Part shown: positions 1-64,000 of the stretch, one piece after another | How the letters are laid out: each line of letters begins with the position of its first letter | Numbering within the stretch: the first letter of the stretch is position 1 | Assembly (NCBI GenBank): GCA_964432675.1 | Contig: CAYSOG010000002.1 | Coordinates: 6,975 to 70,974, forward strand | DNA: 64,000 bases | Direction of reading: 5' to 3' | Source: an uncultured Gammaproteobacteria bacterium | GTDB taxonomy: Bacteria; Patescibacteriota; Microgenomatia; CAYSOG01 | Program-made: the position numbers and the translations under genes | Notes under the pieces: generated by a model | Told to the model about the DNA's origin: nothing | Database searches by the model: none | The model's input: only the letters and a program-made list of their open reading frames with translations

Positions 1-376
1 CCATCGAAACACCCCAAAGAACCGGCACTGTCATAAACCAGATAACCGGGGTGCGGGCGATGGCCCAGAAAAAATGACAAAGGTTTGGTCTGGCTGGCGG
101 ATCATGGGCCCGAAAAACCCGATGTTCCAACCACCACTGATATGCGGCATAATGCCAACTATGGGCACCAATAGCCAAATCAGCTTCGTCGCCGCTTGTC
201 ATAATGTGGGCAAGCCTGGCTTCGGAAGAAATAATCCCAACGTTGCCTTGGACCTGCTGCCGTAAGAAGCTTTTTGCTAAGCTGCGGTAAAACCAATACA
301 TTACCATAAGCAAGCCTATGGCAAACAGACTAGCGTATTTTGCTATTTCCAAAAAGATATGAACAACAGCCAACAC
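1..376 (-). CDS. Partial CDS (runs off the window start) for a hydrophobic hypothetical membrane protein. The ORF track missed it because no stop codon lies inside the window.
   Basis: The minus-strand frame is open from a GTG at 376 to position 1. GGAGGT lies about 7 nt upstream of the GTG. The translation (AVVHIFLEIAKYASLFAIGLLMVMYWFYRSL...) is hydrophobic and protein-like. Confidence 0.35.
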   Translation of the reverse strand, partial: MLAVVHIFLEIAKYASLFAIGLLMVMYWFYRSLAKSFLRQQVQGNVGIISSEARLAHIMTSGDEADLAIGAHSWHYAAYQWWLEHRVFRAHDPPARPNLCHFFWAIARTPVIWFMTVPVLWGVSM

Positions 377-574
377 AAGCTACCTCCTTATACCCGCTTG
401 TTTGCTTTTCAGTTTTAGTAATACCTTTTTTAACGTGCCATTTGTCTTAAGAATAATGACTGATATGTCTACTCTTAAAAATATTCCTAGAACAAAAATG
501 TGCTTATAAAGTATAGCAGAACCGGCAAGGATTTACTATAAGGTAATAAATGGACAATTAGGATGTGGTGTTAG

Positions 575-617
575 CCAAAAAAGAAGGACTGGTATCTACT
601 ATTGTAGACACCAGTCC
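575..617 (-). terminator. Rho-independent terminator for the minus-strand gene 638..1282
   Basis: A 14-bp stem (GGACTGGTATCTAC / GTAGACACCAGTCC, one mismatch) with a 4-nt loop. On the minus strand it is followed by TTCTTTTTTGG. Confidence 0.55.
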
Positions 618-637
618 AAAAATATCGCGGTTAAAAG

Positions 638-1282
638 TTAAAAGTCCATGCCCGCAGCTTTGCGGTCTTCCTGCATACCCCAAGTGGCAATCCTGAAGCC
701 AACTGCGTTGTCGACTTCCAAGCCTGGGTAAAGACGAGTAAATTTCATGTCGTCAGTTAAGGCAACATAGCCCACCAGCACTGGGTCAATTCTGATTGGC
801 ATAATTCGGTGAAATGCCTCTGACTCAGGAGAACCGATCAAGAATTTGCCAAACAGGCCCGTTTTTTGGGCTTGCTGCATGCTCACAAGCGCTTCTGCCG
901 GAATTGGCGAGGCGAAGTAGTGCTTAAGGGTTTGAGGCCGCCCAAGCCAACCGTCAAAGAAGCGCTGCACGCGACTTGGCCGCATGGCCAAACCAGCGTA
1001 CCAGTCTTCCGGCATCGTATAGGGTTCGTACCCTTGCGAAATGGCAGAAACAACACGCTTCAGGCCGGCCAATCGGGTTGTGACCGTTTTGCGTCGCTCG
1101 CGGTAGACTGCAACCTGGGCCGGCGGCAAGGTGCCACCTTTGAGGCCTGCTTCAAGTTCCACTGCCTCTTCCTCAAGCGCTTGCACTTGCGGCAGGGTGA
1201 GTTGCTCTTTGAGAAACTCTGGCAGCTGGGCCAATGCTTCCGATGCCTGCACTTGCTCAACCAGATCTAACACGGCTGTCAT
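638..1282 (-). CDS. hypothetical protein (214 aa)
   Basis: Long ORF. The start is set at the internal ATG at 1282, which has AAAGGAG 6 nt upstream. I did not recognise any family. Confidence 0.6.
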   Translation of the reverse strand: MTAVLDLVEQVQASEALAQLPEFLKEQLTLPQVQALEEEAVELEAGLKGGTLPPAQVAVYRERRKTVTTRLAGLKRVVSAISQGYEPYTMPEDWYAGLAMRPSRVQRFFDGWLGRPQTLKHYFASPIPAEALVSMQQAQKTGLFGKFLIGSPESEAFHRIMPIRIDPVLVGYVALTDDMKFTRLYPGLEVDNAVGFRIATWGMQEDRKAAGMDF

Positions 1283-1478
1283 GGCTTTCTCCTTTGCTGC
1301 TTGGCGTTTAACCACGATGGTAAAGTGCGTTACCGGTTTTGCGTTGTTACAATTTACCTCCTGCACTGCGCATTAGTGTACGGTAACTATTGGATGCATT
1401 ATAGGCAGTTTAGAGGCCGTCGTCAACTTAAATTACTAATGCGTTTCGAAAATCCGCCCTAAACATAAACCTATAGTC

Positions 1479-1507
1479 TTGTAAAACAATCTGTTTTGTG
1501 GTAAAAT
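1479..1507 (+). promoter_or_regulatory. candidate sigma70-type promoter with an extended -10 element
   Basis: TTGTAA (1479-1484), a 17-nt spacer ending in TGTGG, then TAAAAT (1502-1507). It lies about 105 nt upstream of the 1612 gene. Confidence 0.35.
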
Positions 1508-1611
1508 AACACCGTAAAACGATGATGAATAATCATTCCGTTTAGTAGGATTTATTTTGCACTTTACCAATACGGTGTTAGCAACAAGTCGTAGCAAGAG
1601 AGGAAACAGGC

Positions 1612-2325
1612 ATGGCAGAAAACAACCAGCTAAATCTGCAAGTTATAGGAATAGGCAATGACCTTATTACCTGTCCATATTGCAACGCCGCTAATCCGGA
1701 AGATGCAACATATTGTGTGGAATGCGGTAAGCGGATGGGCGTTTGCTTAAGCTGCAACCGTCCATTACCGAATAATCAGCTTCTCATACGAAACCATTGC
1801 CCATCGTGCGGGGCGCTTATCAACCCTAAGCCTGCACCATGGTACAAACGAATGCAGTGGCCAAACTTGCAAGCTGCAGCTTTCCAGGTGTTTGTGGTTT
1901 GCCTAACCGCTGCCGGCACTATAGCTGCTATTGCAATTGTCGCTGGCCTTGCAGCGGGAACTGTTGTAGAGCCGAGAGTGAATTCAGACTTAGATAGCTT
2001 TCACGCTGCCATGGTAATTACATTCATTGTCACTGGAATTGCTATGGTTATTGCTGGTTGTTGGGTAGTGTATGATGTTTATCATCTAGAACAAGGTAAT
2101 GAAAACGTAAGCCCTTTAGAACTTTTTTGGGTAGCCTATGCCTTTGGCCTAAGCTTGATACTCTTTCTTGAAGCTATTTTTGCGTGGCACACCTCGAATA
2201 CTAAAATCGATACAATGGCCCATGTTTTCTGGGTTTTGACTGCGGCAGCAATTGGCTTATCCTGTTGTTCTGCCGTCTTCTACGCTTTTGTTAAGGCCCA
2301 TGCTGTACAGCCAGCCGCAAACTAA
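1612..2325 (+). CDS. double zinc-ribbon membrane protein
   Basis: The N-terminus has two CxxC...CxxC pairs (CPYCNA..CVECG, CLSCN..CPSCG). The C-terminal half has about 4 TM helices. GAGAGGAAAC lies upstream as the RBS. Confidence 0.7.
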   Translation: MAENNQLNLQVIGIGNDLITCPYCNAANPEDATYCVECGKRMGVCLSCNRPLPNNQLLIRNHCPSCGALINPKPAPWYKRMQWPNLQAAAFQVFVVCLTAAGTIAAIAIVAGLAAGTVVEPRVNSDLDSFHAAMVITFIVTGIAMVIAGCWVVYDVYHLEQGNENVSPLELFWVAYAFGLSLILFLEAIFAWHTSNTKIDTMAHVFWVLTAAAIGLSCCSAVFYAFVKAHAVQPAAN

Positions 2326-2372
2326 ACACGGTTTGTAGCATGGTGCAGGGTACATCTTCGAAGGAGGGCGCA

Positions 2373-3041
2373 GTGTTTCAGCCACTTGATGTGCTAGGAA
2401 CAAATGTTAAATGCCCGTTTTGCGGCTTTATCAATGTTGACAATGCCGCTTATTGTTCCCAATGCCACAAAAGAATTGGCTACTGCTTAACTTGCAAGGC
2501 CAAGTTCCCTGACGAAACAGTCTACCTAAAGGACTTTTGTCCATTCTGCGGTGCACCGATTAATCCGCCAAACCCAACGTTTTGGAGCAAGATTGACTTT
2601 GCGCCACTCAAGCGATATACGCCATGGATCCTTTTCGGGTGTCTTTTATTGACGGCCTTTATCTTTGCCTGCGCAACAACTTTTGGCTTCGCAGCCGCTA
2701 CAATATCCGATCAACATAGTAAGGGAAGTTTCAATGACGGCTTATTCATTCCCGGGATGATCTTCTTCTATTGCATAATAATATCAGCTGCAATAGGTTC
2801 AGCTGCATATACGGCGGCATATCCAATTAAGTTTATTGGAGCGTCAGCAGGTTTTACGTGTGCCGCATTTTTCGCGACAGGCATTGGTCTACTCGTTCTG
2901 ATCGGCAACGTGTCCAATAGCCAAGTCGACGACTTAGCCCACTTTTTCTGGAAATTAACAGCGATTGTAGCTTTTTTAACAGCTCTTGGCTGGCTAGCGT
3001 ATGGACTGAGTAAGTCGGTGCGACTGATTAGGCCTGCGTAA
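2373..3041 (+). CDS. double zinc-ribbon membrane protein, a tandem paralog of 1612..2325
   Basis: Same architecture (CPFCG..CSQCH, CLTCK..CPFCG, then TM helices). The start is moved to the GTG at 2373, which sits 5 nt after AGGAGG (2362-2367) and is in frame with the track ORF. Confidence 0.65.
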   Translation: MFQPLDVLGTNVKCPFCGFINVDNAAYCSQCHKRIGYCLTCKAKFPDETVYLKDFCPFCGAPINPPNPTFWSKIDFAPLKRYTPWILFGCLLLTAFIFACATTFGFAAATISDQHSKGSFNDGLFIPGMIFFYCIIISAAIGSAAYTAAYPIKFIGASAGFTCAAFFATGIGLLVLIGNVSNSQVDDLAHFFWKLTAIVAFLTALGWLAYGLSKSVRLIRPA

Positions 3042-3065
3042 GACTAACACTGTTTAGCATTTCTT

Positions 3066-3108
3066 GCCGCGCTCGCGATTTTTATAATCGTAGGGCGCGG
3101 CTTTTTTA
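3066..3108 (+). terminator. Rho-independent terminator
   Basis: GCCGCGC ... GCGCGGC stem followed by TTTTTTATT. Confidence 0.7.
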
Positions 3109-3206
3109 TTGGCCAACACATAGAAATTCGCTTCAGCTTTTGCTACAATTCCCTTACGTCGAATTTGGCAAATGGCCAACGACTAGCACATTAAAAGGAG
3201 TACACC

Positions 3207-3815
3207 ATGGGTCATGTAGTCTATCATCTTGAAGGTTTTAACGATGCTGCAGTCCAAGCCATGCGCCATGCAATCAACGCATCAGAGCGATTTGACCATA
3301 AGTATGTCGGCGACGAGCATTTGCTATTCGGTATACTAGCAGAAACCGGTGGATTAGCACACAGCATCCTTGATAAATGTGACATTGATGTTAACAAAGT
3401 CCGTAGCGCTATTGAGTTCATTGTAGATAAGAATGCCAGTAGCGATGTTACTTCATCTGAACCCACCCCCCGCCTAAAAAAGATAATCGAGCTCGCTCGA
3501 GAAGAAGCGAAATCTTTAGGCGCAGATAATGTCTCGACAGAGCATTTGCTCTTGGGGATTGTTCGTGAAGGCGAAGGCATTGGTGCCGGGATACTTGTAG
3601 CACATGGCGTAATACTTGAAGAAATGCGACAGGGCTTGTACAAAGCGATAGCATCAAACGAGCAAGTACCACCTAGCTCAAACTATGGCATGGCACGGTT
3701 GATTGCTTACTACGAAAGCCCCACGACAGCAGCTTTGAACAAAGACCGTGTCGACAAACTTGCCGAAAGCCTTATGGACTTTATCGAAGGTGAGCCGGAA
3801 AACCAAGAAAGCTAA
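3207..3815 (+). CDS. standalone Clp N-terminal-domain repeat protein with no AAA+ module
   Basis: Two Clp_N-type repeats (HLLFGILAE..., TEHLLLGIVREGEGIGAGIL). AAAGGAG RBS. Confidence 0.7.
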   Translation: MGHVVYHLEGFNDAAVQAMRHAINASERFDHKYVGDEHLLFGILAETGGLAHSILDKCDIDVNKVRSAIEFIVDKNASSDVTSSEPTPRLKKIIELAREEAKSLGADNVSTEHLLLGIVREGEGIGAGILVAHGVILEEMRQGLYKAIASNEQVPPSSNYGMARLIAYYESPTTAALNKDRVDKLAESLMDFIEGEPENQES

Positions 3816-3858
3816 CACCAAGTGACAGGCTCGAAATTCCTAGAAAAGGAAGAAAACC

Positions 3859-4332
3859 GTGGCTGATGAAGCCTTGGAAAGCATTCTTGAAGAATTTAGC
3901 GACGAATGCAAGCAGGCGGTTAAGCTTGCGGAAGAAGAAGCAAGAAATTTAGGACGTGATTATCTTGGCACCGAACATCTGCTGCTCGGCTTATGCCGAG
4001 TGCAAACAGGACGGTATCGGGAAATTCTGCAGCGGCTGAATGAAAAGCCACAGAAACTCCGCAGCATAGTTCTTTTTATCGATGGCCAAAAACTTCGGCC
4101 TCTACCCGAAGGGCATCCATTTCAAGGCCTGACTGACCGGGCAAAACAAGTGCTTCGTCTTGCCCATGATGAAGCCATGCTTCGGCAAAGCAACAAGGTA
4201 GAAACAGAGCATCTTGTCATTGGGTTGCTTAGGGAAGGCGAAGGCATTGCAGCCGGAGCTTTCGAATCAACCGGTATTACCCTCGATGTTGTTCGGTTAA
4301 CGCTTGATGCTATGGCGTCGCACCGGAAATAA
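3859..4332 (+). CDS. standalone Clp N-terminal-domain repeat protein, paralog of 3207..3815
   Basis: GTEHLLLGLCRV... and TEHLVIGLLREGEGIAAGAF repeats. GTG start preceded by AAGGAAG. Confidence 0.65.
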   Translation: MADEALESILEEFSDECKQAVKLAEEEARNLGRDYLGTEHLLLGLCRVQTGRYREILQRLNEKPQKLRSIVLFIDGQKLRPLPEGHPFQGLTDRAKQVLRLAHDEAMLRQSNKVETEHLVIGLLREGEGIAAGAFESTGITLDVVRLTLDAMASHRK

Positions 4333-4414
4333 TCGTTGGGTGGAGTTTTCTCACTCCACCCACTTTCACATTACTTTACAAAATTAGGGCAATATCCTGT
4401 GCAGGAGGAAAACC

Positions 4415-4954
4415 ATGGCCCATAACAACCTGGTTGAGGTCAGGCTGCAACTTGCCAATGGCATCGATGTCCTTGAATATAGTACCAAAGGGATCGAACA
4501 CGACAATACGAGCGACCGCATGTTCACAATGCCGCTTGGCACAGAATATAGGTTCGCGGTTAAGAATGTCACCCAAAATCCACCACAAGCCGTTATTGTG
4601 TTTGCCCAAGTGAACGGCATGGATATTACCGGCTATGTACCGCGCTTTACTTCAATCAAAGCTGGTGAAACCGAGTACTTTACAAATTATTATTTCAACA
4701 ATTTTTCGGCTAATAACGGCAAGGTTCGGCCAACAGAAAAGTTTAGCGGAACGCTGGCATTTATCCCAGCACCTTCACTCTGCATTTACTTATTTGTTGC
4801 ACCCCAAACGGCGATTATTGACGACCCAAGCCTTGGCGGGTTGCCGTTTCGGCATTCGCTAACCAAGCAGTCGTGGCAAATGATTCGCTACGAAGGCATA
4901 CGTGAGGAAATATGGCATAATTTCGCAGGCTTGGTAATAATGCATCCCGGATAG
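4415..4954 (+). CDS. hypothetical protein
   Basis: 179-aa ORF with AGGAGG RBS (GCAGGAGGAAAACCATG). Confidence 0.6.
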   Translation: MAHNNLVEVRLQLANGIDVLEYSTKGIEHDNTSDRMFTMPLGTEYRFAVKNVTQNPPQAVIVFAQVNGMDITGYVPRFTSIKAGETEYFTNYYFNNFSANNGKVRPTEKFSGTLAFIPAPSLCIYLFVAPQTAIIDDPSLGGLPFRHSLTKQSWQMIRYEGIREEIWHNFAGLVIMHPG

Positions 4955-5032
4955 GAAAATTACTCCTGAAACAAAACAGGTGGGGAAGCCGAAACGACTT
5001 CTCCACCTGTTATCTCACTACAAAAGACACGC

Positions 5033-5740
5033 TCACCTTCTCACCTTATTATACCAGTCACGAAATATTTCATTAGCAACATCTTTCCCGCCTAATCCAA
5101 CCATTAAACCAAATCCTAACGCTAATGCGGCGACAACACCGGTAAAGAGAATATTAATAAGATCGGGCACTATTTCAAGCTGCCTAATAACGGCTAATAT
5201 CGTAAAGACAATGACAACCCACTTTGCGAAAGTAGCAAGTGTAGCAGCTAATCCAATTTGCATCGTGCGTAGGGTACCGCGCATGACATTCGAAAGGAAG
5301 TCAGCTAATAGCAGGCCGCCCGTCAAAATCAAAACTGCCGCAATCACTTTTGGTGTGTAGCCAATAATCTTATTTAAGGCATCGGCCACAACCGGCAATC
5401 CTAAAATAGACAAACTTGCCAGGAAAAAACTGATAATGATAAACCACTTAATGATGTCAGCAACCGCTTCTTTTGGCGATGCGTGATAGCCCGCCTCACC
5501 TAAGAAACTACCAATGCCCATGCGTGAAGCCGCGGCATCAAACCGCACCACTGCCAGGCCAGACTTCACAAATTTCTTAATCCAAATTGCCAAGATCCAG
5601 CCGATTAGTAAAACGACTATGGCACCAAGTAAACTTGGCACAATAGCCACAATACCATTTAACAAGTTAGCTGATGCGGTCACGATCGCTTCGTTCCAAC
5701 TGCTTACCGGATACAATACATTCGTTTGCATATATTCCAC
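5033..5740 (-). CDS. membrane protein with repeated conserved TM helices, like the N-terminal TM-helix repeat of MscS-type channels
   Basis: Several similar hydrophobic repeats (IVAIVPSLLGAIVVLLIGWILA, IAAVLILTGGLLLADFL, LFTGVVAALALGFGLMV). Confidence 0.55.
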   Translation of the reverse strand: MEYMQTNVLYPVSSWNEAIVTASANLLNGIVAIVPSLLGAIVVLLIGWILAIWIKKFVKSGLAVVRFDAAASRMGIGSFLGEAGYHASPKEAVADIIKWFIIISFFLASLSILGLPVVADALNKIIGYTPKVIAAVLILTGGLLLADFLSNVMRGTLRTMQIGLAATLATFAKWVVIVFTILAVIRQLEIVPDLINILFTGVVAALALGFGLMVGLGGKDVANEIFRDWYNKVRR

Positions 5741-5908
5741 CTCCTTTCATTTTTAATAACTCCATTGTTTTCGTACTTTAACTATTGCCCAAGCAAGCAA
5801 AAAATGTCAATGCATCTCTCTAAAGATATATAGTGAAGCAAGCGTCATTAAAGTACTATGAAGGTTATTTGCCTTGCTCTTTTCTCGATCCTACGTTAGT
5901 ATAGCTTT

Positions 5909-6649
5909 ATGGACTTTCAGCCATATGAGATTATTAGCAATGAAAATATTGCGCCTGATGTTTTCATATTTCGCTTCAAGCCAACACAAGCAAAGGAAGT
6001 CTTTTCCTTTATCCCAGGACAATTTTGCCAGATAAAAAATCCAACTTCTGACCGACCCAACCAACCACATCTCTTTTCGATCGCATCGTCACCACATACT
6101 AAGGAATATCTTGAGTTTTGCATTAAACAATACGGCCCTTGGACGCATGCCTTAGCCCAAAAAAAAGTCGGCGAAACCGTTGAAATTAACGGGCCGCTTG
6201 GTAAATTTACCTGGGACAATGCCGTACAACACGCGGTATTTTTAGCAGGCGGCGTCGGCGTTGCGCCCATTATGTCTATGCTGCGGTATATAAACGAGGA
6301 ACACTTGCAACCGCGGGTTACCCTGCTTTACGGTAACCGCGATCAAGCGTCAATCGCTTACGGCGACGAAATTAAGCAAATTATAGCTAACCTTAAAAAC
6401 GGGAAAGTGGTCGATATTCTTTCCGATATTGCACCTGACCACCCATGGCAAGGGTACCGAGGTTTTTTAACGAAGGATATTTTAGAAAAGGAAGTTGATG
6501 TTGAACCTGAACCAACATTTTTCCTGTGCGGCCCACCTATATTCGTACAATTAGCCAAAGAGTTGGTTGCCCAGATCAATATTGAACCTGCCAGGATTAA
6601 ACAAGAAATATATTCAGCCCCTGTTGCTCTCAAAACTGCTGCCCAATAA
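5909..6649 (+). CDS. FAD/NAD(P)-binding oxidoreductase of the ferredoxin-NADP reductase superfamily; no Fe-S module
   Basis: Motifs HLFSIASSP (RxYS-like FAD site), GGVGVAPIMSML (NAD binding) and FLCGPP. Confidence 0.7.
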   Translation: MDFQPYEIISNENIAPDVFIFRFKPTQAKEVFSFIPGQFCQIKNPTSDRPNQPHLFSIASSPHTKEYLEFCIKQYGPWTHALAQKKVGETVEINGPLGKFTWDNAVQHAVFLAGGVGVAPIMSMLRYINEEHLQPRVTLLYGNRDQASIAYGDEIKQIIANLKNGKVVDILSDIAPDHPWQGYRGFLTKDILEKEVDVEPEPTFFLCGPPIFVQLAKELVAQINIEPARIKQEIYSAPVALKTAAQ

Positions 6650-6660
6650 GATAACGCTCA

Positions 6661-7371
6661 TTGCAGACCATGAAACAGTCACTGTTCACCACAACTATTT
6701 TAGGCGGATTATTTTTAGTGCTAATTTTAGGCGTTTTGGTTGCAGTAAGGAACGTAAAACCGTCAAAGACACTTGAAAGCTCTCCCATCGATCAAAACTT
6801 ACAACTTACCTCAGCCATACCGTTGCAAGTTCCAACTTCATCGCCGGCGGCTACAAGCTCCCAAGCGCAACCTACGACACCGCCTGCAGCGATTGAAACG
6901 AATGCTTCAAAAAGTGCCGATGAGGCACATGCGCCGCATGTCCGCATTACCTTATCAAACGACCAATCATTTACTTTGGCGCTTTACCCTGACCTAGCAC
7001 CAAAAACCGTGGCAAATTTTCTAACAAAAGTAAGAAGTGGCTTTTATAATGGCCTCTTATTTTTTCGCGCTGACAAAGCCCAAGACGGCTCAACGGCGAT
7101 CGTCCAAACCGGTGACCCTACCAATACCGGTCAAGTTGGGGGGACAACGCAGGCAGAATATAACAAAAAACCATTTTTAGCAGGTTCAGTCGGAATCGCG
7201 CGAGGGCAAAACCGCGATATTAACAGCGATAGTCAGTTTTTTATTATTACCCAAGACCTTCCTAATCTCGACGGTAATTACACCAATTTTGGTGACGTCA
7301 TTGCCGGGCTGGATGTTGTAAAAAACATCAAACAAGGCCAACCAATCAAAACAATAGCGGTGATACAGTGA
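6661..7371 (+). CDS. ppiB: cyclophilin-type peptidyl-prolyl cis-trans isomerase, membrane-anchored
   Basis: An N-terminal TM segment and a Pro/Ser/Thr linker are followed by a cyclophilin core (FTLALYPDLAPKTVANF...GDPTNTG...FFIITQD...FGDVIAGLDVV). Confidence 0.85.
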   Translation: MQTMKQSLFTTTILGGLFLVLILGVLVAVRNVKPSKTLESSPIDQNLQLTSAIPLQVPTSSPAATSSQAQPTTPPAAIETNASKSADEAHAPHVRITLSNDQSFTLALYPDLAPKTVANFLTKVRSGFYNGLLFFRADKAQDGSTAIVQTGDPTNTGQVGGTTQAEYNKKPFLAGSVGIARGQNRDINSDSQFFIITQDLPNLDGNYTNFGDVIAGLDVVKNIKQGQPIKTIAVIQ

Positions 7372-7473
7372 TTAAGTCCTATAGGACATATTAGACTTAT
7401 TTCTAGTGGCAAATCCTTGACACATGCGAGATAATACTGGTATCAAATAAATAAAGGAGGTGTATTACAATTT

Positions 7474-7677
7474 ATGGCATATTCAACAGTCAGTAAGAAA
7501 TCGAACCGAACCTATTACTTGCATCAGCGTGATGTAACCTTGAAAAATGGGCGTCAGCAAAGGATATATTTCTTCGCTCCAACGCAACAAGCAGGCACGA
7601 TCGATGCTGTTCCACAAGGATATGAGGTCGGCGAGAATCCACGAACCGGCCTACCGTACCTACAGAAAGCAAAATAA
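7474..7677 (+). CDS. small hypothetical protein (67 aa)
   Basis: Strong RBS (AAAGGAGGTG) 8 nt upstream. Confidence 0.45.
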   Translation: MAYSTVSKKSNRTYYLHQRDVTLKNGRQQRIYFFAPTQQAGTIDAVPQGYEVGENPRTGLPYLQKAK

Positions 7678-7860
7678 TTGGCCATATTTATAAACCAATG
7701 GAACCCAATTTACCATGACTTACTGTTGTGGTAGATTATTGGTGAAATATGACTGTCAAACCTTGCTCCTTCTCGAGTAAATGTGGTATAATTCGCATAA
7801 GTTAAGCGGCAGGGTTTTTGGTCTTTATAACTCTGGCAATAGTATATTTATTCGTTCAGT

Positions 7861-8862
7861 ATGGCAAATACACCTAATGACACCAGCATTTTAAATTCCG
7901 GGACCGCAAAAACGGAAGTCACAGCCGCTTCCCAAGCGGTTACTGATCCATGGCACGGTATAGTAAGTCCGGCCCGCCACCGGCCAAAATTATCACAAGA
8001 AGACCTCATTGAGCTTCGAAAGCGCCAAGGTATCGGCTTTTTTGATGAATTTAATGAAGCAGCTGCTCAACCACGTCCAGAAATACCCAGTCCTGATTAT
8101 GCCGATATTATCGATATGCGCGCCGATATCGTGAGCACCTTAAGTGAAGGTTTTTCTGAAGCCCGAGAAGTTATTACCGTTGCCGTCACCGATGTGGTCA
8201 AAAAAGGAGAGCAGGTATTATATAAAGCAAAAACTATTGTTGCTGCTGAAGCGACCGATGTCTTTAACCAAATTATTGGCAAAACTGACCACGCCGAAAC
8301 AAATGCCGCATCCAAAGCAAATCCACATGCTGATAGAAAACCGGCCGAAGTTTATACACCAAAACCAAGTGAAATTTTTGATGATTTAAAGCTTGAACAC
8401 ATCAAGCAGCTTGAACAATTATTTGGCTTAGACCAACTAAAAGGGCACGAGGTGCCAAATAATCACGCGCCCGAGCAAAAGAGCCAAAAGCCACAGGAGG
8501 ATGAAGTTAAAAAACAACAACTTATCGCCGAGCAAAAGCAAAAGATAGCGTATTTCGCAAGACAACGCCAAACAAGCCCCATGGACGAAGCCATGGCCCA
8601 AACTGGTGTTGGTGCCGATGAGGCAAAGCAATTGCTCAATGTTAGTACCAGTATAGACATTAATAAACTCAAAAATGCTAAGTCGGCCCACGATTTAGTC
8701 CAGGCTCGCAGTGCCCAGCTGCAAGCTGCAAAACAAGATTCAGGTGAACTTGGTAGCACTGGTAATGCTTCCGGACGGCTGATTGACAAGTCAGCCGGCA
8801 AAGCCCTGTTAAATGACCTCCAAAACGGCGGCGAAACCCAGATGAAAAATTCTGTCGGCTAA
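7861..8862 (+). CDS. hypothetical charged, low-complexity protein
   Basis: 333-aa ORF rich in K, E, Q and A. No recognisable domain. Confidence 0.5.
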   Translation: MANTPNDTSILNSGTAKTEVTAASQAVTDPWHGIVSPARHRPKLSQEDLIELRKRQGIGFFDEFNEAAAQPRPEIPSPDYADIIDMRADIVSTLSEGFSEAREVITVAVTDVVKKGEQVLYKAKTIVAAEATDVFNQIIGKTDHAETNAASKANPHADRKPAEVYTPKPSEIFDDLKLEHIKQLEQLFGLDQLKGHEVPNNHAPEQKSQKPQEDEVKKQQLIAEQKQKIAYFARQRQTSPMDEAMAQTGVGADEAKQLLNVSTSIDINKLKNAKSAHDLVQARSAQLQAAKQDSGELGSTGNASGRLIDKSAGKALLNDLQNGGETQMKNSVG

Positions 8863-8969
8863 ATTTACCTCTTTACAAAGAGTCTTCTCAAATTCGCTTT
8901 ACACTAATATAGTCTTATAGTATACTTAGCTCGTACCTTAAAATGGTTAAATAGGTAAGGAGAATACCT

Positions 8970-9374
8970 GTGCCAACGGTAACAACGGAAGTGATTACAA
9001 AAACAATCGTTTCGTGCGGTGTCTGTGGAGCAAAGTTTCGCGAGGATGTCAGCAAAAACCTCCCGCCATACGAACGTGCCCTCGCCTGCGAACAAAAAGC
9101 TGTTGCAAAGCCAGCTGCAGAGTACCCAATTGGGCTGCAACTATGCAACCCACATGTGGACATCAACTTAACACTTGCAGCCTACATTCCTGTGCAGTAT
9201 ACCCATATCTTGTACTACGAATTTGATACTGATCTTTTATCATATTTGAAGATGCAGTACTCAAAGGAAACACTCGACAAATCTCTTGCTAACGGCACCT
9301 TAGTACTGGGACATGTTTCGCGCAAACCAGAACGCACAACCCGGCGGCGTAAATCACTCAAGGAGATAGGCTAA
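8970..9374 (+). CDS. hypothetical protein
   Basis: ORF with AAGGAG RBS. Its stop overlaps the next gene's start (ATGA). The N-terminus is weakly similar to the next ORF. Confidence 0.5.
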   Translation: MPTVTTEVITKTIVSCGVCGAKFREDVSKNLPPYERALACEQKAVAKPAAEYPIGLQLCNPHVDINLTLAAYIPVQYTHILYYEFDTDLLSYLKMQYSKETLDKSLANGTLVLGHVSRKPERTTRRRKSLKEIG

Positions 9375-9733
9375 TGATCACCAAAACGGTAATATACGAA
9401 AGCAGTACTTGTCAAACGCGATATGCAGGCCCAGAATCGGAAGACGAAGCCTTACGGAAACGAGCAGAAGCTTGTGAAGCCTTGGGCGAACCTGCATATA
9501 AGTATAAAGTTGGAGAGATTATCGAGAGAAATGATGGCGTATTAGATCTTGTAATCCTTCGAAGGTTTTGTGTCTGTAAAGATGGGCAACATTTGCCCAG
9601 TTATAACGTACGAGTCACTGACGATGGTGACTCGTTTACCGATCCATATTCAATTACAAAGCAAGTCAGTGAAGATACTATCAGCCGCTGGCAAACTTCA
9701 AAGACCCGCGACCATACCTTAGGCCTTGTCTAA
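9374..9733 (+). CDS. hypothetical protein, possible distant paralog of 8970..9374
   Basis: Translationally coupled start. Shared N-terminal pattern ITKT(I/V)...C...E(D/E)...AxACExxxxPA.Y..G. Confidence 0.5.
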   Translation: MITKTVIYESSTCQTRYAGPESEDEALRKRAEACEALGEPAYKYKVGEIIERNDGVLDLVILRRFCVCKDGQHLPSYNVRVTDDGDSFTDPYSITKQVSEDTISRWQTSKTRDHTLGLV

Positions 9734-9859
9734 ATGTTAGCTAGAGCAATAATATAAGTTTGAAAAAATATTGCTAAATACGATCTAAAAACAACCAGCA
9801 CCGTGTTGGATAAAACCGCACGGTGCTTCTTTTTTGCTTAAATTAACGAAATAGGGGAG

Positions 9860-9933
9860 TGGACCCGACAGGATTCGAACCTGTGACCTCCGCAATGTCA
9901 ATGCGACGCTCTAACCAACTGAGCTACGAGTCC
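9860..9933 (-). tRNA. tRNA-Val (anticodon GAC)
   Basis: I folded the reverse complement by hand: GGACTCG acceptor, GCTC/GAGC D-stem, anticodon stem TCGCA/TGCGG with loop TTGACAT, T-loop TTCGAAT, discriminator A. CCA is not encoded. The track ORF 9859..10053 is just this tRNA translated. Confidence 0.9.
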
Positions 9934-9985
9934 GTACCGACTATTTTACCTGAAATTGTTTATATAGACAATCTCCTTACATCAA

Positions 9986-10014
9986 TTGTAAATCTAGAAA
10001 ACTTACAGTATAAT
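9986..10014 (+). promoter_or_regulatory. near-consensus sigma70 promoter for the 10050 gene
   Basis: TTGTAA, a 17-nt spacer, then TATAAT (10009-10014). Confidence 0.5.
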
Positions 10015-10049
10015 GCACACGCATTCGCACTTTTGAGAAAAGAGGAAAA

Positions 10050-10394
10050 ATGAGCATCCATGATATCCCGTCTCAAAGAACGGCATGGCTTCAGCACCTA
10101 TCCTCATTAAATGGAAAAGTGAATGATGATCTTATCGCTGTGGCAGTATCTCATATTGAGAATAATGGTATCGGAGATTCACCACCAGCCATACGGGAAG
10201 GCCTGAATGGCAGATATGATTTATTAGGCTACATAATAGGGGAAAGATTTATTCAACTTGATCTTAAAGAACTGCTTACCATTTGTCGGTTAACCCGTGA
10301 AGAATTAGGCCTGTTCTTAATTGGTGCTACGCAAAGTAGTATCGGATATCGACGACTTTACGATCCTGATGCCCAACCAATAGCCCCCGCCTAA
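10050..10394 (+). CDS. hypothetical protein
   Basis: 114-aa ORF with a promoter upstream and a terminator downstream. Confidence 0.55.
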   Translation: MSIHDIPSQRTAWLQHLSSLNGKVNDDLIAVAVSHIENNGIGDSPPAIREGLNGRYDLLGYIIGERFIQLDLKELLTICRLTREELGLFLIGATQSSIGYRRLYDPDAQPIAPA

Positions 10395-10415
10395 CCTAGG
10401 CTGGGGCTTTTTTCT
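10383..10415 (+). terminator. Rho-independent terminator
   Basis: GCCCCCGCC ... GGCTGGGGC stem followed by TTTTTTCTTG. Confidence 0.6.
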
Positions 10416-10449
10416 TGACGTTTTTCTGTTTTCCTCTTAGTATAAATTT

Positions 10450-10695
10450 ATGGGCTTTTCGACGGATAATTATGACAATATATACCGCGGTCGCAAGCGA
10501 ATGATGCTCAACAACTTTTTAGGCGGCATTGCTTGGAGCTTTGGCACGTTGATTGGCGGTATTATCATCTTTACCATCATTGGCTTAATTTTAAAGCGTG
10601 TTGACCTGGTGCCAATCATCGGTGCTTGGTTACGCGATATCTTACAAGAAACCTTCAAAAACCAACCAGTTGTTAAAGGTATCAATATCCACTAA
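10450..10695 (+). CDS. small membrane protein (81 aa, one TM helix)
   Basis: Hydrophobic core IAWSFGTLIGGIIIFTIIGLIL. Confidence 0.5.
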   Translation: MGFSTDNYDNIYRGRKRMMLNNFLGGIAWSFGTLIGGIIIFTIIGLILKRVDLVPIIGAWLRDILQETFKNQPVVKGINIH

Positions 10696-10792
10696 ATTTG
10701 CCGGTATTCGCCAACAAAAAGCATTACTTTTTCGTCTTGACCGTTTTTCCCTTTTCCCAGTACAATTGTGCCAATATTACTGTACGAATACT

Positions 10793-11344
10793 ATGACATC
10801 GGAACGGGATAATCCTATCAATCCTATTTCTCTTAATGAGCCGGCAGTCAGTGAGCCAGAAGACACCAATGAACCAAGTCGGTATGCCCAATTCGACCAG
10901 GCAGTCGACGATTTAGTCGCATATTACCAGGAACTTGCAGTTGAGCATATACCGGTGACTGACCTGTCAGACCTCATCTCAATTGGGCAAGTGCAATACC
11001 AGCAGCGGAATGGTGAGGCAGAAGATGTATTCCAAAGCGTTGGCCTTAAGCTAAATATGCATCGTTATAAGATCAATAAATTCTATGAAAATGCTGCAAA
11101 ATTTGCGTTATTCAACCTTGCAGTAATGCCACGCAATGGAAAAAAAGCCAGACAGTTGCACCTGGCAAGCACCGACCTAAAACCATCATTACGCGCCTTG
11201 TTCGTTTTCAACGAATGGGATGAAAATCCACCACTTGCACGGCAGTTGCGGAAAGGCAAAGGTCACAGTAGTTTGCAAAATGAAGATTTTCAGACACTGC
11301 TGTTGCTTGCGCAACAAAAATTTGAGCCAAAACCCTACGAGTAA
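10793..11344 (+). CDS. hypothetical protein
   Basis: Track ORF 10598..11344 trimmed to the in-frame ATG at 10793 so it no longer overlaps the upstream gene. The start is uncertain. Confidence 0.45.
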   Translation: MTSERDNPINPISLNEPAVSEPEDTNEPSRYAQFDQAVDDLVAYYQELAVEHIPVTDLSDLISIGQVQYQQRNGEAEDVFQSVGLKLNMHRYKINKFYENAAKFALFNLAVMPRNGKKARQLHLASTDLKPSLRALFVFNEWDENPPLARQLRKGKGHSSLQNEDFQTLLLLAQQKFEPKPYE

Positions 11345-11399
11345 TACTGCAACCATAATTCCTTCACATTCCTTAAAACTTCTGGTATTATTAGCACTA

Positions 11400-12698
11400 A
11401 TGGAAAACCAGGAACTTAAAGACCACAAACAAATCGGCCAAGAACTTGAGCTATATTTTACAAATGAGGTAGCGCCAGGTTCACCATTTTGGCTGCCTCG
11501 CGGCATGGTTATTTTTAAGGAACTTGAAAAGTTCATCCGCGAGCTCACTGAAAAAGCCGGTTACCTCGAAACTTCCACACCGATTATGGTCAAGTCAGAA
11601 CTTTTTAAGCAGTCAGGCCATTGGGTTAAATTTGGCGAACATAACATGTATAACTTGCCAATTTACGAAGATGAAGAATTGGACGAAATCACCAAAAATA
11701 AGGAAAAAGCTGTTAAAGAAGGGAAGATTGCTAGTATCGGTGAACTCAGTGTCCCTGTTGCCAATTATTCGTTAAAGCCTATGAATTGTCCGGAATCGAC
11801 TATCCTTTACCGGTTCCGCAATAGAAGTTATCGGGAATTGCCATTGCGCCTTGCGGAAATAGGCCGCTTACATCGAAGGGAAAAATCTGGAGAGGTAAAT
11901 GGCCTTCTTAGAGTCCGTCAGATAACCATGGATGACGCCCATATTTTTGCAACCGAGGACCAAATTCAAGGTGAAGTAGCAAATATTTTACAAATGATGA
12001 TTGATTTTTATAAGAGCTTTAACTTCGAGTATGAATTTCGTCTGGCTACAAAGCCAGAACAATACGCCGGCACCGACGAAAATTGGTCAAGGGCAGAAAA
12101 AGCCCTAGAGGAAGCATTAAATGCGAAAAATTTAAAACATTCTACGAAAGATAAAGATGGCGCATTTTATGGTCCGAAAATCGATTTACATATAAAAGAC
12201 GCCCTCGGTCGTGAGTGGCAATTAGCGACAGTCCAATTAGACTTTCACCAACCTGAAGCTTTTGACTTAAGCTACGTTGACGAAACAGGCAAAAAACAGC
12301 GGCCGGTTATGATCCATCGGGCGATATTTGGTTCATTTGAGCGGTTTATTGCCATTCTAACCGAAAATTTCCAAGGCGCATTCCCGACATGGCTTGCTCC
12401 AGTCCAAACAGTTGTTATTCCAATTTCCGATAAACACGCCGATTACGCCGAAAGGGTCCAAAAACAGCTCACTGATGCCGGTGTTCGCGCAGAAGTCGAC
12501 AGTAGAAGTGAAACCATGCAAAATAAAATCCGTACCGCGAGCCAACAAAAAATCCCTTACCAATTAGTAGTGGGGGACAGAGAAGTCGAAGCCAAAGCCA
12601 TTGCCGTTCGTACCCGTGAAGGGAAAGACTTAGGCCAAATGGCTTTAGAAAAATTCATTGAAAAACTACAGCAAGAAATTTCATCACGAAGCTTATAG
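11400..12698 (+). CDS. thrS: threonyl-tRNA synthetase, short form with catalytic core and anticodon-binding domain only
   Basis: Class II catalytic motifs (FRNRSYRELPLRLAEIGRLHRRE, QITMDDAHIF, GPKIDLHIKDALGREWQLATVQLDF, RAIFGSFERF) and a C-terminal anticodon-binding domain. The start is set at MENQELK because the track ORF's upstream extension overlaps the previous gene. About 430 aa, compared with about 640 aa for the canonical enzyme. Confidence 0.85.
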   Translation: MENQELKDHKQIGQELELYFTNEVAPGSPFWLPRGMVIFKELEKFIRELTEKAGYLETSTPIMVKSELFKQSGHWVKFGEHNMYNLPIYEDEELDEITKNKEKAVKEGKIASIGELSVPVANYSLKPMNCPESTILYRFRNRSYRELPLRLAEIGRLHRREKSGEVNGLLRVRQITMDDAHIFATEDQIQGEVANILQMMIDFYKSFNFEYEFRLATKPEQYAGTDENWSRAEKALEEALNAKNLKHSTKDKDGAFYGPKIDLHIKDALGREWQLATVQLDFHQPEAFDLSYVDETGKKQRPVMIHRAIFGSFERFIAILTENFQGAFPTWLAPVQTVVIPISDKHADYAERVQKQLTDAGVRAEVDSRSETMQNKIRTASQQKIPYQLVVGDREVEAKAIAVRTREGKDLGQMALEKFIEKLQQEISSRSL

Positions 12699-12804
12699 AG
12701 TGGCAACATAAGTCCCATCTGACCTATGCGTCATATAAGACATATTCACGCTTGTATTTCACCTCTGTTATCTGGTAAAATGGCAATAATAATAAGTTTT
12801 TTGT

Positions 12805-12809
12805 AGGAG
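12805..12809 (+). promoter_or_regulatory. Shine-Dalgarno AGGAG for infC
   Basis: AGGAG lies 8 nt upstream of the in-frame ATT at 12818. Confidence 0.5.
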
Positions 12810-12817
12810 TCTTCGAC

Positions 12818-13327
12818 ATTCCAAAGTTCTATCGCTTAAATTATCAAATACGTGCTGCTAACTTACGGGTAATTGGCCCGGAAGGGAAGCAATTGGGCAT
12901 TTTGTCTATTAACGATGCCTTAGCTAAGGCGAAAGAGCTTGAACTGGATTTAGTAGAGGTCGGGCCAAATGCAGACCCACCGGTAGCGAAAATCATCGAT
13001 TACAAGAAATTTAAATACGAAAAATCAAAAGCTGAACGCGAAGCCCGAAAAAAGACGCACGAAACGGAAGTTAAAGAATTCAAAGTTGGCCCTTTTATAG
13101 GTAAAAATGACCTTCACATGCGCATCGAGCGCATGCGGCAGTTTTTAGACAACAAAGACAGGGTAAAGCTGCTAGTCAATTTTCCTGGGCGTTCAATTAC
13201 GCACATGGAACTCGGCTACGACAAGATTAATGAGGTTGTAAAGGCGCTTGAAGAACAAGGCAAACCCGAAGCGGCACCGAGAAGGGAAGGACGTAACCTA
13301 GTTGTCCACTTTGTGCCATTAAAATAA
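12818..13327 (+). CDS. infC: translation initiation factor IF-3 with a predicted AUU start codon
   Basis: Extending the frame upstream of the track's TTG gives PKFYRLNYQIRAANLRVIGPEGKQLGILSI..., the conserved IF-3 N-terminus. The in-frame ATT at 12818 follows AGGAG at the right spacing, and a non-AUG start is classic for infC. The C-terminal domain is also present. Confidence 0.8.
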   Translation: MPKFYRLNYQIRAANLRVIGPEGKQLGILSINDALAKAKELELDLVEVGPNADPPVAKIIDYKKFKYEKSKAEREARKKTHETEVKEFKVGPFIGKNDLHMRIERMRQFLDNKDRVKLLVNFPGRSITHMELGYDKINEVVKALEEQGKPEAAPRREGRNLVVHFVPLK

Positions 13328-13385
13328 AGAAAAGAATAGTGTCGTGACACTTACATGCTTCGAGCAATTAGGGAGAAGTTCCTCG

Positions 13386-13440
13386 ATGTACAAGTATTAT
13401 CTATGGTAGTTCTCGCTAATCACTCGAACAATAAAAATTA
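13386..13440 (+). repeat. Repeat copy A in the infC-rpmI intergenic region, ending 8 nt before the rpmI start
   Basis: ATGTACAAGTATTATCTATGGTAGTTCTCGCTAATCACTCGAACAATAAAAATTA. The 29-nt core GTAGTTCTCGCTAATCACTCGAACAATAA recurs in inverted orientation at 33650-33677. Confidence 0.6.
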
Positions 13441-13447
13441 GACTTGT

Positions 13448-13645
13448 ATGCCAAAAACAAAGAATAAAAAAGCGATTGTAAAACGTGTCAAAATTACCTC
13501 AAGTGGTAAGATAATGCGACGCAATCAATTAATGAACCATTTGAAAAATAGTAAAAGTGCGGCTCGCGTTAGGCGCCAGCAAGAGCCAAAACAGCTCGAC
13601 GGTGTCGACCTAAAGCGCGTCAAGCACCTACTGCCATATAGCTAA
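13448..13645 (+). CDS. rpmI: 50S ribosomal protein L35
   Basis: MPKTKNKKAIVKRVKITSSGKIMRR... matches the bL35 family. Confidence 0.9.
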   Translation: MPKTKNKKAIVKRVKITSSGKIMRRNQLMNHLKNSKSAARVRRQQEPKQLDGVDLKRVKHLLPYS

Positions 13646-13716
13646 ACTCATGAAGCACGAATCTTGTAACATATAGCATTTAAAATACAAAAAAGTTTCA
13701 AGTATAAGATAAAAGT

Positions 13717-14058
13717 ATGAGAGTTAAAACTGGAATAGTCCGCCACGCGAAACACAAAAGAGTCCTTGCAAAAACCAAGGGTTATTGGGGCTCGCGGTCA
13801 AAAACAATCAAGTCTGCGAAAGAAAGCATGTTCCACTCTGGCGAGTACGCCTTCGCTGGCCGCAAACGCAAAAAGCGCGACTTTCGCAAAAGCTGGATTA
13901 TAAACATCAACGCGGCTTTAACGCCGACTGGTATGTCCTATTCCAAATTCATCCATGCACTTAAGGATAAAAATATTGAACTAAACCGCAAAACTTTAGC
14001 CGATCTAGCCCAAAACGACCCCAAAGCTTTCCAAAATATCGTTTCTTCTGTAAAATAA
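13717..14058 (+). CDS. rplT: 50S ribosomal protein L20
   Basis: MRVKTGIVRHAKHKRVLAKTKGYWGSRSK... matches the bL20 family. Confidence 0.9.
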   Translation: MRVKTGIVRHAKHKRVLAKTKGYWGSRSKTIKSAKESMFHSGEYAFAGRKRKKRDFRKSWIININAALTPTGMSYSKFIHALKDKNIELNRKTLADLAQNDPKAFQNIVSSVK

Positions 14059-14066
14059 TCCGCCAT

Positions 14067-14105
14067 AAGCCCCTATTACAAAGCAGGGCTTTTCTTTATA
14101 ATTTT
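14067..14105 (+). terminator. Rho-independent terminator of the infC-rpmI-rplT operon
   Basis: AAGCCC ... GGGCTT stem followed by TTCTTTATAATTTTT. Confidence 0.55.
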
Positions 14106-14125
14106 TCTGCTGTACAATAACGCGC

Positions 14126-15280
14126 ATGGCAAATTTTGAACGCATAACCCCACAAACTACAACGCTTTTTAGCAATGAAGACAAAGAAATTATGAACGAT
14201 TTTCGTCGACTTGACGCAGTCGAATCGGGCGAAGAACCACTGCCACTTTTACAGGAACCATTTGTGCTACAGTTTGCGAGGCTGTTAGCAACGTCGCATG
14301 ATCCGAGTGAACTTGTTCAATTCTGTGAACAAGACTATCCAGCCTACTATCAACAAGCAGGAGAATTTTTGTCACAAGCATCCCAAACTGCAAAAGATCG
14401 AGTGCATAAAGATCCACAATCGCATCAATCCCAAAACTTGTTACTTGAACGTTATAGCAGAATGCTCACCAGGCTTGACCGTGAACTTGCGGTGCCCCAA
14501 AATCTCCACCTGTTGGTTACATTTCGTAATGACCATATAGCAACTGATAAAAGTGAAGAAAAAGAAGCAAAAGTAGTGGAAGAATTTTATCAAGATTTAT
14601 CTTCAATATTCAGACCAAGCCAAAAAAATATACTTATAATAGAAGAACGATTTGAATGGCCAAAGTATCGCAAGAAATTTTACCAGGCAAGAGAGCAAAC
14701 TGGTTCATACGTTGCTGCTGGGATCGCACTAAGCCAGCTGTTAGATAGTCAATACTATTTCAATCCTTTTCTAGCGCCGCTTGACCGGTTTGACCAATCA
14801 TACGAAGTCAAAGTCGAATTTATGCAATCACCGGGGGAACAAGCGGCTGGTGACCAAATGCTGCGCATAGCCCAAGCTAAAACATTGCATGCCTTTAAGC
14901 AGGCCTGCATTAACGCAGAAAAGCTAAATGAACGTCGAGTTTCAACGATTGCAAATATGATTAACAAAGAAGTACAAGAAACCGAAGGCGAAACAAATAT
15001 CGTTTATTTACTGCCGACAAAGGACATGGGTATCGAACGCGTACTACATCCACGTCTTAAACCAATAACAACATATCTAAACCGGAAATCTATGTTCGAA
15101 GAAAACTCAGTGTATTACATCTCGGATATTGCTTATAATAACCCGGACAACACTGATGACATAGCGTGGCAAAAAGCTTATGATACCTTTCTTAAAATTC
15201 GCACAGGGCTGACAGCATATTTTCGTCAATTTGCTGAAATGTACGATGAGCTTGATATGTTTTATCGATCTGGCTTCTAA
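14126..15280 (+). CDS. hypothetical protein (384 aa)
   Basis: Long ORF. I did not recognise any family. Confidence 0.55.
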   Translation: MANFERITPQTTTLFSNEDKEIMNDFRRLDAVESGEEPLPLLQEPFVLQFARLLATSHDPSELVQFCEQDYPAYYQQAGEFLSQASQTAKDRVHKDPQSHQSQNLLLERYSRMLTRLDRELAVPQNLHLLVTFRNDHIATDKSEEKEAKVVEEFYQDLSSIFRPSQKNILIIEERFEWPKYRKKFYQAREQTGSYVAAGIALSQLLDSQYYFNPFLAPLDRFDQSYEVKVEFMQSPGEQAAGDQMLRIAQAKTLHAFKQACINAEKLNERRVSTIANMINKEVQETEGETNIVYLLPTKDMGIERVLHPRLKPITTYLNRKSMFEENSVYYISDIAYNNPDNTDDIAWQKAYDTFLKIRTGLTAYFRQFAEMYDELDMFYRSGF

Positions 15281-15358
15281 ACCCCTCAGTTTACAATTGT
15301 ACTATAAGCTTGTAAAATACCCATTGCACGTTAAAATGTTCTGCTAGGGGAGTAGGCA

Positions 15359-15847
15359 ATGGCAAGCGTTGTACTTTGCATCACACAGGAAAGTGAAAAA
15401 TTTGGTACATCTATACCGGAAGAAGCGCTCGGCCTCCTGCATTGGTTCTTCCCGAGACTTTCAATTTCCTATCATGACGAGCATGTAGGTCATATCGGCT
15501 ATGATTGTTTGCACCCGCGCCTTGTTGGGGATAAACCTGTTATTGAAGAAGCATTATCATGGCTAAAAAAGCAACGATGTGAATTTGATGACGACATAGA
15601 ACTCACCGACTATAAAGTATCAAAGACCGATTTTGAAGAACAAGTTCTCATTGAGACTAAAGCACTTTTTACACTGCTTGGTATGCCCTCGATCACAGAA
15701 CAACTCGAAGAAAGACTTTCTGATACGAAAGAAGCCAGTACTGTTCAGTTAGAAACCGAGTCGTTTGTCCAAAAGCTACATGAACTTGGTGTCTGGGAAA
15801 ATCTCTTAGCTTTTACACCTACAGATCAAATTCAACTCCGTAATTAG
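15359..15847 (+). CDS. hypothetical protein
   Basis: 162-aa ORF. Confidence 0.5.
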   Translation: MASVVLCITQESEKFGTSIPEEALGLLHWFFPRLSISYHDEHVGHIGYDCLHPRLVGDKPVIEEALSWLKKQRCEFDDDIELTDYKVSKTDFEEQVLIETKALFTLLGMPSITEQLEERLSDTKEASTVQLETESFVQKLHELGVWENLLAFTPTDQIQLRN

Positions 15848-15865
15848 GTATATTGTAAAGGAGAA

Positions 15866-16213
15866 ATGGGCTTGAATTTTCCATTGGTTCCAGCGCCACC
15901 GATTTTTGGCTCTGATCATGAATTAGTAATGGAATTAGTATTACTCGGAGGAGTAATTATTGCGGTGTGGTTCTTATCTGGATGGCTTGTATCATATGCA
16001 CTTATTCCGTTACTTGAAGGTCGGCGATTAGAAAATATGTCGCAAGCAAAATTAGGCATTGCAGGTCTTATTTTTGCAGCCACCGGACTGGTATTTGGTG
16101 CATGGACCTTATTCCTCATCTTGCCAGCAGTTGGAGTATATACTTTATATCTCTTTGTCAAAATAATGCAATTTGTACTGCACCCTTTTCCAAGGCGAGA
16201 TAGGCATTGTTAA
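15866..16213 (+). CDS. small membrane protein (3 TM helices)
   Basis: Hydrophobic ORF with AAAGGAG RBS. Confidence 0.5.
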   Translation: MGLNFPLVPAPPIFGSDHELVMELVLLGGVIIAVWFLSGWLVSYALIPLLEGRRLENMSQAKLGIAGLIFAATGLVFGAWTLFLILPAVGVYTLYLFVKIMQFVLHPFPRRDRHC

Positions 16214-16218
16214 TTTTT

Positions 16219-16250
16219 GGCCTCGGATTTATCCGAGGCCTTCTTTTTTG
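16219..16250 (+). terminator. Rho-independent terminator for the plus-strand gene of a convergent pair
   Basis: GGCCTCGG ... CCGAGGCC stem followed by TTCTTTTTTG. Confidence 0.7.
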
Positions 16251-16263
16251 CTTTTTAAAGCAT

Positions 16264-16294
16264 AAAAAACCCACCTTACTAAAAGCAAGGTGGG
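16264..16294 (-). terminator. Rho-independent terminator for the minus-strand CPBP gene
   Basis: CCCACCTT / AAGGTGGG stem, followed by TTTTTT on the minus strand. Confidence 0.6.
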
Positions 16295-16315
16295 AAAGAA
16301 TAGTTACAGAATATC

Positions 16316-17095
16316 TTAGAAACGCAATAATAATTTTACTGCCAGTGTAATAATAACCAGCAATGTAGTGATAATGCTCAAAACAAGCATCCCACATATC
16401 GTCAGGTTATATGTGGTATGGATCACTGCTGACCCAACTAACGCTGCCTGTTGCGACTTTGTCCGTTTAAAATAATACAGATAGCAGATCATTAACCCAG
16501 CGCCACCGGCGCACAGTGCAAGTGATGCTCCAAGAGGAACAATAAGCATCGAGAGGTGTATAAGGCCAAATGAAATACAACTTTTAACCTTTTGTACAAG
16601 TGTCCAATTTTCACAGCCTGCCCGGAAAAGAATTTCTTCACGCATGGCGAACTTTGGCAAATTTCTTCCCACAAATAATGGGTTGCCAATAACGCTTAAG
16701 ATATAATCCTTATAAGTAAGAAGTAGGAAAACTTCAGCGTAAAGCAAATATCTTTCCAGGTGAAGGCGTCGATGGACAGCAAGCCCAAGCAGAAAATTAA
16801 CACCAGAAGATGTGCCAGTTAAAATACTGTATTGCATGAATGGGATTTTAGCAACCAAATACCAAAGCCCAATGACTATTGCTACGAGCAAAATGCAAAC
16901 GAGCACGTGCCTCTTTTTAAAACTTGCCCGATAGTCTGGCCAGGAAAGCTCGGCAGATGGCAAACTTCGGTCTGGCAATAAACGCAAAAAGAAATCTTGG
17001 TACACTTTTTGCAGCTTCCCAAGCTGCTTTGCTATTCGGTAATCAGGCCGAAGTTGCTGCAAATCCTTACCTCTATCTGAATTGTGTATGTGCAA
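16316..17095 (-). CDS. CPBP-family (CAAX protease / Abi) intramembrane metalloprotease
   Basis: Motifs EEILFRAG (EExxxR), FGLIHL (FxxxH) and HTTYNL (HxxxN) in a multi-TM protein. Confidence 0.7.
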   Translation of the reverse strand: MHIHNSDRGKDLQQLRPDYRIAKQLGKLQKVYQDFFLRLLPDRSLPSAELSWPDYRASFKKRHVLVCILLVAIVIGLWYLVAKIPFMQYSILTGTSSGVNFLLGLAVHRRLHLERYLLYAEVFLLLTYKDYILSVIGNPLFVGRNLPKFAMREEILFRAGCENWTLVQKVKSCISFGLIHLSMLIVPLGASLALCAGGAGLMICYLYYFKRTKSQQAALVGSAVIHTTYNLTICGMLVLSIITTLLVIITLAVKLLLRF

Positions 17096-17229
17096 TGTGC
17101 CTTAAAGCCAATGAAGTATAACAAAATGAGCAAATACTTTCAAGGTCGCCGCAAAGTCAAAATAGATGAAGCTGTAATTTATTGCTTGCTAAATAAGCAA
17201 AAATACTTTATCATTTTTTACAGGATACC

Positions 17230-18033
17230 ATGAGAAAAGAGCATCTTATTTCCATTGTTGTGTTAGCAATTTTATTGGTTGCGGTTGCGCTCTACGTCGT
17301 ACGGTATGCAAGCCGGCAAAACCGCATGGCGCAAACAACACAATCCACGGCAAGTGCAACGCAAACAGGCATTCAATCAACACAAGCTACCTTAAACCAA
17401 GCAGACAACACCGGCAAGTATAAGGTTGCCATTGTATATCCACAATTTTCTGGTTTTACCAATAGCCAAACCCAAGACCAAGTTAATAATTCGATCAAGG
17501 CCTTAATGCAAAGCCAAGCAGATGCCTTTATTAAAGGCGTTAATGCAACACAGCAAAGTTCGTCCATGCCGCAATTTATGCGCGATGCCCAAAGCGAATT
17601 CACAACGCAATATACTGTAGCCCAGGCTTCTAACAAGGTAATCTCTGTAGTATTTACTGTATTTAATAGTACGGCCGGCATGGCGCACCCTGATACAACG
17701 TACCTTACCTTTAATTACGATGTTGCCGCAAATAAGCAGTTACAATTGGCTGATGTTTTTAAGCCTGGATCAAATTATTTACAAACTATTTCCAGTATGG
17801 CCCAGAAACAATTGTTAGACCAACAAAAAGACAATCCAAATGCTAAGGCGTTAGTTGACCAAGGCACTACTGCTAAAGCCGATAATTTTGCTCTTTTTAG
17901 CCTTGAACCCACAAATCTTGTGCTGCTCTTTAACCCAGCGCAAGTCGCGCCTCGAGTAAACGGCCCAATGAAAGTAACAATACCGTATAAAGATATTGCT
18001 ACTATTACAAACCAAAACCTCGTATCGCAATAA
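17230..18033 (+). CDS. membrane-anchored DUF4163/DUF3298-like protein of the RsiV/PdaC N-terminal family
   Basis: TM anchor, then YKVAIVYPQFSGFTNSQTQDQVNNSIKAL..., a pattern typical of that family. This is assigned by motif, not by a search. Confidence 0.45.
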   Translation: MRKEHLISIVVLAILLVAVALYVVRYASRQNRMAQTTQSTASATQTGIQSTQATLNQADNTGKYKVAIVYPQFSGFTNSQTQDQVNNSIKALMQSQADAFIKGVNATQQSSSMPQFMRDAQSEFTTQYTVAQASNKVISVVFTVFNSTAGMAHPDTTYLTFNYDVAANKQLQLADVFKPGSNYLQTISSMAQKQLLDQQKDNPNAKALVDQGTTAKADNFALFSLEPTNLVLLFNPAQVAPRVNGPMKVTIPYKDIATITNQNLVSQ

Positions 18034-18139
18034 ACTACCTTCTCTTTATCTTCAAGCTAAATTAATACTTTTCTAAGACTAAAATGCCTAAAATAATGGC
18101 GTTAACTAACGTTCTCATAACTTAGGAGGTGGTAAACAT

Positions 18140-18355
18140 ATGGCAAGGAAACAGTCAGCAAGAACCAGGGGTGTTGCTCAGCGCATCAAAGGCAAAGCCC
18201 AAAAACTAAAAGGCAAAGTCGAGAAAAATATGGGCCATCCAGTACAAGGAACTTTTGACGAGGTAAAAGGGACGTTTAACGACACCGTTGGCAAAATAAG
18301 GCAAGACCACGAAAGTGACACTGATAGCGAAGGTATTTACGAAGATACCTGGTAG
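18140..18355 (+). CDS. CsbD-like general stress protein
   Basis: Lysine-rich repeats (KGKAQKLKGKVEKNMG...VKGTFNDTVGKIRQD). Strong RBS AGGAGGTGG. Confidence 0.65.
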   Translation: MARKQSARTRGVAQRIKGKAQKLKGKVEKNMGHPVQGTFDEVKGTFNDTVGKIRQDHESDTDSEGIYEDTW

Positions 18356-18376
18356 TGTCATTTTTGCAAAAGAAAA

Positions 18377-18406
18377 ACAGAGCAGGAAAATGCCTGCTCT
18401 GTTTTG
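18377..18406. terminator. bidirectional Rho-independent terminator
   Basis: ACAGAGCAGG ... CCTGCTCTGT stem. TTTTG follows on the plus strand and TTTTTCTTTTG on the minus strand, so it sits between two convergent genes. Confidence 0.65.
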
Positions 18407-18424
18407 ATGGTATGACATATAATG

Positions 18425-18790
18425 TCAAGATTGCGCGATCGCCGGTGGTGGCAAGAGTAATGCCATTGAGTTCCAAAGTGCTAGGGTAATTTTATGCACC
18501 TGCTCGAGCGTTACCCATTTGCTTTCGGCAATTTCCGCTGGATGAAAGGAGCGTCTGACCAGTTCTTCTACAACAGCCTGCGTGATCGGCTGGATTAGTG
18601 CAAATATTTCCTCTTCAGCCTTAAGCGCTAAAAAGCGCCTGGCATATTCAGTATATTCGTCGGGATTGCAGTCCTCACCAAAGTAAATCTGCAGCGGGTC
18701 AACGGAGTTATAGGCATCGAGTACAATGCGCGCCTGTTGGCCATAGTCCTCAATAAGTTTATAGACTTTCGTCCACGGGCTATACACCAT
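18425..18790 (-). CDS. hypothetical protein
   Basis: 121-aa ORF. Confidence 0.5.
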   Translation of the reverse strand: MVYSPWTKVYKLIEDYGQQARIVLDAYNSVDPLQIYFGEDCNPDEYTEYARRFLALKAEEEIFALIQPITQAVVEELVRRSFHPAEIAESKWVTLEQVHKITLALWNSMALLLPPPAIAQS

Positions 18791-18960
18791 GCTTTTCCTC
18801 CTTGCGATTTTGTCGGTGCAAGCTCATTTATCCGCAAAATGAGCGGCTGGCACGTTTCCGTATCGCGACAGTACTGCTATTTTATCACTGGACAGAATTA
18901 TTATCAACCTATAGTTATTCTCATTTCAATGGCGAATTCAAATAAAGCGAGGTGAGAAGT

Positions 18961-19842
18961 TTAGTCAAAAACAAGATAGTCTTTTTGGCCGTTTAAAATA
19001 TTGCGGCTATCCCAATCATGGATCGAGGCAAATAACCCTTGGTAGGTGTATTGAAAACTATTGCCTTGGCGAATGCCAACATCGTTGGTAATAAAGATGC
19101 CGGGAACCATACTGCAGCTTACAGTATCTATACTACGGCATTTTTTAGGGTCAATCACTGCTTTATCATCGTAGCCTTTAATAACCAGCATGTGGTAATT
19201 TGGCCCACCGTTTTTAAAATAGGGGTTTGGGAGGATTTTACCGGCAGCACCAACAATCACCGGGTGACTTTTGGCAATTTCTTGCTTTATTGTAGCGATT
19301 GTTGCGTTTTGGACAACATGACCGTTTAATCCATAATACTGTTTGGCAATATCCGCTAATTGCTGCAAGGTGATACTTAATCCATAGCCATTTTTTGTTT
19401 CAAATGAAATAAGATTTTGAATTTCATTTTCTCCATCATCAAGGTTTGCTGGAACTTTTCCCTGCAAAAAGTAGACTACATTCAAAAGGCTTGCTTCCTC
19501 ACAAGCATCTTCATGCAACGCATCCCAGTTTGCGTGCGGGGCTTGAACTAAGAAAGGAACATTGAGTGTTTTCGCTGCTAATATGGCTGATGACGTCGCG
19601 ACAGAATGTGGCGTCGGTTTTAAAATGGCGGAAGGAACAGATTGTTGGGTAGGGGAGGGGATTGGCGTTGTGCGAACGATAGGTGGTAGCTTCTGTGTCG
19701 CACGCTGAGCTGCCTGTTCTGGTAATACAACTTTCAAAATAACGATAACGTCAAGCAGGGCGATAATAGCAATAATAATTTTACGCATATGTTTGCCCAA
19801 ACGTTTTGGCATACGTATTATCCTACCATACCTAGACAGCAT
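18961..19842 (-). CDS. membrane-anchored putative papain-like (C39-like) cysteine peptidase
   Basis: N-terminal TM, a Pro-rich linker, then a candidate Cys (EDACEEASLLNVVYF) and a downstream His/Asp (NYHMLVIKGYDD). The true start may be an internal Met. Confidence 0.4.
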   Translation of the reverse strand: MLSRYGRIIRMPKRLGKHMRKIIIAIIALLDVIVILKVVLPEQAAQRATQKLPPIVRTTPIPSPTQQSVPSAILKPTPHSVATSSAILAAKTLNVPFLVQAPHANWDALHEDACEEASLLNVVYFLQGKVPANLDDGENEIQNLISFETKNGYGLSITLQQLADIAKQYYGLNGHVVQNATIATIKQEIAKSHPVIVGAAGKILPNPYFKNGGPNYHMLVIKGYDDKAVIDPKKCRSIDTVSCSMVPGIFITNDVGIRQGNSFQYTYQGLFASIHDWDSRNILNGQKDYLVFD

Positions 19843-19928
19843 CTATAATTATCTGATAAGATTTGGCAAGAAGGAACGGTTTGGCAATCTGTGCTTTGCG
19901 AGCTAATCCGTGGTTTTTACCTTAAATA

Positions 19929-20969
19929 TTGCATAAATTTATGGAAAAAAAGCTACTTGCGCTTAAAGAAAAGTCAGTAAAGGAAGTCCAAGGTACCAAA
20001 GATGCGAAGGCACTCGAAACCGTTCGTATTCGAATATTTGGGTCAAACGGCACATTAACTCACGCCATGAAAGAATTGCCGAAACTGCCAAAGGCCAAGC
20101 GGCCAAAAGTAGGTAAGCTCATTAATGAAATAAAGCAGGAATTGCAACATGCCATTGCTGAGAAACAGCAAAAGTTACAACAAAAACGGAAAGTTTCAGT
20201 TGACATCACAGTACCTGGTATTCAACCAAATATTGGCCATCTACACCCGATAACGAAGGCCATATGGGACATTGGCGATATTTTTAAGCGTATTGGATTT
20301 GAAGTTACCGACACCAGGGAAATTGAAACCGATTGGTACGCTTTTGGAGCGCTTAATTTTCCTGTTAACCATCCTGCGCGTGACGAATGGGAAACCTTTT
20401 TTCTTGAAACGAATAACCTTAAATTAAATACTGATGACAAAATCGTTCTGACGCCGCACACGTCCTCTGCTCAAGTGCGGGTAATGGAAAAAGAAAAGCC
20501 GCCAATTCGTAATATTACCATTTCAAAATGCTACCGCCGACAAGCCGATGTTTCGCACTTGCAAATGTTCCATCAATTTGAAGGTATTTTTGTCGATACA
20601 AACGTTTCAATTGCTAATTTAAAAGGTACGCTCGATTATTTCGTTATGCAATATTTTGGACGTGATCGAGTTACCCGAATAAGGCCATACGATTTCCGTT
20701 TCACGGAACCGTCATTTGAAGTTGACGTCACCTGCGCAAACTGCAATGGCAGGGGTTGCCGCTTGTGTAAGCAAGGATGGCTAGAACTCGGCGGCGCTGG
20801 TATGATCCATCCAAACGTCCTACACAACGGGGGGTTGGACCCTGAAATATTTTCCGGCTTCGCTTTTGGCTGGGGTGTCGAGCGCGTTTGGATGATGAAA
20901 AGCGGTATTAAGTTACCCGACATCCGCCAAATTTATTCCGGTGACCTAAGATTTAATCAACAATTTTAA
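19929..20969 (+). CDS. pheS: phenylalanyl-tRNA synthetase alpha subunit
   Basis: Class II motifs (FQFEGIFVD, GAGMIHPNVL, FGWGVERV). It carries a Cys4 insertion (CANCNGRGCRLC). Confidence 0.9.
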   Translation: MHKFMEKKLLALKEKSVKEVQGTKDAKALETVRIRIFGSNGTLTHAMKELPKLPKAKRPKVGKLINEIKQELQHAIAEKQQKLQQKRKVSVDITVPGIQPNIGHLHPITKAIWDIGDIFKRIGFEVTDTREIETDWYAFGALNFPVNHPARDEWETFFLETNNLKLNTDDKIVLTPHTSSAQVRVMEKEKPPIRNITISKCYRRQADVSHLQMFHQFEGIFVDTNVSIANLKGTLDYFVMQYFGRDRVTRIRPYDFRFTEPSFEVDVTCANCNGRGCRLCKQGWLELGGAGMIHPNVLHNGGLDPEIFSGFAFGWGVERVWMMKSGIKLPDIRQIYSGDLRFNQQF

Positions 20970-20978
20970 ACATGTAGC

Positions 20979-23009
20979 ATGAATATCCTTATTCCATATA
21001 GCTGGCTGAAAGAGTATTTGAAGACGGACTTGGGTCCGAAGGAATTTGCATCGGTTGTTTCATTGTATGGCCCATCAATTGAACGGTGGCATGAAACAGC
21101 AGATAATGACGTCGTCTTTGATGTTGAAATTACAACCAACCGAGTTGATGCTTATTCAGTTTTCGGCATGGCGCGGGAAGCGCATGCTATTTTGCAATAT
21201 AACAACATTCCTTCATCACTTATCGAACCGGAAACACCAGAACTAATCAATCGTTCCGGTGTCAATTATGAACTATATGCAGAAGTCGACCCAGGGCTTT
21301 GTCCAAGGTTTACCGCGATGATCATAGATGGTGTTACCGTCGGCCAATCACCAGACTTTATAAAAGATCGCTTAGAAAAAGTTGGGGAACGATCACTCAA
21401 TAATCTTGTTGATATAACTAATTACTGTATGTACGAACTCGGGCAACCTATGCATGTCTTCGACTACGATAAAATCGTCGGCCACAAAATGGTCTTACGC
21501 AAGAGTAGGGCAGGGGAGACACTCACCACACTAGACAATGTCAAAAGGACACTGCCTGACGGCGCAATTGTTATTGAAGACGCCGAAAAGTTAATTGATC
21601 TCGCTGGTATTATGGGCGGAAAAAATAGTGCTATTGATGAGGAAACAAAACGGGTTTTATTATTTGTCCAAACCTATGATCCGCATACTATCCGCAAAAC
21701 CGCCATGCATCTAGCCCACCGTACCGAAGCTGCTGCCAGATTTGAAAAAGACCTGGACGAAGAAAGCGTATTACCAGCGCTAAAACGGGCCGCTACCATG
21801 ATTACAGAATACGCCGCAGGAACAATAGCAAGCGAACTGATTGATATCTATCCGCGACCCCAAGAAAGCAAAACTGTTTCTGTGCGTTTGGAACAGGTAC
21901 AAGCAACCATTGGTATTGCAATTGAGCCAAACCGCATTGAAACAATTTTAAGTCTTTTAGGATTTGACGTTTTAGAAAATGGCGACACAATTACAGTTTC
22001 TGTTCCAAGCTTTCGGAGTAAAGATATTAGCATTCCGCAAGACTTAATCGAAGAAATCGCACGCATGTATGGCTACCATAATATTCCAGCCACCCTTCCA
22101 GGCGGTCAGATACCAAATCGCCCAGAAAATACCGCAGCAAAACGTATTACCCAAATAAAAATGGCCTTAAAATACCTCGGCTTTACAGAAGTTTATACGA
22201 ATTCAGCAACCGGTAAGGAAAATATCGAAAGCATTGGCATAGACGCAAACCAATGTGTTACTATCAAAAACCCGTTAACCCAAGATTTCGTTTATATGCG
22301 ACCCCATTTATTGGCAACAATGTTACCGGTTGTTGCAGAAAATTTACCCAGGTTTCCAAAGTTAAATATATTTGAACTTTCGCGTATTTACTATCCTAAA
22401 AAAGATGATTTGCCATTTGAAAAAACACTACTGCAAATACTTTCAACTGATCTTAGCGTCTTAGTAATGAAAGGCATTGGCGAAGCATTACTCGGGCAAG
22501 TTGGCATTAGTGCTATCGAAACAAGACCATATACGGATACCGCAAAACTTGACCCAGCCTCGGCCGGGAAAATGTTCAATGGTAAATCCGAACTCGCAAC
22601 TGTTGGCCTTATTGCACCACATATTTTGCAGTCGTTTAATATTTCACAATCACTAACGTCGCTGAACATAGATATCGACCGGTTAATCGAGTTTTCTTCA
22701 GACGCTACTGCTTTCCATCCAATTGCAAAGTACCCGGCTCTCGTAGAGGATATATCTTTCGTGGTCGACCAAGATGAACCAGTTGGACCAATCGTCAACG
22801 CTGTGAGCCGTGCCGACAAACTCATCGTCCAAGTAGATGTCTTAGACATGTTTGCAAGCGGAAGGGTAGGCGAGGGTAATAAATCTATAACCCTACGAAT
22901 ATCATACCAAAGTCCAACAAAATTACTTTCAGAAAAAAATACCGCCAAAGCCCGCCAAAAAGTTGAACATCTTCTCACCAAAACCTTCACCTCCAAAATT
23001 CGTAAGTAA
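20979..23009 (+). CDS. pheT: phenylalanyl-tRNA synthetase beta subunit, missing the N-terminal OB-fold (B2) tRNA-binding domain
   Basis: The B1-like N-terminus runs directly into the TTNRVDAYSVFGMAREA (B3/B4) region. The B5, B6-7 and B8 regions are present. 676 aa, compared with about 790 aa for the canonical protein. Confidence 0.85.
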   Translation: MNILIPYSWLKEYLKTDLGPKEFASVVSLYGPSIERWHETADNDVVFDVEITTNRVDAYSVFGMAREAHAILQYNNIPSSLIEPETPELINRSGVNYELYAEVDPGLCPRFTAMIIDGVTVGQSPDFIKDRLEKVGERSLNNLVDITNYCMYELGQPMHVFDYDKIVGHKMVLRKSRAGETLTTLDNVKRTLPDGAIVIEDAEKLIDLAGIMGGKNSAIDEETKRVLLFVQTYDPHTIRKTAMHLAHRTEAAARFEKDLDEESVLPALKRAATMITEYAAGTIASELIDIYPRPQESKTVSVRLEQVQATIGIAIEPNRIETILSLLGFDVLENGDTITVSVPSFRSKDISIPQDLIEEIARMYGYHNIPATLPGGQIPNRPENTAAKRITQIKMALKYLGFTEVYTNSATGKENIESIGIDANQCVTIKNPLTQDFVYMRPHLLATMLPVVAENLPRFPKLNIFELSRIYYPKKDDLPFEKTLLQILSTDLSVLVMKGIGEALLGQVGISAIETRPYTDTAKLDPASAGKMFNGKSELATVGLIAPHILQSFNISQSLTSLNIDIDRLIEFSSDATAFHPIAKYPALVEDISFVVDQDEPVGPIVNAVSRADKLIVQVDVLDMFASGRVGEGNKSITLRISYQSPTKLLSEKNTAKARQKVEHLLTKTFTSKIRK

Positions 23010-23136
23010 TTAATTACTGCCTTGTAATCCCATAGCATTCACGCTATACTATTTTCTTACAATCCAGTCATTGCTGAACATTAAAAATCCTAAGAGGCTC
23101 CAGGTATGTAAGGTACAGTCAAAAAGGAGTAGGGGT

Positions 23137-23496
23137 ATGGTGACCATTGGCATTGCACTTATTACCGCAAGTATTGTCTACGCAATTGCTTTATATCTAC
23201 TATTTGGCATTACAATTGACCCGAAAGAATTGTATAATATCGATTTAAAACAACCGCGTGTTATTATTCGCGCTTGCTTGCACTGTGCATTACATCTTAT
23301 AACCCTAAGACTGGCAAATATCGTTTGCCTTGCCGGCATTGTGCTGATACTTATTGCAAAGGATGCTGCACGGATTGATTCACCTTTAAAAGGATTGGTA
23401 ATAGTACTCTTATCGTTTTCGCCAGATGTTGCCGTCATCTTTTTACGCCTTGTCCGGGGTAATTTTGGCAATCGAACAGTAACGCAAAATACTTAA
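23137..23496 (+). CDS. small membrane protein
   Basis: Track ORF trimmed to the ATG after AAAGGAG. About 3 TM helices. Confidence 0.45.
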   Translation: MVTIGIALITASIVYAIALYLLFGITIDPKELYNIDLKQPRVIIRACLHCALHLITLRLANIVCLAGIVLILIAKDAARIDSPLKGLVIVLLSFSPDVAVIFLRLVRGNFGNRTVTQNT

Positions 23497-23520
23497 CCAG
23501 GCAAGTCTTGGTTTTCTTAT

Positions 23521-23556
23521 ACACCGTAACAGTAATAATGTTGCGGTGTTTTTTAT
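23521..23556 (+). terminator. Rho-independent terminator
   Basis: ACACCG ... CGGTGT stem followed by TTTTTTATT. Confidence 0.55.
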
Positions 23557-23559
23557 TGG

Positions 23560-26154
23560 CTAGAGGGAACCTTTGACGGTGATTTCTTGACTATCAGTGT
23601 TGCCGCCGCTGTCGACAGCTTGTACCTTAATACGGTGGCTACCAGTATCCGGCAGGTTAATATGGAAACCGTATGGCTGGCTAGTTGTTTCCCCAATTTC
23701 CTTATCATCAATATATGCCGTTATTTTTAAAACTGTAAATCCCTGCGAATTTGCACCAACGGCAATATCAAAACTTTTGGTAACATTTGCGCCATTGGGT
23801 ATATTCGTAATTTGGACCGTTAACGGACGTGGTGACGAAGCATCACACCCTTTAATATACGGCGCTTTTAACAAATCAAGCGGTTGGCTAAAATCCCAGT
23901 TATTAATACCATCTTGCCAACGGTTTTGGCCGTCTTTTGAGACCGGATCGTCTTCCTGAAACCAAACAAGATCTTTCGGCTCAGTCTTACCTTGCGACGC
24001 ATCATCATCAGTGCCAAAATTTGTTGCCTTCCCTTTGCAAACATTAAACCGCTGGTAAAATGGAGAGACTGACTTCGGCTCGGTACCTTTAATAAAATAG
24101 TCCGAACGCATTGGGTCAGAACCATGAGGCAAACCGCCAGTTAAGCTGTCTATCTGCATGGCAACCACATTATCCGGCACTTTACTAAAATCTTCTTTTG
24201 GCATATCAGCCAAGATCGCTTTGGTTACTCTATTCCATATTGGTGAGGCACCGGTAACACCCGAGGAAATTTTCGGGTCCATCACGCTACCATCGTTATT
24301 ACCAACCCAAACACCAACTGTTAGCGATGGGGTATAACCAACCGTCCAATTATCTTTCTTCGAATCAGTCGTACCAGTCTTTACCGCAACAGTGCGGTTT
24401 GGTACCACCAATGAAGAACTCGGTCCAAAGGCTGCTGTCCTGGCGCTGTTATCAGATAATATATGAGATATTAAAAAGGCAATTTCTTTTGACAAGACTT
24501 GCTTCGAGGACTGGTGTTTTTCCTCAAAATAAGTTTTCTTACCCGAAGCATCAGTGACCTTTAATATTGCAACCGGATCGTGCTTAACCCCTTGCGCTGC
24601 AAAAACGCTATAGGCATTCACCAATTGCAAAAGCGTTAATTCCCGGCCCCCTAAAACGAGTGACAAGCCGACGTCTTTCATATTATCGGAAGTTGGTTCC
24701 CAGTTCGTAATACCCATATCAAAGGCTTGCTGCATGACATCACGGATGCCAACACGGGCAAGCGTCTTGACCGCTGGAATATTATATGAATTACCAAGCG
24801 CATAACGGACAGCTGTAGGCCCATGGAACTTGCCATCGTAGTTAACGGGTTTGTAATCGGCTTGACCACCGCCGAGCGGAAATGTCGTTGGCACATCCAT
24901 AATAACCGAAGCAGGTGCGTATCCTTTTTTGAATGCAACGGCGTAAGTAATTGGCTTTGTTGACGAACCAGGCTGCCGTAATGCCAAGGCTGTATTAACA
25001 TTTGACTCAAAAACACAGTTCGAACCTTCCACACAACCATTCGGCTCTGATTTGCCAAAGTAATCTTTACCGCCAACCATTGCAAGAATATCACCGGTTT
25101 TTGGGTCCATTACCACAACAGCGCCGTTGGCTACCTTGTAAGCTTTAAGTTTTGCAATTTCCTCGGTAACCGCCTGTTGGGCGATGTCTTGCATTTTTAA
25201 GTCAAGTGATGTGGTCACCCGTAAGCCGCCTTCTTGGACCTGTCGTTGGCCGAATTGTTGCTCTAAGAGTTCCTTAACGTACATCACAAAGTGCGGCGCT
25301 TTAATACTAATATCAGCAGGCGAAAATTTGACTTGTCCATTGTTAATTTGGGCCAGCGCCTGTTTTTCTTGGTCAGCCGTAATGTATTTGTCTTCCCGCA
25401 TGCGACGCAAAACATACGCGGTACGGTCTTTGTATGCATTCGGGTGATTGCCAAGCGGTGAATAATAACTTGGCTCCTGCGGCAATCCTGCTAAAATCGC
25501 CGCTTCAGCTAACGACAAATCTTTCACATGCTTCCCAAAGTATTGTTGACTTGCCGCCTCAACACCGATGGCTGTCCCACCATATGGTGCTTCGTTCAAA
25601 TACATCTGCAAAATCTGGTTTTTGGAAAACTTATTGTCGACTTGGACAGCCAAGAAAAACTCTTTCAGCTTTCTTGTAACTGTCCGCTCAGGAGAAAGCA
25701 AAGTATTCTTCACAAGCTGCTGTGTTAGTGTTGACCCGCCGGTAAGCTGGTGGTGCAATACAAGGTTAAAGGGTATACGCAAGAGCCCAGCAGGATCAAA
25801 ACCGGCATTTTTGTAGAAATTTTTATCTTCGGTGGCGATGGTGGCTTCCTGTAAATACTTCGGTACTTGGTCAATCGTGACGAGTTGGCGATTTTGGTCG
25901 TTAAAAACATCGAATAGTAGTTGGCCATTCCTATCGTAAATTTTAGTTGAAAGCGCTTCTTCTTGTTCGCGCGAGGAAAGTTTATCCGGGCTCGGTAAAT
26001 CTTTGGCGAAAAAGGCAAATGCACCGATAAAGAAAATGAGACCAAAAATGGCAGCGCCAAAGGCTAAGGTGGTGAGGAAAGCGATCATGCGCAGCCGTTG
26101 TTGTTTTGCCCGGCGCCTGCGGCTAAATTCTAAACGGTTGTAGTAGTCAGCCAT
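23560..26154 (-). CDS. mrcA: class A penicillin-binding protein 1A (glycosyltransferase plus transpeptidase) with a C-terminal Ig/fibronectin-like extension
   Basis: GT51 motifs (EDKNFYKNAGFD, GGSTLTQQL) and transpeptidase motifs (SSTKP, SYN, KTGTT). Confidence 0.9.
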   Translation of the reverse strand: MADYYNRLEFSRRRRAKQQRLRMIAFLTTLAFGAAIFGLIFFIGAFAFFAKDLPSPDKLSSREQEEALSTKIYDRNGQLLFDVFNDQNRQLVTIDQVPKYLQEATIATEDKNFYKNAGFDPAGLLRIPFNLVLHHQLTGGSTLTQQLVKNTLLSPERTVTRKLKEFFLAVQVDNKFSKNQILQMYLNEAPYGGTAIGVEAASQQYFGKHVKDLSLAEAAILAGLPQEPSYYSPLGNHPNAYKDRTAYVLRRMREDKYITADQEKQALAQINNGQVKFSPADISIKAPHFVMYVKELLEQQFGQRQVQEGGLRVTTSLDLKMQDIAQQAVTEEIAKLKAYKVANGAVVVMDPKTGDILAMVGGKDYFGKSEPNGCVEGSNCVFESNVNTALALRQPGSSTKPITYAVAFKKGYAPASVIMDVPTTFPLGGGQADYKPVNYDGKFHGPTAVRYALGNSYNIPAVKTLARVGIRDVMQQAFDMGITNWEPTSDNMKDVGLSLVLGGRELTLLQLVNAYSVFAAQGVKHDPVAILKVTDASGKKTYFEEKHQSSKQVLSKEIAFLISHILSDNSARTAAFGPSSSLVVPNRTVAVKTGTTDSKKDNWTVGYTPSLTVGVWVGNNDGSVMDPKISSGVTGASPIWNRVTKAILADMPKEDFSKVPDNVVAMQIDSLTGGLPHGSDPMRSDYFIKGTEPKSVSPFYQRFNVCKGKATNFGTDDDASQGKTEPKDLVWFQEDDPVSKDGQNRWQDGINNWDFSQPLDLLKAPYIKGCDASSPRPLTVQITNIPNGANVTKSFDIAVGANSQGFTVLKITAYIDDKEIGETTSQPYGFHINLPDTGSHRIKVQAVDSGGNTDSQEITVKGSL

Positions 26155-26385
26155 AATGAGCAGCCCAAAGAGACTTTGGTTCTATTTCTTATTCTAGCAT
26201 GCCAGACCAACAATTGTCTGTGAGGCTCATTTCTGGTAGAATTGACAATGAAAAGTAAAATTGCTAACTTTTCTTTATCATCATAATCTGGCTTACTAGC
26301 CTGAGAACAATTGCATGGAGTTACAACAATTACTCAGCTTAACAAGCTCCCAGCGGGAGCCAAACAGTTTAGGTAACGGTCTGAA

Positions 26386-26400
26386 GGAAAATTTTTTAGT
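26386..26400 (+). repeat. Leader half of the inverted repeat flanking tRNA-Tyr
   Basis: GGAAAATTTTTTAGT. It is complementary at 14 of 15 positions to the trailer ACCAAAAAATTTTCC (26473-26487), so the 7-bp acceptor stem could extend to about 22 bp. Confidence 0.6.
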
Positions 26401-26476
26401 CCAGGGTTGGCAGAGCGGTTGATGCGCGGGTCTGTAAAACCCGTTTAGCCTGGTTCAACTCCAGGGCCCTGGACCA
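26401..26476 (+). tRNA. tRNA-Tyr (anticodon GUA), class I with a short variable loop and encoded CCA
   Basis: Folded by hand. The acceptor CCAGGGT/GCCCTGG has a C1-G72 pair, the discriminator is A73, and 3-prime CCA is encoded. Anticodon stem CGGGT/ACCCG with loop CTGTAAA. The variable loop TTTAG is 5 nt. T-arm CCTGG-TTCAACT-CCAGG. Confidence 0.85.
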
Positions 26477-26487
26477 AAAAATTTTCC
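26473..26487 (+). repeat. Trailer half of the inverted repeat flanking tRNA-Tyr
   Basis: ACCAAAAAATTTTCC pairs with the leader at 26386-26400. Confidence 0.6.
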
Positions 26488-26661
26488 TGCGAGAGCTTCA
26501 CACTACTGAAATTACTGTATCAGTAGTACTCCATTCCCTAAAACTATCATATCTTAGAAGCGACTCCTATCTGTAGGACATCACCCTATAGTACTTGCAA
26601 AATATTTCGATATCGAGTAGACTATCTCTTCAGTAGTACACTAACAAATAGGAGGTGTGGT

Positions 26662-27045
26662 GTGGCCACGCAATCAACCCCTCATTTGTGGGAAGTAAAA
26701 CATCCCTATTATTGCGACCAAAGCGATGACAATAAAGAATATGATTCATGGGATGACTTTGTAAACGAGGTGCAGAACCAAGCTCAGGACTACGATCCAC
26801 AGCGTAACCTGATATTTAGGTGGGATTGGATCTCACCAGACAGTCCTGATTATGAGGCTGACCTTTATAGCGATGGCTACACTGGTGACAGACTTACATT
26901 GTTTGTTGTTCTGCAACGAAAGGCTAGGGTAGCAAGCTGGGAAATTAAGGTTACAAAAGAAAACGAACAGGCAATTAAATCTTGGTTGTCCGAACGGGCC
27001 AAGCATATTACTGCACTCTGGACACCAATCCAAATTGCTTCGTAA
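26662..27045 (+). CDS. hypothetical acidic protein (127 aa)
   Basis: GTG start 5 nt after AGGAGGTG. A terminator follows. Confidence 0.55.
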   Translation: MATQSTPHLWEVKHPYYCDQSDDNKEYDSWDDFVNEVQNQAQDYDPQRNLIFRWDWISPDSPDYEADLYSDGYTGDRLTLFVVLQRKARVASWEIKVTKENEQAIKSWLSERAKHITALWTPIQIAS

Positions 27046-27063
27046 AAAAGCAATAAAAACTAT

Positions 27064-27095
27064 AGCCCCCTCCATTTTGCAGGGGGCTTTTTTAT
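27064..27095. terminator. bidirectional Rho-independent terminator
   Basis: AGCCCCCT ... AGGGGGCT stem with T-runs on both strands, between two convergent genes. Confidence 0.7.
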
Positions 27096-27175
27096 GGTTA
27101 TTTTTTCTTAATTAACGGATAGAAAACAAAAGTGAAGAGAGTATTGGCAATCTTTAAAGCATGACTAATTTCTGG

Positions 27176-29884
27176 TTACTTGGACAAAAAATAGTCATTC
27201 CCGAATGCCTTTGTAAAGGCTTGGGTATTGGCTTTAGTGTTGTTAACTGTCCAGTCGATGTCACCGTCTTTGGTATTGAACCAGACGACTGCTTTAATTG
27301 CCGGGTGTTTTTCGATATAACCGGCTAATAACTGCATCCATTGTCCCTTCGATTGCCCCGGCACGTTAGAATCGGCGCTGGCTGTTTCGGTAATTATGAT
27401 AGGCTTATTGAATTTTTCAATATCAGAAACCGTTGGCGAAAACATTGCTGTAGGCGTTCGAAACCCATTGTTTTTGTAATAACCGTTCCAGTTAAACGAG
27501 CTGACACCAACCCAGTCAACATAGTTATCTCCTGGATAAAATGCATCGATATTTGACGAATAAGGAACCTTTTGTTCGTCATACTTTTCATTTGGTGACC
27601 ACACCCAAGTAACATTAGTTGCACCAACTGATTGGAATATGTCATGGACATGTTGCCATGCCGCGATATATTCCTGCGGCGTATTATACGTGCTACCCCA
27701 TGGATACCAATTACCATTCATTTCATGGGCAAACCGTATCATAACCGGCTTTCTGTACGCTTTAACATCTTTTGCATACTGGGTGATGTAGGCATCATAT
27801 AAGCCTTCCGAAATTAGTTTCATGCGATATTGCTGTTGGTTGGCATCGTTGTCGCTTCTGTTATACCCATTAACCGGTTGCCAAGGTTCCCAAGTAACCA
27901 TTGGTATCGAGTTTTGGCTTGCAATATAATTTGACCACTGTTGGTTGAAGCGGTTATCTTTAACGCCCCAAGCTTGGTAATAGCCAACAATCGCGAAATT
28001 CTTGCCGAATTGGTTCTGTAAGCCCACAAGGGCATCACTGTCATTATGGTTATAAAGGGAAACGCCTACGAGTGAGCCTTCATTTGGCTCCTGGACTTTG
28101 CCCGCTAACGGCGTATTGCTGGTGGTAAATGTCGCTACTGTAAACGATGGTGCAAAGAAAGCTTCAGCCAACTTCGCCCGATCTGTGTAGGCAAAAGCCA
28201 AACTAACCATGACGACACAGGCAAAGCTAAAGCTCACCCCATACCGTATCAGCCGCCAGGCTATTTGATATGACGTAAGGTAAGCATAGACGCCATCCCA
28301 ATAAATACTGAGCGATACCGCGAGCAAAGTAAGAACGTTAAAAAGTGCCCAAAAACGTAGTTGGACCGCGCCGTGGTTTTGGATACAACTGACGATAAGC
28401 GCATATGCTGTTAAGGAGATAAGGATAAGATGTGGCAAAAACGTTTTAACGGGTACCCGTTGTTGTTTTGCGGTACTGCCTTTTTGGGTTACCATATAGC
28501 GCAATTTGATACCGGTAATGAAATTAAAAAAGGCAATGGCATAGATAATGTTCGCGCCAAGGTTTAAGAACATACCAAGCGGCCCTAATAACGGTTCGTT
28601 TTCCGGGTCAATTTGGAAGCGATGGGTATAAAGCTGAATAACATTGGCTAGCAAGAATGGTGGAAAAGAATAGGCAAGCCATTGTTGCAATTGCATATTC
28701 GCATCACGAAGGCCAAACAATAGATAAAGTACTGTCAAGAATATGCCAAACAGAACGGCAAGGCCAGTAAAGTAATAGAGTTGCGCCAAGCAGTAGTTAA
28801 TTTTTTGTTTCAATGGTAAATGCCAAACAATTCTCGGTGTATGTTTGAATAATATTTCAAACAACCCATAGCTCCAGCGCATTTGCTGATTAAAATAGTC
28901 TACCCAATTTAAAGGTCCTTCGCCCTTGGCAATAATTTCTGGCACAAAAACACCCTTATAACCGTATTTGTAAAATAACATGCCGGTTAAATGGTCTTCT
29001 ACAATAGTCGGCGCATAGCCGCCAATTTTTTTCATCGCAGAAGCCCGATAAATATGGCTTGTCCCTATTAAAAATGGCATGTCACAACCGTAAAAGCCTT
29101 GCTGCATTGGCCCATGAAAGAAAAATGACTGCTCACCGGCACCCCGGGCAATCCAGTTTTCAGTGTTCTTATAAAACTGTGGTGTGCCGACAAAACCAAC
29201 TTTTTCATCACGAAAGTAACCAAGTGTCCGTTCAAAAAATTCAGGTTCCGGCACATGGTCCATGTCTATCTGGGCGACAATATCATAACTATCTTCGTGC
29301 TTATCACGCCAGGCATTGTGGTTACCCGCTTTTGTCTTGGTACGGTATATGCCAGATTCCTGGTTATACTTTGCAATACCTTTTCTTGAAAAATGTTTAA
29401 CTCCTAAGCGTTCGCATAAGGCCTTCACTTCTTTATCATTGCCTTCATCCAATACCCACGTATCGTGTGGATAGCGAACCTTAAGCATGGCACATAGGGT
29501 GTCTGAAAGCATGTCCAAAGGTTCCTTACCGGGTACATAGCAGGTTAAAAAGGCAACACGAAGCCCTTTTTGAGGCCGTAAGTACTTTGGTTTTGCCATA
29601 AACCACAAGGCAAACCAACTAGCAACGCGCAAAAGCATGCCCAAAAAGACAACTGAAGAAACGATTATGAAAAGAATAAGGTCAAATGCGTGGGATGATA
29701 AAATACTGGTTCCTTGAAAGTTTTGGGGAATATGCTCTGGCTTAAACCACCATAATGCATAACGGATGACAAAAAAGAAACCTAAACTGATTAAGCCGGC
29801 ATAAACTGCCCGCTGTTTTTTAGTAAAGACAGCGACCTTTTCAACAGACACAGTATTGGTGGGTTGACGTTTCTTAAATAGCAT
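27176..29884 (-). CDS. Membrane-embedded family-2 glycosyltransferase (processive, cellulose-synthase-like) fused to a C-terminal extracytoplasmic GH26-like (clan GH-A) glycoside hydrolase domain
   Basis: Two N-terminal TM helices, a GT2 core with DxD-type motifs and QQMRW (QxxRW), a further block of TM helices, then a hydrolase domain with RFAHEMNGNWYPWG, WVWSPNE and IIITETA. Confidence 0.75.
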   Translation of the reverse strand: MLFKKRQPTNTVSVEKVAVFTKKQRAVYAGLISLGFFFVIRYALWWFKPEHIPQNFQGTSILSSHAFDLILFIIVSSVVFLGMLLRVASWFALWFMAKPKYLRPQKGLRVAFLTCYVPGKEPLDMLSDTLCAMLKVRYPHDTWVLDEGNDKEVKALCERLGVKHFSRKGIAKYNQESGIYRTKTKAGNHNAWRDKHEDSYDIVAQIDMDHVPEPEFFERTLGYFRDEKVGFVGTPQFYKNTENWIARGAGEQSFFFHGPMQQGFYGCDMPFLIGTSHIYRASAMKKIGGYAPTIVEDHLTGMLFYKYGYKGVFVPEIIAKGEGPLNWVDYFNQQMRWSYGLFEILFKHTPRIVWHLPLKQKINYCLAQLYYFTGLAVLFGIFLTVLYLLFGLRDANMQLQQWLAYSFPPFLLANVIQLYTHRFQIDPENEPLLGPLGMFLNLGANIIYAIAFFNFITGIKLRYMVTQKGSTAKQQRVPVKTFLPHLILISLTAYALIVSCIQNHGAVQLRFWALFNVLTLLAVSLSIYWDGVYAYLTSYQIAWRLIRYGVSFSFACVVMVSLAFAYTDRAKLAEAFFAPSFTVATFTTSNTPLAGKVQEPNEGSLVGVSLYNHNDSDALVGLQNQFGKNFAIVGYYQAWGVKDNRFNQQWSNYIASQNSIPMVTWEPWQPVNGYNRSDNDANQQQYRMKLISEGLYDAYITQYAKDVKAYRKPVMIRFAHEMNGNWYPWGSTYNTPQEYIAAWQHVHDIFQSVGATNVTWVWSPNEKYDEQKVPYSSNIDAFYPGDNYVDWVGVSSFNWNGYYKNNGFRTPTAMFSPTVSDIEKFNKPIIITETASADSNVPGQSKGQWMQLLAGYIEKHPAIKAVVWFNTKDGDIDWTVNNTKANTQAFTKAFGNDYFLSK

Positions 29885-29952
29885 TACATTACTATCAACT
29901 ATAGGTCGAAATTATACACTATTATAGGATAAAAGTCAACAGAATGAAGAGC

Positions 29953-31119
29953 TTAAAAGGAAGGCCGGTATATCGGAGAAGAAATCGAAGAAATAAACAA
30001 ATTAAGTGTACTTGGTGATATGTCTATAAGCCAATTTACGTTTTCTTGTTGTGACCGATCTTCGTTGTAAAAGACAACTGCTTGGATATGGGGGAAATTT
30101 GCGGGCACTTGCACTTGGAGCATATCTTTATACCAAGTACTTTTATCGCCACCGCGATCAGTCGTATTAACTTCGGCTAGCATAATTGGTTTAGTAGGGG
30201 AGAGGGCAATGAGTTCATTGTACGGCTCTCGGAAAACAGTTGCAAAGCTTTGCCATTGGCTCCATGACTGTGTGGTACCCCAGTTATATCCATCCACACC
30301 AAGCCAGTCAACGTTGGCATCCCCAGGATACAATGTTTTATAAGGAATACTTTGGTCATTCCCTTTATTGGGTGCAAAAACCCACAACACTTTGGTGGCA
30401 TTCTCAGAAGCAACGATCGAATGAAAACGTTGCCAAGCTGCTATAAAATCTTCTGGGGTATCATGAGTTTGCAGTGGACTCCAGGCAGTTGTTGGTAAGT
30501 TCATTTCCCAGGCAAACCGTAAAAAGATTGGCTTGTTAAATGTTGCTAAATTATGACCCACGGTATGTAAGAATGCGTCACAATTGCCATTTGCAATCGC
30601 TTTATAAAGGCTCAAGCCATTACTCTGGCACTGCGAAAAAAAGTATGGATTAATACTTAGCATCGGCCGCCAGCCATATTGGGTAATGGTGTTAAGCTCA
30701 CCGACAATAGCATCGGAGGCCAGTGCGTCCCATCCCCGATAGTAATGTGCAATAGCAACATGTTTCCCGATTTTTTGTTCGACCAATTGTAATTGATCAG
30801 GGTGTAGTGTTTTTGCATTGTCGTCCCAAAAACCCTGCGTCCACATGCCAAGATAAACCGCCCTGGTAGTCTCTACTGGCGGCTTAAGAGCTACCAGCTT
30901 ATTCGCTGGCGCAATACTAGCAACAGATTGCGTAGGGCTCGGTGTAGTCGCTATGGCTTCGCCTCTAACCGCTGGTGAAAATGTCGGAAAGTTACCGGCG
31001 CTCATAGGAGTTGTCGCACGATACTTACCGTACCATAGCACTGAGGTTACCCCAACGAGCAAAACAAAAGCTGTAAACAAAATAAGATGCTTGGGAAGCA
31101 TCATCCGTGAAAATCTCAT
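29953..31119 (-). CDS. secreted or membrane-anchored GH26-like glycoside hydrolase, paralog of the C-terminal domain of the upstream fusion
   Basis: Signal-anchor, then RFAWEMNLPTTAWSP, LWVFAPN and IMLAEVNTTD motifs parallel to the fusion protein's hydrolase domain. Confidence 0.7.
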   Translation of the reverse strand: MRFSRMMLPKHLILFTAFVLLVGVTSVLWYGKYRATTPMSAGNFPTFSPAVRGEAIATTPSPTQSVASIAPANKLVALKPPVETTRAVYLGMWTQGFWDDNAKTLHPDQLQLVEQKIGKHVAIAHYYRGWDALASDAIVGELNTITQYGWRPMLSINPYFFSQCQSNGLSLYKAIANGNCDAFLHTVGHNLATFNKPIFLRFAWEMNLPTTAWSPLQTHDTPEDFIAAWQRFHSIVASENATKVLWVFAPNKGNDQSIPYKTLYPGDANVDWLGVDGYNWGTTQSWSQWQSFATVFREPYNELIALSPTKPIMLAEVNTTDRGGDKSTWYKDMLQVQVPANFPHIQAVVFYNEDRSQQENVNWLIDISPSTLNLFISSISSPIYRPSF

Positions 31120-31227
31120 CTCCTTTTATGACCTTCATAATACATTTGTAAACCGAATGCAACCAAAAAATTTTGCGGTTGCATTTTTATTCCAGATTGC
31201 AGTAGAGTAGACAAAAGGAGAATTTTT

Positions 31228-31686
31228 ATGACGAAACAAATTGCCATTATCAGTATTTTGTGCCTATCTCTTACCGCTTGTAGCTTAGGTATTCGCAGCC
31301 GACTCAAAAGCCTAACCGGCACGGCTGCTTCACCAACGGCTAGCGTATCACCAACAACATCTGCAATGGCTTCAGCAAGCAGCGCTGCGATGCAGGCCAC
31401 AACAGCACCACAGTCGAAAACTACCATAACATATACGTCTAGTGGTTTCTCGCCGGCAACACTCACCATCAAGGCAGGTGACAGTGTTACATTCGTTAAT
31501 CATGCAACAGGTGACGTCCAAGTGAATTCCGACCCACATCCGACACATACACTGTATCCAATGCTTAATATCGGTGTTATTACAGCCGGATTATCGTCTG
31601 ATCCAGTAGCCTTCACAAAGGCGGGCACGTACACCTATCATAACCACCTAAACCCAGCCCAAAAGGGGACAATTGTCGTCCAATAG
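31228..31686 (+). CDS. lipoprotein with a cupredoxin-like beta-sandwich domain
   Basis: Lipobox LSLTAC, an Ala/Ser/Thr linker, then a C-terminal domain (TLTIKAGDSVTFVNHATGDVQVNSDPHPTH...GTYTYHNHLNPAQKGTIVV). There is no Cys ligand, so copper binding is doubtful. Confidence 0.45.
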   Translation: MTKQIAIISILCLSLTACSLGIRSRLKSLTGTAASPTASVSPTTSAMASASSAAMQATTAPQSKTTITYTSSGFSPATLTIKAGDSVTFVNHATGDVQVNSDPHPTHTLYPMLNIGVITAGLSSDPVAFTKAGTYTYHNHLNPAQKGTIVVQ

Positions 31687-31745
31687 AGGCCTTGCTTAGG
31701 CAGTAATGCTCCTAGTCTATGGTACAATAGCTTGGGAGAAATGGT

Positions 31746-31949
31746 ATGGTGTGGCTAACTGTTTACAAAAAAGTATTTTCACCACTTTTTTATAGCTTGG
31801 GGTTTCGTTGCCGATTTGAACCGAGTTGTTCGGAATATTTTCAACAGGCTACCCAAAAGTACGGGCCATTTAGAGGTTCAGTAAAAGGCATGTGGCGAAT
31901 TTTACGCTGTAATTCATTCAATCCTCATTTCGGCTATGACCCAGTGTAA
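31746..31949 (+). CDS. yidD: membrane protein insertion efficiency factor YidD
   Basis: [10 protein letters not shown]...[17 protein letters not shown] is the YidD signature. Confidence 0.8.
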
Positions 31950-31957
31950 GCTGGCTG

Positions 31958-32461
31958 GTGATCCCGCCTTCGCTAATTCCACAGACTTGCGCGATAACAG
32001 CAAAACTTGCTACAATTTTCGCTATGGCTATAGAACGTGCACAACAAATTCCAATTGAAGACATTACAGAACTTGTTCATCTTGCAGGCGGCGAAACTGC
32101 CGGACCAATGGCTGACGAAATCGACCAGATCAACTGTTATGCTGGGCTGGTAGTCGGTGTCGCCTCAATCCAAGACGAGCAATGGCAATCAACGGGATAC
32201 TGGAAAATTACTTTAGATTCTGGCCTAATCATTACAAGCAGCTCATATCGCGCCCAAAACTGCTTATTAGACGATCGTGTTAGGTTTTTCGAGCTGCCTG
32301 AAGATGCTGACTGTTACACGGAATATGAAAAAACAAACCATGTTGGTATTTCTATAACACGACATGGCACTTACGTTGACATCATGCATGTTGCTCGCGA
32401 GCAAATAATATTACCGCAACCACAAACCGCTGACGAAAATACCCGCACGTCACCAGATTAA
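31958..32461 (+). CDS. hypothetical protein
   Basis: 167-aa ORF. The start may be the internal Met (MAIERAQQ). Confidence 0.5.
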   Translation: MIPPSLIPQTCAITAKLATIFAMAIERAQQIPIEDITELVHLAGGETAGPMADEIDQINCYAGLVVGVASIQDEQWQSTGYWKITLDSGLIITSSSYRAQNCLLDDRVRFFELPEDADCYTEYEKTNHVGISITRHGTYVDIMHVAREQIILPQPQTADENTRTSPD

Positions 32462-32464
32462 GGC

Positions 32465-33628
32465 TTGTTTCTTTTAAAAATCCCATTTACAATGAGGGCT
32501 ATGACGCAAGAAGAAAAGCGCGCACTTATCACCCGAAATCTTGACGAAGTTCTAACTCCCGAAGAATTAAACCACCTTTTATCTACAAATACTCCCTTAA
32601 AACATTACATCGGTTTTGAGCTATCCGGACAAATCCACATTGGCCAAGGGCTCGTGACTGCCATGAAGATAAAGGATTTCCTTGACGCCGGCGTTGACTG
32701 CACTATCTACTTAGCCGACTGGTTTAGTTGGATTAATGATAAGCTAACCGGCGACTTAGACATTATCCAAAGCGTTGGGGTTGCATATTTTAAAAATGGG
32801 TTTACAGCCTGTTTGCAAGCCCTAGGCGCTGACCCAACGAAGGTCCACTTCGTTACGAGTACTGAGTTGTACAAAAACAGGTTAGACTATTGGCAAAGTG
32901 TTATTGAAATTTCAAAAAATACTACGTTGGCTCGCATGATGCGGTCGGTTTCGATCATGGGACGCACTGAAGGCGAGGGTATGGACTTTGCCAAGCTTAT
33001 TTATCCGCCAATGCAGGCAGCCGACATCTTTCTTTTACAAGCCAACCTAGCGCATGCCGGTATGGACCAACGGAAAGCCCACGTTATTGCCCGTGACACT
33101 GGTTTACAAATTAAAACGAATAAACTAACTGATGCCAAAGGCGAACAGATCAAACCCGTGGCCTTGCACCATCATCTTCTTTTAGGCCTAACGCCGCCAC
33201 CAAAATGGCCAATGGCCAAGGAAGAATTACAGCAAGCACTTTCAGAAATGAAGATGTCAAAGTCAAAGCCTGGGTCTGCCATTTTTATTACCGATGAGCC
33301 AGAAGAAATCCGCCAGAAACTAACCAAAGCCTTTTGTCCAGAAAAGGAAACTGTATACAATCCTGTGCTAGATTGGACTAAGCATCTTATATTTCCCCTT
33401 CGTAACGGTATCCAGATAAATCGTGACGAAAAATTCGGAGGAAATGTGTCGTATTCGTCCTACCAAGACTTAGAAAAGGATTTCCAAGAAGGCGCACTAC
33501 ACCCAATGGATCTTAAAACTGCAGTCGCCGAAAGTTTAATCGAAACTCTCGCGCCAATACGAGACTACTTTAGTAATGACCCAGCTAAATCAACCTTAGA
33601 CAATCTCAAGAAAATTCTCCAATCCTAA
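32465..33628 (+). CDS. tyrS: tyrosyl-tRNA synthetase of the archaeal/eukaryotic type
   Basis: Class I aaRS with a HIGH-like motif (GQIHIGQG) and KMSKS. It aligns along its length with the Methanocaldococcus jannaschii TyrRS as I recall it: HYIGFELSGQIHIG vs AYIGFEPSGKIHLG; IYPPMQAADI..GMDQRKAHVIARD vs IYPIMQVNDI..GMEQRKIHMLARE; EKFGGNVSYSSYQDLEKDF..ALHPMDLKTAVAESLIETLAPIR vs EKFGGDLTVNSYEELESLF..ELHPMDLKNAVAEELIKILEPIR. The Tyr-specifying Y and D are conserved. The true start is probably an internal Met (MRAMTQ or MTQEEK). Confidence 0.85.
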   Translation: MFLLKIPFTMRAMTQEEKRALITRNLDEVLTPEELNHLLSTNTPLKHYIGFELSGQIHIGQGLVTAMKIKDFLDAGVDCTIYLADWFSWINDKLTGDLDIIQSVGVAYFKNGFTACLQALGADPTKVHFVTSTELYKNRLDYWQSVIEISKNTTLARMMRSVSIMGRTEGEGMDFAKLIYPPMQAADIFLLQANLAHAGMDQRKAHVIARDTGLQIKTNKLTDAKGEQIKPVALHHHLLLGLTPPPKWPMAKEELQQALSEMKMSKSKPGSAIFITDEPEEIRQKLTKAFCPEKETVYNPVLDWTKHLIFPLRNGIQINRDEKFGGNVSYSSYQDLEKDFQEGALHPMDLKTAVAESLIETLAPIRDYFSNDPAKSTLDNLKKILQS

Positions 33629-33640
33629 GTAATGTCATTG

Positions 33641-33727
33641 TATTTTTATTATTGTTCGAGTGATTAGCGAGAACTACTGAGATAGAGAAGTATTACATTA
33701 CGTAGTTCTCGCTCCATGTGTACATTG
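33641..33727. repeat. Palindromic repeat copy B downstream of tyrS, carrying a perfect 12-bp inverted repeat
   Basis: AGCGAGAACTAC (33666-33677) and GTAGTTCTCGCT (33702-33713) flank a 24-nt loop. The left arm contains the reverse complement of the copy A core (TTATTGTTCGAGTGATTAGCGAGAACTAC). The right arm resembles copy A in forward orientation (GAGAAGTATTA...GTAGTTCTCGCT...TGTACA). Confidence 0.6.
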
Positions 33728-34012
33728 CGCCCCAACAATAGACGATCCGCACACTCTTTTTATCTCTAGGGTAGAGAAGATTAACTACCAAAAGCAATAT
33801 CGCGCCGTGGTACAATTAATTAATGGCAGCACTGTTCAAACGAAAATACTGGCGTTATTTTTGGATTGGTTTGATTGCTATCGCTTCGCTTACGTTAATA
33901 TTAGGCTCTATTTTGCCGAATTTCCTGGCTTAAATTATTGTAACTTCCTTCGCTTTCTTATATAATTACTTCCCGTAACAACATGTTGGCACTTTAATAA
34001 GGAGTTACTAGA

Positions 34013-34441
34013 TTGCACACGGCAATTGACTGCACTGGTGGTGACCGGAAAAGATTGCGCGATGAAGAACTTATTCGTAGCGTACTTACCAAATTGCCCC
34101 GACGTATGCGCATTATATCATTAACCACGCCGATTGTTCTGCCAAGATGCTTTAACGACGTAAAAATTAATGGCAAATTGCAACGCGTCCCAACGGAAGA
34201 TTTATCTGGCTTTGTCCTGACTGAAGAAGGCCATATTGCAATACATACTGAGCCTGCACTTGGCAGCGCCTGGATTGATATTTTCCATAGCAGCAATACT
34301 TTGCTTCAAGCATGCCTTTCTATTATTACCGATACATTTGTATTTACTTCTCTACAAACTAAACTAATCAGAGTTCGCAGCCTTGATCCAGCTGATATTG
34401 GCGTTAGGATAACTGTTGAGCAAGAAAATACTGAATCATGA
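34013..34441 (+). CDS. S-adenosylmethionine decarboxylase-like (SpeH fold) protein lacking the pyruvoyl-precursor serine
   Basis: Aligns to small archaeal/bacterial AdoMetDC: N-terminal MH...GGD..L.D.E.I, then DLSGFVLTEEGHIAIHTEPALGSAWIDIFHS against the canonical [31 protein letters not shown]. ESH is replaced by EGH. Confidence 0.65.
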   Translation: MHTAIDCTGGDRKRLRDEELIRSVLTKLPRRMRIISLTTPIVLPRCFNDVKINGKLQRVPTEDLSGFVLTEEGHIAIHTEPALGSAWIDIFHSSNTLLQACLSIITDTFVFTSLQTKLIRVRSLDPADIGVRITVEQENTES

Positions 34442-34462
34442 CCAAAAAACAGGGGAAAGGAA

Positions 34463-34888
34463 ATGCATGCTCTTTTCAACGGCTCAGGCGGGAAAGAGGA
34501 ATACTTGGATGACGAAGATCGCGTGAAGAAAGCGCTCATCGCAGTACCTGAAAGTTGTGGCCTACTGGCACTGACAAGACCAAAAGTCTTACGTTATGCA
34601 CCCACGCAATTACTCAAAGAAGTAGACCCTCTACAACCAGTCGTTTGGGATGGTATTTGTGGCTCAATTTTTTTAGTATCGGGCAGATTTTCAATTTACA
34701 CGTTTCCAGCCAAGCAATACTTGTGGGCAGACCTTTTCAGTTTGCTTGACTTTGACACCATGGTAGCATTCGCAACGCTCCATGAGTATTTTCCGAATAC
34801 AAACTTCGATGTCGAAATCAACAAACGCGGACTGCCTTTGTTTGAACAAATGCCTGTAGTCGCACAGCAAACCAGAGAAAGGGTTTAG
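34463..34888 (+). CDS. S-adenosylmethionine decarboxylase-like protein, divergent paralog lacking the catalytic serine
   Basis: MHALFNGSGGKEEYLDDED...GICGSIFLVSGRFSIYTFPAKQYLWADLFS. The ESH position reads SGR. Confidence 0.55.
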   Translation: MHALFNGSGGKEEYLDDEDRVKKALIAVPESCGLLALTRPKVLRYAPTQLLKEVDPLQPVVWDGICGSIFLVSGRFSIYTFPAKQYLWADLFSLLDFDTMVAFATLHEYFPNTNFDVEINKRGLPLFEQMPVVAQQTRERV

Positions 34889-34892
34889 GCAC

Positions 34893-35729
34893 ATGTGTTG
34901 TTCGATGCATCCGGCCAGTTTTAGCGAGACGATCGTCTATGTCGGGGAGCAATTTCATCCAAAATATGGCTTGGTCCATGTTATGGCCTACCAAAACACC
35001 GCGATTAACTACAACGCAGGCCCGAATGCCATGATCTTGCATATACCCGGCCAAGGGATGACGCAAGACAACTTTATTGATACTGGTGACTGTCGGTCAT
35101 TTCTCAAAGACATGGTACAAGCCCTTCAGCCACCGCGCCGCGATATACTGTTGGGCTCACGAAGCATCGCGTTTGCTAGCCTCGCACCAGTACAAGTCTT
35201 CGAACATGACATTTATACCGTTGTGCTTTCTGAAGACGCTTCGCTTATTCCGCAAGCGCTAAGCCGTGTACCCGAAAACAAACGGCCGGCCGCTAACCAG
35301 CCGTTGTTTGACTTCTACGCGCGGGAGTGGCCAAACTGGAGTGTTGCACTTTGCTGTTTTGACAATAAGCAGGCTGCAAAAGCGGCACCACTTATGGTCT
35401 GGTACCATCCGCTTGCAGAAGACACCCTGCATTGGCCATCAATTGACAGCCACACCGGTGAGGTACCAAACTTGCACGGCATGGTTGCGGTCGAACACTG
35501 GATAATCGGCGGATCCCACCGTATGACGGAAGAGATTGGTGTACCAGTACGTTATCGCGGTGGCTGTTCACCTGACGTTACGGCGTTTTTGCCAGATCGC
35601 GTTATCGGCATGAATTACAATTTCCCGATGCAAAACGGCGATTTTGTTATCGACACCGAAAAGCTCGTTCAAGGCAATGCTGGCAGCATTCTTCGCGTAC
35701 CAGCACCAAGTGTTGCAAACATAATTTAA
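34893..35729 (+). CDS. hypothetical protein (278 aa) embedded in the AdoMetDC-like cluster
   Basis: ORF with no recognisable motifs. The start may be an internal Met (MHPASF). Confidence 0.5.
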   Translation: MCCSMHPASFSETIVYVGEQFHPKYGLVHVMAYQNTAINYNAGPNAMILHIPGQGMTQDNFIDTGDCRSFLKDMVQALQPPRRDILLGSRSIAFASLAPVQVFEHDIYTVVLSEDASLIPQALSRVPENKRPAANQPLFDFYAREWPNWSVALCCFDNKQAAKAAPLMVWYHPLAEDTLHWPSIDSHTGEVPNLHGMVAVEHWIIGGSHRMTEEIGVPVRYRGGCSPDVTAFLPDRVIGMNYNFPMQNGDFVIDTEKLVQGNAGSILRVPAPSVANII

Positions 35730-35913
35730 CGTTACTTTAGGTCTCACCTTCATTTATGAGGTGGGACCTTTTTTATTGGATAAGACTGTGAGGACTATTG
35801 CTAAACGCTATTTTAATCGTGTTGGTAAATGCGCTTTCCCTGCGGTACAATACTTCTTGTCCGAAAGCACGTTAAGCTTATAAGTCGTGAGGAAAGAAAG
35901 GACGTAAACCCTG

Positions 35914-36270
35914 ATGCACATGATTTTTGATGGCCACGATGGTAATACCGACAAACTGGCAGATATAGAAATCATACAACAAGCGCTCAACGACTTGCCA
36001 GAGAGCATTGGTACGCAGAAGGTTTCCGAACCATATGCAATCCAATACAATGACTGCACATCTGATATACCTGGCGTTTCCGGATTCATCTCCATTCCTG
36101 ATGGTCATATTTTAATCAATACCTTTCCTGAGAAAGGGTATATCTGGGTTGATATTTTCTCTAGCAATAGCTTTGATGCAAATGTCGCGACAACCGAATT
36201 AATATACGCTTTCGACCTAGCAGAAGTTATATCAAGAGTCTTGGAACGACGGCCTATTCCTTTAGGGTAA
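35914..36270 (+). CDS. S-adenosylmethionine decarboxylase-like protein; third paralog, closest to the canonical enzyme but with Ser replaced by Gly
   Basis: DIPGVSGFISIPDGHILINTFPEKGYIWVDIFSSNSFDANVATTELIYAF aligns with [48 protein letters not shown]. The ES is replaced by DG. Confidence 0.65.
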   Translation: MHMIFDGHDGNTDKLADIEIIQQALNDLPESIGTQKVSEPYAIQYNDCTSDIPGVSGFISIPDGHILINTFPEKGYIWVDIFSSNSFDANVATTELIYAFDLAEVISRVLERRPIPLG

Positions 36271-36329
36271 GTACGAACTAAACTGACATTACCACTCACG
36301 GCTTAATTGATGGACATACTTAAGGGGCC

Positions 36330-38456
36330 TTGCACACGCAAGGTCCCTTTACTCTTGAATTCTTCCATGATACGCTAGGCGGTATGTTATCCAAAGACAC
36401 ACCAATTGCAGCGCTTGCTGGCATTGGGCCGACGTATGCCACAAAATTACAAAAACTTCATATTTTTACGGTTGGTGATTTGATTGAACATTATCCATTC
36501 CGCTATGAAAATTATGCATCAATAAAATCAATTGCCGAAACCAAAATAGGGGAGGAGGTTACAATAATTGGCACGCTTTGGGAAATTAAGAATGCTTATA
36601 CTCGCAATTACCGCATCAAAACAATTACCAAAGCACTCATCCATGACGGTAGCGGTACCATTGAAGCAGTCTGGTTTAACCAATCTTACCTTACTAAAAA
36701 TCTCCAAGCCGGTATGGAAGTTAGCCTTTCAGGTAAGCTCAAGCAAAACGGCTATAAATTGCAGCTTGTTTCGCCAGCCTACGAAATCTTAAAGTCCAAT
36801 CGCGAGACTGTTAATACCGGCCGCATTGTCCCAATTTATCCAGAAACAGAAGGGGTCACGTCACGCTGGCTAAGGACAAAGATTGCCCAATTGCTTCCAC
36901 AAATTAACCAAGATGTAACTGACTGGCTGCCGCGCCAAATTATCGAAAAAGCAGACCTATTACCGTTAGACGACGCATTGCAAAAAATCCATTTTCCTAA
37001 TGCAAAAGACGATATTATCCAATCACGAAAACGCATTGCCATTGACGAACTTCTAAAAGTCCACCTTACCGCACTAAAGCGCAAACAAGAATGGGAAGGT
37101 AAAAGCCATGGCCATGCATTTGTCATTGACCAAAAAAAAGTCCAGGACTTTATCGCACGTTTACCTTTCACATTAACAAAAGCCCAGTATCGTGTCATAG
37201 ATGAAATATTGGCTGACCTAAAAAATGATACTGCTATGAACCGCTTATTAGAAGGCGATGTCGGTAGCGGCAAAACGGTTGTCGCTGCAGTAGCAATGTA
37301 CATCGCTTTCTTAAATGGTAGACAATCAGCCATTATGGCGCCCACTGCCATACTCGCCCAGCAGCATTTCCAAACGCTTTCTAGTCTCTTAGAACCTCTT
37401 GGGTTAAAAGTCGCCCTTCTTACCGGTGGGAAACAACCAAAAGCTTCTGGTGACCAAAAATTACAAGCTTCAAGTTTCAAGCTTCAAGGAATGGATATTG
37501 TCGTTGGCACGCATGCTTTACTTTCCGAATCAACAAAGTTCAAAAATCTCGGATTTATTGTAATAGACGAGCAACATAAATTTGGTGTCGAACAGCGGGC
37601 ACTACTGCACCTCAAAGGCATAACACCACACGTTTTAACGATGACCGCAACACCAATACCCAGAACGCTTGCCCTAACACTCTATGGGAACCTTGACCTT
37701 TCTGTTTTGGATGAGATGCCAGTTGGCCGAACAAAACCGAAGACGTTTGTGGTGCCTCAGCAAAAACGACAAGATGCATACAATTTCATTGCCAAGGAAA
37801 TTACAGCAAAAAAAGTCCAGGCGTTTATTGTTTGCCCATTAATCGAGCTATCGGAAACGTTTAATACCGCAAAAGCAGCAACTGTAGAATACGAAAAACT
37901 CTCGACGGAAATTTTTCCGCAACTGCAACTTGGCTTACTCCATGGGCGCATGAGCTCCAAGCAAAAAGAAGAAACCATGGCAAAATTTCGAAGCCAAGAA
38001 CTTGATATTTTAGTTGCCACACCATTAGTCGAAGTAGGCGTTGATATTCCACATGCCACCATTATGGTCATAGAGGCAGCTGACCGGTTTGGCCTTGCCC
38101 AATTACACCAACTTCGCGGCAGAGTAGGCCGTAGGGAAGGGCAAGACGCGTTTTGCTTTTTATTTACCGAGCTCATTGGCGAAGAATCAATCAAACGGTT
38201 GCGGTCCATGGAAAAAATCTATAGTGGATTAGAACTAGCCGAAGTCGACCTACAATACCGCGGCGCAGGCAATATCTTTGGGACTGAGCAGCATGGCATT
38301 GCAACATTTAAGGTCGCCAAATTATCAAATCTCAAATTAATTGAGCAAACCAGAAAACTTGCGCAACAAATTTTTACTGACTACTACGAAAAAGGGGACC
38401 AAGAAGTCAAGGATACCGTTGATCGCTTTGACAAACGTTTAATCGAACCAAATTAG
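36330..38456 (+). CDS. recG: ATP-dependent DNA helicase RecG
   Basis: Wedge/OB domain, then helicase motifs (GDVGSGKTVVA, DEQHKFGV, TATPIPRTL, arginine finger QLRGRVGR). The start may be an internal Met (MLSKD). Confidence 0.9.
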   Translation: MHTQGPFTLEFFHDTLGGMLSKDTPIAALAGIGPTYATKLQKLHIFTVGDLIEHYPFRYENYASIKSIAETKIGEEVTIIGTLWEIKNAYTRNYRIKTITKALIHDGSGTIEAVWFNQSYLTKNLQAGMEVSLSGKLKQNGYKLQLVSPAYEILKSNRETVNTGRIVPIYPETEGVTSRWLRTKIAQLLPQINQDVTDWLPRQIIEKADLLPLDDALQKIHFPNAKDDIIQSRKRIAIDELLKVHLTALKRKQEWEGKSHGHAFVIDQKKVQDFIARLPFTLTKAQYRVIDEILADLKNDTAMNRLLEGDVGSGKTVVAAVAMYIAFLNGRQSAIMAPTAILAQQHFQTLSSLLEPLGLKVALLTGGKQPKASGDQKLQASSFKLQGMDIVVGTHALLSESTKFKNLGFIVIDEQHKFGVEQRALLHLKGITPHVLTMTATPIPRTLALTLYGNLDLSVLDEMPVGRTKPKTFVVPQQKRQDAYNFIAKEITAKKVQAFIVCPLIELSETFNTAKAATVEYEKLSTEIFPQLQLGLLHGRMSSKQKEETMAKFRSQELDILVATPLVEVGVDIPHATIMVIEAADRFGLAQLHQLRGRVGRREGQDAFCFLFTELIGEESIKRLRSMEKIYSGLELAEVDLQYRGAGNIFGTEQHGIATFKVAKLSNLKLIEQTRKLAQQIFTDYYEKGDQEVKDTVDRFDKRLIEPN

Positions 38457-38528
38457 GATTCCTCTAAAGCCTTTAAACTGCTTCATAACAGCAGTATTTA
38501 CTTCCAATAACTATGTTATGATAAATAT

Positions 38529-39179
38529 ATGCCCACCAAAAATGGATTTGGTACCCTTCTTATTGTTGGCGTTGGTGCAGTGGTTGTAGTAATCCTTTTA
38601 GGGATAATTTTAGCGCTGAACAAAACCTCGAATAAACCCAAACCGTCTGCATCACCGATTGAAACAGCAAAATCAACGAAAGAGGCAGAATTGATGCCAA
38701 GTACGACATTTAAGCCTGTGGCCACCAAGGCTGCCACTAATTCCGCAAGTAATATTTGGCGGACCTATTCTGGTAATGGTATCCAATTCCAATACCCGTC
38801 CAATTGGCATCTTACGACAAAGCCAATAGCAGGTGGCGGCAATGCCATCATCGTTTCGATCGCTAGCTCTTCGGCAAATGTCGCCCAAAGCTTATCGGTT
38901 GAAATCTACAATCCTGGTGGCACGACGCCACAAACTGCCGATGCAGCTTTTAGTGCATTAGGGTACACTAAAAGCAATATTATTATCAACAATGCCCCGG
39001 CAAGTAAATATCAGGGATATATCAATACGAACACGTTACCACTCCAAGAAACTGCTGTTGTGTTTATGGATAATAACAAGACCTACCAGATTACCTTTGA
39101 TTATTCTTCGCAGCAGTTTGATAGCCAAATCCAGCAAAACTTTACCAAATTTTTAGCCTCATTGCGAATATTACAATAG
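38529..39179 (+). CDS. membrane-anchored hypothetical protein (family A of a paralog array)
   Basis: N-terminal TM (GFGTLLIVGVGAVVVVILLGIILAL), a linker, then a C-terminal domain beginning W(R/K)TY..NGI...YP..W. Confidence 0.55.
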   Translation: MPTKNGFGTLLIVGVGAVVVVILLGIILALNKTSNKPKPSASPIETAKSTKEAELMPSTTFKPVATKAATNSASNIWRTYSGNGIQFQYPSNWHLTTKPIAGGGNAIIVSIASSSANVAQSLSVEIYNPGGTTPQTADAAFSALGYTKSNIIINNAPASKYQGYINTNTLPLQETAVVFMDNNKTYQITFDYSSQQFDSQIQQNFTKFLASLRILQ

Positions 39180-40196
39180 CCCTACTCCCGAAATAATTCC
39201 AAACACACTGTCAGTTGGCCGACTTTGGTCAATCGTACCGCCCCATTCAACTTCAGTAAAACCGATCCTTTGGGGCATTGTCATCGGTAAGATGAGCGGA
39301 TCAACTGAGATAGGCTCTTTAAGCGGCTTAAAGTAGGCTAAAAACTCAATTCTCGTATCCGGTGCGGGAGAAATAGTCACGTGGTCAGTTCGATCTTTTT
39401 CGATGGGGTCAATGACAGAAAATAAGATATACGGGCTATTTAACGCCTGCAATTTCGGCACCCAAAAGTCCAAAAATTCCCGTTGTTCATCTGGTCTCAG
39501 GCCGAATTGTCCAGTTAGCAACGTTAAGATCGGTGCAAGATCTGCAGCCTTGATAACGATGCCTGTAGTGGGCTTGATGGATGCATGTACTGATGATTCA
39601 TAATACAGTTCGCGATACGTCCGTGCCTTAAAGCTCAGTGTACCATCTGGACTGACCTCTACCCCAAACCAGCCATTACCATACAGCGGGTCGCTTTCGA
39701 CGATCGTACCGGGAATCGTTAGGGTGACATCTACTGCCAACGGCTTTGTGGGATATAAGTAGATCACCGGTTTTAACATACAATAATCTCCGTCACCTAA
39801 ATTAGAACAAACTTTTTGGCCGAATTGCTCGCACTTAAAGAGATTTTTTTGCCACGGCAGTAATCCTTGTGGATCCTTTACGCCAGCGCAATAGTGTCCT
39901 TGACAAGTGACAGTATAGTCAGGGCACTGACAATTCGGTGAAACCGGTATAGCGCTATCAGCGCTGCAAGTGTCGTTTGGTATGTAGGGTGGGGGTGAAG
40001 CGCTTGGCGTTGGTGAGGCAATTTGAAAGGTATCAAGCTGTAATCGTCTATTTGCCAGAGGTGTACCTTGCGGAGCACCGACGAGGGTTGCATGTGGCGA
40101 AGTTGTGGGTATCGCTGATGTACTGGTGAGTGAACAACCAACAAGGATGAACAGTGGTAAAAAATAAACGAGCTTTTTCATAGCTATATTAATCAT
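39171..40196 (-). CDS. lipoprotein with a Cys-rich region and a conserved C-terminal domain (family B, copy 1)
   Basis: Lipobox LVGCSLT, then a Cys-rich segment (CSADSAIPVSPNCQCPDYTVTCQGHYCAG), then the conserved block KPVIYLYP...PGTIVESDPLYGNGWFGV...YRELYYES...FTEVEWGGTID. The start is probably MKKLVYF at 40181. Confidence 0.6.
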   Translation of the reverse strand: MINIAMKKLVYFLPLFILVGCSLTSTSAIPTTSPHATLVGAPQGTPLANRRLQLDTFQIASPTPSASPPPYIPNDTCSADSAIPVSPNCQCPDYTVTCQGHYCAGVKDPQGLLPWQKNLFKCEQFGQKVCSNLGDGDYCMLKPVIYLYPTKPLAVDVTLTIPGTIVESDPLYGNGWFGVEVSPDGTLSFKARTYRELYYESSVHASIKPTTGIVIKAADLAPILTLLTGQFGLRPDEQREFLDFWVPKLQALNSPYILFSVIDPIEKDRTDHVTISPAPDTRIEFLAYFKPLKEPISVDPLILPMTMPQRIGFTEVEWGGTIDQSRPTDSVFGIISGVGLL

Positions 40197-40254
40197 GTCC
40201 GTTCACCTTCATAAAGTCAAACTCAAACGACATCGTGTGTGATAGTATAGAATT

Positions 40255-40911
40255 ATGGCCAAAAAGGATGGGTTTGGGACGATTTTGATAATTGGCATTG
40301 GCGCAGTCGTTGTTATGGTGCTCGTGGCTATTATACTTTTCCTAAATCAGTCACATACCAAGCAAATTGCTTCGACCGCGAACGGTACTGCAATTACCGA
40401 ACCTGGCAGTGAAAATCAACACGCTGTCCAAACTCCAAGGCCGTCACCCAACAAAACCAGCAGTCCAACTGCAAGTAGCAGTGCGAGCTGGAAAACATAT
40501 ACTACTAACGGCATTTCACTCAAATATCCTAACGATTGGCTGGTAAGTGCAAACCCGGTTGTCGATGATCTAGGCACAACACTTTTCGTTGCTTCGCCTG
40601 ATACCAAAACGAACACTATATTCCGGGTATACCAATACGATGCAAGAAAGGTGTCACAAGAAAAAAGTGAAAATATCTTAACAGCCATAGGGCTTAAGAA
40701 ATCATCTACGGTGATAAACGGTGTCGCAACAGTGCAATACACCGGCACACTGTCAACAACACCATATCCGACCTATGAAAAAGTAATATTATTGACTTCT
40801 GGATCAAAATATTACCTAATCAAAATGTCTTACACCGCTCCAACTCCAAACAATGCAACATTAGCAGTTTTCCAAAACATTACCAATTCGTTACATTTGG
40901 AGATGGATTAG
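40255..40911 (+). CDS. membrane-anchored hypothetical protein (family A, paralog of 38529..39179)
   Basis: GFGTILIIGIGAVVVMVLVAIILFL..., then WKTYTTNGISLKYPNDWLVS, parallel to the first copy. Confidence 0.55.
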   Translation: MAKKDGFGTILIIGIGAVVVMVLVAIILFLNQSHTKQIASTANGTAITEPGSENQHAVQTPRPSPNKTSSPTASSSASWKTYTTNGISLKYPNDWLVSANPVVDDLGTTLFVASPDTKTNTIFRVYQYDARKVSQEKSENILTAIGLKKSSTVINGVATVQYTGTLSTTPYPTYEKVILLTSGSKYYLIKMSYTAPTPNNATLAVFQNITNSLHLEMD

Positions 40912-40935
40912 CTTCGTGCAGCAAAAATAAATTCA

Positions 40936-41907
40936 TTACCGAACCAACCATTCAAGAAGCGTATTTTCCATGTTACTGCCATTATCGATTGTGCCGCCCC
41001 ATTCGACTGCAGTAAATCCTGACCGGGTTGGGATACTCGAGGGAAGTGATAATGGCGTGATTTGGGTAGGTGCTGCAAGTGGTTTAAAGTAGGCTAAAAA
41101 TTCAATCCACGTATCCGGTTTCGGTGAAATAGACACATGGTCGATGCGATCCTTTTCAATTGGGTCAATGATTGAAAACAGGATGTATGGACTATTTACG
41201 GCTTCCAGTTTTGGCACCCAATAATCCAAGAATTCCTGTTGTTCCGATGGCATTAGTCCAAGTTGCGAGGTAATAAGCGTGAGCATTGGTTTTAGCTGCT
41301 TAGTCTCGAGAATAATACCGCTAGTTGGTTTTCGAACTGTATCTACACCTGATTCATAATATAACTCTTTATACGCTTTTGACCGATACTCAAGCGAGCC
41401 ATTTGGATGCGCTAATACACCAAACCAGCCGTTCCCGTAGAATGGATCGCTTACCACGATTTTACCTGGTACGGTTACATTAACGTCCACTAGAGTATCT
41501 TTGACTGGATATAAATAGATAACTGGCTTAGCAACACAATAATGGCCATCGGCCCGGTTTTCACAAACTATGCCGTATTGCTGGCATGCCCCGCTTGTGC
41601 AAACCCCACCCGTGCAATATAAACCCTGGTCACCGCCTGAGCAATAGCAACTGCCATCGGTCGGCGTACCGGTGTCTGAGGGACATTGCCCCTGGGGCAC
41701 ACCAGGTGACGATGGCTGGGGTGTAGCCGAAGGGGTAGTAATTGCTATTTTAAATGTGTCCATTTCAAGTCTTTTGTTGGATTCACCGCTAGGCACGCCA
41801 ACAATTGTGCGATTTGGCGTAGCAGAGGGTTGTGGGGTATTGGCAGAACCGGTAATAGAACAGCTTGTCAGTAATAGGCCAAAAAACAACCAGCAAAATC
41901 GTTTCAT
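40936..41907 (-). CDS. lipoprotein with Cys-rich region and conserved C-terminal domain (family B, copy 2)
   Basis: Trimmed from track ORF 40936..42264 to the ATG at 41907 (MKRFCWLFFGLLLTSCSITG) with AGAAGG RBS. This removes a 283-nt overlap with the next gene. Conserved block KPVIYLYP...DPFYGNGWFGV...FTAVEWGGTID. Confidence 0.6.
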   Translation of the reverse strand: MKRFCWLFFGLLLTSCSITGSANTPQPSATPNRTIVGVPSGESNKRLEMDTFKIAITTPSATPQPSSPGVPQGQCPSDTGTPTDGSCYCSGGDQGLYCTGGVCTSGACQQYGIVCENRADGHYCVAKPVIYLYPVKDTLVDVNVTVPGKIVVSDPFYGNGWFGVLAHPNGSLEYRSKAYKELYYESGVDTVRKPTSGIILETKQLKPMLTLITSQLGLMPSEQQEFLDYWVPKLEAVNSPYILFSIIDPIEKDRIDHVSISPKPDTWIEFLAYFKPLAAPTQITPLSLPSSIPTRSGFTAVEWGGTIDNGSNMENTLLEWLVR

Positions 41908-41981
41908 ATGGTACCTTCTATATTGCCTTGGAATGCCCATTGTAGTCAATTGTCTATTCTGTGCAAAAGAACGATATGGCC

Positions 41982-42962
41982 CTATTGTAGGAAAGGAAGT
42001 GGGAAAGGTGATGGTTGCAATGGCGTGGTATCTATGGTACCGCCCCATTCGACTGCGGTAAAACCGTTTCGTACAGGAACTGATGACAACTGAAGCGGCG
42101 TTATTTGGACTGGTGTTACAAGTGGTTTGAAGTAGGCTAAAAACTGGATTTTCGTATCCGGTGCTGGCGTTATAGCAACATGGTCGATCTTTTCCTTCTC
42201 GACAGGGTCGATTAAAGAGAAAAGGACGTACGGCGAGTGAAGCGCTTGTAACTTCGGTAGCCAAAATGCTAGGAATTCCTGTTGTTCAGGCTCGGTTAAT
42301 CCTAACTGGCTGGTTAAAATAGATAATATCTGCGGTAATTGTTCTGTCTTGATAACTATGCCGTTTGTCGGCTTTTGGAACTGTGTAATAGCGGTTTCGT
42401 AGTATAATTCTTTGTATTGCTTCCCTTGATACGAGAGTGTTCCACTTGGATAAGCCAAAACGTTTTCCCAACCGATACCGTAGTCCGGATCGCTTACGAC
42501 GATCCTTCCTGGCGTTTGCACCTCTACAGAAACCAACATTGGTTTGCTCGGATAAAGATAGACCACAGGTTTTCCAAGGCAAAAGGTTCCACTACCGCTA
42601 CCGGTTAGGTCAGGCATCGTACACCACTGGCCGGGAGCGCCAGAACAGTCTTGTGGTGGCAATCCGTTACTTGGTGTAACCACTTTTTCGCATTGGTGGT
42701 CTTTGCAAGTTACAAGCCATACTTGACATTCACACCCAGGGCCAGCCGGTTTTCCAGCATCGTGGTTACAGTTGTCACCAGGAGTTGGGCTGGGCAAACG
42801 AAACGTATCAAGCTGTAAACGCCGGTTAGCTTGCGCATTATCATTTGGTAAACCAACCGTTGTTTGGGCAGGTGTCGCGTGGGGTAGGGGACTGCTACCA
42901 TCGCCGGTAAGCGAACAGCCGGTTAATAAAAAAACTGCTGAGAGAAGATATATTTTTTGCAT
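41982..42962 (-). CDS. lipoprotein with Cys-rich region and conserved C-terminal domain (family B, copy 3)
   Basis: MQKIYLLSAVFLLTGCSLTG lipobox. Cys-rich segment (CNHDAGKPAGPGCECQVWLVTCKDHQCEK). Conserved block KPVVYLYP...DPDYGIGWENV...FTAVEWGGTID. Confidence 0.6.
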   Translation of the reverse strand: MQKIYLLSAVFLLTGCSLTGDGSSPLPHATPAQTTVGLPNDNAQANRRLQLDTFRLPSPTPGDNCNHDAGKPAGPGCECQVWLVTCKDHQCEKVVTPSNGLPPQDCSGAPGQWCTMPDLTGSGSGTFCLGKPVVYLYPSKPMLVSVEVQTPGRIVVSDPDYGIGWENVLAYPSGTLSYQGKQYKELYYETAITQFQKPTNGIVIKTEQLPQILSILTSQLGLTEPEQQEFLAFWLPKLQALHSPYVLFSLIDPVEKEKIDHVAITPAPDTKIQFLAYFKPLVTPVQITPLQLSSVPVRNGFTAVEWGGTIDTTPLQPSPFPLPFLQ

Positions 42963-43110
42963 GGTTCATATTTATTGTTGCGTATTTGTGTTATTCATGT
43001 CAAATGATAATCCAAGCCGAAACTGGCAGCTCATAAATGAGCAAGGTCGACTTTTTCCATAACCAGGTTTGACACAACGTATATATTATGTCAAATGCCT
43101 CAAGCATTCG

Positions 43111-43139
43111 TTGACTTTCAGGAAAGGTTTTCATATAAT
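43111..43139 (+). promoter_or_regulatory. consensus sigma70 promoter upstream of rpmF
   Basis: TTGACT, a 17-nt spacer, then TATAAT (43134-43139), about 100 nt upstream of the rpmF ATG. Confidence 0.55.
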
Positions 43140-43239
43140 TACGTCTGAAAGGTTATAAAAAGGTTATTTGGTCGTTTGCATGCTCACTCATAAAGCTAGT
43201 GGGTAGCCAAACCATCAAATCCCTCTAAAAATCTCGTTT

Positions 43240-43407
43240 ATGACACCGCTTCCAAAGAAAAGACATAGTAAGTCACGCAAAAACATTCGCCGTGGTGCGA
43301 TTAAGCTTATGGTACCCAATTTGGTACTTTGTGCTAATTGTGGTGCGCCAAAATTACCGCATACAGAATGTAAAAAGTGCGGTGCTTATAAAGCTGCCAG
43401 TGCCTAA
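43240..43407 (+). CDS. rpmF: 50S ribosomal protein L32. The ORF track omitted it because it is under 60 aa.
   Basis: MTPLPKKRHSKSRKNIRRGAIKLMVPNLVLCANCGAPKLPHTECKKCGAYKAASA is a bL32 N-terminal signature with a CxxC...CxxC zinc ribbon. Confidence 0.8.
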   Translation: MTPLPKKRHSKSRKNIRRGAIKLMVPNLVLCANCGAPKLPHTECKKCGAYKAASA

Positions 43408-43456
43408 ACGCTTCACCTTACTATTGCACTAAGCCTTATATCGGCTTAATTAAAAA

Positions 43457-43876
43457 ATGAAGAAGAAAACCGACCCCAGGCATCAAGCCCGAAGACAAGT
43501 TGTCCAAAGCCTCTTTGAATGGGGTTTTCGTGGTGAAATGCACGAAGGTGATGAGAAAGCCCAAGCGATTGTAGCAATTATCCCTAGTCTAGACGCCATT
43601 ATCCAAAAAAGCGCGCCACAATGGCCACTTGACCAAATTAATAAGGTTGATTTGGCTGTCTTACGCTTGGCGATGTACGAATTATTAGTTGATATCCAAG
43701 CACCACCAAAGGTGATTATTGATGAAGCAATCGAACTTGCAAAGGAACTAGGTACCGACTCTTCCGGCAGTTTCATTAATGGTGTCTTAGGGAATGTCAT
43801 GAATAATTTTACGGCCTACCAACAAACTTTAGAGGCCGACGGTATAACAATAAGAAAGGAAAATCTCGCAGGGTGA
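43457..43876 (+). CDS. nusB: transcription antitermination factor NusB
   Basis: RHQARRQVVQSLFEW...LAVLRLAMYELL...IDEAIELAKELGTDSSGSFINGVLG matches the NusB family. Confidence 0.85.
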   Translation: MKKKTDPRHQARRQVVQSLFEWGFRGEMHEGDEKAQAIVAIIPSLDAIIQKSAPQWPLDQINKVDLAVLRLAMYELLVDIQAPPKVIIDEAIELAKELGTDSSGSFINGVLGNVMNNFTAYQQTLEADGITIRKENLAG

Positions 43877-43952
43877 AGGGGAAAGCGCAAAGGTACAAGT
43901 GCTAATCGCATAATCATCCCTTAACGCTTTACCCTTTTCCCTAGACAAAAAT

Positions 43953-44642
43953 ATGGAAACTAATTTCGCGCAGCTTGAAAAAGAAATGGGCATTACTATT
44001 AATGACCCCAAAATCATTGAACTGGCTTTTATCCACCGGTCATACTTAAACGAAAATAAGGCATACCAACAGTCAAATGAGCGCCTTGAATACCTAGGCG
44101 ATGCGATCTTATCGTTTGTTGTGGCATTGCATTTATTTAATCGTTTTCCTGAGGCCACCGAAGGGGAGTTGACCAATTACCGTGCAAGCTTAGTATCACG
44201 GAAATTTTTGGGCAATGTGGGCAATGATCTTAAGCTTGGCCAATACCTTCGTTTGGCAAAAGGGGAAGAAGAAGCTAATGGCCGCAATAACTTGACTTTA
44301 CTTTCTAACACCTATGAGGCGTTGATTGGGGCGATATTTTTAGACCAAGGGATCAAAGCGACCACTGAGATTATTGAGAAGCATGTTCTTTCATCAATTG
44401 ACGATATTGTTGAAAACAAGCTCTACCGCGATAACAAAAGTGCTTTACAAGAAAAAGCCCAAAGCCAATACCGCAAACCACCGGTTTACCATGTTGTTAA
44501 GGAAGAAGGCCCTGAACACGCTAAAGTATTTACAGTTTCAGTTTCGATTAACGGTGAAGTTATGGGCACAGGGAATGGCAAAAGTAAACAGCAGGCCGAG
44601 CAAGACGCCGCCCGCCTGGCTTTAGAAAAATTAACAACGTAA
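43953..44642 (+). CDS. rnc: ribonuclease III
   Basis: RNase III signature ERLEYLGDAIL and a C-terminal dsRBD (PPVYHVVKEEGPEHAKVFTVSVSINGEVMGTGNGKSKQQAEQDAARLALEKL). Confidence 0.9.
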   Translation: METNFAQLEKEMGITINDPKIIELAFIHRSYLNENKAYQQSNERLEYLGDAILSFVVALHLFNRFPEATEGELTNYRASLVSRKFLGNVGNDLKLGQYLRLAKGEEEANGRNNLTLLSNTYEALIGAIFLDQGIKATTEIIEKHVLSSIDDIVENKLYRDNKSALQEKAQSQYRKPPVYHVVKEEGPEHAKVFTVSVSINGEVMGTGNGKSKQQAEQDAARLALEKLTT

Positions 44643-44780
44643 ATCTTATCCCCGTTTTCATTGTAACTACGCCCATTTTTTGCTATTATTTGCCTACTCA
44701 CAAGCAATTTTGTGAGAAATTTTTGCACGTTAACTGATTATTTACCGTTTAAAAAGCATCACAAAGCAAGGAGTGTCTTA

Positions 44781-45254
44781 ATGCTCAGTCCTCAAATGAC
44801 TTTTTATTCCATTATGTGCCGTACAGGCGTCGAAGCGGTTGACCTGGTATTAAGGGAAATTGAACGCCAGGGCGGCCAACCGCCAGACCGTGATCGCGTA
44901 TTGATACAGGTCTGGAAAGCCTTTAACGACTTTATGCCCAACGAAACACCGTCATATAAGGATATTACCTTATGTCAACAATTGGGTATCGATATACCAA
45001 GGCAACATGGCAATAGCGAAGTACAACTTTTGGTAAAAGAGTCACAATTTCTTGGTAAGCTTTGTGATCTTATCATTGATGACAAAGATGAGTTACCAAA
45101 CAAATCTTCTACACCACTTCGGCTTATTATGATGGTCAAGGGCCCCCAAGTGGGTAATCTTGGCATCGAGCGGCTTACCAACCTCGGCGCTGAAACAGTA
45201 TTGGCAACGTACCATCTAGTCGAAGAAATGATACACGAAATGGTCAAGGTGTAG
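44781..45254 (+). CDS. hypothetical protein
   Basis: Track ORF trimmed to the ATG 6 nt after AAGGAG. Confidence 0.5.
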   Translation: MLSPQMTFYSIMCRTGVEAVDLVLREIERQGGQPPDRDRVLIQVWKAFNDFMPNETPSYKDITLCQQLGIDIPRQHGNSEVQLLVKESQFLGKLCDLIIDDKDELPNKSSTPLRLIMMVKGPQVGNLGIERLTNLGAETVLATYHLVEEMIHEMVKV

Positions 45255-45278
45255 CTTTCTTACAAAAGGAGAAGCAAC

Positions 45279-45806
45279 ATGGTAAGCCAAGTAAAAACGT
45301 CGATGTTTCGTAAACATGCAGAACGAATAGCAGCCGAGGTGATCGACGAACGATTGCAATTGTGCAAACCTACTTCTTACCGAGGTATTGTTGGTGCGCG
45401 GGCGATTGAAGAAGCAAAAGATGACTTAATAGAGATGGTGAAGTCTGAATTCGATAAGCTCGTACCGCATCGATCATACGTTGAAATGCTCATGAAACTT
45501 TGCATATGGATGCAAGATAACTTTAGCCAATTGACTGATACAAGGCCAGTCCTGCCAGCAGATCTTGCTACGACGACAACTAGGGTAACGGTAGCACTGG
45601 CTCAGCTGATAGTCACTGTTAAGCCGGACCAAGGAATTACCGCAGCGGAAATTTTACACTATTTCCTAATCATCCGCGACGAGGATTTAGAAGCCATGCC
45701 GCCCGAATTGCTCGTTTCCCTAGGTGAGCTACTTGCAAGTAGTGTTCGCCAGTTTGTTGAAATTATTTTTGACCTTCATGGTTTCGGCCTATCGGTTAAG
45801 AACTAA
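45279..45806 (+). CDS. hypothetical protein
   Basis: 175-aa ORF with AAAGGAG RBS. A terminator follows. Confidence 0.5.
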   Translation: MVSQVKTSMFRKHAERIAAEVIDERLQLCKPTSYRGIVGARAIEEAKDDLIEMVKSEFDKLVPHRSYVEMLMKLCIWMQDNFSQLTDTRPVLPADLATTTTRVTVALAQLIVTVKPDQGITAAEILHYFLIIRDEDLEAMPPELLVSLGELLASSVRQFVEIIFDLHGFGLSVKN

Positions 45807-45811
45807 ACTTT

Positions 45812-45850
45812 ACGCCACGTTCATGTAAACTGAGCGTGGCGTTTTTTATT
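45812..45850 (+). terminator. Rho-independent terminator
   Basis: CGCCACG ... CGTGGCG stem followed by TTTTTTATTT. Confidence 0.6.
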
Positions 45851-45941
45851 TAGTATTCTTTGAGAATCTTCATACGCTTTAAGGCGTTGACGAATAGAAC
45901 TAGTTTCAGGTAAAATTAGACAGTCAGAATACAAAAAACCT

Positions 45942-46466
45942 ATGGTTACAATCCGTCTCACAAGAACTGGTGCTAAAAAACAGCCGAGCTATCGGATTAT
46001 TGTCACGCCGAAACGTTATAAGCGCGATGGCAAATATATTGCCAAACTCGGCTATTATAATCCGCTTACACAGCCAGCCACTGTGGTTGTTGACCGTGAA
46101 CAATTCGATTATTGGATGAAAAATGGCGCCCAACCGACCGACGTTATTAAGCGCATTGTGCTGGGTATTAAAGGCACAAAAAAGCGCGCACCAAAAGTAA
46201 AAGCAGAAACCACTGAAGCGCCAAAGGCTCAAGCCGCTGCAACTGAACCCGCAGCTGCACCACAAGCCGCTGCTCCGACAGCTGAGCCAGAACAATCGGC
46301 CCAAGAGCCCACAGAACAAGTAGCTACCCAAACCGAACCTGCCACAGATGAAGCTCCACCCCAACAAGCAGAAGGGCCAACAGACGAAGAAGAAAGTGGG
46401 AAAGAGCAAGCAAACACGGAAAATGAACCTGAAGGGAAAGAAGCCAAAGAAGAACAAAGTTCTTAA
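45942..46466 (+). CDS. rpsP: 30S ribosomal protein S16 with a roughly 90-aa low-complexity (A/E/P/Q/T) C-terminal extension
   Basis: MVTIRLTRTGAKKQPSYRIIVTPKRYKRDGKYIAKLGYYNPL matches bS16. The tail is A/E/P-rich. Confidence 0.85.
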   Translation: MVTIRLTRTGAKKQPSYRIIVTPKRYKRDGKYIAKLGYYNPLTQPATVVVDREQFDYWMKNGAQPTDVIKRIVLGIKGTKKRAPKVKAETTEAPKAQAAATEPAAAPQAAAPTAEPEQSAQEPTEQVATQTEPATDEAPPQQAEGPTDEEESGKEQANTENEPEGKEAKEEQSS

Positions 46467-46501
46467 CTAGTTGTTATCGAATACCTAATACCTTTCTATC
46501 T

Positions 46502-46735
46502 ATGGATGACCTCTTAAAATTAATCGTTACGGCAATCGTCAGTCAACCTAAGAAATTATCTATTGCAAAAGACCAAACTGATAGTGCTGTTACGTTTACC
46601 GTTAAAGCCTCACAAGAAGATATTGGCAAAATCATTGGTAAGAGCGGTAAAACGATTAAGGCAATCCGCGCCATTCTTAAAATCGTTGCCGAGCAACAAC
46701 ACCAGTGGGTCAATATAGAAGTAGAAGAGGCATAA
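46502..46735 (+). CDS. KH-domain RNA-binding protein (YlqC/UPF0109 family)
   Basis: GKIIGKSGKTIKAIRAIL KH motif. It sits in the usual position after rpsP. Confidence 0.75.
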   Translation: MDDLLKLIVTAIVSQPKKLSIAKDQTDSAVTFTVKASQEDIGKIIGKSGKTIKAIRAILKIVAEQQHQWVNIEVEEA

Positions 46736-46766
46736 AGACCAGTTTTGCTTAACTCTTTCCGCTTTT

Positions 46767-47426
46767 ATGATAATTGACATCCTCACTCTTTTTCCTGAAA
46801 TGTTCCACGGGCCGTTTGATGAAAGTATTATCAAGCGGGCAAAACAAAAGGGCTTAGTAACAATCAATCTCCATAATATCCGCGATCATGCAACTGACAA
46901 GCATAAAACAGTTGATGACACCCCGTTTGGTGGAGGGGCAGGTATGCTTATGAAGGTTGATGTTTTGGTTTCGGCTTTAGAAAGTGTTACCAAAAGTACA
47001 TTACCAAGCAAGCAACCTGGAAGTAAAATTGTCCTGCTTTCTGCGAAAGGGCAAACGTTTAACCAAGCAAAAGCTAGAGAATTCGCAAGTCTGGACCATC
47101 TCGTTCTGGTAGCAGGCCATTATGAAGGCGTTGACGAACGCCTGGTAGCATTTATTGACGAAGAAATTTCAATCGGCGATTATATCCTAACCGGCGGTGA
47201 ACTCGGCGCTATGGTCATAACAGACGCAATCACAAGGCTTATTCCGGGTGCTATCTCCGAAGCTTCTATTACCGAAGAATCATTTGCCACACCAGGCATT
47301 TTGGAATATCCACAATATACCAAACCCGCCGAATTTCGAGGCCAACGAGTGCCAGATGTCTTACTTTCCGGCAACCACCAAGCCATCCAAAAATGGCGAA
47401 AGGATATGTCCAAGAAAAAGGGCTAA
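46767..47426 (+). CDS. trmD: tRNA (guanine37-N1)-methyltransferase TrmD
   Basis: MIIDILTLFPEMF..., TPFGGGAGMLMK, GHYEGVDERL, GDYILTGGELGAMVI. Confidence 0.9.
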   Translation: MIIDILTLFPEMFHGPFDESIIKRAKQKGLVTINLHNIRDHATDKHKTVDDTPFGGGAGMLMKVDVLVSALESVTKSTLPSKQPGSKIVLLSAKGQTFNQAKAREFASLDHLVLVAGHYEGVDERLVAFIDEEISIGDYILTGGELGAMVITDAITRLIPGAISEASITEESFATPGILEYPQYTKPAEFRGQRVPDVLLSGNHQAIQKWRKDMSKKKG

Positions 47427-47456
47427 TCAGTATAGTTTGTCGATATGACCTAAGCC

Positions 47457-48275
47457 TTATCGACCCGGTACAGGAGAAGTACCCGGTAGGGTAGAAGGCA
47501 ACACAATTTTAGGACTACCTGTTGGTAAAGGCGATGTCGTCGTGGATGGAGAGGCAGATTGTGTTGCGACAACAAGGCTACCACCATTTTCTATATCAGT
47601 ATACACCGGCATTTGTGAAAGCTTTGTAATAAGCTCGTTACTGCTTTGTGAAATTTGGGGTAGGGGATTAGCATAGCTTGTTCCTAAATCCTTAGCGCTA
47701 GGTAGTTGCATGGTATAAACAGCCAGTGTAACTGCCGAGCTCAATGAATTGCCAGACAAGCCAGTGCTGCTGTTTATCTTAACTACCCCCATAACCCGTC
47801 GGATTTGTGATAGTTTTGCCAGAAAAGCCTGTAAATTCTTAATGTCACCACCAAGGGTTAACTGCACATCAATTTCCGATTGTTGCGCCGAATCTGAAGC
47901 CAGTTTACCTGGTTTTAACTGCATACCGACAACTTGTAAATTATTTTCCTGGCTTAGCCGAAGTAAACCGGCAATTAAGCCTGGCACGTTTTTATCTTCT
48001 GGTAAAGCCCGACGGGTTTCCGTTAAGTCGTTTGTAAGTTTATCATCGTTTAAGTTTGCAAGGGTATCGCGTTTTAGTTTGAGGCTTTCAAGTTCTTTTG
48101 ACTCTTGTACAATAGCCGCCCGGTTTGCCTGCAGCTGGCTGACAACCGCTCTCACCGGGAACAATGTTGCAACAACAATGATAAGTGCCGTAATAATAGG
48201 CAGTAAAATTGCCTGCGATATCGTTCTGCCAGCAACATGGATTTGGGACTGCGAAAATAACGATTGAAATTTCAT
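47457..48275 (-). CDS. pilO: type IV pilus assembly protein PilO-like
   Basis: TM, a coiled coil and a PilO-like periplasmic domain (LLRLSQENNLQVVGMQLKPG), then a Ser/Thr/Pro tail. It is the last gene of the pilM-pilN-pilO block. Confidence 0.65.
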   Translation of the reverse strand: MKFQSLFSQSQIHVAGRTISQAILLPIITALIIVVATLFPVRAVVSQLQANRAAIVQESKELESLKLKRDTLANLNDDKLTNDLTETRRALPEDKNVPGLIAGLLRLSQENNLQVVGMQLKPGKLASDSAQQSEIDVQLTLGGDIKNLQAFLAKLSQIRRVMGVVKINSSTGLSGNSLSSAVTLAVYTMQLPSAKDLGTSYANPLPQISQSSNELITKLSQMPVYTDIENGGSLVVATQSASPSTTTSPLPTGSPKIVLPSTLPGTSPVPGR

Positions 48276-48293
48276 ATATTATCTCTACGTTTC

Positions 48294-48842
48294 TTACTTA
48301 CTGTTATACGTAAAATGCATGGTGAAAGCGTAACTACCACCGTCGTTTCGGTTTAATGATTGCAAGAGAATACCACTAAATACCTGACGGCCAAATTCTT
48401 TGGCAGTTATGTCAGACAAAAATCGATCAAGGGCTGCAATATTAGCAGCTGTACCAGAAATCAGAACATTATTTTGCCCGGAAAGGCCTAGTTCGGTGTA
48501 GGTGACATCGCTGCTTTGCAGGTCAATAAGCCGGCTTACAATTTGGTCATATGGCGGTTTTGCCAATTCAATATTCTGCAACGCGCCAACTTTGCTTGCA
48601 ATTGCCCTAAGATAATATTCACGCTTTGATAGTTGGTCAATATCGTTTTCAACTGGCGTTTTCTCAACACGGATATCATGCAGGGACTTTGCACTTAAGG
48701 TAAACATGACAAAAATAATCAGCAAAATCGCCAGAAAAATTGCTAAAACGAACCCGCTTATAAGGGAAATGGTACGATAACGGGACCTGCCCCCTCCGGC
48801 AACCTCAGCCTCTGGTATTAAGTTAACTTCTTGTAAGGCCAT
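48294..48842 (-). CDS. pilN: type IV pilus assembly protein PilN-like
   Basis: A short cytoplasmic N-terminus, a single TM, then a periplasmic domain. It sits directly downstream of pilM. Confidence 0.65.
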   Translation of the reverse strand: MALQEVNLIPEAEVAGGGRSRYRTISLISGFVLAIFLAILLIIFVMFTLSAKSLHDIRVEKTPVENDIDQLSKREYYLRAIASKVGALQNIELAKPPYDQIVSRLIDLQSSDVTYTELGLSGQNNVLISGTAANIAALDRFLSDITAKEFGRQVFSGILLQSLNRNDGGSYAFTMHFTYNSK

Positions 48843-48932
48843 AAAACAGTTTCCTAACAGATTATTACGCTAACAAATACAAACGATTATTCATCTAGCA
48901 AAAAGTTCATCAAACTTACCTGTCACTTTTAA

Positions 48933-49985
48933 TTAGACTTCTTTCAACGCCAAGCCTGCGGCAACTGCAAAATCGGGTGCAAATTGGTTTAACTTTTGGG
49001 CGAGCTCAGGGTCTGAACCAATAAATACCCAAGGATCACCAATTTGGACTTCAACTCCTAGGCTTTGGGCCAAATAAACAATTAAGCCCGGAAGCTTTGC
49101 TGACCCGCCGCAGAGCATAACTCGTTTTATTGTGTCGGATGGGTTCTTTCGCTGGTAAAACGTTAATGCGCGGTTAATTTCCGAAACAACAACATCAAAT
49201 ATAGGCCGAATTGCAGCCAATATTTTGCCCCCTAATTCGCTTTCTAACAGTCCATAGGTTTTCTTATACTCTTCAGCTTGGTTTAGGTCGAAATTAAGTT
49301 CAGCTGCCAATGCCCGAGACAACGCCTGGCCTCCAGTGGGGATAGATCTGGTGAACGCGATAATGCCCCCTGTTAGAATTGCTAAATCAGTTGTTGAGGC
49401 GCCAATTGAAATAATTAATGTTGTCGGCGCTGCAGCGCTTGACCCAACAATCGACCGGGATACAGCTAATATCTCCGTTTCCATACCAACAGGCTTTAAG
49501 CCTGCCATTTTGGTAATTTTGAGGTATTTTTCAATGAGGTCTTTTGGCACGGCAATTAACAAAATTTCCATTTTACCGCTGTTTAGGGTCGAGCCTTCAC
49601 GCAGCACTTGGTAAACCAGGGAAACTTCATTAATGGGAATAGGGACGTATTCTTCCGCGAGGTAGCGGATTGACTGGCTTAAATCTTTCTTTTCAATCTT
49701 TGGCGCTTCAACAAGGCGCGTAAAGATAAGCGATTCAGGAAAAGCAGTTACAACGTTTGTTGTGGTAACTTTACTTTCTTTTACTAAGCGCTTAACCGCA
49801 TCAGCTAATACTTGCAGGTCAACCGAGGAATCGGAAATGACACCACCTTTTGGCGTTGGCTCGATCCCAAAGGTTACAAGTTCATACGGTTTTTTTGATT
49901 TGTTCACTTCAACTAACCGAAGTGAGTGGGTTCCGATATCTAAGCCAAAGGTTTGGGCAGCCATAATAGTAAAACTAAAAAGCAA
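48933..49985 (-). CDS. pilM: type IV pilus assembly ATPase-like protein PilM (actin-like fold)
   Basis: FGLDIGTHSLRLVEV... matches the FtsA/PilM fold. Confidence 0.8.
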   Translation of the reverse strand: MLFSFTIMAAQTFGLDIGTHSLRLVEVNKSKKPYELVTFGIEPTPKGGVISDSSVDLQVLADAVKRLVKESKVTTTNVVTAFPESLIFTRLVEAPKIEKKDLSQSIRYLAEEYVPIPINEVSLVYQVLREGSTLNSGKMEILLIAVPKDLIEKYLKITKMAGLKPVGMETEILAVSRSIVGSSAAAPTTLIISIGASTTDLAILTGGIIAFTRSIPTGGQALSRALAAELNFDLNQAEEYKKTYGLLESELGGKILAAIRPIFDVVVSEINRALTFYQRKNPSDTIKRVMLCGGSAKLPGLIVYLAQSLGVEVQIGDPWVFIGSDPELAQKLNQFAPDFAVAAGLALKEV

Positions 49986-50078
49986 CGATTAAAATGAAAA
50001 GATGAGACATAATTATGAGTAAAGTTCTGTGTTTTACATTATCAAATTCGCTTATTCCATTTACATTTTGCTATCTAC

Positions 50079-50972
50079 TCAATTCTTCGTAAGTGGTGTT
50101 GTCGCACTACCGTTAAAAAGTACGTAGTCGAATATCGACGGTAAGCCACCAATTGACCGTTCGACCTGGACAACCCGCTTGGTGTCTCCAGAAACCCCTT
50201 CTGAACGAATTGTATACGACTGGACTGGAATTTGCTGGCCGTTTGGCGTCACCATTCGTATTGTCGCGCTATTATACAGCGGTCGGATGCGAATAAGCTT
50301 GCCGCTAGCAGGCAGCGAAATTGTCTGCTTGCTGACAAATTGGTTGAGGCTGTTATCTGTCCCTGCTGTTATAAAACCATTTGAAGCCGCTAAACTCGGA
50401 CAACTGTTTGCATTATAATTCCCGCCGGCTGGTGAGGACCGCGAAACGCCATAATTCGTACCATCGAAGGTAACAATCGATATTTCAAGAGAGGCCGGCA
50501 TCGCCGCAGGCGGCGTACAAGAAGAACCGGCTGGGTTTTCTTGCGTATTGTTCTTTAAGCTCCAGTACACATCTAACGACGTTGCAACCGTACACCCACT
50601 GCAGTGTGATTGGTCGATATCAAGCTGGATCACATCATCTTGGGCAACTGGCTTTGCAGGTTGGTAAATGCCAGTCGTTGAACCCGACTTTGATATAGTA
50701 ATATTCGACTGCGCGCCACCGACAGAAATAGCATTTAAGGAAACACTATTTTGGCCAGAGGGAATTAATGAGGGAATGTCTTGACGCAACGTGCTCTCTA
50801 TACCAGCTTCAGCCGCTTCAAAAGCCCGGCTCGAACGCTCTGTTGTTGACGATTCCTTTACATTTGTTACCGTTCGTGCAATAACCGAAAGGCCTACGGT
50901 AAGTGTTACGACTAAAATTAGCAATAATACGACGAGTGCCTGCCCTTTTTGCAGGTTCTGGTGAGTTAGCAT
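50079..50972 (-). CDS. PilX-like minor pilin / pilus assembly protein
   Basis: PilX_N-like N-terminus QKGQALVVLLLILVVTLTVGLSVIA. The start is set at the internal Met; the track ORF extends to 51032. Confidence 0.5.
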   Translation of the reverse strand: MLTHQNLQKGQALVVLLLILVVTLTVGLSVIARTVTNVKESSTTERSSRAFEAAEAGIESTLRQDIPSLIPSGQNSVSLNAISVGGAQSNITISKSGSTTGIYQPAKPVAQDDVIQLDIDQSHCSGCTVATSLDVYWSLKNNTQENPAGSSCTPPAAMPASLEISIVTFDGTNYGVSRSSPAGGNYNANSCPSLAASNGFITAGTDNSLNQFVSKQTISLPASGKLIRIRPLYNSATIRMVTPNGQQIPVQSYTIRSEGVSGDTKRVVQVERSIGGLPSIFDYVLFNGSATTPLTKN

Positions 50973-51110
50973 CCGCAATGTTGCAATACGTGTAAATATC
51001 GACTTGGGCATAAGAATAAGCCACACAACCATTTCTTAATGTGTGTACATAAAGCTTAGCAAACGCGAAACCGCAAAGTCAACCGGGAAGGATTGCTCAA
51101 AAAGGCTGAT

Positions 51111-51731
51111 TTAATAGGAACGCAGGGAAAAACTTGATAAAAAGGGTAACGATCCGGTATTTTCTTGCCGAGTACTTGCGGCAGTCTGGCTTTTGCTCTG
51201 CTGCAGTGTAAACGACACAATGACAACCGTGGTATTTGTTCCAGCGTTTTGGACGACCTGGAAATATGGTGCTGGCGACACCGCAAGGTCAATTGCGTTT
51301 AAGGCCGCGTTATTGTTAGTTATAGATGTTGCAGTAGCAGGATTGAAGGTAGGGGATTGCAACGCTGCCAATGACTGGTTTGAGTCAACACCAATAAAAC
51401 CATTGGCAGTGTTTGAGGTAACCAATGATATACGCGTATAAAGTGGCTGCGATGTATCAAGCACCTTATTTTGGACTATGATATGGTCAAGGTTTGTACC
51501 AGCGGCTGGAGGATCAACGATAGCCGAAGCATTGCTAACGGTTCGTGATATCCGTTCAAGAGCGGTGTTGCCATTCTCTTGTAGTTGGGTCGAAATAGTG
51601 GCTTTATTAGCGCTCCGTAACACACTAATAAAGACGTTCGTTCCAATAACAACCATAATGCCAGTAATGGCAATCACGACGAGCAGCTCAATTAAAGTGA
51701 ACCCATTTAGTGACCTTTGCCATTTGATCAT
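51111..51731 (-). CDS. type IV pilin-like protein (prepilin N-terminus)
   Basis: MIKWQRSLNG/FTLIELLVVIAITGIMVV. Start set at the Met so the gene abuts the upstream pilin. Confidence 0.7.
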   Translation of the reverse strand: MIKWQRSLNGFTLIELLVVIAITGIMVVIGTNVFISVLRSANKATISTQLQENGNTALERISRTVSNASAIVDPPAAGTNLDHIIVQNKVLDTSQPLYTRISLVTSNTANGFIGVDSNQSLAALQSPTFNPATATSITNNNAALNAIDLAVSPAPYFQVVQNAGTNTTVVIVSFTLQQSKSQTAASTRQENTGSLPFLSSFSLRSY

Positions 51732-51732
51732 A

Positions 51733-52326
51733 TTAGTTTGTCGCCTCAAAATTACTGTAATAGCTTGTGAGCGTTGAACTATGACTGCCGCTCGCGTCCT
51801 GCCAAAAAACATAAACCACAACGGTGGCACATTTTGAGCCGGCAGACGCACCGGCAGCGCTAGGACAAGTTGAAGTTGCCGAATTATCAATCATTATTTT
51901 TCGAATAAATCCATTAGCCAAATTTTCGTTTGGGTCAACTTGGGTTGTAATATTAGTACAAGGTGCAGTATCACCAGAAGCGTTCGGCAGAAGCCAGTCA
52001 GCAGTTGGATTACTCGTAAATAATGACTGATTAATATAGTAACAGGTGCCACCACTTGTTCCTTTGCTGCTAAAAAAGGTAGAAGGGTTAATGTCGCGGT
52101 AGGCCCTCACTGATTCCATCGCTTGCCTGGCATACGCATTGGCAATTGTTTGGTTCTTCGAAAATGTTGCGTTCCGAACGGAATTAATGGATGCCACCGA
52201 TAGTGCTGTTAAAACTATCATCGCAATTGTTAACGCCGCCAACACTTCCAAAAGCCCTTGACCTTTTTGCGACTTAATTATGGAACAGGTATTAGTTTGC
52301 AATTTTTTTAGTAATAGTTTATGCAT
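51733..52326 (-). CDS. type IV minor pilin-like protein
   Basis: KG/QGLLEVLAALTIAMIVL has a Gly cleavage site and Glu at +5. Confidence 0.6.
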   Translation of the reverse strand: MHKLLLKKLQTNTCSIIKSQKGQGLLEVLAALTIAMIVLTALSVASINSVRNATFSKNQTIANAYARQAMESVRAYRDINPSTFFSSKGTSGGTCYYINQSLFTSNPTADWLLPNASGDTAPCTNITTQVDPNENLANGFIRKIMIDNSATSTCPSAAGASAGSKCATVVVYVFWQDASGSHSSTLTSYYSNFEATN

Positions 52327-52347
52327 AATCGTATAATCTTGTATCCA

Positions 52348-53058
52348 CTACTGGTTCGTTAAGACGGCACCGTTCGTTTGGACCGTAATTGAGTACGCAG
52401 GCGTACTACCTTGGGTTGCTGTGACGGTAAGCGATTGTGTAATGGCAATCTTATTTGCACTGGTAAATTGGCGGTTATTATAAAACTCAGCAGTCTGGGT
52501 AACTGGCTTAAATAAAATATAGATTGGTGAAGCATATGCGCCGCCATCTACCGCCAGTGCCAATACAAGAGTAGTTGACGGAAACTGTAACGTCTTACCA
52601 TTACCAACATCAGAAGCGGCACCGACAACAGCGCCACAGCTGCCGCTTAATTGGACAACAGGAGCTGCCCCTGGGGTTATTTTCACATACCAGCCATCAA
52701 AGGCATATTGCGATGGTGAACCAACGGGCGGCGAGGGGTTTTGCGGACATGCCTGTGCGCCATTTCCTGAAATTGCACTATTTTGAGCAACGTGTAATGA
52801 CTGGGCTAAAAGTGTTCCGGATTGCACAAGCTGCTGACTGCGGTTGTAGTTATTGTAGGCTGGAATAGAAAAACCAAGCAGTAAAGAAATAATGGTTATG
52901 ACGACTAATAGTTCAATCAGCGTAAAGCCCAGAGTAGGGGAAAGTAGAAAGCCCTTCGACTCAAGCGCCGGACGAGCACGGGAAGCGGGAAGAACGGAAA
53001 ATACCTTCTCTTTGTGTCCTATGTTTTGTGATTTGCGATTTGTAATTTGCGTTCTCAT
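52348..53058 (-). CDS. type IV pilin-like protein
   Basis: LG/FTLIELLVVITIISLLLG. The leader is unusually long, so the true start is probably an unannotated internal GTG or TTG. Confidence 0.65.
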   Translation of the reverse strand: MRTQITNRKSQNIGHKEKVFSVLPASRARPALESKGFLLSPTLGFTLIELLVVITIISLLLGFSIPAYNNYNRSQQLVQSGTLLAQSLHVAQNSAISGNGAQACPQNPSPPVGSPSQYAFDGWYVKITPGAAPVVQLSGSCGAVVGAASDVGNGKTLQFPSTTLVLALAVDGGAYASPIYILFKPVTQTAEFYNNRQFTSANKIAITQSLTVTATQGSTPAYSITVQTNGAVLTNQ

Positions 53059-53100
53059 TACGTTTTTATAGTAGCCTTCTTAATGAAGTGAAGTCAATTT

Positions 53101-53628
53101 TTAGCAGCCATTGGGCATACTTATTTTCGTCAGTCCTGTCCCTATTTCATAATGGCATGCGTCGTTGCCGCCATCGTTCGCGTTTTGCATTTGGCTTAGC
53201 GAATATTCCATAACGGCATCAAGTTTATACAAATTACCACTCCGATAGTACCGGTATACATACTTACCTGCGTTTAATGGATCAACTGGCAATTTTTCGA
53301 TGTATTTTGATAAGTCAACAGGAATCCAACCAGTACCATTTACTTTTGCTAAAGTTGTTGAGGACGAGGCTTGTGTGCTCGTCCGCAAGCGCATATCAGC
53401 ATCCGGTGGTATGCTATTATCTGCAATATAGCGCTCGAGGGCTGCACTTAAGACTGTTATGTCGGCTATGCGACGTTCGTCCCGGCTTTGCTTATTTAGC
53501 CGATCAGGCCGTATATAGATAAGTACGCCAGTGCTAAGAATCGCAACTAACAGAATAATTGTTAGCAGTTCAATCATCGAAAAGCCTGATATTTTGTATT
53601 GGTGATGGTAGAAGGCAGCTTTAACCAT
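53101..53628 (-). CDS. type IV pilin-like protein
   Basis: G/FSMIELLTIILLVAIL prepilin motif. Confidence 0.65.
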   Translation of the reverse strand: MVKAAFYHHQYKISGFSMIELLTIILLVAILSTGVLIYIRPDRLNKQSRDERRIADITVLSAALERYIADNSIPPDADMRLRTSTQASSSTTLAKVNGTGWIPVDLSKYIEKLPVDPLNAGKYVYRYYRSGNLYKLDAVMEYSLSQMQNANDGGNDACHYEIGTGLTKISMPNGC

Positions 53629-53691
53629 TGATGTAAAACTTTATATTTATGTGGACTTGTATTAAGGCAATATAAATCACAAACTTCGCAC

Positions 53692-54168
53692 TTAGGGTGC
53701 ATGGAGTGCGTAATTATATTGCGTATTGCTTGTGCATGTCGATGATCCGGCTGCAGGGTCAGATGTATTTTCTAACCGAGCACAAAGTTCATAATTAGCA
53801 CAAACCAGTGGCGAGCCACTGCACGATATAGCAGTATAAATGTATGGGTAGGTATTGGCAGGATCTTGTGGTGCCGTCTTTATGAAATTCTGTGACATTT
53901 GTAATTGGCTAACCATATTAGTCCAATTTGAAGCTGTAGGGTAAGAGTGGGGACTTTGGACGTAGTAATACTGTTCAAGTGCAGCCTGGATATTTTTGAG
54001 ATCGAACTTGCGCTGGCTATCGCGGGAACCTCTTTGTGCAGCTGTAAACGAGCCAAAAAGTATCGCGGCTAAGATAGCAATTATGGTAAATACCACTAAC
54101 AACTCAATAAGGGTGAACCCAGTTTTTTTCATACTATAGTATCTTTTGGCATTACAAGCCAAATTCAC
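53692..54168 (-). CDS. type IV pilin-like protein
   Basis: MKKTG/FTLIELLVVFTIIAILAAIL. The ATG at 54168 overlaps the upstream gene's stop (ATGA coupling). An alternative start is MKKTG at 54132. Confidence 0.7.
   Translation of the reverse strand: MNLACNAKRYYSMKKTGFTLIELLVVFTIIAILAAILFGSFTAAQRGSRDSQRKFDLKNIQAALEQYYYVQSPHSYPTASNWTNMVSQLQMSQNFIKTAPQDPANTYPYIYTAISCSGSPLVCANYELCARLENTSDPAAGSSTCTSNTQYNYALHAP
53971..54026. repeat. 56-nt near-identical direct repeat, copy 1, inside pilin gene 53692..54168
   Basis: CTGTTCAAGTGCAGCCTGGATATTTTTGAGATCGAACTTGCGCTGGCTATCGCGGG matches 54552-54607 at 55 of 56 positions. Confidence 0.8.
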
Positions 54169-54812
54169 GGACTGGTCAAGACATACGAACCTGGATATCC
54201 TGCACCAGGCCAGGTGCAGCCACCAATCGTGACTGAGTTTTTCCCACTTGCATCTGTTGCGGCAGGGTCTGACGCATTCTCAAGATGGGCGACAAGCAAA
54301 TACGACTGTCCGGCCTGTACGGTACAATACGCACCGCTAAAATACCCGTAAATAAAACCACCGGTCCAAGGCGGAGCACCCGTATTCGTATAGAGGGGAT
54401 CATTCGGCATTTTTTGGATATACTTTGGTACTAACTCGGTAATCCAATTATTTTGCGGGTACGGACAACCATTACTAAAATCCCACCCACCACAAGTGGT
54501 TACACCCGGTGGAGCATAGGTAATAGGGTAGTTACCGGTATCTGCTTTATACTGTTCAAGAGCAGCCTGGATATTTTTGAGATCGAACTTGCGCTGGCTA
54601 TCGCGGGCCTGCCGCTGCGAGGCTGTAAATGTCCCAAAAAATATTGTTGCCAAAATGCCAATAATCGTGATAACCACCAGAAGCTCGATTAAGGTAAACC
54701 CTAAAGAGGGAAAAGGCGTGAAGGACTGAAAACCTCTATTTCCTATCATATGCTTACTGGATATGGACCTAGCATAATCTGGATTTTTGATTGTTGATTT
54801 TTGATTTGTCAT
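54165..54812 (-). CDS. type IV pilin-like protein, paralog of 53692..54168
   Basis: LG/FTLIELLVVITIIGILATIF. It shares SQRKFDLKNIQAALEQY with the next pilin, and the underlying DNA is nearly identical. Confidence 0.7.
   Translation of the reverse strand: MTNQKSTIKNPDYARSISSKHMIGNRGFQSFTPFPSLGFTLIELLVVITIIGILATIFFGTFTASQRQARDSQRKFDLKNIQAALEQYKADTGNYPITYAPPGVTTCGGWDFSNGCPYPQNNWITELVPKYIQKMPNDPLYTNTGAPPWTGGFIYGYFSGAYCTVQAGQSYLLVAHLENASDPAATDASGKNSVTIGGCTWPGAGYPGSYVLTSP
54552..54607. repeat. 56-nt near-identical direct repeat, copy 2, inside pilin gene 54165..54812
   Basis: See copy 1. The flanking sequence of the two pilin genes is much more divergent. Confidence 0.8.
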
Positions 54813-54819
54813 GCTATTT

Positions 54820-55710
54820 TTATCTTAGGATGCCTGTTGTGTAGAAGTCAAACAACTGATTGCCAAAAATAAGCGTTAAAACACTTGAAGCGAGTAAAAA
54901 CGGACCAAACGGAATAGTTTGTTTTAACCGCCGCTTTCCGAACACGAGCAGCGAAAGTCCAACAATCGCTCCGGATAAAAACGCTCCAAAAAGCATTACT
55001 AAGCTATTGGGCCAGCCATTGACTAACCCTAAAACGAGCACAAGCTTCACATCACCACCACCCATTCCTTTGCCTTTTGTGGCAATAATCAATGAGAAGA
55101 AAAATAATGCCATCCCGACCCCAACCGCAATTGATTGCCAAAATGGTGTAACTAAGGCCGCAAAATATGCTGCTAAAAAGGACAGCTGTGCCAGCTGGTT
55201 TGGACCGAAGGAAAAATTCGAAAGAAACGCATATGTATGTATTAAGGGCAGTACTAGCAATACCAGTTGATAAAAAAGTGTGGTAAATAACGCAAAAAAC
55301 ACAAGGCTGTCAGGTAACAGTTCATGCAACAGGTCAATATAGAACAAAGCTGCAAAAGTACTAAATAAGACAAGGAAATATCCAAACGTGATTATTTGTG
55401 TCGTATTTAAAACTTCAGCACTCCCGATGGTTAAAGCGTAAGCTAACACGAATAATATGCCAACGGTTAATTCGATAAGTGGGTAGAGGCGCGACAATGG
55501 CGCATGGCAATGACGACACTTGGCACCAAGGATGATGTAACTTACAACAGGCACTAAGTCGATGAATTGCAATGGTTTTTGGCAAAATTCACACATCGAC
55601 CGGCCTTGAACAACCGATTTTCCCTTTGGTAAGCGAAAAACCACCACGCCAATAAAGCTGCCAACTATAAAACCTAAGCATAATAAGAGCAGGTAGGGCA
55701 GGGTAGTCAT
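54820..55710 (-). CDS. pilD: prepilin peptidase PilD (A24 family)
   Basis: N-terminal tetra-Cys motif (CEFCQ...CRHC) and a multi-TM A24 core with DxK-type residues (GGGDVKL). The start is at the internal Met (MTTLPYLL); the track ORF extends to 55779. Confidence 0.85.
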   Translation of the reverse strand: MTTLPYLLLLCLGFIVGSFIGVVVFRLPKGKSVVQGRSMCEFCQKPLQFIDLVPVVSYIILGAKCRHCHAPLSRLYPLIELTVGILFVLAYALTIGSAEVLNTTQIITFGYFLVLFSTFAALFYIDLLHELLPDSLVFFALFTTLFYQLVLLVLPLIHTYAFLSNFSFGPNQLAQLSFLAAYFAALVTPFWQSIAVGVGMALFFFSLIIATKGKGMGGGDVKLVLVLGLVNGWPNSLVMLFGAFLSGAIVGLSLLVFGKRRLKQTIPFGPFLLASSVLTLIFGNQLFDFYTTGILR

Positions 55711-55820
55711 AAAATTTCCGAAGGTTGGTATTTTGCCAATATAATAGACGACATACAAGCGGGTAGGACCTGTTTCCATTCCTTGGCCCTAGACCCGCCT
55801 GAATGTTGTTCTCGTTATAA

Positions 55821-56324
55821 TTACAAGCTCATATTCGTTCCAGTTTCGTACAAGGTTGCGCTTGTTCCACCATCGTTTTGCATCGTTGCCGTATTGGCGG
55901 TTGATTCAAGCGATGTTTCAAGTTTATACGTTTGGCCATCTGCAGATGTCTTAAAGTTATAGCAGTTTGGTGTGGTATTCAATGGATCAGATGGCAGTGC
56001 CGGTAACTGTGTTGTAATCGATAAACCAGAAGCTGCGCTAAATTGTACCCATGAACCAGGATTACCGCATGAATTTAATGATGCCGATGTGTTAAACGGC
56101 GCCGCTGAACTGGTGGCATTGGCGATCGTTAGGTCGATGGCTTTGCGGACTTCTCCGATTTCGCTCAGTCGTCTTGAGTCACGGCCTTTCTTTAACGTAT
56201 CAAGCGGGTTAATTGCGACGAGAACGACAACGGCCAAGATTGCAACGATAGCGATAACGACCAATAATTCGATCAGGGTAAAACCTTCTTGCCGCTTTTG
56301 TGTTAGTTTATACATACTAGTCAC
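55821..56324 (-). CDS. type IV pilin-like protein
   Basis: EG/FTLIELLVVIAIVAILAVVVL. Confidence 0.7.
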   Translation of the reverse strand: MTSMYKLTQKRQEGFTLIELLVVIAIVAILAVVVLVAINPLDTLKKGRDSRRLSEIGEVRKAIDLTIANATSSAAPFNTSASLNSCGNPGSWVQFSAASGLSITTQLPALPSDPLNTTPNCYNFKTSADGQTYKLETSLESTANTATMQNDGGTSATLYETGTNMSL

Positions 56325-56351
56325 CTCCTTTCAGTTAAATAACAATATTTT

Positions 56352-56912
56352 CTAAAATACGGTTGCACCAGGTCCAGGCGCTGCCGGTCCGCAATACCAA
56401 CCGGCTTTCGTCGTTGTTAATGTTGCTGTATAAGCAAAGTACGTGTTAGCCGTTGTACATGTTGTTACTGCACCAGCACCGGCATTGTTTGCTAATGTGA
56501 CGCTCTGCTGCGATACCGTTTTGGCGTACGCAATCATGTTGCCACAAACCGACGCCCCACCAGATTGGCAGTCAGTAGCACCAGATAAACAGGTGTTGCC
56601 GCTTCCAGCACAATAGCCTCCTGCAGCTGTGGAAGGCTCAGGCAATACGGTTGACTTCATGTCTCCAGCTGTTACCATAATTGACTGCGTTCTGGCATAG
56701 GTTGGTGACCCACCAGCTCCTATCGCAGTGTAATATGCTTGTGCCGAATTGCCGACTGAACTAACATTGTTCTTTGCCGACGCATCAATACCGCGGTTAA
56801 TTTGTTCAAGTGGATTAATGGCTATTAAAACTATTGCGGCCAATACGCCAATAATGGCAATAACAACTAATAGTTCGATTAAAGTAAAGCCTTGTTGTTG
56901 TAATTTACGCAT
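56352..56912 (-). CDS. type IV pilin, candidate major pilin
   Basis: MRKLQQQG/FTLIELLVVIAIIGVLAAIVLIAINP, with C-terminal Cys residues. It is preceded by a 300-nt intergenic region and GGAAGGTGG RBS, consistent with its own strong promoter. Confidence 0.7.
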   Translation of the reverse strand: MRKLQQQGFTLIELLVVIAIIGVLAAIVLIAINPLEQINRGIDASAKNNVSSVGNSAQAYYTAIGAGGSPTYARTQSIMVTAGDMKSTVLPEPSTAAGGYCAGSGNTCLSGATDCQSGGASVCGNMIAYAKTVSQQSVTLANNAGAGAVTTCTTANTYFAYTATLTTTKAGWYCGPAAPGPGATVF

Positions 56913-57212
56913 ATTTGATCACCACCTTCCTTAAAGAAATAGGCGAGTGCGCCGAAAAAATATTATGCAAATATAAATATGAAGGCCAATTCATGCCCGA
57001 AGTTCCAGCGGAAAAAGGTATAGATGTTTTTACTGTCTTTGAGATACCAGTTGATACCGATGCGGATTGGAAAATATAGGAAGATAAGACGCGCATCATG
57101 CGGCAAAGCAATAATATCGCGCGTGCAAAAACGTGCTGGGTGGGCAGGATGTTCATAATTTGTCTCTTATACTATTGTTGTCATAATGCAGTTTAAAATA
57201 CAAGCCGCTATT

Positions 57213-57692
57213 TTAGTACGGTAAAGGCTCGGCAGCATCACATTCTGCGCCAGTTTGCTCAGTGCGTGACCGCCAAACAAAATATGGCATACCACTACCA
57301 CACTGGCTTTTCTGTATCTTTGACTGCAAAATAGTATACACAACCGCATTGGTGCCATCATACTGGTAACAATAGTTGTTATTATTATTGACAGAACAAA
57401 CCGAACCATTTTTATTGTCTGGTATGGCTTTTAGGTCGGTATTCGCGATAAGGTTTGTGACCCAACTACCGTTTGCAGGTGGGTATTGCGATTGGTTAGT
57501 AACGTAATAGCTCGCTAACGATGTCCCTAATAAATGGATGCCTTGCTCCCGCTGGCTGTCCCAGGCCCGGTTAAACTGTTCCAGCGGGTTAACCGCCAAC
57601 ATAACAATCGATGCGAGCACACCAATTAGCGCAATGACTACAAGTAATTCAACAAGCGTAAAACCTAGTTCCAATTTTTGGCGTTTTTTCAT
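57213..57692 (-). CDS. type IV pilin-like protein
   Basis: MKKRQKLELG/FTLVELLVVIALIGVLASIV. Confidence 0.7.
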   Translation of the reverse strand: MKKRQKLELGFTLVELLVVIALIGVLASIVMLAVNPLEQFNRAWDSQREQGIHLLGTSLASYYVTNQSQYPPANGSWVTNLIANTDLKAIPDNKNGSVCSVNNNNNYCYQYDGTNAVVYTILQSKIQKSQCGSGMPYFVWRSRTEQTGAECDAAEPLPY

Positions 57693-57713
57693 AGTTATAG
57701 TTAATAGTTATAG

Positions 57714-58919
57714 TTAAAACGACTGCGTGATCTTATAAATCGGCAAGATAATTGATAGGATCAAGAAACCAACACCGATACCTAATATCACCATAATAAT
57801 TGGCTCAAGAGCGACGGTTAAATTCTTAATCTTTTGTTCTGCTTCAACTTCATAGTAATGTGACAATTTTAGTAACACATCGCCTAATTTTCCGGTTTCC
57901 TCACCAGTTCGTACCATGAACTGAACAATTTTAGGGAAGTAGCTTTCATTCACAAGTGATTGGGCCAGTGTAAAGCCTTTTTCGACATTCTGAGCTGCAG
58001 CAGCGAATTCACGCTCATAGTAAACGCTCCCGCTTGTTTTTGAAACGATACGCAATGCCTCAATAATTGGCACACCCGATATGACAAGAAGGCCAAGTGT
58101 CCGCGTTACTTCGGTAAGGATATTGATTTTCCGTGACTGTCCGAATATTGGTACACGGAAATAAAGGGTATCCAAGACGTCTTTACCTAGCGCTGTATTT
58201 TTCCATTTCATGAAGGTAACAATGCCGAGTGCAATAAGTAAAATAATAAGCCACCACAATTTCACCGTAATATTTGAAATGCTAATTAATATGAGAGTAG
58301 GTAACGGCAATTGAGTCCCTAAATTTGAATAAATCGACGAAAGCTTTGGAATAACAAAAATCATCATAATAAACATCACAACAAACATGCCGGTCAGAAC
58401 AATTGCCGGGTAAATGAGGGCTCCTTTGGTTTTTGACCGGAATTCTTTTTGTTTCTCGAGCGTGTCGGCCAAGCGGGTAATAATCTGTTCTAACAAACCC
58501 GAGGCCTCACCTGCCCGAATTAAAGCAATGTACGTTGGGGAAAAGACGTGCGGAAACTTTTCGAATGCCTGCGATAAACTTTGGCCGCCTTGGACGTCAC
58601 GGTAAATGCTTTCGTACATTTCCTTAACTGAACGCTTGGTTGACTGTGACTGTAAAATTGTGAGCGACTCTGATATTGATAAACCTGATGTGACCATAAT
58701 GGCAAATTGCCGACTAAAGTTTAAAAGGTCAGTTTCAGTCACTCGGTCAAATAATTTAAATGCGCCTAAAAGACTTTTTTTCTCGCTTTGTTCAATTTTT
58801 ATAATGAAAAGTTTATGCTCCCGAAGTGTCGTTGCGACAGAACGCTCATCAGGCGCTTCCATTTCGCCGACTACAGGGCGACCCGTTGGGTCTTTTGCAG
58901 AGTAATGAAAATTAGGCAT
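57714..58919 (-). CDS. pilC: type IV pilus platform protein PilC (two GspF/T2SSF domains)
   Basis: Two T2SSF repeats with interspersed TM helices. Confidence 0.85.
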   Translation of the reverse strand: MPNFHYSAKDPTGRPVVGEMEAPDERSVATTLREHKLFIIKIEQSEKKSLLGAFKLFDRVTETDLLNFSRQFAIMVTSGLSISESLTILQSQSTKRSVKEMYESIYRDVQGGQSLSQAFEKFPHVFSPTYIALIRAGEASGLLEQIITRLADTLEKQKEFRSKTKGALIYPAIVLTGMFVVMFIMMIFVIPKLSSIYSNLGTQLPLPTLILISISNITVKLWWLIILLIALGIVTFMKWKNTALGKDVLDTLYFRVPIFGQSRKINILTEVTRTLGLLVISGVPIIEALRIVSKTSGSVYYEREFAAAAQNVEKGFTLAQSLVNESYFPKIVQFMVRTGEETGKLGDVLLKLSHYYEVEAEQKIKNLTVALEPIIMVILGIGVGFLILSIILPIYKITQSF

Positions 58920-58933
58920 GGCGGTTGCTTATT

Positions 58934-60022
58934 TTATTGTTTATTTTCTCCCGGTTGGGTAAGGCTGCGGGTTCTAATTTGTCGCATTAAGTCTTCAGGA
59001 TATGGCGCGTACGCCTTCGCTGTTTCTAACGAAATCATGCCGTTTCGCACTAATTGGCCAAGTGATGCCTCGAGGGTGATCATCCCCATTTCGCCTGAGG
59101 TTTGGATAATATTACCAATTAGATGGCTTTTGCCTTCACGAATAACGTTTCTCACGGCTGGCGTGGCTATTAAGACTTCCGCCGCTAGCGCTCTGCCACC
59201 TTCAATTTGCGGAATTAACCGTTGAGAAATAACCCCTTCAAGCGTATTGGAAAGCTGCAAGCGGGCCTGTTCTTTGGCTTGCTCGGGGAAAACGTCAACA
59301 ATGCGGTCCATGGTTTGTGCCGCATTATTCGTGTGTAAGGTCGCTAACACTAAGTGGCCCGTTTCGGCAACGGTTAAGGCAGCAGAAATTGTTTCATAGT
59401 CACGCATTTCGCCAATGAAAACAACATCAGGATCCTCCCGCAATGCTGACCGCAGCGCTAAATCCCAAGAATGAGTATCAAAATGCATTTCGCGCTGGGA
59501 AACCAGGGCCTTGGCCTTCGGAAAAACATACTCAATAGGGTCTTCAATGGTTAAAATATGGACTGGCCGCTGCGTATTAATTTCATTCAAAATTGCCGCG
59601 ATTGTGGTGGATTTGCCATGGCCAGTTGGTCCTGAAACGACAACAAACCCTTGCTTCAAAGTTGCGAACGTATGTGCGATTTTCGGCAACTTTAGTTCAT
59701 CGATAGCCCGTATCATCATTGGCAAATAACGCAACGCAACTGCCATGTGGCCACGCTCATAATAGGCATTTACACGAAATCGTGCAGAGTCGCTATAAGT
59801 AAAGGAAAAATCAATTTCCTTATTAACCAGCAAAAGCTCATTCTGCTCTTGCGGCAAAATACTACTGAGCAAATGGTCGATTTCTTCGTCGGATAAAGCG
59901 GCTGTATTGGGCAGTTCACTTAGCATGCCGTCAATGCGAATCATTGGCGGCGTCCCAACCAGAAGATGCAAGTCGGAAGCATTTCGTTTTACTGTTTCGC
60001 TTAATAACTCATTGATTTCCAT
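58934..60022 (-). CDS. pilT: twitching-motility retraction ATPase PilT
   Basis: Walker A GPTGHGKSTT, the Asp box and His box, and a PilT-type N-terminus (DLHLLVGTPPMIRIDG). Confidence 0.85.
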   Translation of the reverse strand: MEINELLSETVKRNASDLHLLVGTPPMIRIDGMLSELPNTAALSDEEIDHLLSSILPQEQNELLLVNKEIDFSFTYSDSARFRVNAYYERGHMAVALRYLPMMIRAIDELKLPKIAHTFATLKQGFVVVSGPTGHGKSTTIAAILNEINTQRPVHILTIEDPIEYVFPKAKALVSQREMHFDTHSWDLALRSALREDPDVVFIGEMRDYETISAALTVAETGHLVLATLHTNNAAQTMDRIVDVFPEQAKEQARLQLSNTLEGVISQRLIPQIEGGRALAAEVLIATPAVRNVIREGKSHLIGNIIQTSGEMGMITLEASLGQLVRNGMISLETAKAYAPYPEDLMRQIRTRSLTQPGENKQ

Positions 60023-60082
60023 ATGGACAGATGATCAATATTTATTGTTTACTTTGGAACCGTATAATAAAACAATCGCAAT

Positions 60083-61795
60083 TTAGTCTTGGGCTACCCG
60101 TAGAACTTCTTCAATTGTTGTAATGCCTTCCAAGGCTTTCATATACCCATCTTGTTTCATTGTTATCATGCCCTCAGCCTCTGCTTCTTTTTCTATTTCA
60201 TTCAGTGGTGCATGCTCTAATACCAGCTTAGCAAGTTGTTCGGAAATGGGCAATACTTCATAGATGCCAATTCGCCCTAAATAGCCAGTATTGTTGCAGT
60301 GGTTGCAGCCTTTACCCTTAACCAATGTTTTTTTGTCACTTGCATATAGTTTGCCTAAAACGTTTTTTATATCTGCCATTACGGGCTCGGGCGGCACAAA
60401 TTGTTCCCGACAATTTTCACAAACCCGCCGAACAACGCGCTGTGCTTCAACACAATTTACCGCGGAAGCGATCAAGAATGGTTCCGCACCCAAATCTAGT
60501 AGTCGTGGTAACGAGCCAGCAGCAGTATTAGTATGTAATGTTGAAAAGACCAAATGTCCCGTTAATGCCGCTTGAATAGCTAATTCCGTTGTTTCCTTAT
60601 CACGAATTTCGCCGACCATAATAATGTTTGGGTCTTGACGTAAAAATGATCGAAGGCCGTCGGCAAATGTTAAACCGACCTGTGAATTAATTTGGACCTG
60701 GTTGACACCGGGCATTTGGTATTCCACCGGGTCTTCCAATGTGACAATGTTCACGCGATCCGTATTTAACTGCGTAAGGATAGAATATAATGTTGTCGTT
60801 TTTCCGGAACCAGTTGGCCCGGTTATAAGAATAACGCCGTGTGGACGGAGCATTTGGGTTTGCAAATGCTTCAACGCCATACCGCGCAAACCTAAATCGG
60901 CCAATGTCGGTACGCCGCCCGTTTTTTTCAGCAACCGCATGACAATTTTTTCATTGTAGACCACGGGTAGGGTAGAAACACGCAAATCGATTTCTTCGTT
61001 TCCTACCTTAAAATTAAACCGGCCGTCTTGCGGTATCCTTTTTTCGTCGATCTTCATGCCCGAAAGAATTTTTATTCTTGAGACGATAGCATCATGGAGC
61101 GCTTTATGGAGCGACAATTTTTCTTGTAAGATGCCATCAATGCGGTACCGAACCCGGGTGCGGTCTTCAAGGGGTTCAATGTGGATATCGGAAGCCCGCA
61201 TTTTAATACCATATTCTAAAAGGGTAGATACGATTTGGGCGACTGGGGCATCGCGTTCAATTTTCAACTCTTTGGCAGTATCTTCAGCCGGCACGTTTTT
61301 CGCATTGCCGCCAGCCGCTTCTGAGCCAACTTCTTTGAGGGCTGCCGTTACCTCGGTTGTTAAACTTGAAGAATATTGTGCCTTGATTGCGGCTGCAATA
61401 TTTTCTGCAGATGCCATGTATGGCTTAATGCGTTTATTGCTTTTTCGCTCTAAAAACTCGATCAATTGCAAATCAAGCGGGTCTGCCATTGCAACCGATA
61501 ACCAAATGCCGTCCTTGCTCAGTTCAAACGGAACGGCACTATACTTTTCGGCAGTCGCCTGGGGTATAGTGGCTAATGCTTCTGCTGGAATTTGGTTCGT
61601 TAAGGTAATATAGGGAATGCCAAGCAGTTCAGCTTTCGCTTCAGACATGGCTTCTTCCGGCACAAGCTGGCGGCGCCGGATAATTTCCTCAACGCTATCA
61701 CCAGTATTAATGCTTTCGAGCCTAATCGACGAAAGTTGCTCTTGGGTAATGAGCTTCTTTTGTGCTAAGATTTCTTCTAAACTTCGTGTTGCCAT
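60083..61795 (-). CDS. pilB: type IV pilus assembly ATPase PilB (GspE family)
   Basis: N-terminal GSPII_E_N-like domain, Walker A GPTGSGKTTT, and a tetra-Cys zinc motif (CENC...CNHC). Confidence 0.85.
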   Translation of the reverse strand: MATRSLEEILAQKKLITQEQLSSIRLESINTGDSVEEIIRRRQLVPEEAMSEAKAELLGIPYITLTNQIPAEALATIPQATAEKYSAVPFELSKDGIWLSVAMADPLDLQLIEFLERKSNKRIKPYMASAENIAAAIKAQYSSSLTTEVTAALKEVGSEAAGGNAKNVPAEDTAKELKIERDAPVAQIVSTLLEYGIKMRASDIHIEPLEDRTRVRYRIDGILQEKLSLHKALHDAIVSRIKILSGMKIDEKRIPQDGRFNFKVGNEEIDLRVSTLPVVYNEKIVMRLLKKTGGVPTLADLGLRGMALKHLQTQMLRPHGVILITGPTGSGKTTTLYSILTQLNTDRVNIVTLEDPVEYQMPGVNQVQINSQVGLTFADGLRSFLRQDPNIIMVGEIRDKETTELAIQAALTGHLVFSTLHTNTAAGSLPRLLDLGAEPFLIASAVNCVEAQRVVRRVCENCREQFVPPEPVMADIKNVLGKLYASDKKTLVKGKGCNHCNNTGYLGRIGIYEVLPISEQLAKLVLEHAPLNEIEKEAEAEGMITMKQDGYMKALEGITTIEEVLRVAQD

Positions 61796-61934
61796 AGGAA
61801 CAAAAAAGGGATACGTGCCTCTTTTCTATTGTGCTGTGTCATGCTATAACTTGTCAATGGAGAGGATAATAGTAGAAATTAAAAAGTAAAATGGAATATT
61901 ACATACAAAAGACCAATATGTATTACTTTGTTGT

Positions 61935-62651
61935 ATGACCAAATCGTATCTTCTTATTTCAAACGATGATGGGTGGCTTCAAACGCAGACATTGCGCCTT
62001 GTATCGACAGATGAAAAGAGCGAGTGGGATAAGCTTGCCACAAACCCCGATACTTATTTTGTCCAAGCCAAAAAAACTATCGGTATAGACCATGTGCGAA
62101 ACTTAATCGCTGCGGTCTCTTTAAAACCGTACCAGGAACTACAAAGAGTTGCCATTATCGAAAATGCCCACCATCTTACTCAAGAGGCCCAAAATGCACT
62201 CCTCAAGCTGCTTGAAGAACCGCCTACCCAAACGACCATATTCTTATGGGCAAGTGATCAGACAATACTATTGCCAACGCTCGTTTCTCGATGTTTTGTC
62301 GTTTCTAATACAACGCCAACCGCAATACAAGCCACACCAGAAAACCAGGGCCACATCGAAGCGTTATTGCAGGATAGTTATGGGGAGCGACTGCTAGAAG
62401 CCAAAAAAATCCAGGCCGATGAAACAATGAGAGGGTCATTTATTGCAGATGCGTTATATTTTTTTCGTTCATTGCTCTTGTCTGACACAGCAATGCATCC
62501 AAATTTATCAAGGCCAAAAATTATACAGGCAATCGAAACGCTTTTACGGTTTGAAACACTTACCGCAAAACAAATTAATTCCCATTTTTTAATTGATTTA
62601 GTAGTCCTAAAACTACCAAGGCTACCGAAAAAAGACACCAACGCTCGTTGA
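61935..62651 (+). CDS. holB: DNA polymerase III delta-prime subunit (HolB)-like, short form
   Basis: AHHLTQEAQNALLKLLEEPP and PTLVSRC motifs. The N-terminal Walker A region is degenerate. Confidence 0.6.
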   Translation: MTKSYLLISNDDGWLQTQTLRLVSTDEKSEWDKLATNPDTYFVQAKKTIGIDHVRNLIAAVSLKPYQELQRVAIIENAHHLTQEAQNALLKLLEEPPTQTTIFLWASDQTILLPTLVSRCFVVSNTTPTAIQATPENQGHIEALLQDSYGERLLEAKKIQADETMRGSFIADALYFFRSLLLSDTAMHPNLSRPKIIQAIETLLRFETLTAKQINSHFLIDLVVLKLPRLPKKDTNAR

Positions 62652-63415
62652 CGCACTGCCAGTCGATCTGCCTTAATAGGAGTATGGCTGCCCAAACGCA
62701 CAATGCCTACAACCAATCGGGCTTTTCTCAATTACTTATTATCCTCGTTGTACTAGTTGCCCTCGTCGCAACAACCATTGCCATTCGACATACGCAAGAT
62801 TTGCATTCACAAGCCCAAGTTTTTCCCGCTACGGCACCATGCAAAGTTGAACCATGCACTGCCACTAATATGGATGATTCTCCCGGTTTTGTCTTTAACC
62901 TTGCCCTAACAGGGAAAGGCCAAGCCATTAACGACGGCGGTACAAGTGCCGATGCCTTTATCAGTAAAGTCAGGAAAAGTGGCCTTGGCAGCGGTATTAG
63001 TAATGATGACATCGCAGCAATCTACAATGTATCCCTAGCTGATATTAAAGTTAATCCTGTTTTACTGTTTGCCTTCTGGGGTACAGAGCAAGGCTTTAAC
63101 CCAGCAGCCAGGGATTATGCGTTTAGTTGCCAACCAGCGAGCCAACAAGAAAGTTGGCAAAAAAATTTCAATGTCCAATTACATTGTGCAGTCGACACCA
63201 TATCAACTGAAATGGACCACTTTGCTATTTACAAACAATTTAAGCATTATCCGGTGACAATGGACGATTATGCCAATCCAACAGGCAATACTTGTCTTTA
63301 TACCGATGCGACACTCTATGCGCTTGAAGTGTATGGCCCAATTTGTCACAAGCATGATAACAATGAGGCATTCCGGACAAATTTAACGAATTACTACCGG
63401 CAAATTACCCAGTAA
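62648..63415 (+). CDS. membrane-anchored hypothetical protein
   Basis: TM anchor (FSQLLIILVVLVALVATTIAI) plus a Cys-containing extracytoplasmic domain. The start may be the internal MAAQ. Confidence 0.5.
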   Translation: MTHCQSICLNRSMAAQTHNAYNQSGFSQLLIILVVLVALVATTIAIRHTQDLHSQAQVFPATAPCKVEPCTATNMDDSPGFVFNLALTGKGQAINDGGTSADAFISKVRKSGLGSGISNDDIAAIYNVSLADIKVNPVLLFAFWGTEQGFNPAARDYAFSCQPASQQESWQKNFNVQLHCAVDTISTEMDHFAIYKQFKHYPVTMDDYANPTGNTCLYTDATLYALEVYGPICHKHDNNEAFRTNLTNYYRQITQ

Positions 63416-63417
63416 TT

Positions 63418-64000
63418 ATGGAGACTAAAAAATCAAGCACAACAGGTAATATTACCCAAGCTGTCGTTATCCTTTTGGCTTTTATCATTGTTGGAGCCGT
63501 CGTTTTCGTTATTGGGACAAATAGGGTAAAAAGAAATCTAAACCCCTTGCAAAAGAAGACTACCGGTAGTCAGAAAATGGACTTGAATACTTTTCAAGCA
63601 AATTTCAGCAAAAACCTAATGGCAGTTAATCTTACCTTTGACAAAAATAAGATGCCAAACTTGACTATCAACCATATCACGAAACGAATTGGCTATATTG
63701 CGCCATATGTCAGTTATGCCAATGGTTATGAACTTGATGTATTAGATGGCCAAGGGAAGGTCATTGATAAACGACTATTTGTTGTCCCGAACCAAATATT
63801 ATATGACCAACCAAAAAGCACTGATGGTGGCGGCACTATTGAACTCACCCAAGAAACCTTTAATATCGACTTTCTCTACAAGGATAATGCTTCAACGCTT
63901 CGCTTAATTGGTCAAGACAAAAAAGTCATTATGAAAAAGCCTATTGGCAAACTTGCACAAGCCGAACTTTCGGATATGGTTGCAACACTTTTTGTACCAG
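63418..64000 (+). CDS. partial CDS (runs off the window end) for a membrane-anchored hypothetical protein
   Basis: ATG at 63418 begins an open frame to the window end (METKKSSTTGNITQAVVILLAFIIVGAVVFVIG...). The track missed it because there is no stop. Confidence 0.45.
   Translation, partial: METKKSSTTGNITQAVVILLAFIIVGAVVFVIGTNRVKRNLNPLQKKTTGSQKMDLNTFQANFSKNLMAVNLTFDKNKMPNLTINHITKRIGYIAPYVSYANGYELDVLDGQGKVIDKRLFVVPNQILYDQPKSTDGGGTIELTQETFNIDFLYKDNASTLRLIGQDKKVIMKKPIGKLAQAELSDMVATLFVP

What the first reader, a model, noticed from the sequence alone, without database searches (positions are those of the whole stretch)
34013..36270. Cluster of three AdoMetDC-fold paralogs that all carry Gly instead of the pyruvoyl-forming Ser, with an unknown 278-aa gene
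- Genes 34013, 34463 and 35914 each align to the small S-adenosylmethionine decarboxylase proenzyme (SpeH).
- All three have the conserved N-terminal His and the VSGxxxISESHLxIHTWPE core.
- In all three, the ESH serine that self-cleaves to generate the pyruvoyl cofactor is replaced by glycine (EGH, SGR, DGH).
- Without that Ser they cannot autoprocess into a pyruvoyl enzyme.
- Three tandem, mutually divergent copies look like a preserved non-catalytic or differently catalytic family.
- They do not look like decaying pseudogenes.
- An uncharacterised 278-aa gene (34893..35729) is embedded with them, directly upstream of recG.
- A palindromic repeat at 33.64-33.73 kb (copy B) lies about 290 nt upstream of the cluster.
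- This is the best candidate in the window for an undescribed system.
Basis: partly seen in the sequence, partly recalled or inferred. Interest (0 to 1): 0.7.

Follow-up and report, generated by a model that had tools for sequence, protein, structure and literature searches.

The report
Dead AdoMetDC paralogs plus P35-like gene
Three neighbouring genes keep the fold of the polyamine enzyme S-adenosylmethionine decarboxylase but have lost the residues it needs to work, and the unknown gene among them belongs to a widespread, unnamed bacterial and phage family whose predicted structure resembles the baculovirus caspase inhibitor P35, including its key N-terminal cysteine.

Summary
ORFs 34013-34441, 34463-34888 and 35914-36270 all pass the Pfam AdoMet_dc threshold. 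Each has Gly at the column of the pyruvoyl-forming Ser (T. maritima S63). All three also lack the catalytic Cys83, and two lack His68, yet each keeps 17-20 of the 27 most conserved family positions. They are non-pyruvoyl pseudoenzymes, not decaying pseudogenes and not decarboxylases. They have no close relatives among 1.84 billion representative proteins. Loss of the Ser is rare (5 of the 147 nearest relatives) but has happened repeatedly.

The idea of a four-gene system is not supported: none of about 90 loci holding a 278-aa homolog has an AdoMetDC-like neighbour. In this genome, paralog 1, paralog 2 and the P35-like gene do form one tight operon.

The parts
33938..33966 (+). Promoter-like site (TTGTAA-17-TATAAT, 10/12) upstream of paralog 1
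   Evidence: This is a consensus match only; the number of such sites in the region is not above the shuffled expectation.
34013..34441 (+). AdoMetDC-fold paralog 1 (142 aa, P0082). The catalytic triad S63/H68/C83 reads G/H/S. The Gly73 codon is at 34229-34231.
   Evidence: Pfam PF02675 43.8 bits; alignment to 2iii/1tlu; triad table; 18 of 27 conserved family positions kept.
34463..34888 (+). AdoMetDC-fold paralog 2 (141 aa, P0083). The triad reads G/Y/L and H64 is replaced by R. The Gly74 codon is at 34682-34684. It starts 21 nt after paralog 1.
   Evidence: Pfam 37.8 bits; AF2 model pLDDT 89.4; Foldseek to T. maritima AdoMetDC 1vr7, E 1.9e-7, TM 0.75, rmsd 2.7; triad.
34893..35729 (+). P35-fold protein (278 aa, P0002). 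The start codon lies 4 nt after the stop of paralog 2. The Cys2 codon is at 34896-34898.
35136..35183 (+). Codons for residues 82-97 of the P35-fold protein: the putative reactive-site (bait) loop
   Evidence: The only segment with pLDDT < 50. Hypervariable, 14-21 aa, framed by a conserved helix and the VQVFEHD strand. Lineage-specific motifs. Lies opposite P35 DQMD87 in a collinear hhalign alignment that is not significant.
35739..35779 (+). Intrinsic terminator-like hairpin (12-bp stem, 6 GC pairs) followed by a T-run (TTTTTATT), 10 nt after the stop of the P35-like gene
   Evidence: sequence.
35822..35851 (+). Promoter-like site (TTGGTA-18-TACAAT) upstream of paralog 3
   Evidence: consensus match only.
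35914..36270 (+). AdoMetDC-fold paralog 3 (118 aa, P0001; called protein 4 in my working). The triad reads G/N/S. The Gly64 codon is at 36103-36105. It ends 59 nt before recG.
   Evidence: Pfam 62.1 bits; alignment to 1tlu; triad; 20 of 27 conserved positions kept; closest relative is the Ser-bearing P0084 at 42% identity.

Best explanation
The region is a lineage-specific insert between tyrS and recG in a small housekeeping chromosome, probably a CPR/Patescibacteria-type MAG. It holds two kinds of gene.

(1) Three stand-alone class-1b AdoMetDC/SpeD-fold paralogs that are pseudoenzymes. Shown: they keep the half-sandwich scaffold but lack Ser63 (now Gly) and Cys83, and two of the three lack His68. 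Inferred from established pyruvoyl-enzyme chemistry: without those residues they cannot self-cleave, cannot form a pyruvoyl group and cannot decarboxylase AdoMet, arginine or ornithine by the known mechanism. Also inferred: they most likely still pair through the beta-sheet face, as class-1b subunits do. They would then act as non-catalytic scaffold or regulatory subunits, either with each other (paralogs 1 and 2 are nearly contiguous) or with a Ser-bearing SpeD encoded elsewhere in the genome. The precedents are the dead half of bacterial SpeD-SpeD fusions, the scaffolding half of eukaryotic AdoMetDC and the trypanosome prozyme.

(2) A 278-aa protein that belongs to a large, unnamed prokaryotic and phage family with the fold of baculovirus P35. 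Shown: the fold match, the universal N-terminal Met-Cys, and a hypervariable exposed loop at the place of P35's reactive-site loop. Inferred: it is a suicide-substrate ('bait loop') inhibitor. A cysteine protease would cut the loop and become trapped as a thioester, with the freed N-terminal Cys thiol stabilising the adduct.

Paralog 1, paralog 2 and the P35-like gene form one transcription unit here, and paralog 3 has its own promoter-like site. Because this linkage occurs nowhere else, I read the arrangement as a local accretion of accessory genes rather than a conserved four-gene machine.
For: Trio:
- Pfam AdoMet_dc is above threshold for all three, and the fold of the weakest one is confirmed.
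- The S63/H68/C83 triad, defined as essential in PMC10407285 section 7, reads SHC in 134 of 151 aligned sequences but GNS, GHS and GYL in the trio.
- Of the 27 positions conserved in at least 80% of relatives, the trio keeps 20, 18 and 17. The only ones lost in all three are S63, C83 and two hydrophobic sites.
- The ORFs are intact despite only 26-33% mutual identity.
- Gly63 and Trp78 are shared derived characters, and paralogs 3 and 2 are sisters in an NJ tree.

Precedents for a maintained Ser-less form:
- Seven two-domain proteins have a 'GGH', Cys-less N-half fused to a canonical 'AESH...FSC' C-half.
- Ala and Gly variants in Margulisiibacteriota-type genomes are syntenic orthologs upstream of an arginase-family gene.
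- Fusions with a degraded domain are published, as is the prozyme.
- The paralog 2 model also weakly hits the spermine synthase N-domain and the prozyme.

P35-like protein:
- AF2 pLDDT is 90.3.
- All eight significant BFVD hits are P35/P49 or unnamed giant-virus proteins.
- Met-Cys is present in 40 of 42 family members and in all 85 genomic loci, including 5 viral contigs.
- The loop at 82-97 is disordered, hypervariable and carries lineage-specific motifs.
- The roles of P35 C2 and D87 come from PMC7863939.

Operon anatomy.
Against: - No partner for the dead paralogs was found. The 64-kb window has no Ser-bearing SpeD, spermidine synthase or agmatinase, and the rest of the genome could not be read.
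- Oligomerisation was not modelled, because the tool predicts monomers only.
- With no orthologs available, purifying selection could not be measured. The only other copy, L010, is 100% identical in DNA.
- For the P35-like protein, sequence-level homology is not significant: hhalign E 0.16, no hit to the Pfam P35 model and no PDB sequence hit.
- No residue-level structural superposition or model coordinates were available.
- There is no conserved Asp at a P1-like position.
- The family has many invariant Cys, His, Asp and Asn residues, which could equally mark an enzyme active site or a metal site.
- No protease is a conserved neighbour.
Confidence: 0.55

Rival explanations
1. The four genes form one dedicated, undescribed system. 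The dead AdoMetDC-fold proteins and the 278-aa protein would work together, for example as a complex that senses or sequesters AdoMet or polyamines, coupled to protease control.
For: In this genome, paralog 1, paralog 2 and the 278-aa gene are separated by only 21 and 4 nt. They share one promoter-like site and one strong terminator. Both gene types also occur in phages: PHROG 3125 for AdoMetDC and viral contigs for the 278-aa family.
Against: None of the ~90 loci with a 278-aa homolog has an AdoMetDC-like ORF within about 6 kb, and that family has no conserved neighbour. The trio exists only in this organism. There are no PADLOC hits. Other Ser-less AdoMetDC homologs sit next to arginase-family genes, not P35-like genes.
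Confidence: 0.12
2. The three AdoMetDC-like ORFs are relics: former decarboxylase genes that lost function and are drifting, with no present role.
For: The catalytic residues are gone. There are no orthologs anywhere, so conservation cannot be shown. Paralogs 1 and 2 are strongly diverged, with best hits at about 33% identity.
Against: Three ORFs of 118-142 codons remain open in a 43-46% GC genome. All three match the Pfam model end to end. Structural positions (H7, L20, L30, P34, P45, G56, T69, P71, D79, F81, and a conserved Phe, Arg and Gly nearer the C-terminus) are retained in all three, while the losses concentrate on catalytic sites. The genes have Shine-Dalgarno-like sequences and tight operon spacing. 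The paralog 2 model folds with pLDDT 89. Small CPR-type genomes rarely keep dead weight (general knowledge).
Confidence: 0.1
3. The paralogs are differently catalytic: they use the AdoMetDC scaffold for a new, pyruvoyl-independent reaction or for tight ligand binding, such as acting as an AdoMet or polyamine sponge.
For: The scaffold and the N-terminal His are conserved. Paralog 3 keeps Glu72 and paralog 1 keeps His68. The family is known to neofunctionalise readily, from AdoMetDC to ADC and ODC (PMC10407285).
Against: All known activities of this fold need the pyruvoyl group (PMC10407285 section 7). The three paralogs do not share a new conserved polar constellation. Their only shared derived residues are Gly63 and Trp78, and the remaining pocket residues differ among them.
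Confidence: 0.13
4. The 278-aa protein is not an inhibitor but an enzyme or binding protein that merely shares a beta-sandwich fold with P35. One option is an N-terminal-cysteine (Ntn-type) hydrolase or transferase, or a Cys/His metal-binding protein.
For: The invariant N-terminal Cys is also the hallmark of Ntn amidohydrolases (general knowledge). There are many invariant polar residues: N35, N45, C155, D185, H187, H202, N248 and D250, plus the nearly invariant C2, H50 and C154. The gene occurs as a single-copy chromosomal gene among housekeeping genes in hundreds of actinomycetes. There is no significant sequence similarity to P35.
Confidence: 0.3

Closest known systems
Class 1b S-adenosylmethionine decarboxylase (SpeD/SpeH; T. 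maritima TM0655, PDB 1tlu/1vr7; Pfam PF02675)
   Same: Same fold and length class. The Pfam match is above threshold, and the structural match has TM 0.75 and rmsd 2.7 A. The N-terminal His, the G56, T69, P71, D79 and F81 core, and the conserved C-terminal Arg and Gly are all kept.
   Different: Ser63 is replaced by Gly in all three and Cys83 by Ser, Ser and Leu. His68 is replaced by Asn or Tyr in two. Scores are far below the NCBIfam equivalog cut-off. No speE lies nearby. The proteins therefore cannot be processed pyruvoyl enzymes.
Degraded SpeD domain of bacterial SpeD-SpeD fusion proteins (Victivallis vadensis and other Lentisphaerota; Li et al. 2023, PMC10407285), and the N-dead fusions found here (P0086, P0101, P0113, P0124, P0203, P0212, P0221)
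   Same: [quoted passage not shown] In the seven fusions found here, the dead half has the same Ser-to-Gly change and the same loss of Cys83.
   Different: Those dead modules are covalently fused to an active half. The window's three are separate genes, all three are dead, and they are not specifically related to the fused N-halves, which rank 83rd to 149th of about 155 by BLAST score.
Trypanosomatid AdoMetDC prozyme (PDB 5tvm; PMC5201418)
   Same: A stand-alone paralog of AdoMetDC that lacks key residues, is not processed, and works only by pairing with another subunit. It gives a weak structural hit to the paralog 2 model.
   Different: Prozyme is a eukaryotic class-2 (double-domain) protein and is reported only in trypanosomatids. 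Here the proteins are single class-1b halves in a bacterium, no active partner has been identified, and no activation has been shown.
Baculovirus P35 / P49 caspase inhibitors (MEROPS I50; PDB 1p35, 1i4e, 2fun)
   Same: The 278-aa protein shares several features with P35: a similar size (278 against 299 aa), the best and only strong fold match, the N-terminal Met-Cys, and a helix followed by an exposed flexible loop near residues 80-97, where P35 has DQMD87. The functions of P35 C2 and D87 are taken from PMC7863939.
   Different: There is no significant sequence similarity and no conserved Asp-x-x-Asp site. The loop motifs are lineage-specific: [IM][AD]WM[GSD] in Streptomyces and its relatives, and basic R/K-G/S sites in CPR and phage members. 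The hosts are bacteria and phages rather than insect viruses. The target protease is unknown and inhibition is untested.

Membership tests
AdoMetDC/SpeD class 1b (pyruvoyl decarboxylase) | AdoMet_dc fold and Pfam PF02675 match | tested here: met
   43.8, 37.8 and 62.1 bits against a cut-off of 25. Paralog 2 model against 1vr7: E 1.9e-7, TM 0.75.
AdoMetDC/SpeD class 1b (pyruvoyl decarboxylase) | Serine at the self-cleavage site (T. maritima S63) that becomes the pyruvoyl group | tested here: not met
   Gly in all three. The column is Ser in 142 of 147 relatives.
AdoMetDC/SpeD class 1b (pyruvoyl decarboxylase) | His68 and Cys83, required for processing and catalysis (PMC10407285 section 7) | tested here: not met
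   H68 reads N, H and Y, and C83 reads S, S and L, for paralogs 3, 1 and 2.
AdoMetDC/SpeD class 1b (pyruvoyl decarboxylase) | Score at or above the NCBIfam equivalog cut-off (TIGR03330, 75.65 bits) | tested here: not met
   35.3, 20.2 and 42.9 bits.
AdoMetDC/SpeD class 1b (pyruvoyl decarboxylase) | Genomic partnership with spermidine synthase (speE) or another polyamine gene | tested here: inconclusive
   None found in the 64-kb window. The rest of the genome was not available.
Neofunctionalised SpeD homologs (SpeDA arginine and SpeDC ornithine decarboxylases) | S63, H68 and C83 retained, with changed substrate-binding residues | tested here: not met
   The triad is absent. The definition is from PMC10407285.
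Prozyme-type pseudoenzyme (dead paralog that activates an active AdoMetDC) | A paralog of AdoMetDC that lacks processing residues and is not processed | tested here: met
   Sequence level only. Whether the proteins are processed was not tested experimentally.
Prozyme-type pseudoenzyme (dead paralog that activates an active AdoMetDC) | Forms a heteromer with a catalytically competent AdoMetDC and activates it | not testable with these tools
   No Ser-bearing paralog lies in the window. Multimer prediction and biochemistry were unavailable.
SpeD-SpeD fusion with one degraded domain | Two SpeD-homologous domains in one polypeptide | tested here: not met
   The three genes are separate ORFs with their own stop and start codons. 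The fused examples are 251-274 aa.
Baculovirus P35 family (MEROPS I50, Pfam P35) | P35 fold | tested here: met
Baculovirus P35 family (MEROPS I50, Pfam P35) | N-terminal Cys2, needed to trap the thioester | tested here: met
   Met-Cys or Val(GTG)-Cys in 85 of 85 loci and 40 of 42 aligned proteins.
Baculovirus P35 family (MEROPS I50, Pfam P35) | Solvent-exposed reactive-site loop after the first helix, near residue 87 | tested here: inconclusive
   Helix 70-78 is followed by the only low-confidence segment, 82-97, which is hypervariable. A collinear alignment places it opposite DQMD87, but that alignment is not significant. No 3D superposition was available.
Baculovirus P35 family (MEROPS I50, Pfam P35) | Caspase recognition site with Asp at P1 (DQMD) | tested here: not met
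   There is no conserved Asp. The loop motifs differ by lineage.
Baculovirus P35 family (MEROPS I50, Pfam P35) | Detectable sequence homology to P35 | tested here: not met
   No Pfam hit for any of 42 members at E <= 5; hhalign E 0.16; no PDB hit with the family profile.
Baculovirus P35 family (MEROPS I50, Pfam P35) | Covalent, cleavage-dependent inhibition of a cysteine protease | not testable with these tools
   This needs biochemistry.

The most novel reading that the evidence does not exclude
The 278-aa protein represents a large prokaryotic and phage branch of the P35 superfamily that works as P35 does. In this reading it is a suicide-substrate inhibitor whose lineage-specific bait loop is cut by a bacterial cysteine protease (for example a caspase-like, clan CD enzyme of a cell-death or defence pathway), with the enzyme then trapped through the conserved N-terminal Cys. 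That would give the long-orphan baculovirus P35 family a cellular and phage origin and reveal a new class of bacterial protease regulators or phage counter-defence proteins. In this genome it would be co-expressed with dead AdoMetDC-fold subunits that form a non-catalytic heteromer, a bacterial stand-alone counterpart of the prozyme.
Probability: 0.3. Interest if true: 0.85.

Novelty: new variant of a known kind. Interest (0 to 1): 0.62.

Why it matters
**Annotation.** Genes like these are named 'S-adenosylmethionine decarboxylase' by annotation pipelines. The Ser-less Margulisiibacteriota homolog P0211 carries that name. Metabolic reconstructions that infer polyamine synthesis from such names would be wrong. 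Checking the S63/H68/C83 triad catches the error.

**Pseudoenzyme biology.** Dead AdoMetDC modules are known as fused domains in bacteria and as the trypanosome prozyme. Three stand-alone dead class-1b halves, together with the N-dead fusions and the arginase-linked Ser-less clade seen here, suggest that loss of the pyruvoyl site is a recurrent evolutionary route. These proteins offer simple models for how eukaryotic AdoMetDC acquired its scaffolding half.

**The P35-like family.** In the literature I searched, P35 is discussed only as a viral (baculovirus) caspase inhibitor. A P35-fold family with the same N-terminal Cys matched 205 stretches in GTDB species genomes (mostly Actinomycetota, some CPR) and occurs on large phage contigs. 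That makes the origin and generality of the P35 mechanism directly testable in tractable organisms such as Streptomyces.

Tried and rejected
- **Word-indexed homolog searches.** Searches with paralog 3 alone and with the three-sequence alignment returned only the window's own proteins. The exhaustive HMMER search was needed.
- **Source organism.** An exact look-up of paralog 3 found nothing, and the cluster look-up gave no names. The organism is therefore inferred only from gene content and from the best relative of the 278-aa protein, a Levyibacteriota MAG at 50% identity.
- **Co-occurrence.** An HMM scan of the six-frame ORFs of all 94 loci held at that point, about 90 of which carry a 278-aa homolog, found no AdoMetDC-like neighbour of any 278-aa homolog. 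Neighbour clustering over 84 loci found no conserved partner; the first attempt timed out. The CPR contexts L015 and L080 were uninformative.
- **L006 upstream gene.** The 155-aa gene upstream of the closest 278-aa relative did not align convincingly to the trio and was not recovered by the HMM.
- **Single loss versus several.** BLAST ranks each paralog closer to canonical Ser-bearing members than to its siblings. An NJ tree pairs paralogs 3 and 2 and puts paralog 1 in the same 28-member clade. I treat a single loss before duplication as likely but unproven.
- **Descent from fused dead N-halves.** Rejected.
- **Selection test with the second copy (L010).** It is 100% identical in DNA, so it is uninformative.
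- **Sequence-level link to P35.** The Pfam scan of all members, the PDB profile search and hhalign were all non-significant.
- **3D clustering of invariant residues.** Model coordinates are not exposed.
- **Defence and phage libraries.** PADLOC gave nothing. PHROGs gave only the generic AdoMetDC family for the trio.
- **Literature.** Four searches found no description of prokaryotic P35-like proteins or of stand-alone bacterial dead SpeD paralogs. The library does not cover subscription journals.


Full report
**1. What is there**

Four + strand ORFs lie between a TyrRS gene (32465-33628) and recG (36330-38456). They are 34013-34441 (142 aa, paralog 1), 34463-34888 (141 aa, paralog 2), 34893-35729 (278 aa) and 35914-36270 (118 aa, paralog 3). 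Gaps are 21 nt between paralogs 1 and 2 and 4 nt between paralog 2 and the 278-aa gene. A 12-bp-stem hairpin with a T-run at 35739-35779 follows the 278-aa gene. Promoter-like sites lie at 33938-33966 and 35822-35851. The anatomy therefore suggests two transcription units: paralog 1, paralog 2 and the 278-aa gene in one, and paralog 3 in the other.

The surrounding 64 kb is ordinary chromosome: several aminoacyl-tRNA synthetases, RNase III, TrmD, PBP1, YidD and a type IV pilus cluster. It holds no polyamine gene and no caspase-like protease. GC is 46% in the 34-36 kb window against roughly 41-47% elsewhere.

**2. The three AdoMetDC-like genes**

All three exceed the Pfam AdoMet_dc gathering score but fall far below the NCBIfam equivalog cut-off. 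Ungapped alignments to T. maritima and Aquifex AdoMetDC put the Gly of paralogs 1 and 3 exactly on Ser63, the residue that becomes the pyruvoyl group. Paralog 2 had no PDB sequence hit. It aligns in the same column in a 151-sequence MAFFT alignment.

Li et al. [quoted passage not shown] That triad reads SHC in 134 of 151 aligned sequences. In the trio it reads GHS (paralog 1), GYL (paralog 2) and GNS (paralog 3).

Of the 27 positions conserved in at least 80% of the 147 nearest relatives, the trio keeps 18, 17 and 20. The only positions lost in all three are S63, C83 and two hydrophobic sites. Selective loss of catalytic residues with a retained scaffold, in intact ORFs that are only 26-33% identical to each other, marks pseudoenzymes rather than pseudogenes. 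By established pyruvoyl chemistry they cannot be decarboxylases of the known kind.

**3. How unusual is this**

An exhaustive HMMER search of 1.84 billion representatives gave 1171 hits at E <= 0.001. None is close: the best non-self hit scores 95 bits against 185-231 for self. The word-indexed searches found only the proteins themselves. An independent Logan contig is 100% identical in DNA.

Among the 147 best relatives, five lack the Ser: Gly in P0142, P0211 and P0218, Ala in P0114 and Thr in P0226. Four of the five also lack C83 (P0218 keeps it). P0114 and P0211 are syntenic orthologs directly upstream of an arginase-family gene. P0211 is annotated 'S-adenosylmethionine decarboxylase' in a Margulisiibacteriota MAG.

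Seven two-domain proteins of 251-274 aa carry an N-terminal half reading 'GGH' with no Cys83, fused to a canonical 'AESH...FSC' half. The window trio is not specifically related to those halves. Ser-to-Gly loss has therefore happened several times.

Published precedents are the SpeD-SpeD fusions with a degraded, unprocessed C-terminal domain (PMC10407285) and the trypanosome prozyme, described as found only in trypanosomatids (PMC5201418). I found no description of stand-alone dead class-1b paralogs in bacteria.

Within the trio, Gly63 and Trp78 are shared derived characters, and an NJ tree pairs paralogs 3 and 2. BLAST, however, ranks each paralog nearer to canonical members than to its siblings. 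One loss followed by duplication is likely but not proven.

**4. The 278-aa gene**

It has 80 homologs at 33-64% identity and no Pfam, NCBIfam, PHROG or PADLOC match. A 42-sequence alignment shows a nearly invariant Met1-Cys2. The AF2 model is confident, with pLDDT 90.3 and pTM 0.87, and the only segment below pLDDT 50 is residues 82-97, just after helix 70-78.

P35 works through a flexible reactive loop (DQMD87). The cleaved Asp87 stays thioester-linked to the caspase cysteine, and the thiol of the N-terminal Cys2 is crucial for preventing hydrolysis (PMC7863939). The bacterial family shares these hallmarks:
- All 85 genomic loci start Met-Cys or GTG-Cys, including five IMG/VR contigs of 55-393 kb.
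- The loop is 14-21 residues long and hypervariable, between a conserved helix and the VQVFEHD strand.
- The loop carries lineage-specific motifs: [IM][AD]WM[GSD] in Streptomyces and its relatives, P(P/R)TR(G/T/S) at the start of the loop in Actinoallomurus and some Actinomadura, and basic R/K-G/S sites in CPR and phage members.

At the sequence level the link is not significant. hhalign against the verified P35 sequence gives E 0.16, although the alignment is collinear from Met-Cys to Met-Cys and places the loop opposite DQMD. Inhibitor function is therefore an inference from fold plus two mechanistic hallmarks. An enzymatic role for the N-terminal Cys and the many invariant Cys, His and Asp residues remains a serious rival.

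**5. Is it one system?**

The 278-aa family matched 205 stretches in GTDB species genomes, mostly Actinomycetota plus Levyibacteriota, Saccharibacteria and Parcubacteria MAGs. It also occurs in phage-like blocks and on viral contigs.

None of the ~90 loci with a homolog has an AdoMetDC-like ORF within about 6 kb. No neighbour is shared by more than about 13 of 84 loci. The link to the dead AdoMetDC genes is therefore unique to this genome. Co-transcription here is plausible, but a conserved four-gene machine is not supported.

The palindrome at 33666-33713 shares a roughly 29-nt arm with a copy near 13.4 kb and sits just after tyrS. It is a dispersed intergenic repeat, perhaps a terminator.

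**6. Verdict**

The paralogs are maintained and non-catalytic. They do not form a conserved four-gene system.
- The trio is a new variant of a known kind: dead AdoMetDC modules, but stand-alone and in triplicate.
- The more consequential result is that the 'unknown' gene is a member of a large, unnamed prokaryotic and phage family with the P35 fold and P35's N-terminal cysteine.

Confidence is high that the trio are not pyruvoyl enzymes. It is moderate that they act as scaffold or regulatory subunits, and moderate to low that the 278-aa protein is a suicide protease inhibitor.

Noticed in passing
P0086, P0101, P0113, P0124, P0203, P0212, P0221 (proteins; no loci fetched): Seven two-domain AdoMetDC homologs of 251-274 aa. 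Each has an N-terminal half reading 'GGH' (no Ser63, no Cys83) fused to a canonical 'AESH...FSC' C-terminal half. This is the reverse order to the published V. vadensis type, where the C-terminal domain is the degraded one. One cluster has 11 members, on contigs up to 70 kb.
   Followed up: partly
L012 5001-6229, L013 107-1335, L096 5001-6217: Ser-less AdoMetDC homologs (P0211 with Gly, P0114 with Ala; both also lack Cys83) are syntenic orthologs. Each overlaps or abuts an arginase-family gene in the same TrpA / HD / QueF / OMP-decarboxylase neighbourhood. P0211 is annotated 'S-adenosylmethionine decarboxylase' in Candidatus Margulisiibacteriota. In the NJ tree they group with P0226 (Thr) and with C83-less members.
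   Followed up: partly
window 33666-33713 and about 13370-13440: A dispersed palindromic intergenic repeat. Copy B has a perfect 12-bp stem with a 24-nt loop just downstream of tyrS. It shares the arm TTATTGTTCGAGTGATTAGCGAGAACTAC with a copy near 13.4 kb. Five matches to the 13-mer were found, against 0.7 expected.
   Followed up: partly
L097-L101 (IMG/VR contigs of 55-393 kb); BFVD hits A0A6N1NI77 (Tupanvirus) and A0A8F8PN05 (Clandestinovirus): The P35-fold family occurs on large phage-like contigs, always with a Met-Cys start. Its closest viral structural matches are unnamed giant-virus proteins (E 3.5e-13 and 1.8e-10), which score better than the baculovirus P35 proteins themselves.
   Followed up: partly
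L016-L094 (Streptomyces, Kitasatospora, Nocardiopsis and related loci), residues about 85-100 of the homolog: Within the otherwise variable loop, most Streptomyces-type members share the motif [IM][AD]WM[GSD]. A few read DWMD, which resembles P35's DQMD. Actinoallomurus and some Actinomadura members instead share a P(P/R)TR(G/T/S) start to the loop, and the Actinoallomurus subgroup continues ...PEGC..AGGPPP.
   Followed up: partly
L003 3765-5834 and L004 355-2424 (Streptomyces): In some Streptomyces genomes the P35-fold gene lies 10 nt downstream of a 408-aa DUF1266 gene. The pairing is not general: it is seen in about 7 of 84 loci.
   Followed up: partly
window 47457-61795 (- strand): A type IV pilus gene cluster: PilO, PilM and PilX-like genes, several prepilins with the N-methylation motif, the prepilin peptidase, PilC (T2SSF) and two T2SSE ATPases.
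   Followed up: no
window 18961-19842 (-): A Peptidase_C39_2 (papain-like cysteine peptidase) gene. It is the only cysteine protease recognised in the window and lies 15 kb from the cluster, with no evidence of any link to the P35-like gene.
   Followed up: no
window 31958-32461 (+): A 167-aa ORF immediately upstream of tyrS (3-nt gap) with no Pfam, PHROG or PADLOC match.
   Followed up: no
window 1612-3041 (+): Two adjacent paralogous genes of about 235 aa, each with an N-terminal double zinc ribbon (DZR) domain.
   Followed up: no

Follow-up and report, generated by a model that had tools for sequence, protein, structure and literature searches.

What is the organizing unit of a run of five genes encoding two families of envelope proteins, and do the members of the two families act together? 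We address these questions for a 64-kb stretch of DNA (the window) for which an initial annotation had described an array of two interleaved families of paralogs, Cys-rich lipoproteins (here C) and TM-anchored proteins (T), in an organism of small genome. All five open reading frames were recovered in the order and orientation described (Table 1), and the existence of two paralogous families is borne out by similarity far above chance: within-window BLASTP gave 49-52% identity among C1, C2, and C3 (E about 1e-101 to 1e-115) and 30% identity between T1 and T2 (E 4e-24). The same search found no further C or T copies elsewhere in the window. The nearest homologues point to the Patescibacteria type, in agreement with a small genome.

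A Duplicated Pair of Convergent Genes

The families are not simply interleaved. The locus comprises a conserved C/T module of Patescibacteria, two genes in length and present in two and a half copies, with C1/T1 and C2/T2 being tandem duplicates of one convergent pair and C3, which lies upstream of C2 on the same strand, being a solo C without a T partner. Read along the minus strand, the array is C-C-T-C-T, a pattern found in many relatives. T1 and C1 overlap at their 3' ends, and the 3' ends of T2 and C2 are separated by a 24-bp spacer in which no terminator-like hairpin was found. The promoters of C1 and T2 must both sit in the gap between these divergent genes. Promoter-like sites were seen on the minus strand in or near this gap and at C3, but such sites are not enriched across the region relative to shuffled sequence. 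For C2, the longest open reading frame (442 aa, from a TTG at 42264) overlaps C3; the real start, MKRFCW at 41907, gives a product that matches the database protein P0002. At the DNA level the copies are only 37-64% identical, and neither recombination cassettes nor repeats were seen.

Table 1. Coordinates of genes and features in the C/T array (positions within the window)
Feature	Position	Strand	Remarks
T1 (TM1)	38529-39179	+	216 aa; TM-anchored Mog1/PsbP-fold protein
T1 ectodomain	38757-39176	+	residues 77-216
T1/C1 3'-end overlap	39171-39179		9 bp, convergent genes
C1 (Lipo1)	39171-40181	-	336 aa from MKKLVYF; convergent with T1
C1, alternative ATG	40196	-	341 aa; P0001
C1 C-terminal domain	39228-39773	-	residues 137-318, KPVIYLYP to EWGGTID
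C1 variable 8-Cys module	39780-39968	-	residues 72-134
C1 linker motif	40026-40043	-	LQLDTF
C1 lipobox	40134-40145	-	LVGC (Cys16)
C1/T2 divergent intergenic region	40182-40254		73 bp, C1 start to T2 start
Promoter-like site	40220-40192	-	in or near C1/T2 gap
T2 (TM2)	40255-40911	+	218 aa; TM-anchored Mog1/PsbP-fold protein
T2 ectodomain	40489-40908	+	
C2 (Lipo2)	40936-41907	-	323 aa; P0002; convergent with T2
C2 C-terminal domain	40984-41529	-	
C2 8-Cys module	41536-41685	-	
C2 linker motif	41752-41769	-	LEMDTF
C2 lipobox	41860-41871	-	LTSC (Cys16)
C3 (Lipo3)	41982-42962	-	326 aa; P0003; solo, without T partner
C3 C-terminal domain	42030-42572	-	
C3 8-Cys module	42579-42770	-	
C3 linker motif	42801-42818	-	LQLDTF
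C3 lipobox	42915-42926	-	LTGC (Cys16)
Promoter-like site	43003-42974	-	at C3

Synteny in relatives, a check that had been proposed for the array, was assessed in a census of 20 non-redundant related loci. These contain 36 genes of type C and 24 of type T, which form 23 convergent C/T pairs; in 16 of the pairs the two genes share 4-9 bp at their 3' ends or have no more than 9 bp between them. The arrays C-T-C-T, C-C-T-C-T, and C-T-C-T-C-C-T recur, and the pair has been duplicated as a unit in loci L001, L008, L009, and L018 as well as in the window. The neighborhood of the pair is recG/rpmF in the window, rpsB/glyA in L005, and MazG/DUF2341 in L003; because the surrounding genes are not the same in the window as in its relatives, the pair evidently moves or persists as a unit. 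Meanwhile, a core neighborhood of rpsB-tsf-frr-uppS and glyA is common to many of the related loci, which indicates vertical inheritance of local gene order. No adjacent T was found for 13 of the 36 C genes, and two loci (L006 and L013) have no T at all. Given the convergent orientation, the two genes of a pair are transcribed separately, an uncommon arrangement for obligate partners.

Architecture of the C and T Proteins

C is a membrane-tethered protein whose extracytoplasmic part consists of a Pro/Thr-rich linker, in which the motif LQLxTF is nearly invariant, then a hypervariable 8-Cys module, and finally the conserved domain at the C-terminus. The lipoprotein signals claimed for C1, C2, and C3 stand: each has a signal peptide and a canonical lipobox ([LVI][ASTVI][GAS]C), followed by exactly 8 more cysteines, and on this basis all three are predicted lipoproteins. 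(The match to Pfam LPAM_1 is weak, at 13.2 bits for C3 against a cut-off of 20.) A lipobox is present in just 7 of the 120 closest C homologues, the others being TM-anchored. Within the linker, three positions are strongly conserved among 96 family members (L47 in 91, Q48 in 92, and P59 in 91), and the motif LQ[LIM] occurs in 27 of 31 proteins of one branch of the family (branch A) as compared with 3 of 72 proteins of the other (branch B, comprising Firmicutes and other CPR). An AF2 model of C1 has a mean pLDDT of 78.3, with values of 79-98 for the blocks of the C-terminal domain and about 45 for the region of the linker motif.

The contrast between a variable Cys-rich part and a conserved C-terminal domain was likewise upheld, with copy-to-copy identities of 26-42% for the former and 60-65% for the latter (linker, 44-54%; C-terminal tail, 0-20%). 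Across the family the Cys module is hypervariable in sequence and ranges from 63 to 108 aa in length, and 79 of 112 members have exactly 8 cysteines in it. Since synonymous sites are saturated (dS between C copies is greater than 2 or undefined), dN/dS cannot demonstrate diversification.

The C-terminal domain itself, put earlier at roughly 230 aa, is real but smaller, spanning about 182 aa, and it contains no cysteine. It is under strong constraint. Invariant residues are Lys137, Tyr141/143/167/189, Glu195/232/235/312, Arg305, and Trp171/240/313, and some 35 positions, including four Glu, one Arg, one Lys, and several Tyr and Trp, are common to Patescibacteria and Firmicutes. The solo copy C3 keeps the polar residues that are invariant in the family, but has Gln in place of E279, a residue conserved in branch A only. 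The family is large, with at least 6,770 representatives (50%-identity clusters) at E <=1e-3 and 3,098 at E <=1e-30. Nor is it a speciality of small genomes, being common also in gut Clostridia and other Firmicutes. In Clostridia it is found within ECF-sigma operons, and it is invariably C-terminal in surface proteins bearing LRR/BspA, Sel1, Ank, VWA, or SdrD_B modules. The proposed profile and structure searches left the domain unmatched: neither Pfam nor NCBIfam gave a match for the three window proteins and 10 Firmicutes homologues (threshold E = 1) or for 20 larger members of the family (threshold E = 0.01), and the PDB holds no solved relative of the fold. A candidate assignment to NCBIfam NF045974 (CD1108 family mobile-element protein) was rejected, two Firmicutes homologues reaching 16.5-16.7 bits (E about 0.005) against a cut-off of 100 bits and the window proteins scoring nothing, although a distant relationship is conceivable. 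PADLOC and PHROG gave zero matches.

The same searches did place T, previously a protein of unassigned type. Its ectodomain has the Mog1/PsbP fold, an alpha-beta-alpha sandwich; the structure model of T was built from only four sequences. PsbP_2 (PF18933) was matched by 13 of 26 members of the T family (E <=0.1; best E 1.1e-7) and PsbP by 6, and the top matches of a T-family profile in the PDB were PsbP and DcrB/DUF1795; T1 and T2 individually score 20.8 bits (E 4e-4) and 19.1 bits (E 1.4e-3) against PsbP_2, below the gathering cut-off of 27. In T1 a TM helix (approximately residues 10-28) and a low-complexity linker precede the ectodomain. The W.TY..NGI..YP..W motif, which had been read as a C-terminal domain, is actually the first beta-hairpin of the ectodomain (residues 77-93). 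T is an N-in/C-out TM protein, with 99 Lys and Arg residues before the TM helix and 40 after it when summed over the family. A class III signal peptide of the type IV pilin kind, with the prepilin cleavage motif G|FTL(I/V)E, was considered for the N-termini of T and of related C proteins. For T it was rejected: the corresponding segments (NGFGTLLIVG in T1, DGFGTILIIG in T2) lack Glu at +5, and eight true pilins in the window carry GFTLIELLVV. A type IV pilus cluster is located 8 kb from the array.

Possible Roles of the C/T Pair

T, the 8-Cys module, and the LQL motif co-occur in branch A and are missing from 64 branch-B loci, where the domain functions without T. Moreover, distances among T proteins, which are merely 16-29% identical across the family, correlate better in Mantel tests with those of the Cys module (r = 0.60) than with those of the C-terminal domain (r = 0.48), although shared phylogeny alone could yield both values. 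From the co-occurrence and the Mantel ranking we infer that T is associated with C through the latter's variable part. The lipobox or TM anchor, the disulfide-rich module, the ECF-sigma operons, and the surface-protein fusions all point to an extracytoplasmic, envelope setting.

We tentatively propose, as a real possibility, that C and T assemble into an extracytoplasmic complex, with T bound to the variable part of C and the conserved domain acting on a polymer of the envelope, either by binding or by processing it. The two proteins would meet on the outside of the cytoplasmic membrane, where T would contact the lineage-variable Cys-rich module, the LQLxTF linker, or both, and would dock with C or regulate it, possibly by inhibition. 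Comparable binding of protein partners is known from other envelope proteins of the Mog1/PsbP fold. The conserved domain would bind or enzymatically process a conserved polymer of the cell envelope (a glycan or wall component), a suggestion prompted by the invariant residues, that is, by residue types and context only; neither a catalytic motif nor a ligand could be recognized. Tandem duplication and divergence of the variable parts would then create several specificities around one conserved activity. Against a complex, T is missing beside C3 and 13 of the 36 C genes of relatives, and throughout branch B. In a more elaborate version, which we judge quite improbable, the domain would be a new-fold extracytoplasmic enzyme acting on envelope polymers in both Patescibacteria and gut Firmicutes. 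Patescibacteria would have incorporated it into a novel type of surface module, in which fast-evolving T would specifically bind and gate the enzyme through the variable disulfide-rich/LQLxTF region, in the manner of an inhibitor or immunity protein at the symbiont-host interface, and the conserved 3' overlap would couple expression of the two genes by antisense transcription.

Could C instead be an effector, with a domain lytic or toxic to the envelope of a host or competitor, and T its protective membrane-anchored inhibitor? The array would then be an arsenal, orphan effectors included. In favor of this reading, T lies directly downstream of C, fast evolution is seen both in T and in the Cys module, solo copies occur within arrays, the domain in Firmicutes sits C-terminally behind adhesion or repeat modules much as a toxin domain would, and Patescibacteria are commonly episymbionts. 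We nonetheless regard this as unlikely. The C-terminal domain, the part that varies in polymorphic toxins, is the most conserved part of C, which is membrane-tethered and in which profile searches found no domain for secretion or delivery. Effectors and their immunity genes normally share a strand, but T is on the one opposite to C. T is absent, furthermore, beside the unpaired C genes and from every one of the 64 branch-B loci, many of which encode simple gut-Firmicutes lipoproteins, in tandem and beside housekeeping genes, and the PADLOC and PHROG searches lend no support.

Doubtful, too, is a variable adhesin or host-recognition cassette, in line with the host or prey interaction suggested in the initial annotation, in which a diversifying Cys-rich tip would recognize ligand, the conserved domain would form a structural or wall-associated base, and T would be a membrane co-receptor or anchor. 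The constancy of the Cys count in a module so variable in sequence and length is as expected for such a cassette, as are the several diverged copies common in each genome and the adhesion-type fusion partners seen elsewhere, and the nearby pilus cluster fits a surface-contact lifestyle. However, saturation of dS leaves positive selection hypothetical, no direct evidence of host or prey interaction was found, no host is known, and the variable module lies between anchor and conserved domain rather than distally. The invariant charged residues and the conservation from Patescibacteria to Clostridia (35-40% identity), moreover, are more like those of an active or ligand-binding site than of an inert base.

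Alternatively, C and T could be functionally independent envelope proteins that form no complex and whose adjacency is inherited synteny in one clade. Their location on opposite strands, and hence in no operon, the C genes without T, and the vertically inherited core neighborhood are all in accord with independence. We consider it improbable given that the pair has repeatedly been duplicated as a unit, that it occurs in differing neighborhoods (the window, L005, and L003), and that its 3' ends abut or overlap tightly in 16 of 23 pairs despite the low identity of T. Finally, that the domain is a divergent housekeeping enzyme (an L,D-transpeptidase, peptidase, or amidase) with a trivial explanation for copy number, the case that the initial annotation had named as refuting, has only the general envelope context in its favor and is extremely improbable: no L,D-transpeptidase (YkuD), peptidase, or other known peptidoglycan enzyme was matched in Pfam, NCBIfam, or the PDB at the E thresholds used, and the domain conserves no Cys, His, or Ser that could act as a nucleophile, and no His at all.

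The domain is thus a large family without a Pfam or NCBIfam model or a solved structure that spans episymbiotic Patescibacteria and abundant gut Clostridia, and a name or a structure for it would provide annotation for thousands of envelope proteins now called "hypothetical." Its convergent pairing with a PsbP-fold partner provides a concrete two-protein hypothesis for the little-known cell surface of Patescibacteria, and the 3'-overlapping layout may be a natural example of expression coupled through antisense transcription. If the domain is merely a structural lipoprotein module, the finding reduces to a new DUF and a syntenic neighbor.

Comparison with Known Systems

The closest comparison for C is with the Firmicutes proteins, examples being the tandem lipoproteins of about 206-211 aa in Pseudoflavonifractor and Flavonifractor (L041 and L076) and WP_013483720.1 of Ruminococcus albus 7 pRUMAL02, annotated as a "BspA family leucine-rich repeat surface protein." They share with the window proteins a domain of about 180 aa (35-41% identity) with the motifs KPVIYLYP, GW, LGL..E..EF..W.P, and R.GFT.VEWGG, and the domain is again C-terminal, usually in lipid- or TM-anchored proteins and often in tandem arrays. 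Unlike the window C proteins, they lack the 8-Cys module, the LQLxTF motif, and a T partner, and their contexts differ (ECF sigma/anti-sigma operons, Memo and PGA_cap neighbors, or housekeeping flanks).

Mog1/PsbP-fold immunity proteins are known from T6SS effector-immunity pairs, namely Tse3-Tsi3 (4luq), Tle4-TplEi/Tli4 (5h7y), and PldA-PA3488 (7wdk). The window showed no T6SS, a system not expected in an organism of this type. We did not assign C/T to this class: C is membrane-tethered, carries no delivery domain, ends in a highly conserved domain, and has no known toxicity, the genes are convergent rather than co-directional, and many C copies have no T. Polymorphic toxins and the surface-lipoprotein families of reduced genomes resemble the array in being tandem envelope paralogs with variable and conserved segments. 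Membership among the polymorphic toxins was rejected, since in C the variable part is internal and N-proximal and the C-terminal domain conserved, the reverse of the toxin pattern.

For T, the natural relatives are the extracytoplasmic proteins of the Mog1/PsbP fold: PsbP_2 (PF18933), PsbP (PF01789), CyanoP (2xb3), DcrB/DUF1795 (6e8a), and the mycobacterial proteins LpqN, Mtc28, and Apa. T has no tie to photosystem II, MmpL transporters, or lipoprotein maturation. It is anchored not by a lipobox but by an N-terminal TM helix followed by a long low-complexity stalk, and peculiar to it among these families is a fixed convergent partner gene, C.

The Array and Its Products

The five genes lie between recG and rpmF–nusB–rnc, and the gene order proposed for them in the initial annotation was borne out, with T1 and T2, which encode transmembrane (TM)-anchored proteins, on the plus strand and C1, C2, and C3, which encode Cys-rich lipoproteins, on the minus strand (see the table below). 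Pairwise identity among the full-length C1–C3 proteins is 49–52% (E 1e-101 to 5e-115), that between T1 and T2 is 30% (E 4e-24), and no additional copies of either family were found in the window. The GC content of the array, about 0.44, equals that of its flanks, which consist of housekeeping genes, so the array does not stand out as an island. Rfam identified only two tRNAs in the window, both outside the array, and a promoter and terminator scan returned counts no higher than the shuffled expectation. A comparison of dN/dS between the paralogs, as the initial annotation had suggested, was uninterpretable because synonymous sites were saturated, dS being saturated or undefined in every region.

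Elsewhere in the window are other adjacent paralog pairs with 25–35% identity (E 1e-21 to 1e-30) and three paralogous small open reading frames (ORFs) with a mutual identity of 29–32%, the third of which is a match to PF02675, S-adenosylmethionine decarboxylase (E 7e-17). For a small genome this is an unusual copy number.

Each of C1–C3 is composed of five parts: a lipobox, with its Cys at residue 16 in all three proteins; a Pro/Thr-rich linker; a Cys module, exactly eight further Cys residues following the lipobox inside 50–64 residues; a conserved, Cys-free domain of about 182 residues extending from KPVIYLYP to EWGGTID; and an unconserved tail. Identity between the copies is 60–65% in the C-terminal domain, 44–54% in the linker, 26–42% in the Cys module, and 0–20% in the tail. 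In C homologs from other Patescibacteria (P0006–P0120) the anchor is mostly a TM segment rather than a lipobox, and motifs such as (K/R)GGIE... or KGxIGTGT(L/V)Y recur ahead of that segment.

Coordinates of the array genes, their flanks, the linker motif, and other features in the window
Feature	Position	Strand	Remark
recG	36330–38456		flank of array
T1	38529–39179	+	TM protein
C1 (Lipo1)	39171–40181	−	
T2	40255–40911	+	
C2 (Lipo2)	40936–41907	−	
C3 (Lipo3)	41982–42962	−	
rpmF–nusB–rnc	43240–44642		flank of array
RNase III gene	43953–44642		
LQ(L/I)xTF motif in C1	40026–40043	−	
LQ(L/I)xTF motif in C2	41752–41769	−	
LQ(L/I)xTF motif in C3	42801–42818	−	
Adjacent paralog pair	1612–2325 / 2340–3041	+	
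Adjacent paralog pair	3207–3815 / 3859–4332	+	
Adjacent paralog pair	27176–29884 / 29953–31119	−	
Three paralogous small ORFs	34013–34441, 34463–34888, 35914–36270	+	
Type IV pilus gene cluster	50079–61795	−	sequence reading only
Pilin ORF starts	51111, 52348, 53101, 53692, 54165, 55821, 56352, 57213	−	
PilD-like peptidase	54820–55779	−	sequence reading
PilC-like protein	57714–58919	−	sequence reading
Two homologous ATPase-sized genes, PilT/PilB-looking	58934–61795	−	sequence reading

C and T Genes Form a Conserved Convergent Module

A database search with C1 returned 502 relatives, none with an assigned name; those labeled by organism all came from the Patescibacteria group or Levyibacteriota. 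On four long contigs the C homolog was followed, tail-to-tail, by the gene for a TM protein of about 200–226 residues that shares with T1 and T2 the motif W.xY...Y.i.YP..W, and on one related locus (L001) the order was C-T-C-T. A wider scan with one genome per species yielded 80 loci. The T family was assembled from the neighbors of C genes in related loci, a word-indexed search having given only three proteins, and hidden Markov models for both families were then used to count pairs in the close, Cys-rich branch (branch A), represented by 20 non-redundant loci. With 36 C and 24 T genes, these loci yielded 23 convergent pairs. The 3′ ends overlapped by 4–9 bp in ten of the pairs (as in L001, L005, L007–L010, L018, and L022) and were no more than 9 bp apart in six more (16/23 together). 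The window itself has a 9-bp overlap between T1 and C1 (39171–39179) and a 24-bp spacer between C2 and T2. The relatives display the patterns C-T-C-T, C-C-T-C, C-C-T-C-T, and C-T-C-T-C-C-T; on the minus strand, the five genes of the window run C3-C2-T2-C1-T1 and show the C-C-T-C-T pattern.

Given this layout, transcripts of pairs with overlapping 3′ ends must stop inside, or read into, the partner gene, and a scan of the window revealed no terminator-like hairpin between convergent C and T genes. This arrangement may permit antisense coupling of expression. A gene for RNase III is located about 1 kb from the array, probably by coincidence.

The pair is adjacent to recG and rpmF in the window, to rpsB–tsf–frr and glyA in several relatives, and to other genes elsewhere; because its neighborhood varies among genomes, it behaves as a self-contained unit. 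No third conserved component emerged near the pair, where only housekeeping genes of the core synteny recur, together with an occasional VWA-domain TM protein. In 4 of the 20 loci (e.g., L005:5136–6020) the gene for the latter directly precedes C, and it is absent from the window; in one protein, P0218, VWA is fused to the C family. The N-terminus of the VWA-domain protein is similar to those of the TM-anchored C homologs, and these observations may indicate a common sorting signal or a third component.

An origin of the array in a phage or mobile element was rejected on phage-database, viral-contig, and GC evidence. The sole "phage" match to the C domain (L089; MT835506.1, "Bacteriophage sp.") is an unverified scaffold in which carboxyltransferase and oxaloacetate-decarboxylase-type metabolic genes surround the C-domain protein and which, from its gene content, looks like a bacterial chromosome rather than a phage. 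Only five matches were obtained in 2.9 million viral contigs, and the single one inspected sits just outside a prophage integrase.

A Large Family Defined by the C-Terminal Domain

The C-terminal domain is outside every described family. It had no match in Pfam, NCBIfam, PHROG, or PADLOC and no relative in the PDB by sequence or profile, and a Foldseek search of the PDB with its AF2 model returned nothing at E ≤ 1e-3. The model is confident (pLDDT 79–98 in blocks of ten residues) and consists of a β-sandwich half (approximately residues 139–211) followed by an α/β half. Searching 1.84 billion cluster representatives with a profile recovered 6,770 matches at E ≤ 1e-3 and 3,098 at E ≤ 1e-30. Full-length matches, comprising Cys module and domain, were confined to Patescibacteria-type genomes. 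The domain alone, at 35–41% identity, is common in Oscillospiraceae, Lachnospiraceae, Erysipelotrichaceae, Flavonifractor, Ruminococcus, and Selenomonadaceae as well as in Saccharibacteria and Kerfeld-, Falkow-, Magasanik-, Wolfe-, and Peribacteria. Several loci with the full-length, Patescibacteria-type module carry the record title "uncultured Gammaproteobacteria bacterium" (L012, L013, L018, and L020–L022), another is titled "Candidatus Acidiferrales" (L019), and some loci of the distant branch are titled "Alphaproteobacteria"; such labels are probably erroneous or placeholders.

In the distant relatives (branch B) the domain either constitutes the entire mature part of lipoproteins of about 206–215 residues, often two to four in tandem, or forms the C-terminus of larger proteins with Sel1, ankyrin, VWA, SdrD_B, or LRR/BspA modules at the N-terminus. 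None of 64 branch-B loci had a T gene. In Clostridia a recurrent neighbor was an ECF sigma/anti-sigma-like operon, and in some Patescibacteria it was a Memo+PGA_cap protein. In eight loci from Clostridia MAGs (L023, L028, L032, L038, L039, L064, L068, and L079) the C-domain lipoprotein ends an apparent operon that first encodes, in this order, an ECF sigma factor, an anti-sigma-like TM protein of about 190–210 residues, and, in seven of the eight, a Big_14 protein of about 590 residues. In Falkow-, Kerfeld-, Magasanik-, and Peribacteria (L026, L036, L042–L044, L059, L070, and L082) a protein of about 590–650 residues bears the domain at its C-terminus and is preceded by a fused Memo-like and PGA_cap (CapA-like) protein of about 624 residues.

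About 35 positions of the domain are conserved across both branches, including K137, Y141, Y143, Y167, W171, Y189, E195, E232, E235, W240, R305, T309, E312, and W313. No Cys, His, or Ser of the domain is conserved across the two.

The T Protein and Its Relationship to C

T can be added to the Mog1/PsbP superfamily as a new member with sub-threshold scores. T1 and T2 scored 20.8 and 19.1 bits against PsbP_2 of Pfam, both below the cut-off of 27, and among 26 family members 13 matched PsbP_2 (best E 1e-7) and six matched PsbP. The best PDB matches of the family profile were PsbP, CyanoP, and DcrB/DUF1795. The AF2 model of T1, from an alignment of only four sequences, is confident for the ectodomain (residues 77–216), with pLDDT mostly 77–93, and 60–64 at residues 101–120; listed with it are BT_1490 (12.2), TplEi (11.8), CyanoP (11.6), LpqN (11.1), and Tsi3 (10.8), and further Mtc28, PsbP, PA0094, Mog1, Apa, DcrB, and SciW. 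A positive-inside count of 99 versus 40, summed over the family, places the N-terminus of T inside and the ectodomain outside. T sequences diverge fast (16–29% identity family-wide), with Tyr89, Pro90, and Tyr192 as the sole nearly invariant residues. A pilin-like signal in the N-termini of T or related C proteins was rejected, the canonical motif being present in the true pilins of the window and missing from T. Those pilins, at least eight paralogs with the prepilin motif GFTLIELLVV, belong to the type IV pilus cluster.

Certain features of C travel with T. The 8-Cys module occurs in branch A (median of eight Cys residues) and is missing from branch B (median of two). In branch A the linker bears a nearly invariant motif, LQ(L/I)xTF...TPxP (L47 in 91 of 96 family members, Q48 in 92), which is specific to this T-partnered branch; LQ[LIM] occurs in 27 of 31 pre-domain regions of branch A versus 3 of 72 of branch B. 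The LQ(L/I)xTF stretch is unstructured in the AF2 model, within an otherwise low-complexity linker, and the motif is a candidate site for docking or for processing. Among 22 natural pairs, distances between T ectodomains correlated with those between Cys modules (Mantel r = 0.60, partial r = 0.55) and more weakly with those between C domains (r = 0.48, partial r = 0.40); these correlations are no more than suggestive, since values of this kind can arise from shared phylogeny alone.

C and T constitute a conserved module of two convergent genes, duplicated in tandem, for two extracytoplasmic, membrane-tethered proteins, T with a Mog1/PsbP fold and C with a strongly constrained domain of a large uncharacterized family. 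Our tentative reading, to which we give somewhat less than even weight, is that T would bind the lineage-variable part of C, serving as its docking partner or regulator, and that the conserved domain would bind or process a conserved envelope polymer. The fold of T and the adjacency of the genes would also suit an effector and its immunity protein, but the C-terminus of C is conserved, C is membrane-tethered, the two genes are on opposite strands, and many C genes have no T. Other alternatives are that the array is an adhesin cassette, as the initial annotation had proposed, and that C and T are linked by synteny alone and do not interact. That the C domain is a divergent known enzyme is essentially excluded.

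Our search of the literature yielded no relevant paper and no mention of the C/T pairing, the LQLxTF motif, or the Cys module. The C/T module, which pairs a membrane-tethered envelope protein with a partner of the PsbP fold, is a concrete, widely distributed case with a predicted function; Patescibacteria genomes harbor many such uncharacterized families, and that of the C domain merits a model of its own.
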